This document shows positions 1 through 64,000 of a stretch of 64,000 bases of DNA, in pieces; positions within the stretch are counted from its first letter, which is position 1, and each line of letters starts with the position of its first letter. Under the pieces are notes generated by a model, which saw only the letters and a list, made by a program, of their open reading frames with translations, ran no database searches and was not told where the DNA came from. The position numbers and the translations under genes were made by a program. Source of the DNA: a virus; IMG/VR virus record IMGVR_UViG_3300027734_000048, positions 1 through 64,000 of that record. One strand, 5' to 3'.

Positions 1-46
1 GAGTATTGGTTGAATTCTTTTGTAAAAGAATTAAGGAGGTTTGGCA

Positions 47-133
47 TTGAAATTAATTAATAAAATAATTGTTTGGTACAGATTTAAAAAAATAGAAAAA
101 CATATCAAAAAACAAGAAAAATATATATATTAA
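47..133 (+). CDS. small hypothetical protein (28 aa, MKLINKIIVWYRFKK...)
   Basis: AAGGAGG Shine-Dalgarno (SD) upstream of TTG at 47; open to TAA at 131-133; not in the ORF track. Confidence 0.5.
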   Translation: MKLINKIIVWYRFKKIEKHIKKQEKYIY

Positions 134-280
134 TTATCTTTCAGATTTTGGTTTTAACTGTGTTGTTCTTACATAATATGGTTCGATCTTTGCTTTAATA
201 GTTCCATCTTTACGCATCTTTACGATCCAACCATCTTTGATTTGAGTATCGTTAAACGATCCCGCTTTCTTTTTTGGCAT
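134..280 (-). CDS. small basic hypothetical protein (48 aa, MPKKKAGSFNDTQIKDGWIV...)
   Basis: ATG overlaps the upstream stop (TAATG coupling); manual translation. Confidence 0.6.
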   Translation of the reverse strand: MPKKKAGSFNDTQIKDGWIVKMRKDGTIKAKIEPYYVRTTQLKPKSER

Positions 281-1062
281 TACTTATCCCATCTTATTGT
301 TTGTTTAGTTATTAACGATGCTGCTGTTTCTAAATTAAAAATACTTTTTCCAAGTTCTGAAACATCATTTACTTGTGTTGGACCACAGACAGGACAGTTG
401 TCGCAATTTACATTTAGTTGCATGCATGTTTCACAACCACAACCATCATATTCAGGAACTTGATATGTATCTGTTGGCATAATTGGATTTTCTGCTGCTT
501 TTGCAACAGGTACACAGTTAGGTACTGGCTTGCCATTATCTCCTGGCTTCATGCCTCTCTGAACATATCCTTCCCAACATGGATCTTGTTTTGAAATATT
601 TTCTGGACAGCAGTTTGATTTACCAAATGCTGAACCAGCCCAAATATCTACACCAGGCTTATTATGTATTGTCTTTGGCTTAGTTTGTCTTGGTTGATTA
701 AGCATGTATTGTGGCCTCTTTATTCCATTACCATTTGATGATGCAGCGATTGGATCAGTTACAGTTGGATTGTAAGCAACATCCATTGGAGTATCAGATT
801 TCATAGAATGATCTTTAATATTTACTAAAGATGCGTCTGAATACAACATTCCAATACTATAAGCCGTTGGCTGCCAACCTGTTTCTGTTTCTTCAAAAAC
901 TCTTACTGCCATTGCAGGATTTTCTGGTGTAGATTGAATTGAATACTCTGTTCCAGGCACTCCGTAAACTCCACCATCATCCATGACATGCTCTACTCTA
1001 CCATGAATAATGCCTTCTGTAGTTTGACCCATCACAAAATCGCCTTCTTTTATATTAAGCAT
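280..1062 (-). CDS. hypothetical protein with a CWEGY...GKPVPNCVP motif and a Cys-rich C-terminal segment
   Basis: 260-aa ORF in the co-directional gene run; CGCETC..CDNCPVC cluster. Confidence 0.75.
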   Translation of the reverse strand: MLNIKEGDFVMGQTTEGIIHGRVEHVMDDGGVYGVPGTEYSIQSTPENPAMAVRVFEETETGWQPTAYSIGMLYSDASLVNIKDHSMKSDTPMDVAYNPTVTDPIAASSNGNGIKRPQYMLNQPRQTKPKTIHNKPGVDIWAGSAFGKSNCCPENISKQDPCWEGYVQRGMKPGDNGKPVPNCVPVAKAAENPIMPTDTYQVPEYDGCGCETCMQLNVNCDNCPVCGPTQVNDVSELGKSIFNLETAASLITKQTIRWDK

Positions 1063-1067
1063 TATTA

Positions 1068-1511
1068 TTATTCAACCTCTTTAAGTGATGCAGATAGCAT
1101 CCAGTGCCATCTTTGGTGCATATCCATTCTTTCTGCAAAGAAGTTTGCAAGTGCATGTTGTCTTCCTGCTGTAGCCATATCAACTGCATCCATAAGTTTG
1201 GCAAGAACCATATCATTTGCCATAAGTAGATCAGCACACATCATCTTTGGATCAGATGATACATCTGGCTCTCCTACTTCATTTAATTGAATAAACCTTG
1301 ACAATTTAAATGGAGCATATGTGTCTAGTTTACGAAGCCATTCAGCATATGTATCTGTTGCTTCATCGTAGTCTGTATAAATATTTTCAAAAAGTTCATG
1401 GAATTGAACAAAATCATCGCCTTCTACATTCCAGTGATACCCATGAGCCTTCAGTTTAAGGGTAATATTATCTGCAAGCAGGACCTTAAGTATATTGATT
1501 AGTTCTTCCAT
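1068..1511 (-). CDS. dps: Dps / ferritin-like DNA-protection protein
   Basis: KAHGYHWNVEG-x-DF-x-QFHELFENIY and HQRWHWML Dps signatures; start moved to ATG 1511, 7 nt after TGTTATAAT. Confidence 0.92.
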   Translation of the reverse strand: MEELINILKVLLADNITLKLKAHGYHWNVEGDDFVQFHELFENIYTDYDEATDTYAEWLRKLDTYAPFKLSRFIQLNEVGEPDVSSDPKMMCADLLMANDMVLAKLMDAVDMATAGRQHALANFFAERMDMHQRWHWMLSASLKEVE

Positions 1512-1518
1512 GCTTATC

Positions 1519-1527
1519 ATTATAACA
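1519..1527 (-). promoter_or_regulatory. extended -10 promoter TGTTATAAT (leaderless dps)
   Basis: consensus TGnTATAAT 7 nt upstream of ATG; no SD. Confidence 0.65.
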
Positions 1528-1534
1528 TAATAAA

Positions 1535-1600
1535 TGAGCAGTTTTTTACAGTCATGCTCAGGACTATACCAGTTATTTAGTGTCGCTGTCTCCCCCGACA
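1535..1600 (-). ncRNA. candidate structured RNA (hairpin plus H-type pseudoknot) in the hsp20-dps intergenic region
   Basis: UGUCG/CGACA hairpin; UAGUC/GACUG stem whose loop UGAGCA is complementary to downstream UGCUCA. Confidence 0.4.
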
Positions 1601-1611
1601 ATTTTATTATA

Positions 1612-2016
1612 CTATTGAATTTCAATAGTTTTTGGTAGTTTGTCTTCTGGAATCTGCTTTTCAAGTTTGATATCTAAGATACCATCCTTAAACTCAGCCC
1701 CAACAACTTCGACAAACTCAGGAAGGGTAAAGATATCAGTGAACTTACGAGCAGCAATGCCCTTGTGTAGATACTCTGCACCCTCTGGCAATTCAGTATC
1801 CTGCTTCTCGCCCTTAATTGTAAGTTTGCGATTGTCTAGCGATACTGAAACATCATCCTTAGAAAATCCAGCCAAAGCAAATGAAAGAATATACTCTGTA
1901 TCATTTAGTTTGATTTGGTTATAAGGTGGATAGTTTGTTGTTGTTGTTACCTTCTGAAGATTTGAGAAGGTGTTGAAAAATGGATCATTAAAAAGATCCA
2001 GTGCTGTTTTTACCAT
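1612..2016 (-). CDS. hsp20: small heat shock protein (Hsp20/IbpA family)
   Basis: NYPPYN, ALAGF, YLHKGIAARKF and A-x-FKDGIL-x-I alpha-crystallin motifs. Confidence 0.95.
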   Translation of the reverse strand: MVKTALDLFNDPFFNTFSNLQKVTTTTNYPPYNQIKLNDTEYILSFALAGFSKDDVSVSLDNRKLTIKGEKQDTELPEGAEYLHKGIAARKFTDIFTLPEFVEVVGAEFKDGILDIKLEKQIPEDKLPKTIEIQ

Positions 2017-2017
2017 G

Positions 2018-2040
2018 TTATTCCCCTTTCAAGCGAATAA
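2018..2040 (-). promoter_or_regulatory. ROSE-like RNA thermometer hairpin covering the hsp20 ribosome-binding site
   Basis: UUAUUCGCUU-GAA-AGGGGAAUAA hairpin; UCGCU lies opposite the SD. Confidence 0.6.
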
Positions 2041-2074
2041 GTTATTTTTACCCCCCGTTTGGGCAGGTATTTAT

Positions 2075-2094
2075 ATTATATCATATGCTATAAT
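2075..2094. promoter_or_regulatory. back-to-back divergent extended -10 promoters: TGATATAAT on minus (2075-2083) and TGCTATAAT on plus (2086-2094)
   Basis: two consensus boxes between the divergent hsp20 and oxygenase genes. Confidence 0.7.
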
Positions 2095-2127
2095 TGAATT
2101 AAGTTTTGATCTATCAGAGGAGAACAA

Positions 2128-2829
2128 ATGGATTCACGTAAACTTGAAAATGAAAAAAATAGCATTACAGAAAGCAGAAAGTTTAATAAATTTAAATATA
2201 CATTGCTTGCTCCTGGAGTACACATATATGATAATGTTTGGGATCAGGGAATGGATTTCATGAAGCAACTAGAAGACAAGGGGTCTTTTGTTAGAGAGGA
2301 TTATATTGTTGACTCTGAAGGTAATAAGATTCCAAAAGAGGTTGGGAAGCGTGGAGTAAGCACATGGGTAAAAAGACATCAAGATCCTCAAGGTGCTGCA
2401 CTTATTGCTAACGCTTTTGAGGAAGTTATAGACTCTTATTTATGGCATTATGATTTAGATCCAAAAAGTAGGGAAGAGTGGAGAATCAGCAAGTACACTG
2501 ATGGAGATTATTTTGGAATGCACCCTGATGACTCTTATGGAACTCCAAGAACAATATCCATGGTGTATTATCCAAACGATGATTACGAAGGTGGAGAACT
2601 TGAATTCATTCATTTTGGTGTAAAGGTTAAACCAAAAGCAAATCAACTTATAATATTCCCATCTTCATATATTTACGAACATAGGATAACCGATATTGGT
2701 GCTGGAAATCCAAGATACACAATCGTGTCTTTTCTTTCAAATATAACACAAAAAGAAAGAAACGAAAGACTTAAAGATCTTCCAAATCCTTATAAAACAG
2801 ATTTAAAGTATATCTCAGAAATTAAATAA
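2128..2829 (+). CDS. 2OG-Fe(II) oxygenase, prolyl-4-hydroxylase-like
   Basis: HPD...RTISMVYYPNDDYEGGELEF...H...RY motifs; AGGAG SD. Confidence 0.9.
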   Translation: MDSRKLENEKNSITESRKFNKFKYTLLAPGVHIYDNVWDQGMDFMKQLEDKGSFVREDYIVDSEGNKIPKEVGKRGVSTWVKRHQDPQGAALIANAFEEVIDSYLWHYDLDPKSREEWRISKYTDGDYFGMHPDDSYGTPRTISMVYYPNDDYEGGELEFIHFGVKVKPKANQLIIFPSSYIYEHRITDIGAGNPRYTIVSFLSNITQKERNERLKDLPNPYKTDLKYISEIK

Positions 2830-2867
2830 AAAATAGGCTAAGAGTTTTTATTCTCCTAGCCTATTTT
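2830..2867. terminator. bidirectional intrinsic terminator
   Basis: AAAATAGGCTA...TAGCCTATTTT inverted repeat between convergent genes. Confidence 0.75.
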
Positions 2868-2876
2868 ATTTTTATA

Positions 2877-3161
2877 TTACTTCTTTGGTGCAGCCTTCTT
2901 TGCTGCTGTTTTCTTACGGGCTGGAGCCTTCTTAACAGTTGCCTTCTTTACTGCAGCATCTACTTCTGCTACTTCTGGAAGACGACCAAATGCTGTGTCA
3001 TTTGGATTAACTGCTCTCAATGCTACTGGTGCGATTGCAGCAACCAATGAGTATGCAAGAGTCTTTGGATCAGTTACGCCAGACATGTATAGTGCAAGTG
3101 CTGCACCCAGTACTGATCGTCCGTATGATGCCAAGATGGCCTTAGTTTGTTCTGTATTCAT
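2877..3161 (-). CDS. holin-like membrane protein with a Lys/Ala-rich tail
   Basis: two hydrophobic segments and a basic KKA repeat tail; GGAGG SD. Confidence 0.6.
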   Translation of the reverse strand: MNTEQTKAILASYGRSVLGAALALYMSGVTDPKTLAYSLVAAIAPVALRAVNPNDTAFGRLPEVAEVDAAVKKATVKKAPARKKTAAKKAAPKK

Positions 3162-3171
3162 TTTATTCCTC

Positions 3172-3330
3172 CTAGGATATAATCTGTGTTAGTATTGTTG
3201 CACCAAGCCAAATACCAATAATTCCTGCGAGTCCCGCAAAAACTGGTGGTGCTGGCACTGGCAATTTGAATGCTGCGAACACGGCACCGCACCCAAAACC
3301 TGTTATTGTTGATAAAATAATGTCTTTCAT
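3172..3330 (-). CDS. XapX/DUF1427-like small membrane protein (52 aa)
   Basis: manual translation contains FAAFKLPVPAPPVFAGLAGIIGIWLG; missing from the ORF track. Confidence 0.8.
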   Translation of the reverse strand: MKDIILSTITGFGCGAVFAAFKLPVPAPPVFAGLAGIIGIWLGATILTQIIS

Positions 3331-3716
3331 TAATCTTCCTTTGGTAGTAATTGCTTTAACTGGTCATAAGAATCAGCAATCTTTTTCATAGAGTAATAGT
3401 TTGGACCCATTGCAGTAAGATCGCTATATTCCTTAAAATATTTAATTTCTGGCTCAATATCATTAATAAACTTGTTTAGGCCACTCTGAACTTCTTCTAT
3501 GTATTTAAATGCATCTTGTCTTGAACCTTCAACAAAGTTTAAAAAAGATTTACTATTTTCAATTTGCATTCTATCAAGAATTATTGTTCTATCTAAATTT
3601 GATTGAGTTAGTTCATTTTTTGTTTTTATTAATTTAAATCTTGTTATAAACAATTGAAAAATTAAAAAAATAAAAACAGAAATAAATACAGTAAAAACAA
3701 TATAATCAAAAATCAT
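3330..3716 (-). CDS. hypothetical protein with an N-terminal TM helix
   Basis: ORF coupled to both neighbours. Confidence 0.7.
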   Translation of the reverse strand: MIFDYIVFTVFISVFIFLIFQLFITRFKLIKTKNELTQSNLDRTIILDRMQIENSKSFLNFVEGSRQDAFKYIEEVQSGLNKFINDIEPEIKYFKEYSDLTAMGPNYYSMKKIADSYDQLKQLLPKED

Positions 3717-3949
3717 AGTTCTTTTCCTCCCTCTCTCACAAGTAGTACTATTGCACCATTATCCTCTAAGGCTTTTTTTACACGAATCATATATTCTACG
3801 GCAGCAACACGATCTTCAACTGTTAGCCTCATAAACTGTGGCTCACTGGCTTTTACAGTAATAAAATTATCATTATCAACCAAAGTAACATTAAAGTTTT
3901 TAGGTGCATGAATGGAGCGAAATGCTCTTTTCATTTGATCTGTATACAC
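3713..3949 (-). CDS. hypothetical protein
   Basis: ORF with start/stop overlaps. Confidence 0.7.
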   Translation of the reverse strand: MYTDQMKRAFRSIHAPKNFNVTLVDNDNFITVKASEPQFMRLTVEDRVAAVEYMIRVKKALEDNGAIVLLVREGGKEL

Positions 3950-4152
3950 TACTTTCTACCCCAAGAAATTTTATCCCAAATTCTTTCATGCCAGTAATAA
4001 ATTGCTACCTTAACAATTGTCTCCCAAAAAGCAATAAGTGCAGACAAACTGCCCTTACCAGTAATAGCATACGCAACAACAAATGATGACAGCGTACCAA
4101 ATACACGATAACTTAAAGATTTTGTAAATGATCTTTGCTTAGTTACTTTCAT
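3949..4152 (-). CDS. DUF2061-family small membrane protein
   Basis: RSFTKSLSYR...YYWHERIW pattern. Confidence 0.8.
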   Translation of the reverse strand: MKVTKQRSFTKSLSYRVFGTLSSFVVAYAITGKGSLSALIAFWETIVKVAIYYWHERIWDKISWGRK

Positions 4153-4211
4153 CTTTATCCTTAAAGTAGAGTTTTGCTTCTTTATCTGCTAAGTCATTAT
4201 TTAAAAAGAAA

Positions 4212-4979
4212 TTAAATACCCATTTGCTTGCGTTTTTCAGTAGCCGAAATAGCATGAATGTCCGCCCCCAAATCTACTTGTTCAATCTTATACCCTACAT
4301 CACGACCATATACGATATTAGTAATGTTAGGAACCTTGACAACATTTGCTGTAGGCATATCCTTATGGATATAATCACGAACTTGTTCAAAGTGCAAAGG
4401 ATCTTTCTCTGACATTCCAACTGTATGTCTTACACCAATTACAACCTGGGTATTGCGCTTTGCAGCCTCATCATATAGTGCACGGTGGCCTTCATGCCAT
4501 GGTTGGTAACGACCTAACAAAAGAACTGTGTTCTCTTTCCAGTCAAACATTCCAAATTTACGAATAACTGTAATTGCTCTTGTTGGAATCGCATCTTCAT
4601 AATCATCACCAGTATTAACTATTCTATGATCATAGTGTTCTGGATCTTCCCATAACTTATTTGTATCTTCAAAACGACCTTCTTGAATGGTATCCATCCA
4701 CACAACAACATCTGCCTCACCAAAAGCCTCACGAGTTTCTTTTGTTGGACAAACAAAGTCAACAATAACTGGCTTGTCTTGAATCTTTTCAAGAAGTCTG
4801 GCAAGTTCTCCCATTCTTCGTGCTTGCTCAATTCTGTCTTCTGGGCTAAACCCCAAATCTTTATTTAAACCAGCCCGTACCTGGTCAGCATTAACATGTA
4901 TGCCGTTTGTTCTTTCTTTAACTGCATCTGCAATTGTTGTCTTGCCTGAGCCTGGTAGCCCAATAAACTGAATGATCAT
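4212..4979 (-). CDS. cysC: adenylylsulfate-kinase-like domain fused to an HxGH nucleotidyltransferase domain
   Basis: GLPGSGKTT P-loop; NADQVRAGLNKDLGFSPEDRIEQARR APS-kinase motif; C-terminal GRYQPWHEGH; start moved to ATG 4979. Confidence 0.85.
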   Translation of the reverse strand: MIIQFIGLPGSGKTTIADAVKERTNGIHVNADQVRAGLNKDLGFSPEDRIEQARRMGELARLLEKIQDKPVIVDFVCPTKETREAFGEADVVVWMDTIQEGRFEDTNKLWEDPEHYDHRIVNTGDDYEDAIPTRAITVIRKFGMFDWKENTVLLLGRYQPWHEGHRALYDEAAKRNTQVVIGVRHTVGMSEKDPLHFEQVRDYIHKDMPTANVVKVPNITNIVYGRDVGYKIEQVDLGADIHAISATEKRKQMGI

Positions 4980-5185
4980 TCTTCTTTTCTCCAATGTATG
5001 TAAGATCTTATGTATATTGTAGCATAAGCAATAGCCATGGCGATGAAGCCATACTGTTTGGTAGATAACCCATAGGCAATCCATAATACTTCATTAACAC
5101 AAAGAATTAGCCAACCCCATATTGTTTTTTGGCCAACTAAAAAAATTCCACAAATACCTATTATTGCTAATATCCATGACCACAT
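4976..5185 (-). CDS. small multi-TM protein, PnuC/SemiSWEET-like half transporter
   Basis: 69 aa, about three hydrophobic helices, KTIWGW...LWIAYG pattern. Confidence 0.6.
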   Translation of the reverse strand: MWSWILAIIGICGIFLVGQKTIWGWLILCVNEVLWIAYGLSTKQYGFIAMAIAYATIYIRSYIHWRKEE

Positions 5186-5186
5186 A

Positions 5187-5471
5187 TTATTGATCCATAG
5201 TTAAATATTGCCAGGTATTGGCCCAGTCTTGTTTTTCTTTATGAGAATTAAACTCTTTTGAAATAATACCGTTTTCTAAATATATACCGCCCCATACTCC
5301 CCACTCTTTACCAGAAATACCATGTGCAAAGCAAGTTTTTGAAACAGGGCAACTAGAACACAACCTGTCTATTGCTAACCTTAAATCAACTTCATCTTCA
5401 TATTTTTCAAAAAATATATTTGTGTCATATTCAAAACAAGAGCCATCATCTTTCCATGCATGTCTATTCAT
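5187..5471 (-). CDS. whiB: WhiB-family Fe-S transcription factor
   Basis: C...FF...C-x2-CPV-x3-C and GVWGG. Confidence 0.92.
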   Translation of the reverse strand: MNRHAWKDDGSCFEYDTNIFFEKYEDEVDLRLAIDRLCSSCPVSKTCFAHGISGKEWGVWGGIYLENGIISKEFNSHKEKQDWANTWQYLTMDQ

Positions 5472-5473
5472 TT

Positions 5474-5683
5474 TTACCTAACAAACTTGTCTGGTATATC
5501 CCAGCCATCTCTGTTTGGTTCAAATCTTTTTGAAATGCTCCACTTTCCATCAAAGTATTTACCATTTTTAGCAGTCCTTGCACTATCTGCAGGATGCATG
5601 CTAACAACTGTCCACCCATCCCAAGTAAGAAACTTGTTGTTCTTTACTATGGTTTCCATCTTTTCTAGTTCTGTAATTTTCAT
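5474..5683 (-). CDS. hypothetical protein
   Basis: AAGGA SD before ATG 5683; LTWDGWTVV. Confidence 0.7.
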   Translation of the reverse strand: MKITELEKMETIVKNNKFLTWDGWTVVSMHPADSARTAKNGKYFDGKWSISKRFEPNRDGWDIPDKFVR

Positions 5684-5693
5684 ATTTATCCTT

Positions 5694-6044
5694 TTAGTAG
5701 TTGAATATTCCTGTTTCAATATTTTTTTCTTGTGCTTCATATACTAGTTTTGTCTTTTGCTCATTTGGCTTTGACAAAAAAGCAAAATAGTTAAACTCTT
5801 CAAAATTTTCACTTATCCAAGATGGTGCAACTTTATACATCTTAATCTTTTTACCACGAGATTTCATGCTTCGTTCAGATAGATTTACAAACTCACTTAC
5901 CATTGCGTTAATGTTTGCTGGCCCAGCAGAATAAATATAAAAGTGTTCATCTTGATCTGTAAGATTTGAAAGAGCAACACCAATTGCTCTAAGGAAAACC
6001 TTGTAGTCTTCAAAACTACTGGTTCCTTGTACTCCCACTATCAT
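5694..6044 (-). CDS. hypothetical protein, possibly SLOG/YspA-like
   Basis: N-terminal IVGVQGTSSFEDY resembles the YspA-type start (weak). Confidence 0.6.
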   Translation of the reverse strand: MIVGVQGTSSFEDYKVFLRAIGVALSNLTDQDEHFYIYSAGPANINAMVSEFVNLSERSMKSRGKKIKMYKVAPSWISENFEEFNYFAFLSKPNEQKTKLVYEAQEKNIETGIFNY

Positions 6045-6444
6045 TGTCTAACCCTTCTCTAAGTTTATCCATTATAAACAACATCTTATCTAATTGTATA
6101 CTATCCATGCCTATTGTGTCAACTGTAGTTGTGGTGTCTGGATCTATTAAATTGTTTACCATTTCCGCTTTGTAAAACTGATTTTCTTTAATCCAATAAG
6201 CATAGTTGTCAAGTATAATTATCTTAACATTGATCTTTCTTTCATAATCAAGTGATTGAGTATTTTTTATTTTTTTTATATTTGACATATCTGGCAAAAG
6301 CGGTTTGATGTGCATAAAAATATGGCTTTGACTATACTTAACATTATTTTTATTTATGTTATTTTTATTTATACTATTTTTAAATAACATGCTAAAAAAT
6401 ATTAGTAAGGCAAAAGTAGTAAAAGATCCAAGTAGGTATTCCAT
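6016..6444 (-). CDS. hypothetical protein with an N-terminal TM helix
   Basis: AGGAG SD and an upstream TATAAT. Confidence 0.7.
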   Translation of the reverse strand: MEYLLGSFTTFALLIFFSMLFKNSINKNNINKNNVKYSQSHIFMHIKPLLPDMSNIKKIKNTQSLDYERKINVKIIILDNYAYWIKENQFYKAEMVNNLIDPDTTTTVDTIGMDSIQLDKMLFIMDKLREGLDNDSGSTRNQ

Positions 6445-6465
6445 TTTTCTCCTAAATACATTATA

Positions 6466-6807
6466 CTACTTTTTTGATTTTAAAAATTTTATAATCTCTT
6501 TAAGAGTTAACCTATTACTTGTTTTTAAGTTTTGAATCTCCGCATCATTCAATGCTTTTTCTGTAATACTGACGATTGGATTTTTTTCAGTAATATCCAT
6601 CTCAATAAAACCATATTCCCATAACTCCATCATTTCCTGAGTAAAATATAGATTTGACTCATTATGTAATTCTGGAGAAAAATGTTTAAGTTTATCTGTA
6701 AACCTATATAGAACTTCTCCAGATTCTTGATCTATTCCAGAAAACTCTAGACTTCCATTTAAGATTAGTTCTTCCATAAAACTGTCTTCGCTCAAATCTA
6801 ACCCCAA
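6466..6807 (-). CDS. hypothetical protein, paralog of 7043-7264
   Basis: shares G-x-(L/I)...ID...GE-x-LY-x2-TDKLK-x3-PEL. Confidence 0.7.
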   Translation of the reverse strand: MGLDLSEDSFMEELILNGSLEFSGIDQESGEVLYRFTDKLKHFSPELHNESNLYFTQEMMELWEYGFIEMDITEKNPIVSITEKALNDAEIQNLKTSNRLTLKEIIKFLKSKK

Positions 6808-7043
6808 AAATCTAAAAGTTGTTGTTTGTTTTTTGCACCATTCATTCTTGAAACTTCTTGGCTGTCTTTAAATAATATAAAAGTTGGAATACTTTTAACT
6901 TCTAAATCTTTAACAAGTTGACCCTCAAGATCGGCATCAACAAACTTAATGTTGTACCCTTCCTTAATTAATTCTTCTGCAAATGGCTTTGTTCTTGCAC
7001 ATGGATTGCACCAATCTGCTGTAAAGTAAAGAATATGCTTCAT
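6798..7043 (-). CDS. thioredoxin
   Basis: FTADWCNPC active site and SIPTF. Confidence 0.92.
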   Translation of the reverse strand: MKHILYFTADWCNPCARTKPFAEELIKEGYNIKFVDADLEGQLVKDLEVKSIPTFILFKDSQEVSRMNGAKNKQQLLDFWG

Positions 7044-7264
7044 TATCTTATTTTCCATTTCATTGTTTTGGGACCAAGATCAATTAGTTCAAACATGTGA
7101 TGCTCATATTGATCCTTTAGATCTTCATAAAGTTCTGGATTTACCAACTTTAGTTTATCCGTAACAGAGTATAACATTTCGCCATTTGCATCGATGCTAT
7201 GCATTGATATGGCACCTTGATTTAGCAAATGCTCTACCATGGCTTCTGTTTTAGGATTAATCAC
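7043..7264 (-). CDS. hypothetical protein, paralog of 6466-6807
   Basis: GEMLYSVTDKLKLVNPELY. Confidence 0.7.
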   Translation of the reverse strand: MINPKTEAMVEHLLNQGAISMHSIDANGEMLYSVTDKLKLVNPELYEDLKDQYEHHMFELIDLGPKTMKWKIR

Positions 7265-7668
7265 TTACCAGATTTCTTTCTAGCCTTAGCCAATGCATTA
7301 AAGTCTTTGACCTTGGTGTCTCCTAGATATCCCCAAGCATAACCATCATTAATCATCATGTCATTAAGGGAGATGGTGTTGCCATCTACATATACCCAGC
7401 CTAAAATGCGACCATACTTCTCAGATGAGTCCATCTTTTCAGTCTTAATAACTACAGACTTTGCATCTTTAAGATGCTTCTTTAGGTACTCTTTAGCCTC
7501 AAGACCAAGAGCCTTCTCTGCAAGATCCTTTGTGCGAGATTCAGGGGTATCAATGCCAGCCAATCTTACACGAGATGCAAATAAAATATCAAACCCTAAA
7601 TCGATAAGAACATCAATGGTATCTCCATCTACAACATTCTCTACTTTTCTTACATAGTACTCATACAT
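7261..7668 (-). CDS. thermonuclease (SNase family)
   Basis: VVDGDTID, RVRLAGIDTPES and KYGRILG. Confidence 0.93.
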   Translation of the reverse strand: MYEYYVRKVENVVDGDTIDVLIDLGFDILFASRVRLAGIDTPESRTKDLAEKALGLEAKEYLKKHLKDAKSVVIKTEKMDSSEKYGRILGWVYVDGNTISLNDMMINDGYAWGYLGDTKVKDFNALAKARKKSGK

Positions 7669-7670
7669 TT

Positions 7671-8315
7671 TTATTCTCCATTTTTCTTTAGTGTGAAACA
7701 AATATTTAATAAAATTCTCAAATCATTTTCTTTTGGTGAAAACCCAGTATGCAACTTTTTTCCATCAAAAACAACGCCCTTGCCAGCAGTTGGAGAAATT
7801 GAATTTGAAACCTTCAACTCACCAAAATTGCCAGCAGTTTTTAAAACATCAAGTATTTTTTTATCGTATACTTCTGTTACTCCATCCGAATCATTAAAGT
7901 AATAAAGAAAAACCATATGGTCTTCTATTGAATCAACATGGGGATAATTTCTAGAATCTTTTTCTTTATAAGATCTTGTTGCTATGTTAATTTTACTTCT
8001 TATAATTTTGTCATATTTTATGTTGTGCTTAAAGCAAAACTTTTCAAAAACATCTTTTACAATATCAAAATCTAATCTAGAAACAATTTGAAAATATGGT
8101 TCAGATTTTTGATCTTGCATATATACTGTTGGTGCATTTTTCCATTGCCAAGACTTATCTTTGGTTTTTTGAAAATCAATTATCTCTGGAACATATTCAG
8201 GAATCCAATTAATTTTTCCATACAAAAAACTTTGATCAGAGAATATTCTTCTTAAAAACTCATCCTGCTCTTCTTTGGTTAAAAAAGAATCATCTTCAAT
8301 AAAAAAATCACTCAT
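7671..8315 (-). CDS. 2OG-Fe(II) oxygenase-like protein
   Basis: PHVD...LYYFNDSDG...FDG-x3-H...R-x2-LN. Confidence 0.8.
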   Translation of the reverse strand: MSDFFIEDDSFLTKEEQDEFLRRIFSDQSFLYGKINWIPEYVPEIIDFQKTKDKSWQWKNAPTVYMQDQKSEPYFQIVSRLDFDIVKDVFEKFCFKHNIKYDKIIRSKINIATRSYKEKDSRNYPHVDSIEDHMVFLYYFNDSDGVTEVYDKKILDVLKTAGNFGELKVSNSISPTAGKGVVFDGKKLHTGFSPKENDLRILLNICFTLKKNGE

Positions 8316-8532
8316 TTAATCTGGATCTTTCATCAACAACTTCTATTATAAAATTCATCATTTTTGCATAACCAACAGCATTATCCATGATTTTATTATA
8401 ATGATGGGAACAAAAGAGTAGTTCTCCAGATTTTCCAATTACCTTCACATACGCCTGTGCAGAACAAGAGTCGCATCTGTCTGTGGCGTCTAGCATCCAC
8501 AGTTTTGAGTCTTCTGAAATCATTGTATTCAT
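8308..8532 (-). CDS. small zinc-binding protein (DRCD-x-C...LLFCSHH)
   Basis: Cys/His motif of a kind I associate with actinobacteria and their phages. Confidence 0.7.
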   Translation of the reverse strand: MNTMISEDSKLWMLDATDRCDSCSAQAYVKVIGKSGELLFCSHHYNKIMDNAVGYAKMMNFIIEVVDERSRLNE

Positions 8533-8538
8533 AGTATA

Positions 8539-8724
8539 CTACCTCTTTCTATTATCGGTGGAATAAAAACCAGAACCGTTAAAAACTGCTCCTACATTAG
8601 AGTATACACGAACCAAAGTAGAATTGCAAATTTCGCAACTATATCCAGGATCATTATCCTTAATAGATCTTTCTTTTATATACCTTTGTGCACAAGGCAT
8701 ACAATCATATTCATATACTGCCAC
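8539..8724 (-). CDS. FmdB-family zinc-ribbon protein
   Basis: YEYDC-x2-C...C-x2-C...F-x-GSGFYSTD. Confidence 0.85.
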   Translation of the reverse strand: MAVYEYDCMPCAQRYIKERSIKDNDPGYSCEICNSTLVRVYSNVGAVFNGSGFYSTDNRKR

Positions 8725-9442
8725 TAGAAACCTCCATGTAAAGTTTTTGTAATTTTGAAAAATCTTCTTCTTCTTCTATTTGATTAGTTAAAGTTTCATA
8801 CATTTTTGTTTTTTGAATATCATGTGGACCATGATGCTTCATATTTGCAACTTTTTGATTTGATAGGCTACCAAAAGTTTTAGCATCCCTATTTTTAATT
8901 ACATCTTTAACCTCTTCTGATGAAACTTTGTTTTCATAATCTATATTTATTTTTGATAAAACAAAACTAATTATACTATTTGGATCATTAACTAATTTAT
9001 CAAACTCAATTACAAAAGCATTTTTATTTTGTATTTGAATAGTTAAATAATCTAAATAGTTTTCAGTTATGCCCCTGATCATTCCTTTAAAATTATAGTG
9101 CGCTCCATTTAGTACATTCTCTATTGTTATATCATCTTGTGAGTTAGAAAGTGCAATAAAGCAATAGGACTTGATGACTTCTATTGGACTTCTTACATTT
9201 GTAAACTGAATAAAACTATCAGATTGCTCCAACTTTAGCATAGATGGTATATGAAAAAATGGATGCAAAATAAATGTTTTATTTGTATCTAAAACAAGTG
9301 TTTTATTGGGTAATTTTTTTAAATTATTTTGATTCTTAATATTTTTAGTCAGTGCGCTATCAATACACTCTGCTAAAAAATTATTACCAGATCTTGGTAC
9401 AGAATTAAAAACAATATCAGTTGAAGTAAAAAACTTTGACAA
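8711..9442 (-). CDS. sulfotransferase-family protein
   Basis: 5'-PSB-like SVPRSGNNFL, 3'-PB-like VRSPIEVIKS, and FDKLVNDP. Confidence 0.7.
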   Translation of the reverse strand: MSKFFTSTDIVFNSVPRSGNNFLAECIDSALTKNIKNQNNLKKLPNKTLVLDTNKTFILHPFFHIPSMLKLEQSDSFIQFTNVRSPIEVIKSYCFIALSNSQDDITIENVLNGAHYNFKGMIRGITENYLDYLTIQIQNKNAFVIEFDKLVNDPNSIISFVLSKINIDYENKVSSEEVKDVIKNRDAKTFGSLSNQKVANMKHHGPHDIQKTKMYETLTNQIEEEEDFSKLQKLYMEVSSGSI

Positions 9443-9547
9443 TTACTTCTTCTTTGCTTTTACTGTCCAATAAGGCAGTTTTAGATTGTCTCCGCCCCAT
9501 TCATATCCAAGTGCTTTAACAACAAACTTAATAATCTTAATACGCAT
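9443..9547 (-). CDS. small hypothetical protein (34 aa, MRIKIIKFVVKALGYEWGG...)
   Basis: TAATG coupling to the upstream gene; manual translation. Confidence 0.55.
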   Translation of the reverse strand: MRIKIIKFVVKALGYEWGGDNLKLPYWTVKAKKK

Positions 9548-9747
9548 TACTTTACCCCCTTACCAAACTTTGCCCAAATTCTTTCATGAACAAAGTATCC
9601 AAGCGACTCAATACCTATGTATAACAATGCCCCAAGACTAGCATATTCCCATTCTCCAGTAAATGCATAGATTATCCCAGCAAGTACTGTTAAGTGAAAT
9701 AATTCCCAAGTAAAAGTTTTAATTGATGTTCGTCTAGTTGATTCCAT
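9547..9747 (-). CDS. DUF2061-family small membrane protein (second copy)
   Basis: RTSIKTFTW...YFVHERIW. Confidence 0.75.
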   Translation of the reverse strand: MESTRRTSIKTFTWELFHLTVLAGIIYAFTGEWEYASLGALLYIGIESLGYFVHERIWAKFGKGVK

Positions 9748-10545
9748 TTATGCCCCCAAAATTTTTTTATATGTTGTAGCATCAACAATGCCCGTAACAG
9801 GTAAACCAGATTTCTTTTGGAAAGCCTTTACTGCCTTATCTGTGCCTGGACCAAACTCACCATCTGCAGTAAGCCCAAGTGCTTCTTGAACCTTCTTAAC
9901 AGAAGATCCCTTTGCTCCTACCTTAAATGGCTTAAACTCTTTCTTAGCAGCAGGTACTGCATTAGTAGGCTTTGATGTCTTTACGGGTGCATCAGATGAT
10001 CCTACCTTTGAAAGTAGTGGAAGGTTTTCTTCACCAGCATAGACTGGACGACCCCAACCAACTATTGCATTCATTAACTTAGGCTTATTGTTCTTTACAT
10101 ATGCACGAGTCTTTTCTACGCACATTCCGCCATTTCGTTGGTCACCCTTAGCAGTCCCTGAAGTATTTCCTTCAATAACTTGAATAGTTCCATCGCCATT
10201 ATTTTTAATGCAAATACCAACATGTGAGATACGATTTACTCCATCATCTGGAAAATCAAAATAGATCCAGTCTCCTGGAGTTGGATCATCATTACGAGCA
10301 TCGGCCCAGCGGTCATTTTTCTTAAACCAATCAGATGCTGCAACAGTTGCTGCGCTCTTTGGATAGGTCTTAGGATCTAGCCCTGCAGTGAATGCACACC
10401 ATGAAACAAATGACTGGCACCATGGAAGGAAGTTTGCACCTGTCCACTTGCCATACTTTGTTTCGTTATCTTTAGGGCCTTCGATGGTCCCAATTTCTTT
10501 CTTTGCAACCTCAACGATTGCTTCTAGACTTCCTTTTACTGTCAT
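9748..10545 (-). CDS. endolysin: CHAP domain plus C-terminal peptidoglycan-binding domain
   Basis: PWCQSFVSW, HVGI, IEGNT; VKKVQEALG...DGEFGPGT-x2-AVKAFQ. Confidence 0.92.
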   Translation of the reverse strand: MTVKGSLEAIVEVAKKEIGTIEGPKDNETKYGKWTGANFLPWCQSFVSWCAFTAGLDPKTYPKSAATVAASDWFKKNDRWADARNDDPTPGDWIYFDFPDDGVNRISHVGICIKNNGDGTIQVIEGNTSGTAKGDQRNGGMCVEKTRAYVKNNKPKLMNAIVGWGRPVYAGEENLPLLSKVGSSDAPVKTSKPTNAVPAAKKEFKPFKVGAKGSSVKKVQEALGLTADGEFGPGTDKAVKAFQKKSGLPVTGIVDATTYKKILGA

Positions 10546-10567
10546 TTTATTCTCCTTTTCTTATATA

Positions 10568-10576
10568 ATTATATCA
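10568..10576 (-). promoter_or_regulatory. extended -10 promoter TGATATAAT for the endolysin
   Basis: consensus box followed by an AAGGAG SD. Confidence 0.6.
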
Positions 10577-11233
10577 AACTTTGTTTAAATCTTCAAGGTA
10601 TCTTGTATTAAAGCGATTAGCCCAAAAAGACTGATAAACAGTGCCTTGGTCCCCATTGTCCTTTTCAATAGTTAGATGTGGATGCTTGCTTATTAAATAA
10701 TTTATTTGACCAAGTTTTGGCTCTTGAAATCTTGTATCAACATACTTATATAAAGTATTTGGGTTTTCAGCAATGTAATTTTTTACTTCTTTATCTAGAT
10801 CAATAGGGCCATTATGCTGTTGATTGTCTGAACAACTCCAATAAAACTTTATATCTTTAAACTTATTTTCAAGTTCTGCTAAACTATTAACAAAGTCTTC
10901 AAAAATGAAATCAGAATTTTGTACTTCTGAAAACAAAATAAAAATAACATCTGGAGAATATTCAGAAAAATATTCTTTTGCATTTTTTATAACATTTTTA
11001 TAATCTATATCTTTATCATCTAATGCAAAAAAATCAGAAACCAGAGTGTGCTTTCTTAGTAGTTTGTCTAGTCTAAATGGCCAAACATTTTTAAAAGTTT
11101 CATCGTCATGCATTAGATCTGAAGATCCAAAATATGCTACATGCAGGTTACCACCATGATCTTTTTTAAATTCTTCACACATATAACCATGACTATTTTT
11201 TGTTCCATCATATTTGCTTAGTACTTCTGTCAT
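10574..11233 (-). CDS. hypothetical protein (possible SGNH-like fold)
   Basis: YFGSSD...WP...PDVIFILF; coupled to the carbamoyltransferase. Confidence 0.6.
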   Translation of the reverse strand: MTEVLSKYDGTKNSHGYMCEEFKKDHGGNLHVAYFGSSDLMHDDETFKNVWPFRLDKLLRKHTLVSDFFALDDKDIDYKNVIKNAKEYFSEYSPDVIFILFSEVQNSDFIFEDFVNSLAELENKFKDIKFYWSCSDNQQHNGPIDLDKEVKNYIAENPNTLYKYVDTRFQEPKLGQINYLISKHPHLTIEKDNGDQGTVYQSFWANRFNTRYLEDLNKV

Positions 11234-12672
11234 TTATTATAATCCATTCCTGTTAAAATTTTAAAGTTGTATTCTTTTTCCCAATTTAAAATATCGTTGT
11301 TATCGTTTAATAAAGGTTGGCCCTTAATATTTAGACTTGTATTTAATAATAATGGTACACCTGTTTTAAGATAAAACTTATTAATAGTCCTCCACAAACC
11401 TCTATGCTGATGCTTGTTTACAGTTTGCACCCTAGATGTACCGTCAGCATGGACTACAGATGGAATCTTTTCTGGTTGTAAACACTTAACTGTGTACTGC
11501 ATATAAGGGCTTGCAAAGTCCATATCAAACCACTTAGAGGCACACTCTTCCATAACTACTGGGGCAAACGGTCTAAACAACTCTCTTTGTTTAATTAAAT
11601 TAACTTTATCTTTAATGTTTGGATCTCTTGGATCTGCAAGAATACTTCTATTTCCCAATGCTCTTGGACCGTATTCTGCTCTTCCTGTTGCTACTGCCAC
11701 TATTCCATCTTTTAATATACCGTCCACAATTTGCTGAACAGGATACTCTCCTCCAAGATCATAACCAAGATACGGAGTCTTCCAATCAAGATGTTTTCCG
11801 TATAAGGCTGCTGCTGCTCCCAAAGAACTACCAGCATCACCAGGGTTTGGCATGATCCAAATCATATCAAATATATTCCATAGTAATGTATTGGCTGATG
11901 AGTTAAGTGCACACCCGCCCATAAATACCAAATTCTTTTTTCCTGTAATTGAATAGGCCATATGCATAAAGTCATTAAGTCTTTGCTGGTATACAAATTG
12001 AACTGCTGCTGCTATATCAAATTTATCTTGCTCAGATTCAATCAACCCCCAGTCAGTAATTCCTTTATGAAAGTTATACTTTTGTTTGGTATACGAAGGG
12101 AAATATTCATCAACTTTTCTATAATACTTTTTCCAGTCTCCATAAGCAGCCATTCCCATCATAATGTATTCTTCTTGGTTTGGCATCAGGCCTATGAGTT
12201 GAGTAAATGCTGAATAGAACAATCCAAAACTAACAGGATAGTTTTGCTTATATTTTAATTTAATTTTATCGCCTTCACCCACCCAAATTGTGGAGGTATT
12301 ATATTCACCAATTGCATCAAGAACTACAATCACTGCATCATTAAATGCACTTGTATAATACCCCGCTGCTGCGTGAGAATAGTGATGAGTAAAAGATTTT
12401 CTTGGAATTCCAGGAATTTCAAACCTTGGCTTCCACTCTCCAGAACCACCCTTTAAAGCAAGCCTAGAGGCCTTTAGAAGGGGCTTTTCATAGTAGGCTA
12501 CATGATCAGGCATTCCATACTGTAAAGCATCTTTTATTAAACTATCATTCACATACCAATCATTTTTTTGCTTACTATATCTTTCAGCATGCCCTGCAAA
12601 TAATATTTTTCCATCTTTAATTAAGGATACAGAAGCATCATGCGATGTTTCATTTATTCCAAGAACTATCAT
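11230..12672 (-). CDS. carbamoyltransferase, NodU/CmcH/TobZ family
   Basis: HDAS, ERYSK-x-K, HHYSHAA, GGCALN, GDAGSSLGAA, EYGPRALGNRSILADP, RE-x-FRPFAP, LNTSLN. Confidence 0.96.
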   Translation of the reverse strand: MIVLGINETSHDASVSLIKDGKILFAGHAERYSKQKNDWYVNDSLIKDALQYGMPDHVAYYEKPLLKASRLALKGGSGEWKPRFEIPGIPRKSFTHHYSHAAAGYYTSAFNDAVIVVLDAIGEYNTSTIWVGEGDKIKLKYKQNYPVSFGLFYSAFTQLIGLMPNQEEYIMMGMAAYGDWKKYYRKVDEYFPSYTKQKYNFHKGITDWGLIESEQDKFDIAAAVQFVYQQRLNDFMHMAYSITGKKNLVFMGGCALNSSANTLLWNIFDMIWIMPNPGDAGSSLGAAAALYGKHLDWKTPYLGYDLGGEYPVQQIVDGILKDGIVAVATGRAEYGPRALGNRSILADPRDPNIKDKVNLIKQRELFRPFAPVVMEECASKWFDMDFASPYMQYTVKCLQPEKIPSVVHADGTSRVQTVNKHQHRGLWRTINKFYLKTGVPLLLNTSLNIKGQPLLNDNNDILNWEKEYNFKILTGMDYNK

Positions 12673-13337
12673 TCTTCACCATTGGATAATCTTTTAGTGT
12701 CAAAATCAATATTGTGATACCAGTTTGGCAGAGCATATCTTGGACCTTTTGTAATTGGATATACCTCATGAACATATAAAAAGTTTGAAGGGAAAAACAA
12801 AATACTACCAGCAGCAGGTTTAAACTTAATTCCTGAATGTTTAAATTCTATTTCCCCACCTTCATAATCATCATTGAGGTAAAGCAATACAGATAAAACA
12901 CGACTACTAACACCTTGATCTTGATGGGCTGGAAGATGTCCACTTTCATCATATTTTAATAGATGCATTGTGTGTTCTCTAGACTTAATGTTTTTTTCTG
13001 CAAACGGATAAATTGCAGTTGAGTAGTGATTTAATGTTGAGTCTAATGCCCCAAATAATTCAGAAGATATACTTAACTGCTCATTAAAGTATGGGTCACA
13101 ACTAGAAATATCCTTTACCTGTGGAATAAGTTTTTGCCAACAAAACATAAGTTCATTTGAGCCATTGTTATATGTCCACTTTGTCCAAGGACCTACGCAT
13201 GTATTCTCCAACTGACCATCATCGACATACAGTTTGTCCAAATTTTCTATTTTTTCTATAATTGATTTAGGATCTTTAATTACATCTTTATAGTAAACTA
13301 ATCCTAAATCTAATATCTCAAAATTAAAGTTTTGCAA
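12669..13337 (-). CDS. 2OG-Fe(II) oxygenase, prolyl-4-hydroxylase-like
   Basis: HQD...RVLSVLLYLNDDYEGGEI...HEV...RY; start placed at TTG 13337 after a GGGAG SD. Confidence 0.9.
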   Translation of the reverse strand: MQNFNFEILDLGLVYYKDVIKDPKSIIEKIENLDKLYVDDGQLENTCVGPWTKWTYNNGSNELMFCWQKLIPQVKDISSCDPYFNEQLSISSELFGALDSTLNHYSTAIYPFAEKNIKSREHTMHLLKYDESGHLPAHQDQGVSSRVLSVLLYLNDDYEGGEIEFKHSGIKFKPAAGSILFFPSNFLYVHEVYPITKGPRYALPNWYHNIDFDTKRLSNGEE

Positions 13338-13926
13338 GATGGTACTCCCTTGCCATCCATTTAGGATTTTTTTCACCTATAATAAAGTCTGGATCTGCAT
13401 GTTTTGGTAAACTTGTATGCATGTATAAACCAGTAAATCTGTGACCGCTTGTTACTTCTGTAATACCATGAATATATTCGCTTCCAGAACTTGGGAAAAA
13501 TACTGCAGAGTATTGCTTTGGTTGATACTCAAATCCTTGATTTGGAAAATAAATTTTTCCTCCAGTGTATTCAGATTCATGGTTTAAATACATTATTGTG
13601 CTCCACTCAATAAAGGGTTCTGGACCTTGAGCATCTAAGTGCAACTCTCCCTTAGTACCTTCTGTCCAATGTGAACCAAATGATTTGTATACATATATTG
13701 GGTTTAAAAAACCATTGTCTTGTCTATGTACCTCATTTGAAATATTTCCATACTTAACCATTATATCCATAACTATTTTATTATATGGCAATGATGTTCC
13801 TCCATATCTTTGTGCATAGTATGCGGGATAAGGATTTCTTTCTGCAAATGGATCTGTCTGCTGATCGATCAAAGTCTTTGCATCTTCTGGACTAATAAAG
13901 TTTTCTATTATTTTTATTCTGTGCAT
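13324..13926 (-). CDS. 2OG-Fe(II) oxygenase, prolyl-4-hydroxylase-like
   Basis: HLD...STIMYLN...Y-x-GG-x-IYF...HGI...RFT. Confidence 0.88.
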   Translation of the reverse strand: MHRIKIIENFISPEDAKTLIDQQTDPFAERNPYPAYYAQRYGGTSLPYNKIVMDIMVKYGNISNEVHRQDNGFLNPIYVYKSFGSHWTEGTKGELHLDAQGPEPFIEWSTIMYLNHESEYTGGKIYFPNQGFEYQPKQYSAVFFPSSGSEYIHGITEVTSGHRFTGLYMHTSLPKHADPDFIIGEKNPKWMAREYHLAKL

Positions 13927-14786
13927 TTTTCCTCCTCAACCATTATATCACTTATGTGATATATAGAATTATAGCCATTGTGAAATCTGCCAACACCTTT
14001 ACGATCTAAATTAAAGTCTTGAGTCCTAAATATGTACTCAACATCATTAGTCTCAAATTTCATTATTTTTAAATTTTCAATAATAATATTGTGAAAATCG
14101 TTAAAATTTTTTGCAACATCTGTATTAAAGTATTCATATATTTTTTTATAGTTATGGTTTTCAGAATATGGCAAATAGTCTTTTTTTAATTTTGTTCCCT
14201 GATTATAAACTTTATTTCCAACAGAAAATATTCTAATATTGTTTTTTATTAAAGTTAAAGTTAGCAATAAATCTTGACCGTATTTTTTTAAAGTTTTATT
14301 ATTAAATTCAAATAAACTTAAAATATTTTTTTTATCTATTGCAATAAAATCCATATCTATCCAATTAGTTTCAGAAACAAAATCTGTATGACTTCCTAAG
14401 TTTTTTAAATAAAAACCATCAATAGATAATTTTGCATTTTTGTTTCCAGAAAAAACAACATTTGGAATATTTTTAAAATTATCAACTAGGTCAATGTCCC
14501 AATCTTTTTTCAACTCTATTGAATCTGAAACCTCAACATAGTAGTCATAATCTTTTTCTATTATATTTTTTCTATATTCTGTAATTGGAAAATAAGAATC
14601 CCAATTTATATGATTATATTTTACTGAAGGTATATTTTTAAAATATTCCGTTCTGTTTATATTGTTTTGATCATACACATAGATCCTTATCTTGTTTTTA
14701 TTGCTGCATGAATCTACAATATTTGTAGCAATATTAACTAAATTATTATTTTTATATGAATATAAAAATATTACTATTTCTTTCAT
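13914..14786 (-). CDS. GT-A fold glycosyltransferase-like protein resembling GT60 (Skp1 hydroxyproline GlcNAc transferase)
   Basis: IFLYSYK...IYVYDQ...YYVEVSDSIELKKDWD resembles the recalled GT60 pattern IF-x-S-x2-SYRD...Q...YYLQIDSHMRF-x2-DWD. Confidence 0.55.
   Translation of the reverse strand: MKEIVIFLYSYKNNNLVNIATNIVDSCSNKNKIRIYVYDQNNINRTEYFKNIPSVKYNHINWDSYFPITEYRKNIIEKDYDYYVEVSDSIELKKDWDIDLVDNFKNIPNVVFSGNKNAKLSIDGFYLKNLGSHTDFVSETNWIDMDFIAIDKKNILSLFEFNNKTLKKYGQDLLLTLTLIKNNIRIFSVGNKVYNQGTKLKKDYLPYSENHNYKKIYEYFNTDVAKNFNDFHNIIIENLKIMKFETNDVEYIFRTQDFNLDRKGVGRFHNGYNSIYHISDIMVEEEKCTE
13942..13950 (-). promoter_or_regulatory. extended -10 promoter TGATATAAT inside the 3' end of the glycosyltransferase gene
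   Basis: followed by GAGGAGG and the ATG at 13926. Confidence 0.55.
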
Positions 14787-15445
14787 TATGCCAATGGAAT
14801 ATAATGTTGTTCTTCTGCCTTTTCAATAAATCTTAAAGGAATTATATCGTAAGCAACAGTAATTCTTGGACCATCCCAATCCCAATTTCCTTGTGCATGT
14901 GGATGCCCCATCTCAGAAATAATTAATCTATTATCAATATTTTTGTTTTCAAAAATAAGTTCTTCTTTATTTTCTATCTTATAAAATGTTGAGGAAGGCT
15001 CTGCCTTAACACAGTAGTATCCATGAAAGTTTGGTGCCCAAGGGCCACCGTGATCGTGCCAGTCAAGTTTACCAACCTTTGAATGATTTATATTAAACCA
15101 ACCCTGAATCATATACTTTTCTTTTGCAAAGTCTATTCCGTAATATTCACAGGCCTCTTTTACTAGATCTCTAACTCCAAGATAAAGATTGTATATTTCT
15201 TCGCTGTGAAACTGAAAAACATTATACTCTCTCCACTTTACTGTAGAAATACTTCCAGACTCAAGCCAGTATTCCTGTTTTTCTGAATGTAATTTTGATA
15301 CGCCAAAAACCTCACCTTGCTCAATCTGATCATATTTTTTGTGCAAGAATTTAGACATCTTGTCTAGATCATTATTTAAAAACTTTTCAAAAAACTTATG
15401 AGGCTTATCATATAGTTTTGGCATGCTGTAAAAGTCTTGATTCAT
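14786..15445 (-). CDS. putative 2OG-Fe(II) oxygenase
   Basis: WFNIN...HDH...GYYCV...H...RITVAYD. Confidence 0.8.
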   Translation of the reverse strand: MNQDFYSMPKLYDKPHKFFEKFLNNDLDKMSKFLHKKYDQIEQGEVFGVSKLHSEKQEYWLESGSISTVKWREYNVFQFHSEEIYNLYLGVRDLVKEACEYYGIDFAKEKYMIQGWFNINHSKVGKLDWHDHGGPWAPNFHGYYCVKAEPSSTFYKIENKEELIFENKNIDNRLIISEMGHPHAQGNWDWDGPRITVAYDIIPLRFIEKAEEQHYIPLA

Positions 15446-15466
15446 TTTTTCTCCCTTTAGTTTTTC

Positions 15467-16198
15467 TTAATATCTTTTTTTATCCCATGCAAACTTTTTA
15501 TAGTGTGCAGTAATATGTGATCTTCTCTGTTCTTCTAAAATCTTATGTTTTTCATAAGATTCCTTTGACATATCTATGTCAATTTCCCAATCATCTCTCT
15601 TGATTGGTATCATTTGCATTATTGGTGTGCCCTGCTCTATTGTACCAAAAAAGTCTCTTTTCAGAAAAAATGGTATAAATACTGGAAGACCCCAGACATC
15701 TGCGTCTACAATTCCAGATGGTACATAGAATGGCAAGTCAAAACGGTTAAGCGGGTGAGTAATTAATATTGAGTATCCTGGTGGTGTTTCGTAATACCAG
15801 TTCATCTTAAATCCAAAATGTATAGGATGGCAATCTTTTGGTATTGCCATATCAACATTAAATCTTTTATCTATAATTGGAATATCTTTTTTCCATGACA
15901 CAACTGGTATATTGTCATCATCAAAATCAACATGTACATCATCCTCTAATCTGTAAATGTAACCAGCAGTCATTGAGTCTAAAAATGGTACACAAAGTTT
16001 TGTTGAAACATCTGATCCATCAGAGCCACGATCATTAATTGGAAAAAGATTTTTCATATCATTGCTAGTTCCATATTTATAGCCGACAAGATCTTTGTAC
16101 CAATCTGGAACCATCCTGCTTGCACTTACTGGTTCTACCAGCATGTCTATAAACTTAGGGTCATTTGATGCTGGAACAAACTTTACCTTATTGTTCAT
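15467..16198 (-). CDS. conserved phage protein (DUF6065-like)
   Basis: PDWYK, KLCVPFLDSMTAGY, TPPGYS-x-LITHPLNR, GTPIMQMIPIKRDDW. Confidence 0.65.
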   Translation of the reverse strand: MNNKVKFVPASNDPKFIDMLVEPVSASRMVPDWYKDLVGYKYGTSNDMKNLFPINDRGSDGSDVSTKLCVPFLDSMTAGYIYRLEDDVHVDFDDDNIPVVSWKKDIPIIDKRFNVDMAIPKDCHPIHFGFKMNWYYETPPGYSILITHPLNRFDLPFYVPSGIVDADVWGLPVFIPFFLKRDFFGTIEQGTPIMQMIPIKRDDWEIDIDMSKESYEKHKILEEQRRSHITAHYKKFAWDKKRY

Positions 16199-16853
16199 TA
16201 TATTCTTTCTTTATTTGCTCAATTGTCTCTGAATCTTTTATAATTATATCACATATGGGTGTTCCTATATCTATGATGCCGTATCTTTCATCTTTCATGT
16301 GTTTACCAGTTTTATTTATAAAAAAATGAATCCACTTTGTGTCTAATATATGTTTTGAAAAATCAACTTTATTAAAATAAATAACATCTGTTATTAAATT
16401 AAACACAGTTTCGTCACCAAAATTATCTGATATTTTGCATTCAATATCTTTATTAATTATCCATGGAAGATAAAATTTATACAACGCATTAAAACTAATA
16501 TTTTGGCTATCAGCAGTAATTTCTGATGGATAGAACTGTCTTTGCCAGCATTTATCAAGTGCGTAGAGTCCATTATACTTTGGTTCAACCCAGATTTCTG
16601 CATGTGTTTTTTGACGCAAAATAGCATGATCATCATTAATGATTAACTCTGGCTTATTGTGAAATATTTCTGCATACCTATTTACTGGAACTAAAAACTT
16701 ATTGATGTAACTTTGATCAAATACATGACCAGAAACGCCCCATTCTGGATAAAGTCTACTGCCTATGACCAAATCAGAAAAACTTTTGTTTGCAGAATTA
16801 ATCCAATACTCAGACCCCACTATACCATTTTTAGATAAATCATCATTTGGCAT
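16188..16853 (-). CDS. hypothetical protein, possibly distantly related to 15467-16198
   Basis: KFYLPW...GIIDIGTPICDI echoes KMNW...GTIEQGTPIMQM. Confidence 0.6.
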   Translation of the reverse strand: MPNDDLSKNGIVGSEYWINSANKSFSDLVIGSRLYPEWGVSGHVFDQSYINKFLVPVNRYAEIFHNKPELIINDDHAILRQKTHAEIWVEPKYNGLYALDKCWQRQFYPSEITADSQNISFNALYKFYLPWIINKDIECKISDNFGDETVFNLITDVIYFNKVDFSKHILDTKWIHFFINKTGKHMKDERYGIIDIGTPICDIIIKDSETIEQIKKEYNEQ

Positions 16854-17579
16854 TTAGTTGTCCTTAAACATAAAGTTACTAACAACAAGAACTATCCTTG
16901 TGTTATCATTTATTTGTTTTATTTTATCATGGTTTGCTACAAAATCTATATCACCAATCACAGAAAACTCTGTAGGTAGTGTCATATTACAACAAATTGC
17001 AATCTGTTTTTTTACTTTTTCAAAACTATAATTTTTAATTAAATAATTAAGTACTTCCTGAAGGGTATCTGCATATAATGGCGTTACAAATGATCCTGCA
17101 GCATCCTTATGTTTCTTTAAGTTTTCTATAACTGTATGAATACCATGCGATATAGTGATATCTCCACCAACAAAACCACTAATTACATAGGCATTAAGGA
17201 ATGCGTTTGGTCCAGGTACAACCACATACTCAAAGTTATTTTTAATACATTCCTGAATAAACTGACTTCCTGGATCTGCAACACCAATAAGTCCTTCTGA
17301 TGCTACAAGCAATACTGTTTTTCCAGACTCAATATATTCTTTAAAAAGTTTTATTTGATTTGAATCAGCATAAGTTGAATCTTTGCTTTTTAAAACAACT
17401 ATGTCTTTTTTAATTTTAAGTTGTTTTATTATGTTTATAGCATTAATCTCTGAATCATCACTAAAAATAACATCTGAACTAACAAAATAGTCTAGCATTC
17501 TTTGAGACATATCGGCAATATTACCAATATGCATTGATCCAACAATTAATTTGCCAATCTTTGCTGGGGTGGCAGGCAT
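16854..17579 (-). CDS. rsmI: RsmI-like SAM-dependent methyltransferase (tetrapyrrole methylase family); start uncertain
   Basis: GKLIVGSMHIGNIADMS-x-R, LVASEG-x3-VADPG and VVVPGPNAFL-x-A match the RsmI pattern. Confidence 0.75.
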   Translation of the reverse strand: MPATPAKIGKLIVGSMHIGNIADMSQRMLDYFVSSDVIFSDDSEINAINIIKQLKIKKDIVVLKSKDSTYADSNQIKLFKEYIESGKTVLLVASEGLIGVADPGSQFIQECIKNNFEYVVVPGPNAFLNAYVISGFVGGDITISHGIHTVIENLKKHKDAAGSFVTPLYADTLQEVLNYLIKNYSFEKVKKQIAICCNMTLPTEFSVIGDIDFVANHDKIKQINDNTRIVLVVSNFMFKDN

Positions 17580-17636
17580 CGATCCTGCGACATCCGAATT
17601 AACAGTTCGGCACTCTACCATCTGAGTTACACCCCA
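17564..17636 (-). tRNA. tRNA-Asn(GTT); CCA not encoded
   Basis: acceptor stem TGGGGTG/CACCCCA; D arm; anticodon arm CCGAA-CTGTTAA-TTCGG; T arm GCAGG-ATCGATG-CCTGC. Confidence 0.92.
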
Positions 17637-17643
17637 AAACCTT

Positions 17644-18429
17644 TTATGCTGTTACTTTTACTGGCTTGCCAACAATAGACCCTATAGAAACATATTGTGC
17701 TGCAACAGATGCTGTAGCAGAAGATGTTGTTAGTGGAATAGTCTTAAACAGTGTTGATGAAAAGTTGTCACCAATCAAAGGGAGTCTAACAAGATTTGCA
17801 GAGTATTTAACTGATGTTGAATCAGCAAAACCTGGTGCAGTTACAGCATTTACTGATGAAAGGCATGCTGGATAATCAATCTTTGTGCTTCCAAATGTAT
17901 TTCCTGCTGAGGCAAATACTTGAATTCCCTTAGAGTTAAGAGAACTAATTAAGGATTTAATCATTGCATCTGCAGCATCAACTGTGTATGGTGCAGAAGA
18001 TGATGGCATGCATGGCTTTGATGGACTATTGAAGTATCTTGAAAATGATACTGCACCAATATTTTGAGAATTACTATCTACCCACTTCAAAGCCTCAATA
18101 AACATTACTGGTGTTACATCTGCAACAGACTTTGAACTTGCTGGTGCTGATCTAAGAGCAATAATTTTAATACTTGAATTTTGACGCTTTGCAACTTCAA
18201 CCATTGCATTGCCATGATTAATGTTATTTCCAATACTTGAATTTGTAATAGTAACAATATCTGTGCATGAAGATTTTGTTTCTACAACAATGCATGAAAC
18301 ATTTGAACCTAAAACCTTAGAATCAAAATAACTATCAATAATGACAAGTGACTTTGAATCTGCTCCATGTGCTTGAACTGGTACTACAACTGAAAATAAT
18401 ACTGCTGCTAGTGCTACGATCTTTTTCAT
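17644..18429 (-). CDS. secreted subtilisin-like (S8) serine peptidase
   Basis: signal peptide; IIDS (Asp), NHG-x-AM (His), ASAGN (oxyanion Asn), TTSSATA (Ser). Confidence 0.75.
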   Translation of the reverse strand: MKKIVALAAVLFSVVVPVQAHGADSKSLVIIDSYFDSKVLGSNVSCIVVETKSSCTDIVTITNSSIGNNINHGNAMVEVAKRQNSSIKIIALRSAPASSKSVADVTPVMFIEALKWVDSNSQNIGAVSFSRYFNSPSKPCMPSSSAPYTVDAADAMIKSLISSLNSKGIQVFASAGNTFGSTKIDYPACLSSVNAVTAPGFADSTSVKYSANLVRLPLIGDNFSSTLFKTIPLTTSSATASVAAQYVSIGSIVGKPVKVTA

Positions 18430-18446
18430 TTTATTCCTTTTCATTT

Positions 18447-18650
18447 TTACGATATCATCAATCTGACGACATGTTGGCATGGGTCGCCACCTGCTTCCCA
18501 TTCTTCTGCTTCTTCTTCACCTATGTATTCATATCCACCATCATGGGTATTGCAATATGGTGGTGTTACCCAACCACGATCAATACCGTTTGACAACCAG
18601 ATACCAAATTCTTGTTCTTCAGGTGACAAATCATCGTGTGTGTGATTCAT
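18447..18650 (-). CDS. hypothetical protein
   Basis: C-x-THDG...GGDPC-x-HVVR; ATG 6 nt after TATACT. Confidence 0.75.
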   Translation of the reverse strand: MNHTHDDLSPEEQEFGIWLSNGIDRGWVTPPYCNTHDGGYEYIGEEEAEEWEAGGDPCQHVVRLMIS

Positions 18651-18665
18651 ACTTTAAGTATACTC

Positions 18666-19190
18666 CTAGATACTAACTATGTCAACTGGTCCCATGCAGG
18701 ACGGACTAAATTTAATTGCAGCATTTACTGCTTGAGCAACTCTATTTCTTGCATTTTTTTGTTTATCTGTTGCATATAAAACCCCGTATGCATATTCTGC
18801 TCCAGAACCCATTGCAAGATAAGGAAGTGTGTACTTAGATAAAGACATGTCTGCAGAACTATGTTCATAAATTTCACCACGAACTGCAATAATTAAACCA
18901 AGATCTCCATCTTTAGATGTATCAACCCAGAATTCATTATAGAATTCACGAAGTTCTTTTACAAATTTAGTTTGCATAAACTTATCTGTGTCTTTAATAT
19001 TAGGAGCAGTTGGCTTAAAGTTATAACGGATTCTTTCTCCGTCCATTGCACCTGCATACCCAATTAGATACGGACCAATTTTCCAAACCTTTGGTGCATC
19101 AAGTGCTAAAATTGTTCCATCATCTGAAGCACCACGATCACCAGCCATATAGATCTTATCTTCATGTTTTACTACGGCAATACAAGTCAT
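18666..19190 (-). CDS. HslV/proteasome-beta-like Ntn hydrolase
   Basis: N-terminal MTCIA (Thr nucleophile), AGD, PKV, GYAG, AMGSG-x2-YA-x-G. Confidence 0.82.
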   Translation of the reverse strand: MTCIAVVKHEDKIYMAGDRGASDDGTILALDAPKVWKIGPYLIGYAGAMDGERIRYNFKPTAPNIKDTDKFMQTKFVKELREFYNEFWVDTSKDGDLGLIIAVRGEIYEHSSADMSLSKYTLPYLAMGSGAEYAYGVLYATDKQKNARNRVAQAVNAAIKFSPSCMGPVDIVSI

Positions 19191-19221
19191 GACAAAACCC
19201 TCCCAGGCTAGGTAACACTTA

Positions 19222-19251
19222 AGTATACCACTGCCCAGAGAGGGCTGTCAA
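19222..19251 (-). promoter_or_regulatory. sigmaA-type promoter TTGACA-N18-TATACT with TG extension
   Basis: perfect -35 at 19246-19251; TGGTATACT at 19222-19230. Confidence 0.8.
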
Positions 19252-19267
19252 CTAAGGTCAATAATGA

Positions 19268-19552
19268 CTAATTAGCCTTTTTATCTACCGTTTTAAATGC
19301 ATCATTGATCTCTGTCAATGTGAGTTTTCCATCGTCCAAAAAAGCCCTTGCTAGTCTTTCAATTACTGTTGCTACGCCTAATAGTCCTGCTAAGAATACT
19401 GCCTGCATAGTATCAATTCCTACTACTGCTCCTGCTCCTAGAACTGATAGACCTGATGCTGCAAATACCGCAAGAATTCTCATCAAGATATTAGTGATTG
19501 CCTTTTGTGGGTGCTCCTTCTTGAGAGGCTCTACTACATTTTTAGTTGCCAT
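19268..19552 (-). CDS. small membrane protein (holin-like)
   Basis: two TM segments; GGAGG SD before ATG 19552. Confidence 0.7.
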   Translation of the reverse strand: MATKNVVEPLKKEHPQKAITNILMRILAVFAASGLSVLGAGAVVGIDTMQAVFLAGLLGVATVIERLARAFLDDGKLTLTEINDAFKTVDKKAN

Positions 19553-19554
19553 AT

Positions 19555-19782
19555 TTAGTCCTCCTTTCTTAGCGGGATTGTGATAAGCCATATAACTGTT
19601 GTTGCAAGTACTGCAAGTCCAACGATGTCTCTTGCTGATCCCGTCAAAGTTAGCCATGCGATAAAGAAGCCAAGGAGGGTAAATGCCTGTGCAATTAATT
19701 CCATTCCTGCATCTTTAAACCATTTAATTAATCCCTTTAGCATTTTGCCTACCAGGTTGATGGCCTTATTGATTATCTTCAT
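19555..19782 (-). CDS. small two-TM membrane protein
   Basis: hydrophobic hairpin; AGGAGG SD. Confidence 0.7.
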   Translation of the reverse strand: MKIINKAINLVGKMLKGLIKWFKDAGMELIAQAFTLLGFFIAWLTLTGSARDIVGLAVLATTVIWLITIPLRKED

Positions 19783-21953
19783 TTGTTCCTCCTTATGACT
19801 GCCCCTGCAATTTGTGATGCAATGACCACTGGGACAATTACTTCTTGCGCTTTCTCTCTCTGATCATCTGTCATATCCATACCTAACTCAGAGAAATTAG
19901 ATAGGAGTTCTGTAACATCCACTTCAAATACTGCTCCAAGTGGGTCTGCTAAGAATGCTTCTGTTTGTACTTCTGTTACTGCATCTGCTAATGTAAATGG
20001 CATTGGTGCTTCTCCTGCATCCCCCGCTCTTTCTGCGAACTCAACAAATGCTGAGGCTACTGCAGGGTTTGACTTCATTGCCTCTGCTACCTTTGCAACC
20101 TCACCTGCTGAAATACCAAGGTCTGATGCAAGTTCTTTCTTTGCTTCCTGAGTCAAAGACTTAAGAGTCTGGCTTACTGCTGCTGTCTGTTCTGGAGAAA
20201 GTTTAACTAACTTATTATCCTTGCTTGTAAGGTTAGCAATAACTCCAGACAAATCTTCTGCTGTTCCGCTACCCTTTTCTGGGATAAGTGCTGCTAACTC
20301 TGCATCCTTGATGACTGGATCAATGTTTTCTGCTGGTTTAAAATCTGGTCTTGGAAGTGGTTTAACCTCTGTAGAAGGTTCAATAGGAGGCTCTGGTTTG
20401 GGTTCTGGCTTTGGTTCAGGACTTGGGGCAGGGGTAGGCTTAGGCTTTTCTGGTTTTGTTGGCTCAGGCTTAGGTTCTTCTGGTTTAGGCTGTTCTGGTT
20501 TTGGACCTGGCTGTGTTGGCTTTGGGCCTGGCTCTTCTGTTCCAGTAGCATTGCTTGGCTTAGGTTCAGGCTTTTCTGTTGGTGGTGGGGAAGGCTTTGG
20601 CTTTTCTGGTTCAACAGTTGGTTTTGGTTCTGGCTTAGGCTGGTTTGCTGCAGCATTGGCTGCTGCTTGAGCAATTGCTCTTTGAATTTCTCTTTGTGAC
20701 TGCTCATCATAGTAACGCCATGCGTCATCAATTGCGCTATTGACATCATTGACTGCATTATTAAAATCATTTATAGCATTATTTTTTTCAGACAAGGCAT
20801 CTTCTGTATCATTTACTGCATTATCATACTCAGACTCTTTATTAATTAATGTTTGATTTAATGAGTTTAGTATTGCAACCTGTTGACTATATACATTTAG
20901 TTTATCATTATATTCTGCTGAGGCATTATTATAGTCTTGCTGTGCTGCATTTCTTGTTTCAAGTGCTTGGTTATAAGCATCTGTTTGTGCTTGTGTTGGC
21001 CCAGAGCCAGAAGAAAATGTATCAAGATTACAACTAAAGTTTTGTCCCCACACTCTTGGATTTCCAGCATAGTCGCAACCTGCACCCGTCCAACCTAAAC
21101 TGCCAGATGAACCATAGGGTATTCCCCATCCAAGATGATAAGATCCTGGTCCTCCACCGTTGTACCACCAAATCTCTACATCAAATGTTTTATCTGTGGT
21201 TACATCATATATTGGAGAGTATTGACTCCATGTTGTTCCCTGTTCCTTCCAGTTATTAATGGCAAGGTTTCCATCAATATACATCCTAAAACCATCATCT
21301 GTGTAACCTGCAAATTTTGTTGATGTGAACCATTCTGGAACTGTTATCTGTCCAGTAAATTTAACTATAAAGTTTTCATATCTATTACCACAAACTGGAA
21401 GGCTCATATAGTTTGAGTTCCAAGTACCAGAACAAAGCACATATCCTGGGGTAGCAACATTACCCTGTCTAACAAGAGTATAAACAGTATATGCCAAACC
21501 TTCTCCTCCAGCACTCTGCATATTTGATTGCGCCGTTTGAAGGTTGATGTTGGCTATGTTGAGAGCATCCTGTGCATCGTTCTTATCTTGTAGGGCATCC
21601 TCTTTATAATTAAAAGAAAGTTCTACTGTTACTGTCTGGCCATCTACATTTGACTGGGCAAGTTCTACTGCATCTAGGGCTAACTCTTCTGCCTCTACTG
21701 CATCATCATAGTCTGCAATTGCCTCATCCCTGACATCCCGCAGATTTTTGGCATACATAAACTTATTTTCTGCTATGTCAATCATATTAATTAGACCATC
21801 TTTGTAGTCTAATTTATCTACTGCGCTATTAAGGTTCTCGATCTGCTTGGCTGCAACTGTGAGGGGATCATCAGAATGAGCGTCTTGCGGGGATATGAGG
21901 AGCCAACCAAAGGCCAATACTGATGCCACTGTTATGCGTAATAATCTTTTAAT
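19779..21953 (-). CDS. exported surface protein: signal peptide, coiled coil, PA14-like domain, Pro-rich stalk, C-terminal hydrophobic anchor; start probably ATT 21953 (ORF track uses GTG 21929)
   Basis: FIVKFTGQI...TDDGFRMYIDG...WWYNGGG PA14 motif; PKPE repeats; ends VIVPVVIASQIAGAVIRRNK. Confidence 0.8.
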   Translation of the reverse strand: MKRLLRITVASVLAFGWLLISPQDAHSDDPLTVAAKQIENLNSAVDKLDYKDGLINMIDIAENKFMYAKNLRDVRDEAIADYDDAVEAEELALDAVELAQSNVDGQTVTVELSFNYKEDALQDKNDAQDALNIANINLQTAQSNMQSAGGEGLAYTVYTLVRQGNVATPGYVLCSGTWNSNYMSLPVCGNRYENFIVKFTGQITVPEWFTSTKFAGYTDDGFRMYIDGNLAINNWKEQGTTWSQYSPIYDVTTDKTFDVEIWWYNGGGPGSYHLGWGIPYGSSGSLGWTGAGCDYAGNPRVWGQNFSCNLDTFSSGSGPTQAQTDAYNQALETRNAAQQDYNNASAEYNDKLNVYSQQVAILNSLNQTLINKESEYDNAVNDTEDALSEKNNAINDFNNAVNDVNSAIDDAWRYYDEQSQREIQRAIAQAAANAAANQPKPEPKPTVEPEKPKPSPPPTEKPEPKPSNATGTEEPGPKPTQPGPKPEQPKPEEPKPEPTKPEKPKPTPAPSPEPKPEPKPEPPIEPSTEVKPLPRPDFKPAENIDPVIKDAELAALIPEKGSGTAEDLSGVIANLTSKDNKLVKLSPEQTAAVSQTLKSLTQEAKKELASDLGISAGEVAKVAEAMKSNPAVASAFVEFAERAGDAGEAPMPFTLADAVTEVQTEAFLADPLGAVFEVDVTELLSNFSELGMDMTDDQREKAQEVIVPVVIASQIAGAVIRRNK
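20330..20643 (-). repeat. Pro-rich low-complexity PKPE/PEPK coding repeats
   Basis: seen directly in the translation. Confidence 0.8.
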
Positions 21954-21992
21954 TGACCTTTCCCCCTTGCAGACAAGATGTCTGTTAGGATG

Positions 21993-22001
21993 ATTATACC
22001 A
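21993..22001 (-). promoter_or_regulatory. extended -10 promoter TGGTATAAT
   Basis: consensus box just downstream of a terminator. Confidence 0.65.
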
Positions 22002-22011
22002 TTTTATTGCA

Positions 22012-22045
22012 CAAAAAGGGGGCTACCGTAATTGGCAACCCCCTT
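22012..22045 (-). terminator. intrinsic terminator after the surface-protein gene
   Basis: AAGGGGGTTGCC...GGTAGCCCCCTTTTT. Confidence 0.8.
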
Positions 22046-22058
22046 AGTGTTGGACTAA

Positions 22059-23165
22059 TTACTTAACTAGAGTAACCTTTGCCTTTGGATTCTTTGCATT
22101 CCACTTCTTTGCAAGTGCATTGAAAGCATCCTTGATTGACTTAACTGCTGCTGCATTATCTGCAGTCAACTTTGCAATCTGTGCATCCTTAGCAAGGATT
22201 GCTGCATCTGAAACAACCTTTGCATCAGCAAGTGCCTTTGCAGAAGCAGCCTTCTCAGCAGCAATTAGAGCAGTGTGCTCTGCTGTTGCCTTAACAAGTG
22301 CAGCGTCTGAAGCAGCCTTTGCAGCAAGGGCTGCATCCTTAGCAGCAACCTGTGCAGCAAGTTCTGATACTAGATCACGAACTGCGATTTCTGCAAATGG
22401 TGCTAGTGCACGAGCAGGAAGACCTGTTACATCAGCAGATGTTGCATCAGAAGATGTTGTTGGTGAGAATGTGATTAGTGAGCGTGTTCCAGTTGTTGGA
22501 AGTGTTGCCTTAAATGTAGCAACTCCAAAATCTGAAAGTGTAGCACCAGTTGTTGCTGTTGCTGTGTCTAGTGTTGCTGTAGAAGCAAACACTGTTGCAG
22601 TAATTGACTTACCTGATACCTTGTTACCAAATGTATCTGTTGCAGTTACTGTGATGTCCTGCTTTGTTCCAGCAGCACCTGATGTAGGTGCAGACACTGT
22701 AAGAGAGTTAATCTTACCAGCAGTTCCCTGTACATAGTATGTAAGAGTTGTTCCCTGGTTGTTGATTACAACTGTACCAATTGCTGTTGTCTTTGTGTAG
22801 ACATAAAATGTTGCTGTTGTTCCTGTACCAGTTGCAACTGTTAAAGATGATGATCCTGATGTTGCTCCTACTGGTGCAGCAGATGTGTGTAGTGCAGACA
22901 CGATTGTTGCGTTTGTTGCTGAAACAGTTACGCTAGAACCTGTATCAACTGTTGCGACGAACTTTAGTGCGTCAGCAGCATCAACAGAGTTGTCTGCAGG
23001 GACTGGCAATGATGCAGGTGTAGCGATTGCTGATGCTGTAGTGTTTGCTACAGAGTCAAGCGATACAGCGACTGTCATTACAGCAGCACTTGCAGGTGTT
23101 GCTACGATTGTGCCCAAAGTCATGGCTGCAACCATGGCTAGTGCGATTTTCTTAAATGAGTTCAT
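22059..23165 (-). CDS. secreted Thr/Ala-rich surface protein (Ig-like body, C-terminal coiled coil)
   Basis: signal peptide MNSFKKIALAMVAA...ASA; TATDTFGN Ig-like motif; Ala/Lys coiled-coil tail. Confidence 0.75.
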   Translation of the reverse strand: MNSFKKIALAMVAAMTLGTIVATPASAAVMTVAVSLDSVANTTASAIATPASLPVPADNSVDAADALKFVATVDTGSSVTVSATNATIVSALHTSAAPVGATSGSSSLTVATGTGTTATFYVYTKTTAIGTVVINNQGTTLTYYVQGTAGKINSLTVSAPTSGAAGTKQDITVTATDTFGNKVSGKSITATVFASTATLDTATATTGATLSDFGVATFKATLPTTGTRSLITFSPTTSSDATSADVTGLPARALAPFAEIAVRDLVSELAAQVAAKDAALAAKAASDAALVKATAEHTALIAAEKAASAKALADAKVVSDAAILAKDAQIAKLTADNAAAVKSIKDAFNALAKKWNAKNPKAKVTLVK

Positions 23166-23184
23166 TTAATTTATTTCCTTTTCT

Positions 23185-24966
23185 TTATAGTAGATTGAAT
23201 CTATCCAAATAGTCTTTTACATCTTTTGGCATAGGCTTATATTCTATCACATTTGAGTTACTTGAGTCAAATACATCTTTGGATCTTTCCCTAAATGTAT
23301 GAATCTCAACTTCCTGATCTATATTTTTTGGAGTGTGTGATATTGCTCCAAATATTGCTCCACACACAGCATCTGCTAAGTCCTTAGAAGATTTTCTTGG
23401 GTGGTCAACTCTATTATTTTTCATGATTTTTAATTCTGTTAGTTCTTCAAACAAAAGTTCGATTGCAGGCATAACAAGTCTTTCTTCGTAAACTAGCATG
23501 GCCATATCCTCATAATGTTTTTTAGCAACAGAAACAGTTTCAGTTCTCATTCCTACCTGTTTTAATTCATTTTGAATATCAAATGATTGCCAACGGTCAA
23601 ATGAAACCATTCCGATATCAAAACCCTGTCTTCTAAGATTTTGAATCCATAATTTCACCTCTGACAGATTTACTGGTCCTTCAACTTTTGGTTCCCAATA
23701 AACCACAGCATCTACTACAACTACTGGGGCTACCTGTTGATAATCTTTAATTACCTGAATATTTACCCATTTTTCTACATGTGCAATTGCTACAGCACAT
23801 TTGTCATGTTTTTGTGCAAGGTCAGCATGCACATAATATTTTTTATTTGGATCTGGCTTAAATGTTTCATCAAATCTTTTATATGAATCAATTGGGTTTC
23901 TTATGGTCATACATGATCTTACTTTTTCTACCTGTTTAAAAAACGCATCAGTTGAATATGTTGGAACACATGCAAATCTTTGCATTGCATCTCCAAGGTC
24001 TGTATAAAATGCCAACTTGAAGTCATCAATTTTTCTAGTAGGATTAACAACCCAAGTAGGACGCTTTAGTGCAAACACTCCTGGATACTTGTAAGAAACT
24101 ATGTTGTCTTCATCCCAAGTAATTTTTAATGTATTTCCCTCAGCATCTTCAGGTAAGTCCTCATTCATAACAAATGTATGATCTTTTGATACAACATCTT
24201 TTTCCATAATTACAGCATCATATCTTTGTGAAATAAAGTCGCCTGGATAACGAGGGAATGAAAGGAGTGCAACCTTTCCAAGATCTGGAAAACGAGAATC
24301 TACAGAGGCACGAAATGCTTTATAGATGTTGTCAGCAGTTTTTCCTTGATCATTTCCTGTACCAACTTCATTTGCAAAACCAGAAATCTCATCAAGTACA
24401 GCAAGGATAAGGTTCAAACCCTCATGAGACTCACGCTCTGAGTGACCAGAGTAAACAGTAATTGCTTTATCAAATTCAATGCTTTCTGCTTTAGGGTTAT
24501 ACTTACCAGCAAACCATGGAGACTTTTCGATTTTTGTTTTAAATCCTTTAAAGAAAACATTTTTTGCTTGTTGTGCGTTAATAGCAACATTGATTAAGTC
24601 AATAGCATCTCCAGAAGGCTTTCCAAAATAACGAGCAGGGTCTTTTAGACATAATAGTTTATATACTATATATGCACATGCTACTGTTGATACAAAGTCT
24701 TTTCCAGATCCCTTGCCAAGTTGCAGAATAACTTCGTTCTTTGTATATTTTTTATAATAGCGTCTTCCTTCTTCATTACCAAGAAGATCAATCAAGTCCT
24801 CCTGTTTATATATTTGGCTCATGGCCTCAACAATGTCATATTGCACTTGAGATAGCGGAGGCTGACCAAGATAGTCTTCACCCTCAACAAATGTTTTAGC
24901 ATCTACTGGAGTTTCTTCAAAATTATTATTTTTTAAAGCCTCAAGAAAATCACCAAAATCAGCCAT
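23185..24966 (-). CDS. terL: terminase large subunit
   Basis: Walker A GKGSGKD, Walker B AVLDE, nuclease HADLA...D, DHP-x3-SKDLADA. Confidence 0.9.
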   Translation of the reverse strand: MADFGDFLEALKNNNFEETPVDAKTFVEGEDYLGQPPLSQVQYDIVEAMSQIYKQEDLIDLLGNEEGRRYYKKYTKNEVILQLGKGSGKDFVSTVACAYIVYKLLCLKDPARYFGKPSGDAIDLINVAINAQQAKNVFFKGFKTKIEKSPWFAGKYNPKAESIEFDKAITVYSGHSERESHEGLNLILAVLDEISGFANEVGTGNDQGKTADNIYKAFRASVDSRFPDLGKVALLSFPRYPGDFISQRYDAVIMEKDVVSKDHTFVMNEDLPEDAEGNTLKITWDEDNIVSYKYPGVFALKRPTWVVNPTRKIDDFKLAFYTDLGDAMQRFACVPTYSTDAFFKQVEKVRSCMTIRNPIDSYKRFDETFKPDPNKKYYVHADLAQKHDKCAVAIAHVEKWVNIQVIKDYQQVAPVVVVDAVVYWEPKVEGPVNLSEVKLWIQNLRRQGFDIGMVSFDRWQSFDIQNELKQVGMRTETVSVAKKHYEDMAMLVYEERLVMPAIELLFEELTELKIMKNNRVDHPRKSSKDLADAVCGAIFGAISHTPKNIDQEVEIHTFRERSKDVFDSSNSNVIEYKPMPKDVKDYLDRFNLL

Positions 24967-25492
24967 TATGTATTACCGTAATAACCTCATCTTGCTTGGC
25001 AATAGAGGAGAGTCGTCTCATAATTTCATCACGAATTTCTGGATACTCAGAAGCAATATCCTTTAGGATTGACATTAAGACCTCTTGTCGTTTTTCAATC
25101 TCAACCATCTCTTCTGCAAGTTCTTTGTTCTCAAGCAGTCCAGCCTTTTGTAGCATGTCAATTCTTTTAGACTCAATGTCCATAACAAGTTTAATCGCTG
25201 TTGTTTTTGCAGTAAGATTATTTGTCATTGATGCCTCATCAATAACTTCATAAGATTTTGAGATAAGTTTGCTATAGTGTGTGTCTGCTGCCACAAGTGC
25301 TTCTTTTGCACGAGCACGAATTGCAGCATTATCGGAAGCCATAGTCTTCCATTCATCAATATAGGCAACTACTCTTTGTCTTGGAATGTCTAATTGCTTT
25401 GAAATGACAGTTGGGTCATTACCCTTTAGGTATTCTTCAACTACATTATTTACCTGATCTAAATGCTTTACTAGGTCTTCTTCAGTTGACAT
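24959..25492 (-). CDS. putative terminase small subunit
   Basis: N-terminal HTH-like segment plus helical body; immediately upstream of terL. Confidence 0.55.
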   Translation of the reverse strand: MSTEEDLVKHLDQVNNVVEEYLKGNDPTVISKQLDIPRQRVVAYIDEWKTMASDNAAIRARAKEALVAADTHYSKLISKSYEVIDEASMTNNLTAKTTAIKLVMDIESKRIDMLQKAGLLENKELAEEMVEIEKRQEVLMSILKDIASEYPEIRDEIMRRLSSIAKQDEVITVIHNG

Positions 25493-25754
25493 CTGATAGC
25501 ACCTTTGAAACCTTAAACAAGATTAGATATCCAATTAGATCGTCTATGTCATTGTCCCCATAAAACTCAGAGCCTCTAGATATTCTAGAAAGTTTATCAT
25601 CTATTCTAATCTTAATCTGCTCATCTGTGTTTGCCTTTGAAAAAATTCTAATTGGATCAATGGCAGAATCACCGTATGATTGGTTCTTCTTAATAAGCAT
25701 ATCTTTTATTTCATCACAAATATTTGAAATAACATATTGTGTTTGAACGCTCAT
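25482..25754 (-). CDS. DUF1599 / nucleotide-modification-associated domain protein
   Basis: KKNQSYGDS...RIDDKLSRI...DDLIGYLIL. Confidence 0.7.
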   Translation of the reverse strand: MSVQTQYVISNICDEIKDMLIKKNQSYGDSAIDPIRIFSKANTDEQIKIRIDDKLSRISRGSEFYGDNDIDDLIGYLILFKVSKVLSDVN

Positions 25755-25870
25755 TCGTCATCCTCCCAATCAAATGTTTCTGGCAAACCCTTTAATGTAT
25801 AGAGTGCATAACTAATTCCAACTGCACCAGCAATAGTTAAAACTGCAACAGCCTTTTGTAATTTATTCAT
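25751..25870 (-). CDS. small TM protein (39 aa, MNKLQKAVAVLTIAGAVG...)
   Basis: manual translation; overlaps both neighbours by 4 nt. Confidence 0.6.
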   Translation of the reverse strand: MNKLQKAVAVLTIAGAVGISYALYTLKGLPETFDWEDDE

Positions 25871-26022
25871 CGTTTAGATTTCCTTAATCCGTATTTTGCC
25901 AAATAAACATATATTGTTTCTACGCTTGTCCCACACTCTGAAGCAATTTCTTGTGGTGTTTTTTTATCCATAAGAAATCTTTTTCTAAGCCAAGTTTCAC
26001 TAGTATATAGTTTAGCAGCCAT
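25867..26022 (-). CDS. small HTH DNA-binding protein (51 aa)
   Basis: manual translation: WLRKRFLMDKKTPQEIASECGTSVETIYVYLAKYGL. Confidence 0.75.
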   Translation of the reverse strand: MAAKLYTSETWLRKRFLMDKKTPQEIASECGTSVETIYVYLAKYGLRKSKR

Positions 26023-26026
26023 AATG

Positions 26027-26617
26027 TTATTTGTCAACCCCTATTGCTTTGTCCCAGTTTTTTATAGCCCAATGACCAATACCACACGCATCTGCCACAT
26101 CATTATCAGTAATAGTCTTATCATACTGAATATTGATAAAGTTGATAGTTCTTTGTTTGCGAAGATCCCTTTCAAAAGATTTATACCATGACTCAGATTT
26201 TCCTGGACTTTGAGACCTAATATATAATTTTTCATCTTTAGAAATCTTTTTATTTCCAATAAAGTTTTGCCATGTGATTGGTGACACCTTGCCAATAGTT
26301 CTAATGCCAGATTGACCTGCTGCACCTAATAAAGCACCTTGGACTAACGCAAGATCAGCAGCAGTCTTAGGGCTGTTCATAAATACTGTATGTTCAATTA
26401 CAATCGCATCTACATTTATAATATGTTCAAATAAACCTTTAGACTTTCTGCCAGCGTCAATTACTTTTTCATATATATCTTTGCCTTCAAAATTAATCTT
26501 TCCAACTTCTTTTAAGTATTCACCATGAAATGTTGCATAGGCAAGACTGTTAGTACTAGCATCAATAGCACAAATTTGTTCTGGTTTTATTTCTACACCC
26601 CACTTATTTTGTACCAT
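26027..26617 (-). CDS. RuvC-like Holliday junction resolvase
   Basis: AIDAS, IVIE and DNDVADACGIG RNase H-fold motifs. Confidence 0.8.
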   Translation of the reverse strand: MVQNKWGVEIKPEQICAIDASTNSLAYATFHGEYLKEVGKINFEGKDIYEKVIDAGRKSKGLFEHIINVDAIVIEHTVFMNSPKTAADLALVQGALLGAAGQSGIRTIGKVSPITWQNFIGNKKISKDEKLYIRSQSPGKSESWYKSFERDLRKQRTINFINIQYDKTITDNDVADACGIGHWAIKNWDKAIGVDK

Positions 26618-26888
26618 TTATTTTTCCTTTTATTTCTTTTAATGCTTGACTAACATCTGAAGGATTTATTAAACAACCAGAGCACAAAGAATCATCATTG
26701 TATATTGACAACTGTCTTTTACAAGATTTACAAGTTCGCATCTTGCCTTTTCTTTTTTGTCTTCTTGTAAGCAAATATCTTTGTGCAATCTTTTCTTTTG
26801 TAGAATGATTTCTACACTCTACAGAACAGTATATCTGATATGAGATATCTGTTTTAAATTCTTTGTCGCACCAACTACAATGCTTCAT
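26604..26888 (-). CDS. Cys-rich zinc-finger protein
   Basis: C-x2-C...YCS-x2-C...C-x2-C...C-x2-C. Confidence 0.7.
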   Translation of the reverse strand: MKHCSWCDKEFKTDISYQIYCSVECRNHSTKEKIAQRYLLTRRQKRKGKMRTCKSCKRQLSIYNDDSLCSGCLINPSDVSQALKEIKGKINGTK

Positions 26889-27726
26889 CTTCTAGCAACT
26901 CCAGAGGTTTAATTTTAATTACCCCTGTCTCTGCTTCGGCACATGTTTTTTGTAATGGACAAACCTTACAGATCTTTGAATTTGATCTATATGTTTTTTG
27001 AGGCAAAGTTTTATCTTCCCATGCCTTGCGAACTGTTCGCATCCAATCAAATGCCTGGTCTACCCACCGACGGTAATGATCGTTTACTTCTACAGGAATA
27101 ATAAGTAGATCATGGTTATTTTTATTTTCATAAATCAATGCACCCTTATCTTTCTTGAGAATCTTCATATACATAATTAATTGCATTAGGTGGCCAGTCT
27201 TTGGCTTCCTGCTTGCTTTTCTATACTCAAAGCCTTCATTCATCATGGTTTTAATTTCACCAAGAATAGTTTGACCATTATAATTAAGCATTACATCGCC
27301 ATACCCTGAAATTGGTGGGTCATCATGCTTGATTCTAAACTCTAATGCTGGATGAATTTGCTTCTTGTACTTGCTTGGTTCTGGATCAAACTCCATATCT
27401 TCTGCCAAAAGCCCAGCATTCATAACAGCATCTTGGATTCTATCATGGCTCAGTGTTCCGCTGGTTCTGTTTGCTACACCAAAAGCATCTGCATCATCGT
27501 GAAAAATACCACCCTCAAATGCAAGGTACCAATATCTAGCACACTCACCTGCTCCGTATGTCAAAGATGAAGGAGCAAAGGTTGTCTTCTTTTGAAAGCG
27601 TGGTTTTAGGTTAACTGTATAGCCATTCCTAATTGCCTCAATAAGTCCATCAGTAAAAGTTGGCTCTTCCAATTTATTGCTTGTTTCTGGTCTAATCATA
27701 ACTTGCTTTAGTAAATTTTTTGTCAT
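26875..27726 (-). CDS. Cas4/RecB-like PD-(D/E)xK exonuclease
   Basis: C-x-R, GYGD, GEIKT, Q-x3-Y and C-terminal CKVCP-x4-C. Confidence 0.85.
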   Translation of the reverse strand: MTKNLLKQVMIRPETSNKLEEPTFTDGLIEAIRNGYTVNLKPRFQKKTTFAPSSLTYGAGECARYWYLAFEGGIFHDDADAFGVANRTSGTLSHDRIQDAVMNAGLLAEDMEFDPEPSKYKKQIHPALEFRIKHDDPPISGYGDVMLNYNGQTILGEIKTMMNEGFEYRKASRKPKTGHLMQLIMYMKILKKDKGALIYENKNNHDLLIIPVEVNDHYRRWVDQAFDWMRTVRKAWEDKTLPQKTYRSNSKICKVCPLQKTCAEAETGVIKIKPLELLEDEAL

Positions 27727-27767
27727 TATATTAAAACTCTTTTCTATTCTTATAAGTATAGCAGATA

Positions 27768-28070
27768 TCAGCGTGTGATGTATTTCAGTGCAGACACTAA
27801 ATTGTTAATTGATTCAGCAGCAGTGTAGTAAAGATTTTTTTTGCCTCTATCAGATTTATCTACATTTGCCATCCATGTTGCTTTAAATGCCATCTTTGCT
27901 GCGATTGCCTGAAGCCTTACAATCTCTACATGAGCAACATTGATTGGGATATCTGGCTTTATAATTAGTTTAGCAATCATTGTTAATGCAGTTGTCAGTT
28001 CTTCATCTTCCATATAGTCTGCAATTTCTACAAGACCATTTACCATATCAATAGTTGTTTTTTCTTCCAT
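27768..28070 (-). CDS. hypothetical protein
   Basis: intact ORF in the operon. Confidence 0.7.
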   Translation of the reverse strand: MEEKTTIDMVNGLVEIADYMEDEELTTALTMIAKLIIKPDIPINVAHVEIVRLQAIAAKMAFKATWMANVDKSDRGKKNLYYTAAESINNLVSALKYITR

Positions 28071-28846
28071 TAAAAATCATCTCCAATTACTCCGTCTTTC
28101 ATACCATCCTGATGATAAAGATTCCACGCTGCTTTAAATTCTGGCAAATAGTTTAAAGAATTTGTGTAAGCGCTTCTTTTTTCTGGATATGTGTATGCAT
28201 CTAGTGGATTCATTTCTCCAGTAAACCTATAGTTAGTTATTGGACAATAGTCCATGCTAACAATCTCAAGAAACTCGCCATCTTTAAATTTGCGCTTTGG
28301 TCTCCAGTGAACCTGATTGACTGCACTGAAAACTATTGTTTGCCCAGGCTCTAGTGTATATCTTGTAAAGGTGGTCCCGTCTTCTTGGTTTCCAATATAA
28401 AGATCCCACTCAATGTTTCCATCAACACAGTGATTAATAGTTATTAGATTTTCATCTGCGTCTATATGTGGAGGCAACTTTGGACTATTATTTCCATTGC
28501 CATACTTTTTATTATATTCAATATAGTTATAATGACATAGAGCGACATCTCCATCATAAATTGGTTTTGCAATATTGTCTAGTTTTTCTTCTAAGTTTTT
28601 GGGCATCTGAAACTCAACAAGCACTCTTGACATATATTCAATTGTTTTTGGTCTAAACCTATCCCAATTTTTTTCACTAGTCTGCTCATTTGGTTTATGC
28701 ACAACTGGATCTAGCATATTTTTATTTTGATAAATAATATCCATTAACTGTTTTGATTCAGCATCAGTAAATAAATTATCTACATAAAATGGAACTTTTG
28801 TTTTATATTTATTAAAATCAGTTAGGTACTTGTGAATTTCAGCCAT
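28070..28846 (-). CDS. 2OG-Fe(II) oxygenase-like protein (QVHWR type)
   Basis: LPPHID...W-x-L...FSAVNQVHWR. Confidence 0.75.
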   Translation of the reverse strand: MAEIHKYLTDFNKYKTKVPFYVDNLFTDAESKQLMDIIYQNKNMLDPVVHKPNEQTSEKNWDRFRPKTIEYMSRVLVEFQMPKNLEEKLDNIAKPIYDGDVALCHYNYIEYNKKYGNGNNSPKLPPHIDADENLITINHCVDGNIEWDLYIGNQEDGTTFTRYTLEPGQTIVFSAVNQVHWRPKRKFKDGEFLEIVSMDYCPITNYRFTGEMNPLDAYTYPEKRSAYTNSLNYLPEFKAAWNLYHQDGMKDGVIGDDF

Positions 28847-28848
28847 AA

Positions 28849-29508
28849 TTAATTTGACTCTTTCGGATTGTACTTTAGCAAGCCGTCTTCTGACTTGTTA
28901 GATGAAGCACCCGTTTCATCATTCCAAACTATATATTTTTCTTTTGCTCTTTCTCTCATAATGTTTACATGATCAGCAGTGAGGGTTTCTGATGTAGTTG
29001 GTGAGAAGTGCAAAAATATTGCTTCTAAAAATTCACCATCTACAAATTCTCTTTTTGGTCTCCAGTGAACCTGATGAGAACCAGAAAAAGAAAGTAGTTG
29101 ATTGTCTTTGAGTGTATATGTTGCTTCAGACTCCCAGTTATCTACTGTAATTCCCCAAGATACATTTGAACCTATCTGATAGTCTAAAGTGAGTCTTGAC
29201 TCATTAAATACCTCGTCAGTATGTGGAAAGAGCAATGGATAAAAAGTATACTTTCCACAATTTGAAACTGTTTTTTGATATCTAGAAAAATTATATTCCT
29301 TTAGAACTAATGATTCTCCAGCAATACCCTCAGCATATTTTGTAAACTTATCAATAATATGTTGTGGTAATTGAATATGCCAACTGTTATATCCAAGATC
29401 TTCAACAAAGGTTTGGCTGGTAGTTGAAGAAACAATCTTATATATTTCTGATACATCTTCTTGTGTTAAAGCATTGTCGATTAATACGTTTGGTAAATCT
29501 TTTTTCAT
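28849..29508 (-). CDS. 2OG-Fe(II) oxygenase-like protein (QVHWR type)
   Basis: LFPHTD...FSGSHQVHWR; AAGGAG SD before ATG 29508. Confidence 0.75.
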   Translation of the reverse strand: MKKDLPNVLIDNALTQEDVSEIYKIVSSTTSQTFVEDLGYNSWHIQLPQHIIDKFTKYAEGIAGESLVLKEYNFSRYQKTVSNCGKYTFYPLLFPHTDEVFNESRLTLDYQIGSNVSWGITVDNWESEATYTLKDNQLLSFSGSHQVHWRPKREFVDGEFLEAIFLHFSPTTSETLTADHVNIMRERAKEKYIVWNDETGASSNKSEDGLLKYNPKESN

Positions 29509-29527
29509 AGTATCTCCTTTTATTATA

Positions 29528-29812
29528 TTATACACCATCTAGAATTTGATCTAATAAATCAAATTCCAGTATAGCAAGTCTAACTTTTGTATTTCCAGAG
29601 CCAAGAACAACTATTATTAACGGATCGCTATTATTTTTAATTGCATCTGTTGTGGCCTTTGCCCATACATCTTTATTTAATGTGAAAGACTTTGAAGCCT
29701 CTTTAAAATCTACAGTAAAGTTTTGCCATGTTGCATCACCTTTATGTGTGTTTCTACCAGAATTCTTGTGCTGTTTTGCACCAATTCTTTTTGACTCACT
29801 CTTTTCTGTCAT
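29528..29812 (-). CDS. Holliday junction resolvase-like PD-(D/E)xK nuclease
   Basis: NSGR...KGDA...VDFKE...SFTL. Confidence 0.65.
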   Translation of the reverse strand: MTEKSESKRIGAKQHKNSGRNTHKGDATWQNFTVDFKEASKSFTLNKDVWAKATTDAIKNNSDPLIIVVLGSGNTKVRLAILEFDLLDQILDGV

Positions 29813-30443
29813 TTGTTTCTATCTGACTATCAATCCCCGTGTCCATCATTAAGGCACGAGTTCTTTTTTCTAATATGGCTACATGATTTTCCTGAAGAGG
29901 TCTATCATTTTTATATACAAGATGACAAAACATCATATCAATTTTTGTATCTTGTCCTATCCGCTTATCTTCTCTCCAGTGCATCTGTTGGCTTCCCGCA
30001 AAGATCAAGGCATCATTGTAGTTTAGATTGTACTGTTCACCCTCTACTATAATTCCCCAATCCTCATTTGATTCTAGTTGAATATCACATGTTACCCTTT
30101 GTGACTTTTTTGTATCATAGTGTGGGAATAGTTTGCACTTATAACCATACTCTTCTGAGTATCTGGCAAAAGAATATTCAGCCATAATCATTTCTTCACC
30201 AACTATTTCTGATACTCTTTTTTCTATTTGACTAATAACATCATTTGAAAATTTAGTATGATATGCTTTGTGCCCAGCCCAAGGCTGAGTTATTGTTTGG
30301 GAGTCATCTGTCTGAGCAACCTTATAATATATTTCTGCAATATGCTCGTCAGATAAAATGTTTTCAATTTGCACAACAGGAAAATCTTGATTGTCAATAA
30401 AGTCTTCTGCTTTTGTTTTTGTATACATAGGAAAATTATTCAT
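29796..30443 (-). CDS. 2OG-Fe(II) oxygenase-like protein (QMHWR type)
   Basis: LFPHYD...FAGSQQMHWR; ATG 6 nt after GGTATAAT. Confidence 0.75.
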   Translation of the reverse strand: MNNFPMYTKTKAEDFIDNQDFPVVQIENILSDEHIAEIYYKVAQTDDSQTITQPWAGHKAYHTKFSNDVISQIEKRVSEIVGEEMIMAEYSFARYSEEYGYKCKLFPHYDTKKSQRVTCDIQLESNEDWGIIVEGEQYNLNYNDALIFAGSQQMHWREDKRIGQDTKIDMMFCHLVYKNDRPLQENHVAILEKRTRALMMDTGIDSQIETNDRKE

Positions 30444-30450
30444 AATACTA

Positions 30451-30621
30451 TTATACCTCAAAATCTTTTTTAGTTTTTTTACCAAAGCCAACCGTGCTAA
30501 TATGTTTTTCTTTGCACATCCAGGTGGCAGTTTTTGTTTCTGCATATAATCTTAGCGATCTAACTTCCATTTTACAGGTATGACATAAAAATAAACCACT
30601 ATAAACTGTATAACTAGGCAT
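30451..30621 (-). CDS. small zinc-ribbon protein (56 aa, MPSYTVYSGLFLCHTCK...WMCKEKH)
   Basis: manual translation; fills the gap after recA. Confidence 0.7.
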   Translation of the reverse strand: MPSYTVYSGLFLCHTCKMEVRSLRLYAETKTATWMCKEKHISTVGFGKKTKKDFEV

Positions 30622-31624
30622 TTAGTTTTGCCTTGATTGATTCTTGCAAATCAAGATCCTCTCTTACACGATTGACAAATGCCTCTTTACCTTGCACCTT
30701 TGAGCCATCAGGAAGAATATACCATGCTCCTGTGCGTTCTACAATACCGTTTAGTTCTGCTGTAGTAACCAAGTCACCAATGGTATCAAGACCAATATCA
30801 TCACCTCTAAAATAAAAATCATATTCACCAGACTGAAAACCTGGAGAAGTTTTAGAAAACTGAAGTTCCCAACGAATGGTTCTTCCAATTTTTTCTTCAA
30901 TTAACTTATCTCCTACTTTAATTTTTCCTTTAATTGCTTGATTATCTGATTCGGAACTAAATAATTTAACAATGCAAGAAGAATAAAACTTAGTAGCCTG
31001 ACCACCAGAAGGCTGCTGGCTAGTATACATAGCATTAATATTATTGCGAGACTGAGAAATGAGAACAAGAAGAGTAGGCTTAACTTTATTATTAGCATAG
31101 TTAAGCATTTTCCATGCGTTACTAAAGTCACGAGACTCTGCTCCAATCTGCTTTGTATTTTCCAAAGCCTTCATTTCGTCTGTGTCCTTCTCAAAATAAA
31201 TTGCAGGAAGCATTGATGTAATAGAGTCTACCACAATTAAATCAACTCCAGCGTTCATTAGTCCAACGCCTACATCTACCATGTCACTTATAGTTCTTGC
31301 TTGTGAGTAGATTAGTTTTTCTGGATCTACACCAAGACTTCTAGCCCAGTCTTCTGAGTATGACATTTCTGAGTCAATCCATGCACAGAGTTTACCCTCT
31401 GCTTGTGCTAGAGCGATCATTTGAAGGCACATAGAGGACTTTGCAGATGACTTTGAACCCCAGATAAGAACTTGTCTACCATAAGGAAGTCCACCTCCTA
31501 GAGCACGGTTTAAACCATAACTTGGGGTAGGCTGGTATTCATAGTTTACCCCTACTCCTGTTCCTAATTTTTTTCTTAACTTTGGATCAAGTTGGGCCAT
31601 CGCCTCTTCTACACTAACTGACAT
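30614..31624 (-). CDS. recA: RecA-family recombinase
   Basis: LGGGLPYGR, WIDSE, LIVVDS, GG-x-ATKFYSS, GAWY. Confidence 0.95.
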   Translation of the reverse strand: MSVSVEEAMAQLDPKLRKKLGTGVGVNYEYQPTPSYGLNRALGGGLPYGRQVLIWGSKSSAKSSMCLQMIALAQAEGKLCAWIDSEMSYSEDWARSLGVDPEKLIYSQARTISDMVDVGVGLMNAGVDLIVVDSITSMLPAIYFEKDTDEMKALENTKQIGAESRDFSNAWKMLNYANNKVKPTLLVLISQSRNNINAMYTSQQPSGGQATKFYSSCIVKLFSSESDNQAIKGKIKVGDKLIEEKIGRTIRWELQFSKTSPGFQSGEYDFYFRGDDIGLDTIGDLVTTAELNGIVERTGAWYILPDGSKVQGKEAFVNRVREDLDLQESIKAKLNA

Positions 31625-34600
31625 TTACATCCTCCAATATGACTGTTCCATCTTTAGTTTTTCCTAAACTAAAATTATATGCATTTCCTTCTTCAATTTT
31701 CATATATGCCTTTGCAAAAGATGTTGGGAATACAGTTATTGAGTGAAGATCTCTTGCTGTATCTGCAACTGTTAAAGATGCCATCTTTTTTCCAGCCTTT
31801 GTAACTCTTGGTTTAAATGACAAAACAAACATCTCGTTATCTTTATATGGTAATTGTTTGTAATTTAAAAATTTAACAAGACCAGATGTTGAACCTTTTA
31901 TTTGATCGATAGGGATAGCAGAAAGAATCCGATTATCATTAACAAGAATGAGATACGATACGCCTGCTTCAATAGTTGTTTGCTCTTCATCAAAAATTCC
32001 TACACTTCCTGTTTTATCTAATAGTTCTACTCTTGACCAACCTTTTGCTCTTTTAATAGATTTTACCATACCCATTACAATCAAAGAACCCTTTTCTTCA
32101 TAATCCTGAGCCTCTGTTATAAAGCCGTAATAATGAGATGGAACCGTAATATTAAATTCTGGTAGGTTTAAATATTCGTAGAGATTTTGTTTAATCTCTT
32201 CGTCATTTCTTGGATTATCATTAAATGTCGCTGCGCCGATAACTCGTAATGCTTGAAGAGCACGAGAGTTAACTCCATTTCCTTTAGTAAAAGTAAACTC
32301 TTCAAGTTGAGCATACGAAGAGAAAGGTCTTGCAGAAATGTAACGCTCTGCAATTTTATCGGAAATATACTTAATAGCAGTAAGACCAAATCTAATACCC
32401 TTGCCTTCAATTTTAAAATCAATATCTGAGTCATTAATGTGAGGTAGTTTAATGCTAATGCCCATTCTTTTTGCCTCAATAAGGTATTCAGTTCTTGCAT
32501 CTTTGTCCTTTTCATTCTTTAGTAGTGAGTACATAAACTCTATTGGATAGTGATACTTAAGCCATGCTGTCCAGTATGATAGCGTTGAGTATGCTACTGC
32601 GTGAGACTTATTAAATGAATACCCTGCGTGAGCCTCAAAGTCATGCCAAAGATCTCTAGCCATGTTTGGTGAAACAAACTTAGATGCACCCTCTACAAAC
32701 TTTTCTTTAAACTGATCAAACTCTTTAGCATCCTTTTTCTTTCCAATGATTTTTCTAACTTTGTCTGCTTCCGACATGGACATACCGCCAAGCGATACGC
32801 ATGCTTGCATAACCTGTTCCTGGTAAAGAATACAACCATATGTTTCCTCCGTAAATTCTTTAAGTACTTGGTGTGTATAACCAATATTTTGACGACCATG
32901 CTTACGGTCAATATAATCCTTACCAATTGTATTCATTGCACCTGGACGAACCAAAGCATTTGATGCTGCAAGTTCTGATAGGTTTTTTACACCCATTTTA
33001 ATTAGCAAGTTTGTGTATGGTGCTGCTTCACACTGAAACACACCCTTTGTGTATCCATCTGAAAGCATTTGATATACATTTTTATCATCCATATCTATCT
33101 TAAGAAGGTCAATTTTCTTGTTGTCTCTCTCCTCAATAATATCAAGTGTATCCTTAAGAACTGAAAGAGTTTTTAGTCCCAGTGCATCAATCTTGATTAA
33201 ACCAATCTTTTCAGCCTCTTCCATGTCAACTGCAACAACAGGAATACGCTCATCGCTACCAGTAGAAGAGCGTGTCTCCATTGGTGCGTACCTAAAAATA
33301 GGATCTTTACTAGTGACAACACCAGCAGCGTGGATGCCAGTACCTCTAATACGACCACGAAGTTGTTCTCCATAAATTTCTACCTCTGGATATTTCTCAC
33401 GGAATTCCCGTGTTGTTTTTGATGTGCAATATTCATCCCAAGTATCAACAAGTTTAAGAACTTTATTCACATCAGTAAGTGGAATATTTAAAACTCGTGC
33501 AACATCTCGTACAACACCCTTGTCTTTAAACGAAAGGAATGTCGCAATAGATGCAACATGTCGATATTGTCTAACAAGATAATCTTTTACTTCTTCACGA
33601 CGAGAGTCTTGAATATCTGTATCAATATCTGGAAAGTCATTTCGATCTGGATTAATAAAGCGAAAGAACAATAGTCCATGCTTAATTGGATCAATGTCAG
33701 TAATTCTTAGTGCATAGCATAACAGTGATCCTGCTGCAGATCCACGACCAGGACCCACCATAATCTCTTCTTTTTTTGCCCATGCAATCATATTGCGTAC
33801 AACCAAAAAGTAAGGAGCAAACTTTTTATCTTTAATTACTTGCAACTCTTCATCAAGTCTATCCAAATATTCCTGACCATCTACACCACGCTCAGTTAAT
33901 CCAGCAAGGGCTAGTTCTTTTAATTCTTTATCTGGATTTTTATATTGGACTGGAAGTAGGTCTAGTCCTTCTTGAATTCCATAGTCACCAACTTTTTCAG
34001 CAACCTCTAAAGTATTTGTATAAATATCTGGACGATCAATACCCTGTGCTTCCATAGCAGACTTCATTTCTTCATAAGAAAGCAAATGAATGTCAAACTT
34101 GTTAAATGTGATTTGACGGTCTTCACCATAAAGATAGTCAAGGCGTTCCATCATATTCTCTTTTTTCTTTGACTTTTCAAAAGTGTGTTCTTTATCAATC
34201 TTAACATGTGTATTAAGTAGCAACTTAAACTCTTGAATTTCTTTTTGATCTGTTGAACTGTGATGACAGTCTGGGGTTACAACAACCTTTACACTAAACT
34301 CATCTGCCAATTGAATTAATTGTTTATTTATTTCTGCCTCATTATGTGGCATGACCTCAATATAGTAATCATCATTAAATACACGCTTAAACCATTGAAT
34401 ATAATCTTTTGCTATAGCAAACTCATTATTCTCAAGTGCCTTTACAAGCACACTACTTGGACATGCAGATGTGACAATAATTCCTTCTGAATACTTTTCA
34501 AGAATCTCAAAGTCAAACCTTGGCTTCTTAAAATATCCCTCTGTCCAGGATATCTCACTAATCTTATTTAAATTCTCTAAACCAATTTGGTTCTTGGCGA

Positions 34601-34886
34601 GAAGTACTATATGGTTATAAACTAGATCTAGATCTCCGTCTCTTTCAGACTTATCTCTAGTATCAAATCTATCTTTACACATATAGCCTTCTACGCCAAG
34701 TATAGGCTTAATACCCTTTGCTTTTGCAATGCGGTGCAGTTCCCTATGCCCAGATAAAGTACCGTGGTCAGTGATGGCAATTGCTGGCATCCCCAACTCA
34801 ACTGCACGGTCAATGTATTCTTCTGGAGTAGCAATCCCGTCAAATAACGAGTAGTGGGTATGTACGTGTAAGCCTACGTAAGACAT
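31614..34886 (-). CDS. dnaE: DNA polymerase III alpha subunit
   Basis: PHP domain HVHTHYS/TDHG; GRGSAAGS; PDIDTD; KIDALGL; YSFNKSHA. Confidence 0.97.
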   Translation of the reverse strand: MSYVGLHVHTHYSLFDGIATPEEYIDRAVELGMPAIAITDHGTLSGHRELHRIAKAKGIKPILGVEGYMCKDRFDTRDKSERDGDLDLVYNHIVLLAKNQIGLENLNKISEISWTEGYFKKPRFDFEILEKYSEGIIVTSACPSSVLVKALENNEFAIAKDYIQWFKRVFNDDYYIEVMPHNEAEINKQLIQLADEFSVKVVVTPDCHHSSTDQKEIQEFKLLLNTHVKIDKEHTFEKSKKKENMMERLDYLYGEDRQITFNKFDIHLLSYEEMKSAMEAQGIDRPDIYTNTLEVAEKVGDYGIQEGLDLLPVQYKNPDKELKELALAGLTERGVDGQEYLDRLDEELQVIKDKKFAPYFLVVRNMIAWAKKEEIMVGPGRGSAAGSLLCYALRITDIDPIKHGLLFFRFINPDRNDFPDIDTDIQDSRREEVKDYLVRQYRHVASIATFLSFKDKGVVRDVARVLNIPLTDVNKVLKLVDTWDEYCTSKTTREFREKYPEVEIYGEQLRGRIRGTGIHAAGVVTSKDPIFRYAPMETRSSTGSDERIPVVAVDMEEAEKIGLIKIDALGLKTLSVLKDTLDIIEERDNKKIDLLKIDMDDKNVYQMLSDGYTKGVFQCEAAPYTNLLIKMGVKNLSELAASNALVRPGAMNTIGKDYIDRKHGRQNIGYTHQVLKEFTEETYGCILYQEQVMQACVSLGGMSMSEADKVRKIIGKKKDAKEFDQFKEKFVEGASKFVSPNMARDLWHDFEAHAGYSFNKSHAVAYSTLSYWTAWLKYHYPIEFMYSLLKNEKDKDARTEYLIEAKRMGISIKLPHINDSDIDFKIEGKGIRFGLTAIKYISDKIAERYISARPFSSYAQLEEFTFTKGNGVNSRALQALRVIGAATFNDNPRNDEEIKQNLYEYLNLPEFNITVPSHYYGFITEAQDYEEKGSLIVMGMVKSIKRAKGWSRVELLDKTGSVGIFDEEQTTIEAGVSYLILVNDNRILSAIPIDQIKGSTSGLVKFLNYKQLPYKDNEMFVLSFKPRVTKAGKKMASLTVADTARDLHSITVFPTSFAKAYMKIEEGNAYNFSLGKTKDGTVILEDVNVS

Positions 34887-34889
34887 CTA

Positions 34890-35543
34890 TTACCAGTCAA
34901 TATTTGTGCTGGTAACAGAAGGTGTGTCAAATCCAAAGTAGAACGCTTCCTGCTCTGGATATGGAACCTCACGAACAACCTTTTCTAGGTTGAAGAATTC
35001 ATAGCCATCCCATGCAAATGGTTCTGCATCTGGTTTTGATGGTAGAAGTGTGTAATTGGTTTCAGTTCCCTGACCATTACGCTTCAACTTCCACTCAAGA
35101 TTAGAGATGCTACCTGTATCAAGAGCATACTCACGAATGTTGTTGAATGCTGATTGCTTTGAAATTCCTTGTGACCAAACAGCAATATATGGATCTTCAA
35201 GTCCATCGTTGATTAGCACATTGCAGTAAAAACGAAGTCGTGCTCTCCAGCCTGACTTTGGTTCTTTACGTGCCATTTCGCAACCGAAACAACGACCTTC
35301 TGATTCTTGTGTACAAGCAGCCTTACGCTTGTAATCCTTTGGATTTGTGTGTTCTGAAACTACTACAGAAAGGCCACGGGCTTCTGAATAGTTTGCTGAG
35401 TCTTGGTCTAGTTCTTCAACAAAACGAACCTTTCCTGATTGTCCGTCAGCCAACTTAACCCAACGAACCTTTTGTCCTGTTCCTTCATACTTTGGTTTTT
35501 CGAGCAGGGCGTTGATGTCTTTTAATCCCTTAATTACGCTCAT
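34890..35543 (-). CDS. single-stranded DNA-binding protein (gp32-like)
   Basis: H...C...C-x2-C zinc motif, KRNGQG-x2-T-x-Y, acidic tail; sits between primase and polymerase. Confidence 0.7.
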   Translation of the reverse strand: MSVIKGLKDINALLEKPKYEGTGQKVRWVKLADGQSGKVRFVEELDQDSANYSEARGLSVVVSEHTNPKDYKRKAACTQESEGRCFGCEMARKEPKSGWRARLRFYCNVLINDGLEDPYIAVWSQGISKQSAFNNIREYALDTGSISNLEWKLKRNGQGTETNYTLLPSKPDAEPFAWDGYEFFNLEKVVREVPYPEQEAFYFGFDTPSVTSTNIDW

Positions 35544-35566
35544 ATATTTCTCCTTTGTTTGTTATA

Positions 35567-36511
35567 TTAGTTTAGCATAGAGATGATGTCTTTGTCAAAT
35601 GAAACTTCCAATTTCTTGATATCTTCATCTGACATATCACCAATATCCTTATATTCTTTATTTAATTGTATAATGGAAACACGAGATCCAAGTTTTTCAA
35701 TTATCTTAGTTTTCATATTTCCTCCCGCCTCATCATTATCCGCAATAACAATAATGTTATTGAAATACTTTTGAAGCAATTCTATTTGTAGGTTTGATAC
35801 ATTAGATCCAAGTGTGGCAACTGCTGGAAACCCTACTTGGTCTAAACGAATAGCATCAAACGAAGATTCAACGACATAAACTTTATCTGCAGTTTTTACA
35901 CGATTTAAATTAAACAATGTTTTTGCTTTTGGCAGTCCTGGAGTATTCTTAAATTCTTTTCCTTCTATTGATCTACCAACAAAACCGACTGACATTCCAT
36001 CTGGACTATGCACTGGAACTGTCACCATGTCCTGTTTTTCTGAATAGCCAAGAGAAAACTTAGACCATGAAGATGTAGAAATTTTACGATATTTAAAATA
36101 GTCTTTTGCTCTATCTGATGCAAGCAATCCGTTATACAAACGCTTAATAATTAATTCATCAAATGGAACAAAGTCTGGCTTTGTAACAAGTTTCTGACTG
36201 ATGTCACGCTCTAGATCTTGCTGAGTTTCTTTTGTTTTAATAAATCTAATAGACTCAAAATAAGATCTTCCAGAGGTGTGCATTACAAATTCTACAAGGT
36301 CTGCAACATGATGACAGGAAAAACAAAAGAAGGTTCCATTATTCTTATCAATTTCTCCAGCAGGGGTCCTATTGTTATTATGGTAAGGACAAAAAATAAT
36401 ATAGTCTGAATCAACCTCAGACTCTACGGTTATACCTGTTCCTGCGAGAACTCTTTTGATTTGTTCTTTTGTATATATATTGGCTTGTTTACGTCTATCC
36501 CTGCTATCCAT
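35567..36511 (-). CDS. dnaG: DNA primase (CHC2 zinc finger plus TOPRIM)
   Basis: CPYH...CFSC; VVESSFD; ADNDEAG. Confidence 0.92.
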   Translation of the reverse strand: MDSRDRRKQANIYTKEQIKRVLAGTGITVESEVDSDYIIFCPYHNNNRTPAGEIDKNNGTFFCFSCHHVADLVEFVMHTSGRSYFESIRFIKTKETQQDLERDISQKLVTKPDFVPFDELIIKRLYNGLLASDRAKDYFKYRKISTSSWSKFSLGYSEKQDMVTVPVHSPDGMSVGFVGRSIEGKEFKNTPGLPKAKTLFNLNRVKTADKVYVVESSFDAIRLDQVGFPAVATLGSNVSNLQIELLQKYFNNIIVIADNDEAGGNMKTKIIEKLGSRVSIIQLNKEYKDIGDMSDEDIKKLEVSFDKDIISMLN

Positions 36512-36756
36512 TCGCTTTTCCTTTTCCCTGCGTATACTCCGTGTACTGATATTTCAAATTCAAAATATTGTTTTTTTTCATTATAGTCTATAGTAAAATC
36601 TGGATCAATGTCAATTCTTGGCACATAGCCACAGAGACGCATCTCTGAAACAAGCAACCTTGTATATTCACCCTTTAACCTACCAAGGGCAGATTCATCA
36701 TGGATGATGCCATCCAAACTAAATCTTTTAATTGTCTTGTGGTGAAAATTTGACAT
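36430..36756 (-). CDS. hypothetical protein
   Basis: ORF between helicase and primase, just after TATAAT. Confidence 0.7.
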   Translation of the reverse strand: MSNFHHKTIKRFSLDGIIHDESALGRLKGEYTRLLVSEMRLCGYVPRIDIDPDFTIDYNEKKQYFEFEISVHGVYAGKRKSEWIAGIDVNKPIYIQKNKSKEFSQEQV

Positions 36757-36768
36757 ACCATATTATAA

Positions 36769-37989
36769 CTACTTATCTTCAAAATCTTTATATCTATAGT
36801 ATCCCTTATCAAAATCTACCTGCACAAGGAAATCCCCCATAAATCCATGACGGTTCTTTCTAAAGGCACATTCAATAACATCACTATTTGCAGCACGACC
36901 AAGGGCAATAACCCAGTCTGCATCGTATGCAATCTGTCTAGACCATGCTGTTTGACCTAGTGTAGGGACCGTAGAAAGGTCATTGACATCATCTGGTGTA
37001 GCAGATGAGATAGCAATAATAGGAACCTCTTCACCAATAGCCATTAGTTTTAGTTCTCGTGAAAGATTCTTCATTCGTACTGTTTCATTGTCTGACTTCT
37101 GATTAGGAGCCATCAACTGAAGGTAGTCAACGATTACAAAATCTGGCTTATACTGGTCAATCTTTCCACGAAGAACCGAAGGATTAATCTCGCCACCTTG
37201 ATCATTAGAAATAATATGGAACTCAGGCTTGCCCTGAAGGTTCTTTGCATGCCACGATTTCAGCATGTCTAACTCAATCTCACCATTTGAAATCTTTCTA
37301 TGTGACCAAAGACCTTCACCCATGATTGTGAATACACGGTTACGCACTTCTGTTTCTGACATCTCAAGTGAGATTACAAGGGGTGTCTTACCCTGTTTCC
37401 AGGCCTGTACAGCAAAGTATAGAGCCATCCATGACTTTCCTATACCTGGGTATGCTAAAAAGACTCCTAGTTGACCTGGCATAATTCCTGCTGGAAGATA
37501 GTTGTCAAATCCTGGAAGATTAGTTTTAATTCCAACCTTGCCAAGTGCCTGCTGCTCTTTCATATTTTCAAAGTATGCGATTGCGGATTCAAGATCTGTT
37601 ACATCAATATCACGAATTGCGGAAGTATTCTTTTTTAATTCTGATGTTTGTGTAATGAGTGAGTCTAAAGCCTTTACTCCTTCACCCTGCTGAACATCTG
37701 TAGCAGCAGAACGAAGAATGTCCTTTAGGCTATCGTTTAAGTATTCTGTTTGAAGTTCTTCCAAGTGGTGCTTTGTTGCTCCAACACCTTGGATAGGCTC
37801 AAAATCTCTAAATTTTTCAACAACCAAAGAAACTGGAGGAACTGCAGAGTTGTGCTCAAAATAATTTCTTACAAAATTCCAAACATCGTTATGGGTTCTA
37901 AGAAGGTTGTCTATATTTGCTTGAAGCAAAACATGAACTTGCTTATCTTCAAGAACTGCAGTGATCAATTTTGCTTCTGTATTATTCAC
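36769..37989 (-). CDS. dnaB: DnaB-like replicative helicase
   Basis: AYPGIGKS, SLEMS, IVDYLQLM, KNRHG. Confidence 0.95.
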   Translation of the reverse strand: MNNTEAKLITAVLEDKQVHVLLQANIDNLLRTHNDVWNFVRNYFEHNSAVPPVSLVVEKFRDFEPIQGVGATKHHLEELQTEYLNDSLKDILRSAATDVQQGEGVKALDSLITQTSELKKNTSAIRDIDVTDLESAIAYFENMKEQQALGKVGIKTNLPGFDNYLPAGIMPGQLGVFLAYPGIGKSWMALYFAVQAWKQGKTPLVISLEMSETEVRNRVFTIMGEGLWSHRKISNGEIELDMLKSWHAKNLQGKPEFHIISNDQGGEINPSVLRGKIDQYKPDFVIVDYLQLMAPNQKSDNETVRMKNLSRELKLMAIGEEVPIIAISSATPDDVNDLSTVPTLGQTAWSRQIAYDADWVIALGRAANSDVIECAFRKNRHGFMGDFLVQVDFDKGYYRYKDFEDK

Positions 37990-38290
37990 TTAACCACTCC
38001 TTAGCCATTCTTCTTCTTTCCGCTCTTTCTTTATCATCCTGCTGCTTATCTAATCTTGCTTGTAATATTTTTTCTGCATTGTACGCAAAGTAATTCCAAG
38101 AAGGAGACTGAGCGACACCAAAGTAGTACTCAAGAAGATCGTAGCACTGTCCTATTCCGTATGACTCAATAAGGGCATCTGAAGCCCATTGCTCTACATT
38201 TAAATTTAACGATGGCTTTTGCTCATACTTTGCAGTATGGAACTTGCTGTAGCGTGAAAGCAAAGCCATTCGGTCTTTGCGTTCTGCCAT
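37982..38290 (-). CDS. hypothetical protein
   Basis: ORF coupled to dnaB. Confidence 0.7.
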   Translation of the reverse strand: MAERKDRMALLSRYSKFHTAKYEQKPSLNLNVEQWASDALIESYGIGQCYDLLEYYFGVAQSPSWNYFAYNAEKILQARLDKQQDDKERAERRRMAKEWLSE

Positions 38291-38496
38291 TATTCTGCGA
38301 TTTCAGACTTTGCTTCGTTAATCTTTTCAGTTAACTTATCTTCTACAAACTTGTAAACACGCTCAAAAGCATCGTTTGTATTTTCACCTTCACGCTTAGA
38401 ATCAATCACATTAAGATCAATCCTTAGTGACTGAAAGTTACCAAGGTTAAGTGTATACCCCAAAGTAACTCCAACTTTAGTGTCTTCGTTTTGCAT
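38290..38496 (-). CDS. hypothetical protein
   Basis: GYTLNLGNFQSLRID; AAGGGG SD before ATG 38496. Confidence 0.7.
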   Translation of the reverse strand: MQNEDTKVGVTLGYTLNLGNFQSLRIDLNVIDSKREGENTNDAFERVYKFVEDKLTEKINEAKSEIAE

Positions 38497-38513
38497 TTCA
38501 TACCCCTTTATTA

Positions 38514-39056
38514 TTAAATAGATTCTCCCCAAATAGGGATAAACCTTCCATCTTCAGTTCTTGTATATGTAATTATACCGTCCCCCATCCGTCTTGTCAA
38601 CTCTTGTGTGGATGGTGTAATATCATTTGTTATTAAATTGTCTTTTCTTGGTCTACCAATATGGTACGTAGCAAGTATATCACGTATCTCCCGTACCTGC
38701 GATTCTGAGTAATATGATCTAACCTGAAACCCCCTTGCTCCGCCTTTTTGTGATCCAGTAGGGAAAGGAATGATTCCTCGTTTCATTAGTGATGGCATAT
38801 ATTTTTTATGACGATTAACTAAATCAGCAGTCTGACCTACAGTATATGCTCGTTCACGATTTTTTTTAAAATCATTAATTAAACAACTTTCGATTTGATC
38901 TTTTGTAATATTATAAACAGACATAATGCCATTAGACCTGTTGAGGTGATGTACTCTAACTAGATCACCATTCAAAAACCAAACCTTTTTGTTACCAGGA
39001 ATTACAGGGGAGAGATTGTAGTTTTCGCTCTCAATTTTTCCTTTTCTAGTAGCCAT
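38514..39056 (-). CDS. DNA-binding protein with a MerR-like HTH
   Basis: YTVGQTADLVNR...RGIIP...YYSESQV. Confidence 0.65.
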   Translation of the reverse strand: MATRKGKIESENYNLSPVIPGNKKVWFLNGDLVRVHHLNRSNGIMSVYNITKDQIESCLINDFKKNRERAYTVGQTADLVNRHKKYMPSLMKRGIIPFPTGSQKGGARGFQVRSYYSESQVREIRDILATYHIGRPRKDNLITNDITPSTQELTRRMGDGIITYTRTEDGRFIPIWGESI

Positions 39057-39193
39057 CGCCCCTCTTTTGATTGCTCAGGTGGATTAAAAAATTTTCTAGA
39101 TCCACAGTACATACAGTATGTTTCTAAATGAGAAACTGAAGTATACTGTCTATCAACAAACATTCTTTTATTACATCTATCACATTTAATCAT
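39002..39193 (-). CDS. small zinc-ribbon protein
   Basis: C-x2-C...C-x2-CG. Confidence 0.7.
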   Translation of the reverse strand: MIKCDRCNKRMFVDRQYTSVSHLETYCMYCGSRKFFNPPEQSKEGRWLLEKEKLRAKTTISPL

Positions 39194-39196
39194 TAT

Positions 39197-39640
39197 TTAG
39201 TTAGGTATTCCAATAATTATAATATTGACATCAACTGACATATCACCAGTTGTACCAAACCTTACAATTCCATCAACCTTAGAGGTTGTTATATTTTTTA
39301 AAACTACTGATACATTCTTACCAGCATCTGTTCCACCAGTGTTAACTGGGGTTGCAGTTGCAATGGGTGCATACTTAAAGTCTGTTGGGAAGTCATATGA
39401 AAATGCTACTTCTGTTCCTGCTTGTCGTGTTGAACTATTTACTACATTTACATACCCGCCAATAATTCTAGCCTCGGAAGCCTTAACGCTTTGCTTTCCA
39501 ACACCAGGGGTATCTACTGTTACATATTTATATGTTGCTGGAGATATTTGTGATGATAAATCATTAACAGTATTTGCTAATTGATAAATATAAGCAACAT
39601 CTAGTGGTTGCCCTCTTTCAGGTAAAGGTAATTTTGCCAT
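39197..39640 (-). CDS. putative tail-tip or minor structural protein
   Basis: last gene of the structural run; beta-rich C-terminus. Confidence 0.55.
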   Translation of the reverse strand: MAKLPLPERGQPLDVAYIYQLANTVNDLSSQISPATYKYVTVDTPGVGKQSVKASEARIIGGYVNVVNSSTRQAGTEVAFSYDFPTDFKYAPIATATPVNTGGTDAGKNVSVVLKNITTSKVDGIVRFGTTGDMSVDVNIIIIGIPN

Positions 39641-39649
39641 GGTTATATA

Positions 39650-39658
39650 ATTATACCA
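39650..39658 (-). promoter_or_regulatory. extended -10 promoter TGGTATAAT
   Basis: 9 nt upstream of ATG 39640; overlaps the upstream stop. Confidence 0.6.
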
Positions 39659-40091
39659 CTAAGTCAATCTGGTTGGATTCAAAAAGTGTAGCAGAACTAA
39701 ATCTTTCTTTTGGAAAAGTTGGTATTTGTGCTGCAACTTTTACCTTTGTGGCACCATTCTTAATTACACTAGCATAGATTGTTGAATATACAGTTGTAAC
39801 ATATTTCCACTCTTCATTATCCCACTTAATATAAATATCAAACTCAGACTTTATAGTATTATCTGGTGTCCAAACTGCTGTTATAGTTGAACCAGATTTA
39901 GTCACAGAAAAAGGTACAGTAGTTGTATTTGGTATAGCGACTCTATATTTTTGTGACCAATAAGAATATCTATTTTTATCATCACTGACAATTCTGTATC
40001 TAACCACATAGTCTTGTCCAACACCAGATATTTCTGGTAATGAAGATTTTGATATAATAACCTTTTTTACTCTAGAGTTTTCTTGTGCCAT
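39651..40091 (-). CDS. putative tail-associated protein
   Basis: position in the tail module; beta-rich. Confidence 0.6.
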   Translation of the reverse strand: MAQENSRVKKVIISKSSLPEISGVGQDYVVRYRIVSDDKNRYSYWSQKYRVAIPNTTTVPFSVTKSGSTITAVWTPDNTIKSEFDIYIKWDNEEWKYVTTVYSTIYASVIKNGATKVKVAAQIPTFPKERFSSATLFESNQIDLVV

Positions 40092-41248
40092 TATTGAACA
40101 TCCAAGGCAAACCTAAATTCAATATAGTTTGTTGTGTTTGCAGATTTTACAATAGTTGCTGCATCTTTATTTTTAATAACAGAATATCCAGTCATTCCAT
40201 AAAGTGGGTTTGACGAACTTGTATTTTCAAGTTTTAAAGCATCTAAGGCAATATAAAAGTTATCTGTTGGGCTGCCATTGTCTGTGACACATGCATAAAT
40301 CTTAACAACATCAACCTGACTCCATGTAAAGCCAGCACTCTTATATAATTCTTGTAGTTGTTTTGTTGCTACAACATATCTATTTGTAGCAAAATTATGC
40401 TGATCTATTCTAGTTCCATTATTAATATTTACCTGAAATCTTGCAAATTGACCGACAAGCGAATCAGAAGAAGAAAACTCTACCATTATTCTAACATTGT
40501 CTGGAACACTTGTTGATTCTCCATCTTTATTAACTACCGCAAAAGATAGTTTAATTTCATCAGTAGGTGAGTTTTTATTAAAGTCTAGTATTGCACCAGT
40601 CAAATGTATATGCTCTGAGTTATCTCCTATTACTAAATTTCCAGATCCATCAATAGTTAGCGTGGAAGAATTTCCCTTAAGCATAATTGTATTATTTAAA
40701 AATCTACATCTTTCATATCTTAAAACTCTTCCTTGATCTGTAAAAATTCTGTTATCTGCGTTTGTTTGAAAAACTTTTGCAACAACTTGAGATCCTTCTC
40801 TTGTAGCCATAACATCACTAATTATATTATTTGAATCATTGTCTAGTGGTGTATACTTTACTGGAATTTGATATGCACCCTGGGCATCGTGGTGTTCCCA
40901 ATTTTCATCTTGTGTAAAAGCATAAATAGATTTACTATCATAGGCACCTGCAGCAGTATTAGATCCCGCAGAAAAAATACCAACTTCGCTAATCTCATAT
41001 CTTTCTTCACTTGGCAATTCTGCAGTTAAAACAATTTTTGTAATTCCATCTTCGCTCACATAACCTCTTGAAGTAATCGGTACACGGAACATCTCAAAAT
41101 CAAGTCTTTCTTTAGTTGAATAATCGCCAAGAACTGCGTCAGAGTTTAAAGGCCTTGAACCGCAGCCAATAGCAATATACGAGGCATAGGCAGAAGCCTG
41201 ACCAAGTAGATATTTGGCTAAAATATTTTTTCCAGTATTAGTAATCAT
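40091..41248 (-). CDS. putative tail or baseplate protein
   Basis: MITNTGK...YIAIGCG...ISEVGIFS tail-fibre-base-like N-terminus. Confidence 0.65.
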   Translation of the reverse strand: MITNTGKNILAKYLLGQASAYASYIAIGCGSRPLNSDAVLGDYSTKERLDFEMFRVPITSRGYVSEDGITKIVLTAELPSEERYEISEVGIFSAGSNTAAGAYDSKSIYAFTQDENWEHHDAQGAYQIPVKYTPLDNDSNNIISDVMATREGSQVVAKVFQTNADNRIFTDQGRVLRYERCRFLNNTIMLKGNSSTLTIDGSGNLVIGDNSEHIHLTGAILDFNKNSPTDEIKLSFAVVNKDGESTSVPDNVRIMVEFSSSDSLVGQFARFQVNINNGTRIDQHNFATNRYVVATKQLQELYKSAGFTWSQVDVVKIYACVTDNGSPTDNFYIALDALKLENTSSSNPLYGMTGYSVIKNKDAATIVKSANTTNYIEFRFALDVQ

Positions 41249-41736
41249 TATTGCACCTCATATATTGTATCATTAAAAAATTTTCCATTTCTTAGTATTT
41301 GAACTTCTACTTGCTCATCATCCTCTACATTTACTAGTTCAATAACTAGATTTCCCGTAGCCTCATCGATGTAAACTGTTGATCCATTTTCTCCTGTTCC
41401 AGTGGTTGGAACTTTGTTTGCTGCATTAATTGGAAATTTTTTAAAATAGTTCTCAGATGTATCTTGTAGGGCCAAAATATTTTGCGGATTATACTGATAG
41501 TTAATGCTTGCCAAATTTTTAATTGGTTGATAAATAATATCCTGACCATTAACAATGTCAGTTCTGGATATATTAATAATTTCTTGACCACCTATATCTT
41601 CAAATATAAGATCAGTCATTACCTCTAAAGGTGTTTCATCATAACTTGTAATTATAAGGTTGGTGGTTGCAGCAAGTACCCCTGTATCTGCGTTAGATGC
41701 AGTAGTATCTGGTGTAAGTGGTATTGCACTTGCCAT
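41248..41736 (-). CDS. putative tail protein
   Basis: position in the tail module. Confidence 0.6.
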   Translation of the reverse strand: MASAIPLTPDTTASNADTGVLAATTNLIITSYDETPLEVMTDLIFEDIGGQEIINISRTDIVNGQDIIYQPIKNLASINYQYNPQNILALQDTSENYFKKFPINAANKVPTTGTGENGSTVYIDEATGNLVIELVNVEDDEQVEVQILRNGKFFNDTIYEVQ

Positions 41737-41737
41737 A

Positions 41738-44700
41738 TTAAATTTCGCTCAGATAAACAGTCATATCTGGCCCTCCAGAACTTTTAGCATACTCTATATT
41801 ATATACTACAAACCTAGAGTTAGATGATGATATTTGATTTACTGAGTCTTTATCCTTATAGTCAATAGTGACAACATCTCCTAGTTGAACTGTTGGTGTT
41901 GCAAAAACCTTAAGACTAACAGATTTTCTTGGCTTAACAACTTTATTGACAATCCACTCCATTAGCCTGTTTGCGTCATCTTGTGTTTGTATGTATGGTG
42001 TTTCTAATGAAAAATCTTTTTTACCATAGGTAATTCTGCTTACTTTAATATCTTGATAATCATTATCATACTTTATAGGAGATTTTAATAATGTTGATCC
42101 GCTTAGTTGAGGATTTGAAAAATCACTATTTTTATTAAAATACTCATCCATTGTCAATTGGTGTTGTGACTCTTGTGTAAAAGTTATACCTTGAATTCTT
42201 AAGTAATTGCCAGTTGTCTCATCTAGGCTTAGTGCGGTATCTGTTGCATTGAATATTAAAAATTCTGCTCCATAAGATCCTGCTCTAAATCCAGATACTG
42301 TATACCCCTTAATCTTATTAAATGTTGGAGACAGTTTTGCATATAATGCTGGATAGGCTTTGTCATAACGAATATTAAAGTATGCTGCTTCTCTCATAAT
42401 GGTACCAAATTCTTCAAAGTACATATTATATTGTGGTGGCTGAGACGGATTAATACCAGATAAATAGGTTGATTGAACAATACCACTCATTGCATATTTT
42501 CTGAATGATTCATTTGCATCTATCTCAGAATCATTAATCGCTGACATAACTGGTGTATCAAGAGCAAAGGTTGTATTTTGACTATAATTATTTGTTAATG
42601 CGTAGATATTTTCAAACATACATCTTGCAGATCCTCTTACAAACATAGCCATATTGTTATATACTGGCAAAGGAGAAGTATCGTCAACAGTTGCAACAAG
42701 TTTGTTGTTTATGTATAAGTAGAACCTTCTACTGTTTCCAATATTTCTATACTCAACTGCTAAATCATATACCGTTGGATTTTGCTCGCCAACCATTCTG
42801 TATTGACCAGTAAACTTTCCATCGTCAACTGTTATGCTTGCAAGACCACCCCAAAGTTTAACTGGTATAGCATCGGATGTGGCAGAGTCACGCTTTATCT
42901 TATAAAAGATTACATTGTGAAGATTTTCAGCAGATTTATTATAACTACTGATGTTATTTTCTGTTAGTGCTAAAATTTCAAAATAGTATCCAACATTTGT
43001 TGTTGGATTTAGCATAACGGCTAATCCGCCAGAACCAGCACTAATATTAATATTTTGATCTGGAGAATTACCAGTTACCACAAAGTATGTATCACTACCA
43101 ATTGGAGTCTGACCACGGTTCTGGTTATTTTCAATTTTACCAACAATTCTCATTCTTGTACCAAAATGTTTAAATGAGTCTGTCAATGGTTTATGTACAT
43201 ACGAAATAAAGTCAATGCCTTTTTGAGTAGTTGTAAAAGATGGACCATTTAAAATAAATGCAGACGACTGGATTGTTCCAGTTTGGGTTGTTTTAAGTTT
43301 ATTAAAATCTTTTTCTGTGCCATAATATTGAGACAAGAAATTTTTCATAATTCCTGATCTAGTGGATTGAGTTGCCAAATCATTGCTAACTCCTGCTGCA
43401 AGATTGTCTAATGTTAAAAGTGCAATCTTTGCATCTGCTTCAGTTTTACTTGCAAGACTAAACAAATAATCAGACTTCATTGAGCAGCCACGAACATTTG
43501 CATTATCGGACCAGTATGAATTTAAGCCAGCATTGTGCTTTAGAACACTTGTGCCAAACTGACCTCTACCGTGCTTTGCTACTTCTCCATTTTTTAATTT
43601 AGTGATTCCATTTATAGTTTGATAATTTGGATATGAATAAATTCTCACCAATCCTGTTGGATAGATCTTTCCATTATGACTTAGTTTGGAAAAATAGTTT
43701 TGATAATCAGTTACACTTGTAATCCATACATTGCCAATACCGCTGACACTATACTGAACTGCATCATATTTTATGATTTCTCCATTTGCATAAAAATATC
43801 CATTGTATCTTGAAAGCCAATAAATGCCCTCTCCTAAATCCATTGTATTATTAATCATTATATTATTAGAAACGCTTGGAACTGTATCGGATAAATCAGA
43901 GTTAAGTGGTATAGCACCCAAAACATAACTAGACTGCTTATTTGCTTGATCATTAATAGACTTTGTATTATCGTCCCCAGCAACTTCCCACAATAATACT
44001 GGTTTGTATATCCATGTTTTTTCCTGATCAATAATGCTTGCTTGCCTAATTGATCCATATGTTTTTTGAATATATCTTGTCTTATAGTTAATACTTCCAT
44101 CATTAAAAATTTCATTATTTTGAGAGTTAATAGAAATTATGTTTGCAAGTTTTTCATTGGTAGTTTTGTTATTAATTGCACCTTCTTCAATAAAATCTTT
44201 GGTACCATAAAATTCAAAATCAGTTTCTCTTTCTGACTCTTTTGGAAGAATGTAATTTTTACTCATCATTACAAAATTATTATATTCATCAAAGAACATT
44301 GCTGTCTGTGTTGATATCGCTAATTGATTTAATAGTTCAGCAACGCTAGTGTCTGGCGGAATAAAGAAGTATGGAATAATCTGATCAACTTCACCATCTA
44401 CTCTTTTAAATGAATAGTTGGTAAAACCAATTGAATCTAAAAGTGTTGAGACTGCATAACTAAGAGATACATTTGTAACTAGCAGTTGTGGGGCATTGAT
44501 TGATTCTAGGTAAAAGAATAGATCTCTTAATTTTAAAGAAACTTGTCTTGTTTCATTGTTTGACTCTGGAAAACCTTCTGTATACATTGTCTTAATTGGA
44601 ACAAAATAATCATACCCATTTACATTCATAATTATTTCATAAAACTTAACTTGTATATTTTTAGTTATATAGTTTTTAATAATACTGTTGTTATTATTTG

Positions 44701-46057
44701 GATTAAATGCTTGATCGTAGTCAAATAGTTTTAGGGTTCCATTTGATGCAAGCAATTGACCAACTGGAAGGCCAGAAGATCCTAAATCAGATGCCGTTTT
44801 TGTTATTGAAAAATCAACTGTCTTTCCTGATAAATCTACAACTAATCTTGGTGATAGTTCAATTAGATCAAAAGTTGAGTCAGCCCTTGTCATTGTATCA
44901 ACAACAATTCTTAAGCCATTAATATAATCAAACTCTCTATACATTGGCAAACCATCAGATGCATTTGAGTACTGAATTGGAGATGTTGTATCTGTAACAA
45001 AGTTAGTTAATCTATCTACTGTTTCTTCACTTACATACCAGCCATATGTTGGAACAAAGGTCTCATACTTATCTGATACCCAAATATGATACGTGCCTAA
45101 AGAATCTTCATTTTCTTTAACTAAATATGCATAACCATTTATTGATGTTTCTGGTAAAGTTGATGTTGTAGCATGTTCTTCTGCTCTAATAAATGTATCT
45201 TGATATTTATCTGGAACGATTAATCCATATGCTAGTTCTACGTATCCATCTGAACCAATTATTGATGTACCATTTTTTCTTCTTGTGCTTGCATCAAATT
45301 TCTTTATGTCAACCCAGTTATTATTTTTAAGTGCTTGAATCTTCCATTTAACTGGTGTCTTTTTATTTGCATCACCATAGAATGGGTCTGAGAATGATTT
45401 AGAAGATGTTGAAAATGGACCAAGGTCAACAGAGCCAATATGTGTTTGCATTTTTACTACAACTCTATTTACTGGAATTTTATTTTTATAAACAACAAAT
45501 GGTGCTGTATCCTCAATGAAGTATTGGCCATTTAAGGTTTTATTTGCAACACCGTACTCAGAACCATTTTCAGTTCTATAAGATGTCCAGTATTTAAAGT
45601 AATCGCCTTTATCTGGCATATAATATCTTGGTCTTTTTGCCATATCTGAATTAGCATTATGAATATATGAGTTTGAAAAATAAGAAGACTTATTAATACC
45701 TGATCTTGGTCTAAATTTATAAAAACAGTTTTCTAGCGAATAAAGTAATTTAATGTATTCTTTTCTAGAAGTAAGTAGTGTTGGCTGATTTATATCGTCC
45801 ATTCCGCCATCAATTGTTACATCAGCATCGGTTGCTCCATAGTAAAACGGGACCTGTGTATTTTTGTCTTCTCCATCATTAAAACTAGAAATAATATTTT
45901 TATATACAGAACTATCTTGTGTTGGTCTATATCTATAATTGCCAATCTTTTGAATATTTTCTGGTATGTTCATATTCCACTCAGCAATTACAGCAGAGTT
46001 AGTTCTAATAACTGAAGATGTTTGAAGATGATTTTTTAATTCATCATTTTGAAACAT
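41738..46057 (-). CDS. large tail-tip (hub / central tail) protein
   Basis: 1439 aa, two genes downstream of the tape measure. Confidence 0.7.
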   Translation of the reverse strand: MFQNDELKNHLQTSSVIRTNSAVIAEWNMNIPENIQKIGNYRYRPTQDSSVYKNIISSFNDGEDKNTQVPFYYGATDADVTIDGGMDDINQPTLLTSRKEYIKLLYSLENCFYKFRPRSGINKSSYFSNSYIHNANSDMAKRPRYYMPDKGDYFKYWTSYRTENGSEYGVANKTLNGQYFIEDTAPFVVYKNKIPVNRVVVKMQTHIGSVDLGPFSTSSKSFSDPFYGDANKKTPVKWKIQALKNNNWVDIKKFDASTRRKNGTSIIGSDGYVELAYGLIVPDKYQDTFIRAEEHATTSTLPETSINGYAYLVKENEDSLGTYHIWVSDKYETFVPTYGWYVSEETVDRLTNFVTDTTSPIQYSNASDGLPMYREFDYINGLRIVVDTMTRADSTFDLIELSPRLVVDLSGKTVDFSITKTASDLGSSGLPVGQLLASNGTLKLFDYDQAFNPNNNNSIIKNYITKNIQVKFYEIIMNVNGYDYFVPIKTMYTEGFPESNNETRQVSLKLRDLFFYLESINAPQLLVTNVSLSYAVSTLLDSIGFTNYSFKRVDGEVDQIIPYFFIPPDTSVAELLNQLAISTQTAMFFDEYNNFVMMSKNYILPKESERETDFEFYGTKDFIEEGAINNKTTNEKLANIISINSQNNEIFNDGSINYKTRYIQKTYGSIRQASIIDQEKTWIYKPVLLWEVAGDDNTKSINDQANKQSSYVLGAIPLNSDLSDTVPSVSNNIMINNTMDLGEGIYWLSRYNGYFYANGEIIKYDAVQYSVSGIGNVWITSVTDYQNYFSKLSHNGKIYPTGLVRIYSYPNYQTINGITKLKNGEVAKHGRGQFGTSVLKHNAGLNSYWSDNANVRGCSMKSDYLFSLASKTEADAKIALLTLDNLAAGVSNDLATQSTRSGIMKNFLSQYYGTEKDFNKLKTTQTGTIQSSAFILNGPSFTTTQKGIDFISYVHKPLTDSFKHFGTRMRIVGKIENNQNRGQTPIGSDTYFVVTGNSPDQNINISAGSGGLAVMLNPTTNVGYYFEILALTENNISSYNKSAENLHNVIFYKIKRDSATSDAIPVKLWGGLASITVDDGKFTGQYRMVGEQNPTVYDLAVEYRNIGNSRRFYLYINNKLVATVDDTSPLPVYNNMAMFVRGSARCMFENIYALTNNYSQNTTFALDTPVMSAINDSEIDANESFRKYAMSGIVQSTYLSGINPSQPPQYNMYFEEFGTIMREAAYFNIRYDKAYPALYAKLSPTFNKIKGYTVSGFRAGSYGAEFLIFNATDTALSLDETTGNYLRIQGITFTQESQHQLTMDEYFNKNSDFSNPQLSGSTLLKSPIKYDNDYQDIKVSRITYGKKDFSLETPYIQTQDDANRLMEWIVNKVVKPRKSVSLKVFATPTVQLGDVVTIDYKDKDSVNQISSSNSRFVVYNIEYAKSSGGPDMTVYLSEI

Positions 46058-46058
46058 T

Positions 46059-46712
46059 CTATGCCTCTTCCAGGGTTACTGAGATATTCCAAAAATCATG
46101 ATTACTTCCGCCACGCTTTTGTACGCTATAAGAAAAATCACTAAAAAACATTTCAACCAATTGATTATATTGTCCAAGATGTCCATAGTCTGCATCATCT
46201 TTTCCAAAATTTGAATATTTATCATATGCTAGATATACCCAAAAAGATCCCTGATGGTTTTCATACCAATCAAGTAGTTCAACTCCACCAGCACCACCAT
46301 CAGAAGTATATTCTAAAGAGTTCTTTTCTTTTACTAATGGCTTTCCATTTGATGGATTAAACTCTGGAGCAAGTGCAAAAGATCTAGAAGGAAGCATACT
46401 CCAACTAGTAGAAATTGTCAACTTGTCTGCAACATGATAAGAACGCATTCTGCCATTAATCATTCTTTCACGCTTTTCAATTCTGGTTGGTTTAAAATCA
46501 ATCGGCTGTCTATTATCATCTGAAAGAATTAAAAATTGATTAAATGTGGATTCGTCTGTTTCTGATCCAGTTGTTGATCCAACCTCATAGCCATTTGGAA
46601 CATAAACACCATTAACTAGTGTGCCAGAGTTTTCTGACCATAACATTGCTTGTGGTCTTTGATACTTTCTTCTACCAGACATATAGGCAGCAGCATTTGG
46701 GTTAGTAGCCAT
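46059..46712 (-). CDS. putative distal tail protein
   Basis: directly follows the tape measure; ends WNISVTLEEA. Confidence 0.65.
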   Translation of the reverse strand: MATNPNAAAYMSGRRKYQRPQAMLWSENSGTLVNGVYVPNGYEVGSTTGSETDESTFNQFLILSDDNRQPIDFKPTRIEKRERMINGRMRSYHVADKLTISTSWSMLPSRSFALAPEFNPSNGKPLVKEKNSLEYTSDGGAGGVELLDWYENHQGSFWVYLAYDKYSNFGKDDADYGHLGQYNQLVEMFFSDFSYSVQKRGGSNHDFWNISVTLEEA

Positions 46713-49700
46713 TATAGTTTATTACCTCTTAATCTCATAGAATCTACTTGTTTAATCTTAGTCATTACTGTATTTGCAATATCATTTGCATTAGCATCAG
46801 ACTTAACATTTACTGTCAACTCATAATTATACACTGATCCAAGTTGTTGTGAACCGTTATTAATGGCTTTCATGGTTCCCGTGCCATAATTATCAACAGC
46901 ATATTTACTCATAACAAATTCCCCTGGTGTAAGCATTGCTGGTACTGTATCTGTACCCTTAGCAAATCCACCTATAGCAAAATATTTAGGAACAAATCCA
47001 CCAGAAGAATATCCACCTCTTCTTCCACCAGGAAACATTGCAGCATCTGCAGCAACCCTTGCAGCCTGTGCTTTTTCTTGAGCAGCAACCTGTGCTTGAT
47101 ATGCCAATCCTTGTCCAGTCCATCTAGCAGTCATGGCTGCATCTGCAGCAGACATTCCAGTTCCAACTAAAGAAGATGCCATTGCGTTAGCAACAACTGA
47201 TGGAGTTAAACCTGCTTTTACTGCATCTGAAACAGCAGTATTAACATCATCTGTAGTTTTTGCAAGAGCAAAGGCAACCATTGCGTTTGCTTGATTTGCT
47301 GCTGCATCTGCCTCTGGTGTTGTTGTAGTTTTAGGTTTAGTTACAGGAGGCGGAGTAAAATTATTTTGCTGTGTTGTAACACTTCCTGGAACTCCTGCAG
47401 CATACTGCTGAATCTTTGATAGAATTGAAGCCCACATATTATTAATTGCTGTTGCAGATGTTAATAGTGCACCAAATGCTGTATCTAGATTCTTTGATGC
47501 AAGTGCAGATGCATCAATCTTTGCAAATGTCAAATCCCATTCTCCACGAGTTTGTCCCATTACCTTTAATGAAGCAACCTGCTTATCTATTTGATTTTGC
47601 AGAACAATATTTTCATATGTCAGTGCATCTATGTTTGTTTGAATTGGACGAATCTTTGTATTTTCAATATTATAAATTTCATCTTCTTTTGTTTTAATTT
47701 TAGCAAGTTCTGCATTTTGAAGTTGTTGCAAGTTATAAATTTCATCTTGCTTTGCCTTAATGTCTGCAACAATTTTAAGTCTTGCTGGATTATTTTCCAT
47801 TGCATAAAGTTTTTGAGCATTTTGATATTGTTGTTCTTGAATTTGTATTTCTGTCAAGCCAGACTGTGGACCCTTTAGTCTTCCTAAAGCATTTTGTCGT
47901 GATTGTTCAAGGGCATCCATTTGTGATGTAGCATATTGATCAGCATTGGCCTGTCTCATTTCTTGTGCAGCCTGTGCTGCTGCAGCAATATCACCCTGAG
48001 TCAATGCATCAGCAAGACCAAGTTGTCTTCCCTGTTGAGCAATTATCTGATCATTAACAGCCTTGACCTCATTAAGGTTTTTAACTTGTTCATCATAAGA
48101 TTTATTAACAGCATCTGCTTGATGAGAAATAATAGCAAGATCATTTCCATAAATTGTGTTTTGATCTTGAATTGCCTGCATTGCACGGTTGCCAAATATT
48201 GGACTTGTTTCAAGTTGTCTATCTAATGATTCTACTTGAGTATTAAGGGCCTCTATTGGTCTTGTATATGCAATCTCAATGCTTCTTTGTGCATCTGCTA
48301 TTGATTGATTAATGTCAGCAACTTGTTTTTGGAATGGAAGAAGTTGTGCTTGATAATCTGCAATTTTTTGATTATTTGAATCTAGTTGTTGTCCAAGTGG
48401 TCCATTCTTAATCAATGCCTCTTGTACAGAGAACATTTCATTTACTAGTTGTCTTCCTTCTTCTGCAGCACCTGCAAAATCTCCCATTGCAAGTTTTACA
48501 CGAATATCAATCGATTTCTTTTCTGCGATTGAATCAATATAATCTTTTATGTCTCCTGCTTCAATCTTTCCATCTTTAAGGTCTTCAATTAAGTACTTTG
48601 CAATATCAGGATCTGACAAAGCCTCATTAATTTGATCAGCACTGTATCCTGCCTCTTTCATAGATTTTGCTAGTCCTGGGGCATTCTTTGAAATAGCAAA
48701 GTCTGAGTTTGCCTGTCTTGCTTTTGTTAGTGCATTAAGTCTTGAAGTTGCATCAGATGCTGCCTGAGCGTCTGCAATGAATTTCTTCATTTCTTCAGAA
48801 CCCTTTTTACCAACCGCACCTGATGCAATACCTGCTGCTATTGCAGAATCTTCTACAGTTTTTAATGCATCGGATGTGCTCATTCCAGAAGCAATAAGAA
48901 TTTTAAATGCTGCATCTTGATTTTTTGTTGTTTCTAAAACTTCTTTTTGTGCAACATTAAATTCACCGATTACGGCTTCACGGTATGTTTGCATTACCGC
49001 TTGACCTTCTTTTGTTAATCCAGTAATGTTTGCCTTTGTTTTTTCTTTACCCTTTTCATAGGTAAACATATTCTTTCCCTTTGGCAATGATGCAAACTTT
49101 TTAAAGTCATCTGCACTCATTCCAGAAATCATATCTCTAAATTCTTTTGGAACACCAAGTTTAATCATTCTTTGTTGCAAACCATCAAATAGTGTAAACA
49201 TCTTTGAAACATCTTTTTGAGCCTGCTTTCCACTAAATGCTGCAATCATAGATTTAAGTGGGGTTGTTGCATCGAAGGCTCCGTCACGAACATTTTTAAT
49301 TCTCATTGCAAGTGAGTCAAGGAAGTCTAGTGGATTTGCTCCTGTTGAATTTGTATTTGAAGCAGGTCCTGGCTTGTTGCTTGGAATTGATGTTGGAACT
49401 TTGTTTGGCAATAGATCATTTGCAATCATTCCAGTAACGGCAGAGTCGGTTACTACTGATGGTATAGATTTATTTTTTCTGTACTGTGCAATTTCTGATT
49501 TTCCGATTGTTTTATAAAGTTCTATATATGTAAGAACAACACTCTTTTGAATTTTTGGATCTTTATCTTTCCACTTATCCCAATCACTTATTAAAGCCGT
49601 CATGTCTGGCATATCTGGATTTGCCTTAACTATGTCTTCTATTACAGTAAGAGTTACAGGCTCAGTTCCAATTTTACTATCTACGCTATCTAATAGTGCA

Positions 49701-52700
49701 CTTAGTTTTTCTAGGTTTCCCTTTGTTTTTAAGAATACTTCTAAGTCTAACTCTTTACCATCAAGTTGCATTAAAGAACTTAAGGTATTCATATTATTTT
49801 CAAATGTTGCTGCACCTTCTTTTGATGTCATCTTTACAAAAATATCTTTTGCAGTTTCTTCATCAAAATTAGAAAGTATTGTAAGCAGTTGCTGAACCTT
49901 GCCAGGATCTTGCATTTTAAGTGCTGCTGTAATTTGTGTATACATGCCATTTTCATCTTTGCCAAATATATTTAATAAGTTTGTTGCAGAAACAGTATCT
50001 AGTTGACCGCCAGAAACCAATGTGTTAATTAAAACTTCTATCTTTTCTGATTTAAGTCCCTTGGTTTGTGAAAGCAACGCTTTGGCAAGTGGGGCTGCAT
50101 CTCCAGTATATTTTGCAGAAACAGCATTTCTTGATGCAGAAATAACTGCATTCTTATTCATACCTATCTGACCAGGAAGTTTACCCTTTAATGATTTATC
50201 AAATAAGTCTGAAGTTTGTTTTAAACTTTTTGCTGTAAATGAGTTTAATTTTGCATCATCTTTTGCTTGTCGTTTTTTAACATCTTCTATCTTTCCATCT
50301 ATTACTAATTGTTTTGCTTTATCTGCAGTTGCTAGTTTTTGTGCTTCAAGTTTGCGTATTTCATCATCATACATTTTCTTTTGTGCATCTCTTTGAGCCT
50401 GTATAATGGTTAGATTTTGAGACTGAAGTGCCTGTGCTGCAGCAAAAGAATCTGTAGAGGCAGAAGATGCACTACCAGTTCTTTGAGCATTTGTTGCAGC
50501 CGTTGTCATTGCATCTGTAATTTCATTTTGCGTATTAATTATTTTAATTCTAATTGTAAGCGGATCAACAAGTAAGTTTTGGCCATCTGGTCCAACGAGA
50601 TTTGTTATTTCACCTTGAATCTTTGTTCCAATTGTCATGTTGCCAAGATCTAAGCCAATTTGTCTTGCTACGCTATATGCTTGTTCAGCAGTTAATATTC
50701 CATCAGAAATATAAGCAGAAAGTTGCAATGCTAGTTTTTTAGATGCTTGATCTCCACCTGCTGCAAGATCTTTTACAAAAGATTCTTTTATAGACTTTCC
50801 AACATCTGATTGGAAGAAATCTGTTCCAAATTGACTCTTTCCTCTTTCAAATATCTTTGTATATCTATCAGCACTGCCTTCTTGTCTCTTTCTTGAATAA
50901 AGTTCTGAGGCTCCAACCTTACCTGTTATTTCACCAATTTTCTTCATCTTATCTGTTGTTGCAGATATAGAATTAATATAATCAACTTGCTTCTTAACTG
51001 TAGCATCAAAGTGTTTCTTCATTAGCCATACAGATCCCGCTGCTGCTGCCACTCCAAGTGCAAGACCCTGTGGACCGCTAAGACCAGCAAGCATTGGTGC
51101 AAATGATGCAACCATAGATCCAGTTCCAAGTGCTGCTGTGACTTGTGTTGGTGCTCCAGCCATACCAGAAACCATTGCAGCAGTACCAAGTGCTCCTGCA
51201 ACCTTACCAGAATATTGCCCAACTGCTTCTCTACGCATTCCCCTTGCCTGCTGAACTTCTAATTTTCTTTGTGCTTTAAGGTTTGCAGCATTTGTTTTTT
51301 GTTGTTCTGGTGTAAGTGGTCCAATAAACCCTATATCTCCAGCAACAAGATCTGACTGAGATGTTCCTGGGTAGTTCCCTGCTGCTGCTGCATCCTGTGC
51401 ATTTCTAACTGCTTGCTCTTTTGCAATAATCTCTTGTTGTCTTAAATCATTTAGTCTTTGCTCTTGTGCAGCAGACTCAGCAACATTTACACTCGTAGTT
51501 TTTGTTTGTCTTGCAATTGCATCATTTAATTTTGTAGTAGTTACTAACTTTCCAGTTAATTTTCTATAGTGTCTGTCTATAGACTTTTGTCTTTGACGCA
51601 TTTCAGGATCTTCTTTCATAATCCTGTATTTTTCAAGATTTGCAGTATCAATATTTGATGCAGCGTTTGCAAGTCTATCTGATTGTGAAGCCACACCTGC
51701 TTCTCTAGACTTCATGCCTTCAATAAGTCCATCTCCAATATCTTGTCCAAGTTTTCTAGTTCTCTTTGAAGGTGAAGCAGTTTGTGCTATTTGTTCTGCT
51801 TTGGTTAAACTCTTTTCAACACTTTCTGGAAGATCATCTATAGTTCCAAGAACCTCTGATGCAGTTCTTGCTTCAACATTTCCATATTTTGCATTACTTG
51901 CTTTTGGACCAAGAGTTCCAGCACCTGCTTTTGCAAGGCGATCATTAATTGGTCCAAGATCTTCTTGCTTAATAGATGTTCTAAGTGCAGTGATAGTTCT
52001 TTTTGCTGTTTCAATTACAGCCTTAAAATCAGGAATAAGGGAGTCTATGTCTTTTCTAACTTCTGACTCTAACTTTAAGAATACATCATCTGTGAAAGGC
52101 TCTGGAATCTTTTTCCCTGCATTTTCTTGATTCCATGCCTGAATTTTTTGAAGCAATGCCTTGTCATAAATTTCTGCCTGGGCATGAATCTTGTCAAAAT
52201 CTGCACCGACAAGTTCTGTCATGGTCTTCCATTTTTCAGCACCAGTCTTTGCAAACTCTTCTTCAAATGCAGAGCCTACAGTTTTTCCATTTTTCTTTTC
52301 AAAATTCTTTTGATTTGGGCTTGCCATTCCTCTATTGACAGACTGCTTCATGTCAAATCCAAATGCATCTGCAACTCTTACATCTGGTGCTTGTCTTCCA
52401 GTTTCTGCATAATAGGCTTTAACAATATCCATCTGCTTTTGGATCTTTGGAGAAACTTTTAAACCACTTGCTGTTCCAATGTCAACTTTATGTGTATCTC
52501 CTACGTGTGCAAAAGATCCGCCTTGACCTTCATCAAACTTCTTAAACCATCTCCCCATGATGCTTGGTCCACCATCAGCACCTGGAGCCTTTCCTATTTC
52601 ATTTAATCCTTCTTGTGTAAGTTTTCCAGTTTTTGCTTTAACTTCTGCAAGTAATTCTTCAAAGTTTTTAAGGACTGCAGCACGAATTTCTTCCATTGTT

Positions 52701-55117
52701 TTTTCTGTGCCCATACCAGTAAGTTCTGCATAACGCTTAAGGTTTGCTTCATTTAATTTTGCAATTCTGTCATATTCTTTTTGTAAAAATCCTGGTAAAT
52801 CTTTAGAAGATGATACTGATTCTGCTTGTGATGTCGGCCCATTATCAAGACCAGACCTTCCCATAATTAGGTTATGGACTCCACGATAACTTGCACCACT
52901 TCTTGAATTATCTGCAGTGCCAGCCATGTACTTTCTAACACTTCCATTTTGCAATGCTGCAACAGTCTCTGGGTTATCTTTAACTGTTTGCTTTGTTAAA
53001 ACAACTTCACCAGGAGTTAGTACTGCTGGAACTGTATCCTTATTTCCAGTACCTGGTACTACTCCACCTGATGACATTCTAATTCCAGATACCGCTCCCT
53101 TAGCACCTGGGGCTGCATTAAATAGTCCTGGACTTGAGGCAGCAAGTGCTCTAGCCTGTGATCCTGCATTTGCATATGCTGCTGCTAGTGCATTAACAGA
53201 TCCTGCCTCAACATTAAATGTATCAATAAGTGTTTTGTGAGACATATGCAAAGCATTTGTTTCTGTAAGATTTTCAATTTCCTGTTGTGTTAAATAATCA
53301 AATCCTCCACCAAGAACTGCATTTTGTCCATTAAGTTTTGCCATGCCACCACGAAGCATTGCAAAGAATTTAATTAAGTTTGCAAGACCGTTTGCAAGCA
53401 AACCAAATGTCATCAGTGCAACTGGTGCTAAACCACCAACAACTCCAATAACAACCGCAATGGCTTTTTTAGTGCCATCACTAAAGTTATTAAATCTTTC
53501 TAAAATTTTTCCAAAGAAATTAACAATTGGAGTTAATGCTTCTAGGAATGCCTTACCAACTGGAACTAACTCTTGCTTTAATTGTTCAATTGATTTTTGA
53601 AATTTGACTCCAACTGCATTTTCTACTTTGCCTAATTCTCGCTCAGATAGAATTGCTAGTTCTTCAACTGATGCCCCTGCTAATCCAAGTGCTCTTGCTG
53701 CTTGTGAAGAATCTTTTGTAACATTTTGAAAGAGTGTTGACAAACGAGCAAACTGGAACTTACCAAATAGTTGCTCAATTGCTCTTGCACGGTTAAGTGG
53801 ATCTAATGTATCAAGTGCTCTAGCAAATCCTACAACAGTTCCTTTTAGATCTCCCTTGTTTGCTTCAACAAGTCCTTTAATATTTATTCCAAGTCCCGCA
53901 AGAAATTCACTAGCCTTTTTTGAAGGATTGATCATAGAAGCAAGACCAGACTTGAGAGCATTAGCACCTTCTGATGCATTAATTCCGCCCTCTTTCATTG
54001 CAGTCATAAAGAATGCAAGATCTTCTACACTTCCACCAAGTTGTTTAATAACTGGTCCAGCCTTTGGAACTGCAATAGTTAAGTCTTCAATAGAAAGTAC
54101 TGTTTGGTTTTCTACTGCGTTAAGAAAGTTAATTTTTTGTGCAAGATCTGTTGCAGCAATACCAAAAGCATTTTGCAAAGAAATTGTTGTCTCAAGTGCT
54201 TGCTGTTGTTCAACTTGACCAAGTACAGAAAGTTTTGTTGCTGCAATCACCTGCTGATTTAGATCATTTCCTGTAAGACCCATTGCTGCTGCTTTGGCTG
54301 CCATTTCAACTGTGTCTTTTACTGCTATTCCGTATTTTGTAAATTCTTTGCCAAGTCTTTGAATATCTTGAACAGCCTTATTGGTTGCATCAGATGTTGT
54401 CGTCATATCACCATAGACTCTTGTAAACTTAACAACCGCCTCTTCCATATCACGGAATGTCTTCATTGCAACAGAACCAAGCATTGTAAGTGGAATTGTC
54501 AAACCAACCATTAACTGGCGACCTGCCCACTGTGTATTTTTACCAAAATTTAAAAGTTGGGTAGAGCCTTGTTTAATTAACTGATTAAGAAGTTGTTGTC
54601 TTTGTGCAGCCATCTGGACTCTAGTTGCATAGTCTGCATATCGTCCATTGGTCATTTCAAGATGTTTTGGAACTACCTTCAAAACTTTTACAAGTTCACC
54701 GTTAGCACTTGTTAGTTGTATATATTGAGACTGAAGTGCCTTTACTCTATCTCTACGAGCACGGTTAATTATGTCTCTTTCAGCAGTAAAAGCACGACCC
54801 AAAACCTTTGTATTTGCAGTTGCTGCTGCAGCGGTGTACCTAAAGTACTCACGCATGCTGAGTTGATTTTTTTCAAGTGCTGTTGTGAATGCACTTGTGC
54901 TTGTTGCTACTGTTTTTTGTGATGCAACAAATTTACCAGTAGAGTTGATTGCCTGAACTAATTGATCATTAAGACCTTTTTGAGCATTTGCTGCTGCAAC
55001 ATTGCCCTGAGTTAGTGACTGATTGAATCGACTCAGACCAGCCTGTAATTGACGTAAACTAGCAAGTGCCTCTGTAGTATCAAAGACAATGCCAATATTA
55101 GCGTTTACATCAGACAA
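46712..55117 (-). CDS. tail tape measure protein (2801 aa)
   Basis: helical Ala/Gln-rich; TMP core EGANALKSGL; follows the tail chaperones. Confidence 0.93.
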   Translation of the reverse strand: MSDVNANIGIVFDTTEALASLRQLQAGLSRFNQSLTQGNVAAANAQKGLNDQLVQAINSTGKFVASQKTVATSTSAFTTALEKNQLSMREYFRYTAAAATANTKVLGRAFTAERDIINRARRDRVKALQSQYIQLTSANGELVKVLKVVPKHLEMTNGRYADYATRVQMAAQRQQLLNQLIKQGSTQLLNFGKNTQWAGRQLMVGLTIPLTMLGSVAMKTFRDMEEAVVKFTRVYGDMTTTSDATNKAVQDIQRLGKEFTKYGIAVKDTVEMAAKAAAMGLTGNDLNQQVIAATKLSVLGQVEQQQALETTISLQNAFGIAATDLAQKINFLNAVENQTVLSIEDLTIAVPKAGPVIKQLGGSVEDLAFFMTAMKEGGINASEGANALKSGLASMINPSKKASEFLAGLGINIKGLVEANKGDLKGTVVGFARALDTLDPLNRARAIEQLFGKFQFARLSTLFQNVTKDSSQAARALGLAGASVEELAILSERELGKVENAVGVKFQKSIEQLKQELVPVGKAFLEALTPIVNFFGKILERFNNFSDGTKKAIAVVIGVVGGLAPVALMTFGLLANGLANLIKFFAMLRGGMAKLNGQNAVLGGGFDYLTQQEIENLTETNALHMSHKTLIDTFNVEAGSVNALAAAYANAGSQARALAASSPGLFNAAPGAKGAVSGIRMSSGGVVPGTGNKDTVPAVLTPGEVVLTKQTVKDNPETVAALQNGSVRKYMAGTADNSRSGASYRGVHNLIMGRSGLDNGPTSQAESVSSSKDLPGFLQKEYDRIAKLNEANLKRYAELTGMGTEKTMEEIRAAVLKNFEELLAEVKAKTGKLTQEGLNEIGKAPGADGGPSIMGRWFKKFDEGQGGSFAHVGDTHKVDIGTASGLKVSPKIQKQMDIVKAYYAETGRQAPDVRVADAFGFDMKQSVNRGMASPNQKNFEKKNGKTVGSAFEEEFAKTGAEKWKTMTELVGADFDKIHAQAEIYDKALLQKIQAWNQENAGKKIPEPFTDDVFLKLESEVRKDIDSLIPDFKAVIETAKRTITALRTSIKQEDLGPINDRLAKAGAGTLGPKASNAKYGNVEARTASEVLGTIDDLPESVEKSLTKAEQIAQTASPSKRTRKLGQDIGDGLIEGMKSREAGVASQSDRLANAASNIDTANLEKYRIMKEDPEMRQRQKSIDRHYRKLTGKLVTTTKLNDAIARQTKTTSVNVAESAAQEQRLNDLRQQEIIAKEQAVRNAQDAAAAGNYPGTSQSDLVAGDIGFIGPLTPEQQKTNAANLKAQRKLEVQQARGMRREAVGQYSGKVAGALGTAAMVSGMAGAPTQVTAALGTGSMVASFAPMLAGLSGPQGLALGVAAAAGSVWLMKKHFDATVKKQVDYINSISATTDKMKKIGEITGKVGASELYSRKRQEGSADRYTKIFERGKSQFGTDFFQSDVGKSIKESFVKDLAAGGDQASKKLALQLSAYISDGILTAEQAYSVARQIGLDLGNMTIGTKIQGEITNLVGPDGQNLLVDPLTIRIKIINTQNEITDAMTTAATNAQRTGSASSASTDSFAAAQALQSQNLTIIQAQRDAQKKMYDDEIRKLEAQKLATADKAKQLVIDGKIEDVKKRQAKDDAKLNSFTAKSLKQTSDLFDKSLKGKLPGQIGMNKNAVISASRNAVSAKYTGDAAPLAKALLSQTKGLKSEKIEVLINTLVSGGQLDTVSATNLLNIFGKDENGMYTQITAALKMQDPGKVQQLLTILSNFDEETAKDIFVKMTSKEGAATFENNMNTLSSLMQLDGKELDLEVFLKTKGNLEKLSALLDSVDSKIGTEPVTLTVIEDIVKANPDMPDMTALISDWDKWKDKDPKIQKSVVLTYIELYKTIGKSEIAQYRKNKSIPSVVTDSAVTGMIANDLLPNKVPTSIPSNKPGPASNTNSTGANPLDFLDSLAMRIKNVRDGAFDATTPLKSMIAAFSGKQAQKDVSKMFTLFDGLQQRMIKLGVPKEFRDMISGMSADDFKKFASLPKGKNMFTYEKGKEKTKANITGLTKEGQAVMQTYREAVIGEFNVAQKEVLETTKNQDAAFKILIASGMSTSDALKTVEDSAIAAGIASGAVGKKGSEEMKKFIADAQAASDATSRLNALTKARQANSDFAISKNAPGLAKSMKEAGYSADQINEALSDPDIAKYLIEDLKDGKIEAGDIKDYIDSIAEKKSIDIRVKLAMGDFAGAAEEGRQLVNEMFSVQEALIKNGPLGQQLDSNNQKIADYQAQLLPFQKQVADINQSIADAQRSIEIAYTRPIEALNTQVESLDRQLETSPIFGNRAMQAIQDQNTIYGNDLAIISHQADAVNKSYDEQVKNLNEVKAVNDQIIAQQGRQLGLADALTQGDIAAAAQAAQEMRQANADQYATSQMDALEQSRQNALGRLKGPQSGLTEIQIQEQQYQNAQKLYAMENNPARLKIVADIKAKQDEIYNLQQLQNAELAKIKTKEDEIYNIENTKIRPIQTNIDALTYENIVLQNQIDKQVASLKVMGQTRGEWDLTFAKIDASALASKNLDTAFGALLTSATAINNMWASILSKIQQYAAGVPGSVTTQQNNFTPPPVTKPKTTTTPEADAAANQANAMVAFALAKTTDDVNTAVSDAVKAGLTPSVVANAMASSLVGTGMSAADAAMTARWTGQGLAYQAQVAAQEKAQAARVAADAAMFPGGRRGGYSSGGFVPKYFAIGGFAKGTDTVPAMLTPGEFVMSKYAVDNYGTGTMKAINNGSQQLGSVYNYELTVNVKSDANANDIANTVMTKIKQVDSMRLRGNKL

Positions 55118-55134
55118 TCATTACACCCTCTTTT

Positions 55135-55464
55135 TTATTTTGACATTTGACCAACGAGTGCTGTTGTATCTGAAAGTGAGAATCCAGATGCTGCATCGAT
55201 GATCTTGTAGACCGTTGGAAGGTCTAGGCTTTCTTCAAGTTTTTCTCTATCTTCTGCAAGATCTGGATAGAATTGCTTAAATGCAATTTGAACGCAGTCG
55301 AGCAGTAGATCCATTGACTTGTCATTATCATCCGCTACTTCTGTTAGACCAGTAAACTTCTTCATGAATGGTCGCAATAGTGAAATCTTTAGCGGTTTTA
55401 CTTCAAACTCTGTACCGTCAACAAGTCTTAACTTTTGAACAGTATTTTCTACATTGTCAGTCAT
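55135..55464 (-). CDS. tail assembly chaperone, short (gpG-like)
   Basis: between major tail and tape measure; GGAGG SD; similar to the N-terminus of 55515-56195. Confidence 0.75.
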   Translation of the reverse strand: MTDNVENTVQKLRLVDGTEFEVKPLKISLLRPFMKKFTGLTEVADDNDKSMDLLLDCVQIAFKQFYPDLAEDREKLEESLDLPTVYKIIDAASGFSLSDTTALVGQMSK

Positions 55465-55489
55465 TTTTCCTCCGTTAGGTTGATAGTTA

Positions 55490-55498
55490 ATTATACCA
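55490..55498 (-). promoter_or_regulatory. extended -10 promoter TGGTATAAT for the short chaperone and tape measure
   Basis: consensus box followed by a leader with GGAGG. Confidence 0.65.
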
Positions 55499-55514
55499 TA
55501 GCAGGTATTATTTT

Positions 55515-56195
55515 TTAATCAATTCTTTCATATGTCAGGCCCATTCCAATGCCAAATCCTGCATTTGCTGCATTTTGTCCTTGAAGGGCAACTATATCAT
55601 TTGCATTGGCTGCTTTGCCTTTGCTAAACACTCTAGCCTTCATTTCTTCCCATTCGTTTGATTTATTGTTTTTATCTAAATCAACTCCCTGCATGGCTGC
55701 TAGAAATTTTTTATGCGTGTAGTCTTCTTCTCTTTTAACATTCAAGACTGCAGTAAGTTCTGGCATAGAGAGAGATTTTTCCAACTCGTTATAATCTTTC
55801 CATATGCCAAGAAGAAACACCTCTGATTCTAGTTGTGCTAAATCCAAATCATCCCAAGAAGATCCACTCTCTACTGCTTGTTTCTTTACTGGTTCTTCTG
55901 AGTCTTTGTCTATTTTTATACCAGCCGAAAAATCAAGTAGTTTATAGATTGTCTTTAAATCTACAAACTCCTCAAAACGATCAATGCTTGTTGCTATATC
56001 TGGCTTAAACTGTTTCATGCATTCCATAGCACAAATAGATAATGCCGTGATAGTTTCATAATCATTTTTGGCCTTTTTAACATCTTCAAATTTTTCCATA
56101 AAACGTCTTAGATATTTTATTTTTAATGGTGATATTTCTAACTCTTCACCATCTATTAAATATATATAGTTTATTTTATAAATTTCAGTAGCCAT
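55515..56195 (-). CDS. tail assembly chaperone, long (gpGT-like)
   Basis: N-terminal half is similar to 55135-55464, with an extra C-terminal domain. Confidence 0.7.
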   Translation of the reverse strand: MATEIYKINYIYLIDGEELEISPLKIKYLRRFMEKFEDVKKAKNDYETITALSICAMECMKQFKPDIATSIDRFEEFVDLKTIYKLLDFSAGIKIDKDSEEPVKKQAVESGSSWDDLDLAQLESEVFLLGIWKDYNELEKSLSMPELTAVLNVKREEDYTHKKFLAAMQGVDLDKNNKSNEWEEMKARVFSKGKAANANDIVALQGQNAANAGFGIGMGLTYERID

Positions 56196-56201
56196 CTATA
56201 T

Positions 56202-56210
56202 AGTATACCA
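56202..56210 (-). promoter_or_regulatory. extended -10 promoter TGGTATACT (leaderless long chaperone)
   Basis: 6 nt upstream of ATG 56195; no SD. Confidence 0.65.
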
Positions 56211-56250
56211 AAAACAAAATTGCCCCGCTCAAATTAATGAGAAGGGCAAT
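56211..56250 (-). terminator. intrinsic terminator after the major tail gene
   Basis: ATTGCCCTTCTC...GAGCGGGGCAAT followed by TTTGTTTT. Confidence 0.75.
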
Positions 56251-56267
56251 AATGTTATTAAGTTGTA

Positions 56268-56921
56268 TTAGACTGCTGCTGGAATTGTACGATCTACGAT
56301 CTTACCGTATGATGCATCATCATTTGGAAGAAGGCGGAAAGATACTTCAAACATTGTCGCTTCGTCACGCTTTGCTGATACTGTTACATTTTCGATTGAA
56401 AGTGCACGGTATGCAACATAAATACGTTCGATTGAAGATCCTGCTGCACAGTCACCTGTACCTGGACCAACTGCTACCAAACCACGCTCAACTGGGCATT
56501 CGCCTAGTTCGCCTGCAGAAAGGTTAAGTTCCATAGAACCTGTTGCAAGTCCTGTACCTGTTAGGTCAGACTTGTCTGTATCTTTTGCTGCTAATGCAAC
56601 AAGAAGATTTTCGAGAGTTGCCTCTGCGAATGTTGTGTTCAAGTTTACTTGCATGCCTTGCTTGTATAGTTTAGCAACGTCAAGCACCTGATCCACTGCA
56701 ACCTCACCAAAATCTGGCTGGAACTGTAGTTCCAAACCATTCATTGTGTAACCAACATTGCGGAAGTCATCTTCATTTGCTGTCAAAGACAGTGTATCTT
56801 TAAATGATACTCCATTTGCGTATGCTGGAAGGTCTGAGTCTTGAAGTTGTCCACCTTCATATGTGAAAAGTGCTGCTGCACCCACGATGATTTGTGAACT
56901 GTTACCTCTTGTATATGCCAT
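56268..56921 (-). CDS. major tail protein
   Basis: NVGYTMNGLEL-x-FQPDF-x-EV-x-VDQ tail-tube pattern; GAGGTG SD before ATG 56921. Confidence 0.85.
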   Translation of the reverse strand: MAYTRGNSSQIIVGAAALFTYEGGQLQDSDLPAYANGVSFKDTLSLTANEDDFRNVGYTMNGLELQFQPDFGEVAVDQVLDVAKLYKQGMQVNLNTTFAEATLENLLVALAAKDTDKSDLTGTGLATGSMELNLSAGELGECPVERGLVAVGPGTGDCAAGSSIERIYVAYRALSIENVTVSAKRDEATMFEVSFRLLPNDDASYGKIVDRTIPAAV

Positions 56922-56992
56922 AGTTTTCACCTCTTTTTTTCTTATAGAATAAAGGGCTTGTTTCCTCAAGTATAATTATACAGCCCTTTTTA

Positions 56993-57544
56993 TTAATTTA
57001 TAGATTCAATTATGTCTGGCATTTGATGATAGTCATAGTCAATGATCATTTTATTACCGCCGTAGGTTCTGGCTGTTCCAAAGTCAATAATATCCCTGAC
57101 CTCTTCTAGTTGGTATATCTTAAAATTGTGGAAATAAAATTGGCAGGTCATGCCATCAATAACTCTTCCTTTGGCCCAATCATTTATTTCTTGAGCAGTT
57201 TCATCTCCACGATCCATATACCTAAGAACTGCTTCTTGAACCCTTATCATATTTTCAATTACAGTATTTTGAGTTGCATAAAAATAATACAATAGTTGCT
57301 CACATTTAATGTGTGGGAAAGGAGATCTTCTCATTCTAATTAGTCTGTCATATACAGCAAGAACACCAGTATATGAGACTCTTTCCTCATTAATAACAAT
57401 CCACTGTTCTGTAAGATCATCTAGGGTAGTTGGTGTTGTTGGAAAAAATGGAACTGGAACTCTTGATATCTCAAAAATTTTTTCTTGAAGATATGAGTTT
57501 ATCCATAGCCCTGGTGTGTTTAATGTTGATTTTGGTTCTTCCAT
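56993..57544 (-). CDS. putative tail terminator or neck protein
   Basis: immediately upstream of the major tail gene. Confidence 0.6.
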   Translation of the reverse strand: MEEPKSTLNTPGLWINSYLQEKIFEISRVPVPFFPTTPTTLDDLTEQWIVINEERVSYTGVLAVYDRLIRMRRSPFPHIKCEQLLYYFYATQNTVIENMIRVQEAVLRYMDRGDETAQEINDWAKGRVIDGMTCQFYFHNFKIYQLEEVRDIIDFGTARTYGGNKMIIDYDYHQMPDIIESIN

Positions 57545-58218
57545 TATGCCACCACCTTAGCATTTGCTACCCAACGATATCCTACTGCTTTACCAACACT
57601 CTTACCACCAGTTTTACCTCTACGCAAGTTTGCTTTATATACCGTTGGATTATTAAAGTATTGCGATAGACCACTAGATCTTAAAAATGCTTGAGTAAAA
57701 TATACATTAAAAAATGTATCGAATGTATTTGCAAACTGTCCCTGTACATTTCCTCCAGGATTTTGTACAGTTACTGGCTTTTTTGTATATACTGCTTCTC
57801 CACCAACTTCAAATCTTAAAACATCAGAATTTTTTGGTGCTATTGTTACTGCTATTCCATTTTCCATAATTCTTGCCTTATCCTGAAATGGAACATTTGA
57901 TCCTGTCTGAATACTTGTAGACTGCTTAAAGTCAGAAGTGAATGATACGCCACGATTATTTATTGAGTATTTAATATCAAATAGTCTTGCATTTTGATTG
58001 CCTGCGTTATACCACTCATAAACATGATGAAGTGACTGTTCATCTACCCGTGCATTTGAGTCAATAAATAAACCTGCCTGCTCTGAAACAGCAGAACCAA
58101 GATTATTTAAAAACTCTGTTTTTGCAGCAACGGATCCTTCAACAAATCCGTATGAATAGTTGACTATGTTATTTATCTCTTTATTAAACTTTCTTGCATC
58201 AAACTTAAGGGTTATCAT
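57544..58218 (-). CDS. putative neck or tail-completion protein
   Basis: position in the head-tail connector block. Confidence 0.6.
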   Translation of the reverse strand: MITLKFDARKFNKEINNIVNYSYGFVEGSVAAKTEFLNNLGSAVSEQAGLFIDSNARVDEQSLHHVYEWYNAGNQNARLFDIKYSINNRGVSFTSDFKQSTSIQTGSNVPFQDKARIMENGIAVTIAPKNSDVLRFEVGGEAVYTKKPVTVQNPGGNVQGQFANTFDTFFNVYFTQAFLRSSGLSQYFNNPTVYKANLRRGKTGGKSVGKAVGYRWVANAKVVA

Positions 58219-58661
58219 ATATCTACCGCCTGGTTTTCTGATCTGCGTAAAACTAACTTGTAGTAGTCTACTTTTCCAAATGGACCAAGGAATGGCTCCT
58301 GTGATGCAACTTCAAATATTGTAGACTTTCCCGCTCTAGGGCCAGCGGTTTCTACATAAACATTATTGCAATTTCTATCTTGAATGTTTGTTAAAATTAT
58401 GTTTGTTATAGATGTGCCAGAGTCAAGACTAGACACTCTTATATCTGATTTAACTCTGCCAATAAGTAAAGTATCTTGTGTGATATTTACATTTGGGACA
58501 ATTTCTTCTTTTGTTTTTAAACCAGAAGTTGTAAAATGACAAGCAATAACTTTATCTAAAATCCACTGCTTCTTAACATTTCCATAAGTACCCTGCTCAA
58601 CAATTGGATAAAAAACATCCACCTGCATAGGGAACATAAAATCTTTTCCCTCGCACTGCAT
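58215..58661 (-). CDS. putative head-closure protein
   Basis: position; beta-rich. Confidence 0.6.
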   Translation of the reverse strand: MQCEGKDFMFPMQVDVFYPIVEQGTYGNVKKQWILDKVIACHFTTSGLKTKEEIVPNVNITQDTLLIGRVKSDIRVSSLDSGTSITNIILTNIQDRNCNNVYVETAGPRAGKSTIFEVASQEPFLGPFGKVDYYKLVLRRSENQAVDI

Positions 58662-59572
58662 TAGATCAATCCTGGCTTAGGTATTGTGACTGTATATTTA
58701 TCTAAAATCTTATCAACAATCATATTGCCAGTTCCCTCAAATATTTTTTTATCGAACTGAATCTTGAACTGATCTGAATTATACGATGTTACGTAGCGTG
58801 TGTAATAATCTAACTTGCCACACTTTAGGTCTTCGATTAAAAGTTTAGTTGCATATTCAACATCAGGTGGTAGTGCTCTATAGCCAATATCAAGGACAAA
58901 TGTATAGTCCCATCCCTTTGGAAAGGCTACTGCTGATGTTCCAAAAACATTTGCTAAATCTCCAAACGCTCTTGGATATTGCTGTGCTCCAGTTTCAATT
59001 CTATTATATTGTTCTGCGATAACTCTTTGAATTGCTGAGTTGTCAAATGTGACCATAAAATCATACATATTTGTTTCTGGTGTTTCAACATCATAAACTA
59101 AAACATTGTTTTCATAAACCTTTAGAACCTTATTTAGGTCTTCCCAAATTGAAAAATAATCTGATCCATCTGCAACTTTTTGCACTATATGCTTGCTATT
59201 GTAAAAACCATCTACGATAACTGTATCAATAATAGATCTGGCAACCATTTCAAATGTTTTGTATTCTTCAATTTCTGAGGCAGTCGTTCCTAGTTTGTTT
59301 GGATCTGTATACGGTCTAACAATATCTAGGTTTTCTTCATATAGTGTATGGATATGCTCTGTGTCATAAAACTTAATAAAAAATTTACGGTCATATTGGA
59401 CCTGTGCCAAAGGTATTTCATAAATCAATTTTCCATTGGCATCTGAAAAAATATTAGTTTCAGTTACTGAGTGATCCACCAAATCCTCAACATAGACAAC
59501 ATACTCATAATTGGGTATAGGCAAAGTCCATGTTGTTGTTAAAGGATATGGTGGAACTCTCAATACTTCCAT
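58661..59572 (-). CDS. putative head-tail adaptor
   Basis: GYRALPPDVEYAT-x2-LI and TGNMIVDKILDKY adaptor-like motifs. Confidence 0.65.
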   Translation of the reverse strand: MEVLRVPPYPLTTTWTLPIPNYEYVVYVEDLVDHSVTETNIFSDANGKLIYEIPLAQVQYDRKFFIKFYDTEHIHTLYEENLDIVRPYTDPNKLGTTASEIEEYKTFEMVARSIIDTVIVDGFYNSKHIVQKVADGSDYFSIWEDLNKVLKVYENNVLVYDVETPETNMYDFMVTFDNSAIQRVIAEQYNRIETGAQQYPRAFGDLANVFGTSAVAFPKGWDYTFVLDIGYRALPPDVEYATKLLIEDLKCGKLDYYTRYVTSYNSDQFKIQFDKKIFEGTGNMIVDKILDKYTVTIPKPGLI

Positions 59573-59575
59573 TAA

Positions 59576-60037
59576 TTATGCACCAAATTCCGATTTAACT
59601 TCTTCTGGTGTAACTAGTGTTACGTGATCACGAGTAAGCCATTGTTCTGCTTCTTTTTGAGAAACGATATTGATTCCCTTTGAAACCTTACCAACGCCAA
59701 CCCAAGAAACATTCTTAGTTGACTTAACAGCAACTGTCTTTTCATCCTTTGCAGGCTTTGCTACTGCTGCCTTGCGTGGTTCACGCTTTGCAGTAGTTGC
59801 ACCAATTGCTCCATTGGCTACTGTTCCAACAGCCTGAACTGTATCTGATCCAGCATATGATGGTGCTGCGATTGCTGTTGGTTCTTCTGCTTTTTCTTCT
59901 TCCTGAGCAGGGGCTGCAGGTGCTTCTTCAACAACTGGTGTTTCTACAACTGGTGCCTCTTCGACAACTGCTGTTTCTACAACTTCTGGTGTTTCTACAA
60001 CTGCTTCTTCTGCAGGATTATTATTAAAATCTTCCAT
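59576..60037 (-). CDS. hypothetical protein with an acidic Glu/Val/Pro-rich N-terminus
   Basis: AGGAGG SD; follows the capsid gene. Confidence 0.7.
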   Translation of the reverse strand: MEDFNNNPAEEAVVETPEVVETAVVEEAPVVETPVVEEAPAAPAQEEEKAEEPTAIAAPSYAGSDTVQAVGTVANGAIGATTAKREPRKAAVAKPAKDEKTVAVKSTKNVSWVGVGKVSKGINIVSQKEAEQWLTRDHVTLVTPEEVKSEFGA

Positions 60038-60055
60038 TATTTCCTCCTGAATAGT

Positions 60056-60064
60056 ATTATATCA
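60056..60064 (-). promoter_or_regulatory. extended -10 promoter TGATATAAT
   Basis: directly after the capsid terminator. Confidence 0.6.
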
Positions 60065-60071
60065 TTATAAA

Positions 60072-60108
60072 TGATAAGGGGAGCAGGAGCGTTAACTCCT
60101 ACTCCCCC
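60072..60108 (-). terminator. intrinsic terminator after the major capsid gene
   Basis: GGGGAGTAGGAG-TTAACG-CTCCTGCTCCCC hairpin. Confidence 0.8.
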
Positions 60109-60128
60109 TAAAGTTTTACTGTTACAGA

Positions 60129-61277
60129 TTATGCATCTGCTGCAGCGTCAGCCCATGCGATTGCATCTTGTTCTTCCCACTGAATACCGAAGCGAACGAA
60201 GACTGTATATTCTACAGTGTCCTTCTTTGGCTTGTATTCACGGTTAACTGTGATGTCACGCTGGAATCCCCATACACGGTTCTGTGGGAATGTCAAGTCG
60301 ACATATCCTGCAGGGTAGTAAGGAACTTCTTGTACGTCAATTCCGAGAACACGAGTTGTACGTGCTCCACCGAATGTCTGTGCTGTACCATCAAGGTATG
60401 CTTGACGGTTTGCAGGTGTACCTGCTGGTGTACCAGCAAATGCTTCTGCGATTGCGTCTGCAAGAGTACCATTATTCTTAATGATTCCCTGGAACGCATC
60501 TGTACCAGCATAGAACTTCAAGTTAGACTTGATTGCACGGTACTTACGTGGCATTGCAAGAATGATCTTCTGCATTGCATCTGTTGTCCAGTTATTATTT
60601 GTAACTGTAACAACTGCTTCGTGAGCATCTCCATCAGTCTTAACATGAGGTACGAAACCTTCCATGATTGAAAGAAATGCGTCTGATCCTGTTCCTGTTC
60701 CGTTGATTGCAAGGTCTTCGATATCATTACCGAAAGCATTTGTCATCAAACGTACAATGTGATCTTCTAGTTGTGCACCTTCGATATTATCTTCTAGTGC
60801 TTCTGCAGAAACTTCCCAGTCAAGACGAATCTTCTTTGTAGTCAATTCAACCTTTGAGAATGTTGCTCCTGCGTTTGTGTAGTCGCCAACTGCTTGCGCT
60901 GCTGCACGAATTACACGCTCTCCGACGTTTACCTTTTCGAGTTCCATTGTATTGGCTCTCATAGTAACACGACGGCCATCTTGGGCGAGAGTGGTTGCAT
61001 CCCACACGTAGTCAATAAAACGACGTGCTTGCTCTGGGCGTAGGATACCTGATCCAGCCTCACCTGAAGGGTTTACTGCGTTTGGTCCTGTTGTTAGACC
61101 GTTATTTGATGTAGGGATGTTTCCAAGTACTCCACCGTCTGTGTAGTTACCTGGTACGTTTACTCCTGCATCTGAACCTGATGCGAATGCTCCCTGACCC
61201 TGATAGAGTCCTGGTGCTGTTCCACCTAGATTACCTGAAGTTCCAGGTTGGTTCTTGATTATTTCTTGTTCCGACAT
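60129..61277 (-). CDS. major capsid protein (HK97 fold)
   Basis: GILRPEQARRFID, EALEDNIEG, EDLAINGTG; AGGAGGT SD; follows protease-scaffold. Confidence 0.92.
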   Translation of the reverse strand: MSEQEIIKNQPGTSGNLGGTAPGLYQGQGAFASGSDAGVNVPGNYTDGGVLGNIPTSNNGLTTGPNAVNPSGEAGSGILRPEQARRFIDYVWDATTLAQDGRRVTMRANTMELEKVNVGERVIRAAAQAVGDYTNAGATFSKVELTTKKIRLDWEVSAEALEDNIEGAQLEDHIVRLMTNAFGNDIEDLAINGTGTGSDAFLSIMEGFVPHVKTDGDAHEAVVTVTNNNWTTDAMQKIILAMPRKYRAIKSNLKFYAGTDAFQGIIKNNGTLADAIAEAFAGTPAGTPANRQAYLDGTAQTFGGARTTRVLGIDVQEVPYYPAGYVDLTFPQNRVWGFQRDITVNREYKPKKDTVEYTVFVRFGIQWEEQDAIAWADAAADA

Positions 61278-61313
61278 ATTGTCACCTCCTGTGATTTTTA
61301 CTTATTTTATTTT

Positions 61314-61979
61314 TTAATTGAATAAGTCGGCTGTTTTGAGGAAACTACCGCCCCATAGGGATTTTTCAACCATTTCAGGTTGATCCTGTACAATCTCGCC
61401 GAGATCGCCAGACTTTCGGAAAGCGGTGTCTGCTTCTACAGCATCTACACGCTTACCAAATTCATTGAATTCTTTTGAAACTGATGCAATATCTTTTGCA
61501 ACTGCTTCAAATGAACTTTTTGCTGTATCAACATCGACCTTTGAAACCTTAAGTGCTTCCACTTCGGCTTGCAATGATTTAACTGTTGATACTAGATCGC
61601 TAAAGGCTGATGTTAGAGTGTTCTTGATTTCTGCAATTGACTCTGCAATTACTTCATCTGACTTTGGAGCCATTGGCTTCTTGTCTTCTTCTGCCTCAAC
61701 ATCTGTTGACTCAGTTCCTTCATGAGCAGCAGATTCTTCAGCATCAGTCGGCTTTGCAGCCTTTTCTGTTGAATCTTCTGTATTTGTATCAGACTTTGAA
61801 TCGCACATGCATGCATCCATAGCCTTTCCACAATCTGGACATGTTGAAGCCTTTGTAACTTCATGTGTATTAGCATCTGCCTCTGGAGCAACCTCTGTTG
61901 ATTTAACTACTTCTGTTGCTGTTGCCTCTGTTGCTTCTGCAACTGTGGTTTCAACAACTGTTGTTGTTTCTTCTGTCAT
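61314..61979 (-). CDS. nested in-frame scaffold protein (internal start)
   Basis: AAGGAGGT SD 7 nt before the in-frame ATG at 61979 (MTEETTT...). Confidence 0.65.
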   Translation of the reverse strand: MTEETTTVVETTVAEATEATATEVVKSTEVAPEADANTHEVTKASTCPDCGKAMDACMCDSKSDTNTEDSTEKAAKPTDAEESAAHEGTESTDVEAEEDKKPMAPKSDEVIAESIAEIKNTLTSAFSDLVSTVKSLQAEVEALKVSKVDVDTAKSSFEAVAKDIASVSKEFNEFGKRVDAVEADTAFRKSGDLGEIVQDQPEMVEKSLWGGSFLKTADLFN

Positions 61980-62738
61980 AGGATTTACCTCCTTGGTAAT
62001 CTTAGAAGTATTAATGCCTTTAGCACTATCAACTAAGAACTTTATCATGTTTGTTTTTTCGTTATCCGTTTTTTCGACGAATCCTATATTTTTCATTTCA
62101 TTACCAGTTACTGGGCTTGTAACTGATTCTTCTTCAGACAACAAAACAATGCCTGATTCGTTGTCGTAGAAAACATTTTCAAGGACTGTGTTTGATCCAT
62201 CGCCCTTAATAACATCAATGCCATCAACCTTTTCTACTGACATAATATTTGCAAATTGATTAGCAGGGGAATCTACAAGACTCAACTCTACTAAATCATA
62301 TTCTTTAATAATTCTAATTTGTGTGTCTGACTTCTCATCATAAGCGTCATCCCACTTATTCATTCTTCCGCCAATTGAAAAACCAGTATATGTTCCATCC
62401 AAAACTTTTTCCCATGCATCTTGTGCACCCTTAGAAATGTATGCAGAAACAAAAACACCAGAATAAAATTTCTTAGATTCTGGATCAAAGTACTTATCTT
62501 CTTTAAATGATACCATCTTTCCTACTGCTGATGGTGTATGCATTTCTCTAATGTTCCCACGGAATTTTGCAAATGCATCCATCGATGCTTCTGATGTTAC
62601 AATATCATTTTGTTTGTCTAAATTGTCAAGGGACGCAAAACCTGAGACTATGCGTCTTTCCTTATCGACTTTAGCAAATGGAAGGGAGAGGCGAACACTT
62701 TCGCCCTCAGTATCCCAATGGGCTTTAGATATGATCAT
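61314..62738 (-). CDS. prohead protease fused to a scaffold domain
   Basis: VSGFAS, REMH, GFSIGG and ELSLVDSPAN protease motifs; acidic coiled-coil C-terminus. Confidence 0.9.
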   Translation of the reverse strand: MIISKAHWDTEGESVRLSLPFAKVDKERRIVSGFASLDNLDKQNDIVTSEASMDAFAKFRGNIREMHTPSAVGKMVSFKEDKYFDPESKKFYSGVFVSAYISKGAQDAWEKVLDGTYTGFSIGGRMNKWDDAYDEKSDTQIRIIKEYDLVELSLVDSPANQFANIMSVEKVDGIDVIKGDGSNTVLENVFYDNESGIVLLSEEESVTSPVTGNEMKNIGFVEKTDNEKTNMIKFLVDSAKGINTSKITKEVNPMTEETTTVVETTVAEATEATATEVVKSTEVAPEADANTHEVTKASTCPDCGKAMDACMCDSKSDTNTEDSTEKAAKPTDAEESAAHEGTESTDVEAEEDKKPMAPKSDEVIAESIAEIKNTLTSAFSDLVSTVKSLQAEVEALKVSKVDVDTAKSSFEAVAKDIASVSKEFNEFGKRVDAVEADTAFRKSGDLGEIVQDQPEMVEKSLWGGSFLKTADLFN

Positions 62739-62776
62739 GGTTATTATATTATATACCCTTTTTTACAGAAGTATCA

Positions 62777-64000
62777 CTATTCGGACATTTCAGCAATTGC
62801 ATCAATATCGTCAAATTTTCTGCCCTCACCCTTTGGATTTCGTCCTGCAACTGTTGCAGATCCATCAGACTGATTATTTGTTCGTTGGGCATCTCTGGCT
62901 CTATTTGTAGTTGCATCTGCTGACTGTTGTGGCTTAAGGTCTAGTGGCTGATCCCCACCATCTCTTTGTGGCATTCTCAAAATAGTTCTTGCCTCATTAG
63001 GAAGCATGATTTGATTTTTTACATAACGCTCAAGGATTTGTGATTGTGCAATTTCATCAGTTAATGTGAGTTCATTAAACTTAAACTGAAGAATATCTGT
63101 TTTTTCACGAATAATCTTATTGATTGGCTTTTCAAGTTCTCTTTGTGCTGGTCTTGCAACCTGTTCCTTAAATGTTCTATCTTGTGCAAGTGCTGCAGCG
63201 ATAGCAGATGAATCGGATCCGCCAAGTTTTGAAAGTGGCACCTGATGTGCTACCAAAATATCATCACGATTTTGCTTACGATACTTTTCAAAAGATCCCT
63301 CTTGAACACCATTTTCAATTGGCTCCATCTTAAACTCAACCTTATTTGTATCAGAGTCTCCTGGGAGTGGTATATAAAGAGTTCTATGATTTTGCCCCTT
63401 CATTCCAGTCTGCAAGAATCTAAACATCTTATCTTCTGCTTCACCAGAAAGTTTTGCACCCTTAAGAGTTACAACATATCGTGGTACTGCCTTGTTGCTA
63501 AAATAGTCAATATTGTATTGTGATGCAAGCATATCTCCTTGAAGTGCTGTGATTGCTGAAATAATATCTGGAACACCGTAAAAAGTATTTAGTGGAGAGT
63601 ATTCTTTAAAGTGAATAATTTCATTTGGTCTAGCATCTGCAGTTACTGGATTTGGGTTTGTTGCTCCAAAGTTACGGAAATAAACAACTTTATTTGCAAT
63701 AACCTGAACAAATCCATCACGCAGTCTTCTTGCTCTCATTGTTACTGATGGGATGTGACCAATGTATCCTATTTCTCCTTTTACCGTACGTCCAACTTCA
63801 ATGTATCCGTTTCCAGTTGCTTGAACATCTGTATAAACCTTTTCCATAATAGTAGTAAACGAGTCTTCGCTATTTAGACTTTCAAGCCAATCTGTTAACT
63901 CTATCTTTGCTCTTTCAATTCTTTTTCTAGCACGACCAACTGCTTCTGAATCTGAAGAAGATTCTAACTTCAACATTGTCCTTGAAGAAACCTCAAAGTC
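62777..64000 (-). CDS. portal protein (5' end outside the window)
   Basis: TGNGYIEV, EIIHFK, FYGVPD, ILVAHQVP, NEAR-x2-L; frame open to the window edge. Confidence 0.92.
   Translation of the reverse strand, partial: DFEVSSRTMLKLESSSDSEAVGRARKRIERAKIELTDWLESLNSEDSFTTIMEKVYTDVQATGNGYIEVGRTVKGEIGYIGHIPSVTMRARRLRDGFVQVIANKVVYFRNFGATNPNPVTADARPNEIIHFKEYSPLNTFYGVPDIISAITALQGDMLASQYNIDYFSNKAVPRYVVTLKGAKLSGEAEDKMFRFLQTGMKGQNHRTLYIPLPGDSDTNKVEFKMEPIENGVQEGSFEKYRKQNRDDILVAHQVPLSKLGGSDSSAIAAALAQDRTFKEQVARPAQRELEKPINKIIREKTDILQFKFNELTLTDEIAQSQILERYVKNQIMLPNEARTILRMPQRDGGDQPLDLKPQQSADATTNRARDAQRTNNQSDGSATVAGRNPKGEGRKFDDIDAIAEMSE

Follow-up and report, generated by a model that had tools for sequence, protein, structure and literature searches.

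Six core genes on the minus strand of an uncultured phage genome, from U221 to P4Ha (Table 1), form a conserved module that combines two oxygenases of the prolyl 4-hydroxylase (P4H) type with a glycosyltransferase (GT). Based on sequence and genomic context we tentatively propose that this core hydroxylates and glycosylates a phage protein, the sugar steps falling to the GT. The genome is 117 kb (CheckV 100% complete), and the window analysed here comprises its first 64,000 nucleotides. A carbamoyltransferase gene and a putative sulfotransferase gene lie close by, and are accessory to the module.

Table 1. Features of the window discussed in the text, in order along the cassette and its flanks.
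Feature	Coordinates	Strand	Evidence
PA14-domain protein, long Pro-rich (PEPKP-type) linker	19779-21929	-	Pfam PA14 1.5e-6
TP_methylase/RsmI-like SAM methyltransferase, abuts cassette	16854-17621	-	Pfam TP_methylase 4.7e-11
U221, first conserved-cassette gene	16188-16853	-	Present in 77/78 GT loci
DUF6065-like beta-barrel protein	15467-16198	-	phrog_7084 1.1e-35
phrog_2696 protein with invariant His cluster	14786-15445	-	phrog_2696 7.6e-11 ("unknown function")
GT-A glycosyltransferase, GT60/GT27-like (polypeptide O-glycosyltransferase-like)	13914-14786	-	AF2, Foldseek, family Pfam matches
P4Hb, P4H-type 2OG-Fe(II) oxygenase	13324-13926	-	2OG-FeII_Oxy_3 3.8e-7
P4Ha, P4H-type 2OG-Fe(II) oxygenase	12669-13376	-	2OG-FeII_Oxy_3 1e-16
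O-carbamoyltransferase (NodU/TobZ/NovN family)	11230-12672	-	Pfam, PHROGs, NCBIfam, PDB matches
219-aa protein	10574-11233	-	Start overlaps carbamoyltransferase stop by 4 nt
ORF without feature label	9748-10545	-	
ORF without feature label	9547-9747	-	
Sulfotransferase-like candidate (tentative)	8711-9442	-	ESM Atlas feature similarity
APS-kinase-like P-loop protein	4212-5084	-	Pfam APS_kinase 2e-16

Conservation of the module

The first-pass annotation placed a modification system in this interval, and its coordinates and strand match exactly a set of real, tightly packed minus-strand ORFs. Neighbouring ORFs between 9547 and 16853 either overlap by 1-53 nt or are spaced 0-28 nt apart, and the widest junction is a 104-nt gap ahead of 8711-9442. 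U221 is an eighth ORF inside the interval that had not been named.

The order U221–DUF6065-like–(phrog_2696)–GT–P4Hb–P4Ha recurs in 78 viral loci. The GT family itself counts 158 representatives (E<=1e-3). GT identities for these loci are 27-83%, so they are not near-identical at the DNA level. The DUF6065-like gene is present in all 78, U221 in 77, phrog_2696 in 59, an ORF assigned to P4Hb in 72 and one to P4Ha in 71; the P4H pair is found in 74/78. Order and strand are kept in two distinct genomic contexts. The pairing of P4H-type oxygenases with a GT60-like GT, as originally suggested, is thus real and conserved.

It is very improbable that there is no functional unit here, and that the interval is a hypervariable island in which unrelated accessory genes merely happen to lie side by side. 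Such an island would be in keeping with the patchy distribution of the genes downstream of P4Ha (31, 4 and 3 of 78 loci), with at least five 2OG-oxygenase paralogs dispersed in the genome, and with promoter and terminator scans that stayed at chance level and defined no operon. For the core genes, however, chance adjacency is largely refuted by an order and strand that persist through all 78 loci, at GT identities down to 27%.

The proposal that all of these genes make up one assembly line is not supported in its original form. The carbamoyltransferase adjoins the cassette in 30-31/78 loci, all of them in the window-like context, and in 0/34 loci of the second context; 10574-11233 (4/78) and the sulfotransferase candidate (3/78) are confined to the closest relatives. 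On these counts, what is conserved as a module is the pairing of hydroxylase and GT, and "Nod-like decoration" is a feature of particular lineages.

Folds and families of the core proteins

The HxD...H...R site is intact in both oxygenases, and H, D, H and R are invariant in 42/42 aligned sequences. Together with the Pfam matches this confirms the earlier call of two P4H-like enzymes. When compared with the PDB, the P4Ha family profile matched prolyl 3-hydroxylase 1 (8.5e-10) and B. anthracis P4H (5e-8), with Tet-like enzymes at 3-4e-3. An oxygenase profile also matched chain 5c5t, named "Prolyl 4-hydroxylase" (4.5e-4), which we take to be the P4H of PBCV-1.

The GT of the window matches nothing above threshold in Pfam, but 26/95 members of its family match PF11397 (Gnt1 family) and 18/95 match Glycos_transf_2. 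Its AF2 model (pLDDT 94.1) has a GT-A fold, and is nearest to polypeptide O-glycosyltransferases. The best Foldseek matches in the PDB are polypeptide GalNAc-transferases (E ~4e-9, TM on query 0.59-0.64), the enzymes of CAZy GT27 that carry out mucin-type O-glycosylation; mimivirus R699 and the human LH3/ColGalT1 complex are also among the structural matches, and matches in BFVD are named "Glycosyltransferase, GlcNAc". The GalNAc-transferases act on Thr/Ser within Pro-containing repeats. They differ from the phage GT in sequence (9-12% identity), and the phage GT is without their lectin domain. An S-D-S motif where D-x-H was expected had raised the suspicion of an inactive enzyme. It is no evidence of inactivity, since in the family alignment S-D-S is one of the less common forms of a shared S-D-[D/N/S]. 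What does count against the proposed pathway is the degeneracy of the DXD-equivalent motif among family members (D88 in 71/95). A tblastn search with the GT against 50,697 deposited phage genomes gave no match.

The remaining core proteins are more divergent. U221 matched nothing in Pfam, PHROG or NCBIfam, and may be distantly paralogous to the DUF6065-like proteins, with which it aligns in hhalign at E 4e-4 over 195 columns with a probability of just 34%. Although the DUF6065-like protein of the window is itself sub-threshold in Pfam (E 0.03), its label is upheld by 30/50 family members that match DUF6065 (best 2.7e-7). The family alignment has no invariant His. The AF2 model (pLDDT 83.7) gave weak dUTPase/dCTP-deaminase matches alone in Foldseek (E 1.6e-4, TM on query ~0.3), and the fold assignment is ambiguous because 3/50 members match the cupin EutQ. 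The product of 14786-15445, previously labelled a 2OG oxygenase, belongs to no Pfam or NCBIfam family and has no informative PDB match, so that this label is unconfirmed; what it offers is phrog_2696 membership and a set of residues (H130, H132, H141, H183, R194) invariant in 39 sequences, suggestive of a cupin-like metal site. Paralogs of both proteins are found elsewhere in the genome, at 71862-72596 (31% identity to 15467-16198) and at 71221-71886 (46% identity to 14786-15445). A DUF6065-like gene adjoins RNR in this genome and in haloarchaeal viruses (HJTV-2), which, with the resemblance to dUTPase and dCTP deaminase, would suit nucleotide metabolism too.

These similarities bear on whether the target might be DNA, one of several that the first-pass annotation had listed. 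On this reading of DNA or nucleotide hypermodification, a JBP/TET-like oxygenase would hydroxylate thymine or 5mC, and the resulting hydroxymethyl base would be glycosylated by the GT and carbamoylated by the carbamoyltransferase; the DUF6065-like proteins would serve as nucleotide enzymes of the dUTPase/dCTP-deaminase fold, as their weak structural matches and RNR neighbours would allow. P4Ha does match Tet_JBP, at 21 bits, below the cut-off of 34.9. In the MetaGPA study, a phage-encoded carbamoyltransferase with the same N- and C-terminal Pfam families, likened to ours by family only, converts 5hmC to 5-carbamoyloxymethyl-C in DNA; it is paired with a thymidylate-synthase-like dCMP hydroxymethylase only in modified contigs (PMC8670742). 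The present genome has no such homolog: DNA_methylase (PF00145), Thymidylat_synt (PF00303), Thy1 (PF02511) and dUTPase (PF00692) found no match in the complete sequence, while each search gave a signal in the control genomes. The evidence is against a DNA target, which in our view is quite improbable, because C5-methylase, thymidylate-synthase homolog and ThyX are all missing and, as matches to the oxygenases, prolyl hydroxylases outdo Tet-like enzymes by 5-7 orders of magnitude. The kinship of the GT with polypeptide GTs, the lack of the carbamoyltransferase in 47/78 cassette loci and the EutQ matches of the DUF6065-like family also argue against it. Genomic context favours a phage protein.

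Candidate substrates

In 34/78 loci the cassette directly follows a gene for a fibre-associated protein in which fn3 domains are combined with an intein-like Hint domain and an aromatic repeat, for example (FGFTP)n. In this genome the fn3-repeat-Hint gene is located at 72609-73829, after Mtd_N tail-fibre genes; its distance of ~55 kb from the cassette speaks against the proposed modification. The type of repeat covaries with the enzyme genes located between the repeat gene and RNR. Loci with (FGFTP)n carry the GT cassette; all 11/11 with (PFFPP)n/(GFFAPP)n have 5-10 P4H-like genes, and GT and phrog_2696 are absent; all 8/8 with (FGA)n have a single DUF6065-like gene only. We infer that the aromatic tandem-repeat linker of this protein is the leading substrate candidate.

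Across 103 loci, Pro fraction correlates with the number of 2OG genes (Spearman rho 0.63), and FG repeats are associated with phrog_2696 after 70% clustering (22, 1, 3, 11; Fisher p 5e-6). Repeat presence and GT, counted by 70% cluster, are not significantly associated (10, 0, 19, 8; p 0.08). No phylogenetically independent pair shows opposite shifts in the traits, and Pro-rich repeats go with many 2OG genes in 3/3; with 3-6 such pairs, the relatedness-aware test is not significant (sign-test medians 0.125-1). One genome (G002) is a counter-example, having a complete cassette, yet an fn3-repeat protein whose repeats are largely (FGA)n and contain just one Pro. The PA14-domain protein, encoded ~3 kb upstream of the cassette and upstream in window-like loci too, is an alternative candidate substrate. 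Collagen-like proteins are also encoded by this phage.

The enzymes might instead be auxiliary or host-takeover functions that, during infection, hydroxylate, glycosylate, carbamoylate or sulfate a host envelope glycan, protein or metabolite. PHROGs does class the carbamoyltransferase and 2OG oxygenases as "moron, auxiliary metabolic gene and host takeover", the window-like context adjoins lysis genes, putative exported proteins and the APS-kinase-like gene, and the nearest solved carbamoyltransferases work on small-molecule or sugar hydroxyls. Nevertheless, a host target appears unlikely: the nearest structural and Pfam relatives of the GT are polypeptide glycosyltransferases, a search of cellular genomes gave no GT relative (0 among 210 pattern matches), and in 34/78 loci the cassette is joined to the fibre-associated repeat gene, with an enzyme content that tracks the repeat.

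Proposed pathway, precedents and accessory genes

In the protein-modification pathway that we favour, the two 2OG/Fe(II) oxygenases would hydroxylate side chains, most likely of proline, on a phage-encoded and probably virion-associated protein. The GT would then move a sugar from a nucleotide sugar to the new hydroxyl, in the way Gnt1 modifies hydroxyproline, or alternatively to a nearby Ser/Thr, as do polypeptide GalNAc-transferases; the His-cluster and DUF6065-like proteins might be accessory components. Reaction order, acceptor residue, sugar and substrate are all putative.

Virus-encoded 2OG hydroxylases that act on repetitive viral proteins include the P4H of PBCV-1 and the mimivirus lysyl hydroxylase-glycosyltransferase. 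The 5c5t and R699 matches and the collagen-like proteins recall these enzymes, which, in contrast, come from eukaryotic viruses, involve other GT families and have no conserved six-gene cassette. NodU and NodH are decoration enzymes of Nod-factor synthesis. The analogy drawn with them is retained as far as the NodU alignment of the carbamoyltransferase goes (NCBIfam, 2.2e-46), but the protein is not a NodU equivalog because it scores 159 bits against a cut-off of 1000; moreover, the sulfotransferase call is tentative, and both decoration genes lie outside the conserved core.

In the protist Skp1 pathway, a cytoplasmic P4H-type 2OG oxygenase (PhyA) is followed by a PF11397/GT60-type GT-A enzyme (Gnt1), which adds sugar to the new hydroxyproline (PMC6939170). 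The PF11397 matches in the phage GT family and the two adjacent P4H-type genes resemble this arrangement. The phage system differs in being viral and clustered, with a pair of oxygenases alongside DUF6065-like and His-cluster proteins, a GT below Pfam thresholds in the window, no Skp1 and no later glycan-extending GTs seen. Mycobacteriophages encode GTs that glycosylate their own capsid and tail-tube proteins (Freeman et al. 2023, as cited in PMC12619734), a precedent that supports the protein-modification reading; that system has no hydroxylases.

The carbamoyltransferase was correctly named (Carbam_trans_C 1.2e-52, Carbam_trans_N 2.4e-33, phrog_1601 2.8e-102), and its nearest solved structures are NovN (2e-50), GdmN and TobZ (~1e-41). 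It is an optional extra to the cassette; in this phage lineage it may add an O-carbamoyl group to the glycan or hydroxyl. Sulfation by 8711-9442 may be a further modification, again as an optional add-on. The sulfotransferase assignment is tentative: the protein has no match in Pfam, PHROG, NCBIfam or PDB and two close homologs only, whereas ESM Atlas links it to Sulfotransfer_1 clusters (0.97, 191 shared features), its ten best named matches all being from one family or clan. PAPS could be supplied by the APS-kinase-like protein, encoded outside the interval first annotated and in 24/78 loci; its alignment to PDB APS kinases (6e-11) is limited to residues 37-118. The 219-aa protein has no family assignment from Pfam, PHROGs or NCBIfam. 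The endolysin label is borne out by CHAP and PG_binding_1 domains (Pfam, PHROGs). The TP_methylase-like protein, which matches TIGR00096 at 8.8e-17, under its cut-off, is encoded in 19/78 loci, and in L065 and L073-L075 its gene lies between GT and P4Hb.

Genome setting and conservation of the cassette

The whole record is a virus genome of 116,566 bp with a CheckV completeness of 100%, and its minus strand carries almost all genes from ~91 kb down to 0.3 kb. Within 8711-16853, the minus strand carries the open reading frames listed in the first-pass annotation at just the coordinates given, and what that annotation observed is largely borne out. Neighbouring genes of the cassette overlap by 1-53 nt or are spaced by 0-28 nt, with a single gap of 104 nt before the sulfotransferase candidate. 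Megablast found no near-identical DNA for the stretch 8000-17000 among 50,697 deposited phages, and a promoter and terminator scan gave chance-level results (89 vs 84±8 and 14 vs 8.9±3.4).

Features of the virus genome, with the number of the 78 glycosyltransferase (GT) loci in which tblastn detects each cassette gene
Feature	Coordinates	Strand	Loci (of 78)
Protein near one record end	280-1062
Ferritin-like	1068-1664
P4H-type oxygenase paralog	2128-2829	plus
APS-kinase-like	4212-5084		24
Staphylococcal-nuclease homolog	7261-7701
Weak 2OG-oxygenase-like	7671-8315
Sulfotransferase candidate	8711-9442	minus	3
CHAP + PG_binding_1 endolysin	9748-10545	minus
Unknown	10574-11233	minus	4
Carbamoyltransferase	11230-12672	minus	31
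P4Ha	12669-13376	minus	74
P4Hb	13324-13926	minus	74
GT	13914-14786	minus
phrog_2696 protein	14786-15445	minus	59
DUF6065-like	15467-16198	minus	78
U221	16188-16853	minus	77
TP_methylase/RsmI-like	16854-17621		19
Ser-rich protein	17644-18501
PA14 protein	19779-21929
Cas4-like nuclease	26875-27726
Very large ORF	41738-46057
Very large ORF	46712-55117
Portal gene	~62.8-64.4 kb
P4H-type oxygenase paralog	68569-69090
Class II RNR	69.1-71.1 kb
Second phrog_2696 copy	71221-71886
Second DUF6065-like copy	71862-72596
fn3-repeat-Hint protein	72609-73829
Tail-fibre genes with Mtd_N domains	73.9-79.7 kb
P4H-type oxygenase paralog	82682-83299
Pro-rich protein	83762-84997
Collagen-like protein	87137-87874
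Collagen-like protein	87902-90028
Protein near the other record end	115159-116406

An IMG/VR scan with a 5-sequence GT alignment yielded 78 viral loci with a GT identity of 27-83%. The tabulated counts come from tblastn of the window proteins at E ≤ 1e-5, where paralogs cross-match. Best ORF assignment places U221 in 77 loci, the DUF6065-like gene in 77 (a second paralog in 55), phrog_2696 in 59, P4Hb in 72, P4Ha in 71 and the carbamoyltransferase in 30; several of the absences fall in loci truncated at a contig end. Gene order is near-constant: U221, DUF6065-like, (phrog_2696), GT, P4Hb, P4Ha. Among the variants, the carbamoyltransferase lies between both P4H genes in five loci (L052, L053, L066, L068 and L077), the TP_methylase homolog lies between GT and P4Hb in four (L065 and L073-L075), and the P4H pair is absent after the GT in two (L014 and L054). 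The sulfotransferase candidate is confined to the three closest relatives (L002-L004).

From this order and these counts it follows that the core is a conserved module, to which the carbamoyltransferase and the sulfotransferase candidate are accessory. The first-pass annotation had proposed an assembly line of hydroxylation, glycosylation, carbamoylation and sulfation whose genes would co-occur in relatives. The pairing of hydroxylases with a GT60-like enzyme is indeed kept across the loci, but the last two steps are not, and a fixed four-step line does not hold. Neither the cassette nor DUF6065 is described in the literature searched, supplementary files being outside that search.

Several other genes surround the cassette. 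The TP_methylase/RsmI-like methyltransferase adjoins it; besides the four loci with an internal copy, there are others in which its homolog has the opposite orientation. The methyltransferase gene is immediately preceded by that of a Ser-rich protein of 285 aa, which has a signal or TM segment at its N-terminus and is kept in 20 of the 78 loci. The same late and accessory region encodes the ferritin-like protein, the plus-strand P4H-type oxygenase, the staphylococcal-nuclease homolog, the weakly 2OG-oxygenase-like protein and the Cas4-like nuclease, while the structural region includes two very large ORFs (2801 and 1439 aa, the former at 46712-55117). Two proteins encoded near opposite record ends share 54% identity over 85 residues, and a second segment at 31%.

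Enzymes of the cassette

The two oxygenases were correctly recognized as P4H-like. Both match 2OG-FeII_Oxy_3 (PF13640), P4Ha at 1e-16 (62.1 bits) and P4Hb at 3.8e-7 (31.4 bits) vs a cut-off of 27, and the HxD…H triad together with the 2OG-binding Arg (H151, D153, H203, R213) is invariant in 42/42 sequences from both paralog groups. In PDB the nearest solved structures to the family profile are prolyl 3- and 4-hydroxylases (prolyl 3-hydroxylase 1, 8.5e-10; B. anthracis P4H, 5e-8), with PiuC-type hydroxylases also matching (~1e-6). Weaker matches are to a chain named prolyl 4-hydroxylase (5c5t, 4.5e-4) and to Tet-like dioxygenases (3-4e-3). The genome encodes three further P4H-type paralogs.

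The GT has no sequence match in Pfam (0 families at E<=0.1), PHROGs, NCBIfam or PDB, and its family profile finds nothing meaningful in PDB. A word-indexed search gave four relatives, and their alignment was used for an exhaustive HMMER search that returned 158 representatives at E ≤ 1e-3, of which 84 reach ≤ 1e-30; their usual length is ~280 aa. PF11397, 'Glycosyltransferase (GlcNAc)', which we take to be the Pfam family of Gnt1, is matched by 26 of 95 aligned members (best 2.7e-8) and Glycos_transf_2 by 18. Gnt1 is described in PMC6939170 as the Skp1 hydroxyproline GlcNAc-transferase, of CAZy family GT60.

A confident AF2 model (pLDDT 94.1, pTM 0.89) bears out the expected GT-A fold. Foldseek against PDB returned at least 500 matches at E<=1e-3, and the matches listed are GT-A enzymes. 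Polypeptide GalNAc-transferases rank first (E 4e-9 to 1e-8, TM on query 0.59-0.64), ahead of KfiA, mimivirus R699 and a human LH3/ColGalT1 complex. In BFVD the top match is a member of the GT family itself (4.6e-24, TM 0.81), and among the top 11, 5 bear the name 'Glycosyltransferase, GlcNAc'. It had been cautioned that the protein might be inactive or divergent, as the GT60 DSH motif reads SDSI. The metal-binding DxD/DxH position after beta-4 reads S87-D88-S89 in the window GT, and the family columns read S-D-[D/N/S], so that S-D-S is more probably a family trait than decay of this copy: D88 occurs in 71/95 members, and position 89 is Asp in 40, Asn in 15 and Ser in 11 of 95. Conservation reaches 90% or more at D39, D63, D97, H211 and D248.

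Tblastn found no relative of the GT among the 50,697 deposited phage genomes, and a pattern scan found 0 in cellular genomes; the latter result thus gives no clue to the host, and together they place the family in unexplored enzyme space.

The product of 11230-12672 is, on its sequence, predicted with certainty to be an O-carbamoyltransferase, as had been annotated (Carbam_trans_C 1.2e-52, Carbam_trans_N 2.4e-33, phrog_1601 2.8e-102). Its PDB matches are NovN (2e-50) and, down to ~1e-41, GdmN and TobZ. The protein is no NodU equivalog (158.8 bits vs an NCBIfam equivalog cut-off of 1000).

The sulfotransferase call is tentative. No HMM or PDB match is found in Pfam, NCBIfam, PHROGs or PDB, but ESM-Atlas gives a feature similarity of 0.97 to Sulfotransfer_1 clusters with 191 shared features, and the ten best named matches are all of one family or clan. 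Tblastn detects no relative in deposited phages; the protein has two close homologs. Inspected by eye, residues ~15-21 and ~84-93 presumably resemble 5'- and 3'-phosphate-binding (PAPS) loops. The APS-kinase-like protein (Pfam APS_kinase 2e-16; PDB 6e-11, aligned only over residues 37-118) would fit as PAPS supply.

The product of 14786-15445, annotated earlier as a 2OG oxygenase, is a member of phrog_2696 (function unknown), and no family or structure match backs the oxygenase call. Its family has invariant H130, H132, H141, H183 and R194, finds nothing meaningful in PDB by sequence or profile, and in Pfam has weak PoNi_C matches only (13/39, best 5e-4), which were judged uninformative. The DUF6065-like protein scores 14.3 bits against PF19541 vs a cut-off of 26.6, and 30/50 of its relatives match DUF6065 (best 2.7e-7) and 3/50 the cupin EutQ. 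Because the family lacks an invariant His, these proteins are not canonical Fe/2OG oxygenases. Hhalign detects no relation to phrog_2696. PDB sequence and profile searches gave nothing meaningful for the DUF6065-like family or U221; U221 may be a distant paralog of the DUF6065-like protein (hhalign E 4e-4 over 195 columns, 34% probability). The DUF6065-like model (pLDDT 83.7) has three Foldseek matches at E ≤ 1e-3, all dUTPase/dCTP-deaminase chains with a TM on query of ~0.3, and the predicted fold, weakly matched, is left as a β-barrel of no closer class. Identity as dUTPases was rejected on this low TM, the EutQ matches and the lack of a PF00692 match.

The phrog_2696 and DUF6065-like genes recur as a second pair next to the RNR, with identities of 46% and 31%, respectively. 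Full-length DUF6065-like homologs (~31-33% identity) are found in 49 haloarchaeal tailed viruses. In Haloarcula virus HJTV-2 the gene (26724-27560 of its record) has adhesin/tail-fibre genes on one side and RNR on the other, and thus occupies the same tail-fibre/RNR slot as in the window phage.

Protein or DNA as the target

Protein glycosylation coupled to hydroxylation is known in giant viruses and, among eukaryotes, from Skp1, collagen and plant cell-wall proteins. To our knowledge, the glycosylation of phage virions is a recent finding in which hydroxylases have no part. The best reading of the cassette, which we hold tentatively, is a phage module for protein hydroxylation and O-glycosylation with lineage-specific carbamoylation and possibly sulfation. 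A conserved cassette that couples P4H-type oxygenases with a Gnt1-like transferase would bring this chemistry to viruses of prokaryotes, and it would explain what the 2OG-oxygenase genes that abound in aquatic phages are for.

Alternatively, the oxygenases, GT and carbamoyltransferase might hypermodify DNA or nucleotides, which appears improbable. In PMC8670742, 5-carbamoyloxymethyl-C is the product of a phage carbamoyltransferase that shares its Pfam families with the window enzyme; in the contigs described there, however, co-occurrence of the carbamoyltransferase with a thymidylate-synthase homolog is specific to modified contigs, whereas the 116.6 kb genome has no match to PF00145, PF00303 or PF02511, looked for as a C5-DNA methyltransferase or dCMP hydroxymethylase that would make the substrate base, or to PF00692, with controls positive each time. 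The weak dUTPase likeness of the DUF6065-like model and the position of such genes beside RNR, in both the window phage and HJTV-2, would suit a nucleotide pathway. Yet P4Ha scores only 21.2-21.3 bits against Tet_JBP vs a cut-off of 34.9, and family and structure matches suggest proteins as the target of both the oxygenases and the GT.

Candidate acceptors and repeat type

For a protein hydroxylation and glycosylation module, the leading substrate candidate is the fn3-repeat-Hint protein. In 34 of the 78 loci the cassette directly follows its homologs and a second DUF6065-like paralog. In the window phage these two genes lie at 71.9-73.8 kb, directly behind the tail-fibre genes and ahead of RNR, and the cassette is ~55 kb away from the repeat gene, a distance that counts against the repeat being the only substrate. 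Among five cassette-bearing contigs searched for a homolog elsewhere, three have one, and the two misses are rated 90% and 69% complete.

The protein of 406 aa consists of fn3 (matched by 21/22 homologs), an aromatic tandem repeat and a C-terminal domain. The profile of this last domain aligns with inteins at both ends (gp41-1 intein 2e-6, N- and C-terminal blocks; DNA-polymerase intein 1.5e-5; 'bacterial intein-like domain' (BIL) 2.8e-4), and the homologs match no Pfam Hint family at E<=0.05. The domain starts with canonical G-C-I-[DN]-E-D-T-L in some homologs and has Ser at the Cys position in most. The repeat is (FSPFGVFG)7 in the window phage and (FGFTP)5-11 in most cassette-adjacent loci. 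When residues 188-262 of this protein were modelled in complex with the GT (alignment A2), both control-free runs scored 0.00, which counts neither way.

Other plausible acceptors also weigh against the repeat as the only substrate. The PA14 protein, 3 kb upstream of the cassette, has a PEPKP-type Pro-rich linker of ~100 aa; it also shows a signal-like N-terminus, coiled-coil-like Asn/Asp-rich regions and a hydrophobic C-terminus. Two collagen-like proteins, whose G-X-Y runs extend to as many as 84 residues, carry Pro and Lys in Y positions and are candidate hydroxylase substrates, and the protein at 83762-84997 contains 15.6% Pro.

Covariation of repeat type and enzyme genes was scored on the best 80 of 523 viral stretches from an fn3-repeat protein scan, pooled with the cassette loci; 103 loci had at least 5 kb downstream, and genes were scored between the fn3-repeat gene and RNR. 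In each of the 11 (PFFPP)n/(GFFAPP)n loci (Pro fraction 0.32-0.45) there are 5-10 P4H-like genes, and both phrog_2696 and the GT are absent. The (FGA)n loci have only one DUF6065-like gene (8/8). Most (FGFTP)n loci have two P4H, 1-3 phrog_2696 and three DUF6065-like genes plus the GT, and (FGVFGFSP)n loci carry phrog_2696 genes. With relatedness ignored, Pro fraction correlates with 2OG gene number over the 103 loci (Spearman ρ = 0.63, p ~1e-12), and after 70% clustering (37 clusters) FG repeats associate with phrog_2696 (22, 1, 3, 11; Fisher p 5e-6), while the repeat vs GT comparison gives 10, 0, 19, 8 (p 0.08).

A relatedness-aware test, for which the repeat columns were left out of the tree, offers only 3-6 independent contrasts. 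Pro-rich repeats and five or more 2OG genes agree in 3/3 contrasts, and the Pro-bearing FG type and phrog_2696 in ~4/6. None runs in the opposite direction, and no sign test reaches 0.05. The covariation is suggestive, not established. A complete cassette also occurs in the relative genome G002, whose repeat consists largely of (FGA)n and contains one Pro. On this counter-example, a simple rule by which the enzymes would in every case target Pro or Thr of the repeat was rejected.

A doubtful but specific proposal is that uncultured phages of a widespread group run their own Skp1-like pathway on the repeat linker. P4H-type oxygenases, in some lineages with the His-cluster (phrog_2696) proteins, would hydroxylate the aromatic/Pro linker of a self-cleaving, fibre-associated fn3-repeat-Hint protein, and the GT60-like enzyme would glycosylate this linker. 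The enzyme set might co-evolve with the repeat, from up to ten hydroxylase genes for (PFFPP)n, through hydroxylases and GT for (FGFTP)n, to none for (FGA)n, and the window lineage would add O-carbamoylation and sulfation. If true, it would be the first case, in a prokaryotic virus, of protein glycosylation that is linked to hydroxyproline or coupled to hydroxylation. The enzyme and substrate set lends itself to direct testing, since repeats of such short length are within reach of peptide synthesis.

The repeats of the homologs differ greatly, comprising (FGFTP)n, (FGA)n, (Y/F-x-FTP)n, (PFFPP)n and (GFFAPP)n, and some homologs have Cys-rich tails in place of the Hint domain. In four (PFFPP)n loci (L162, also L157, L164 and L165), 6-10 consecutive P4H-like genes directly follow the fn3-repeat gene.
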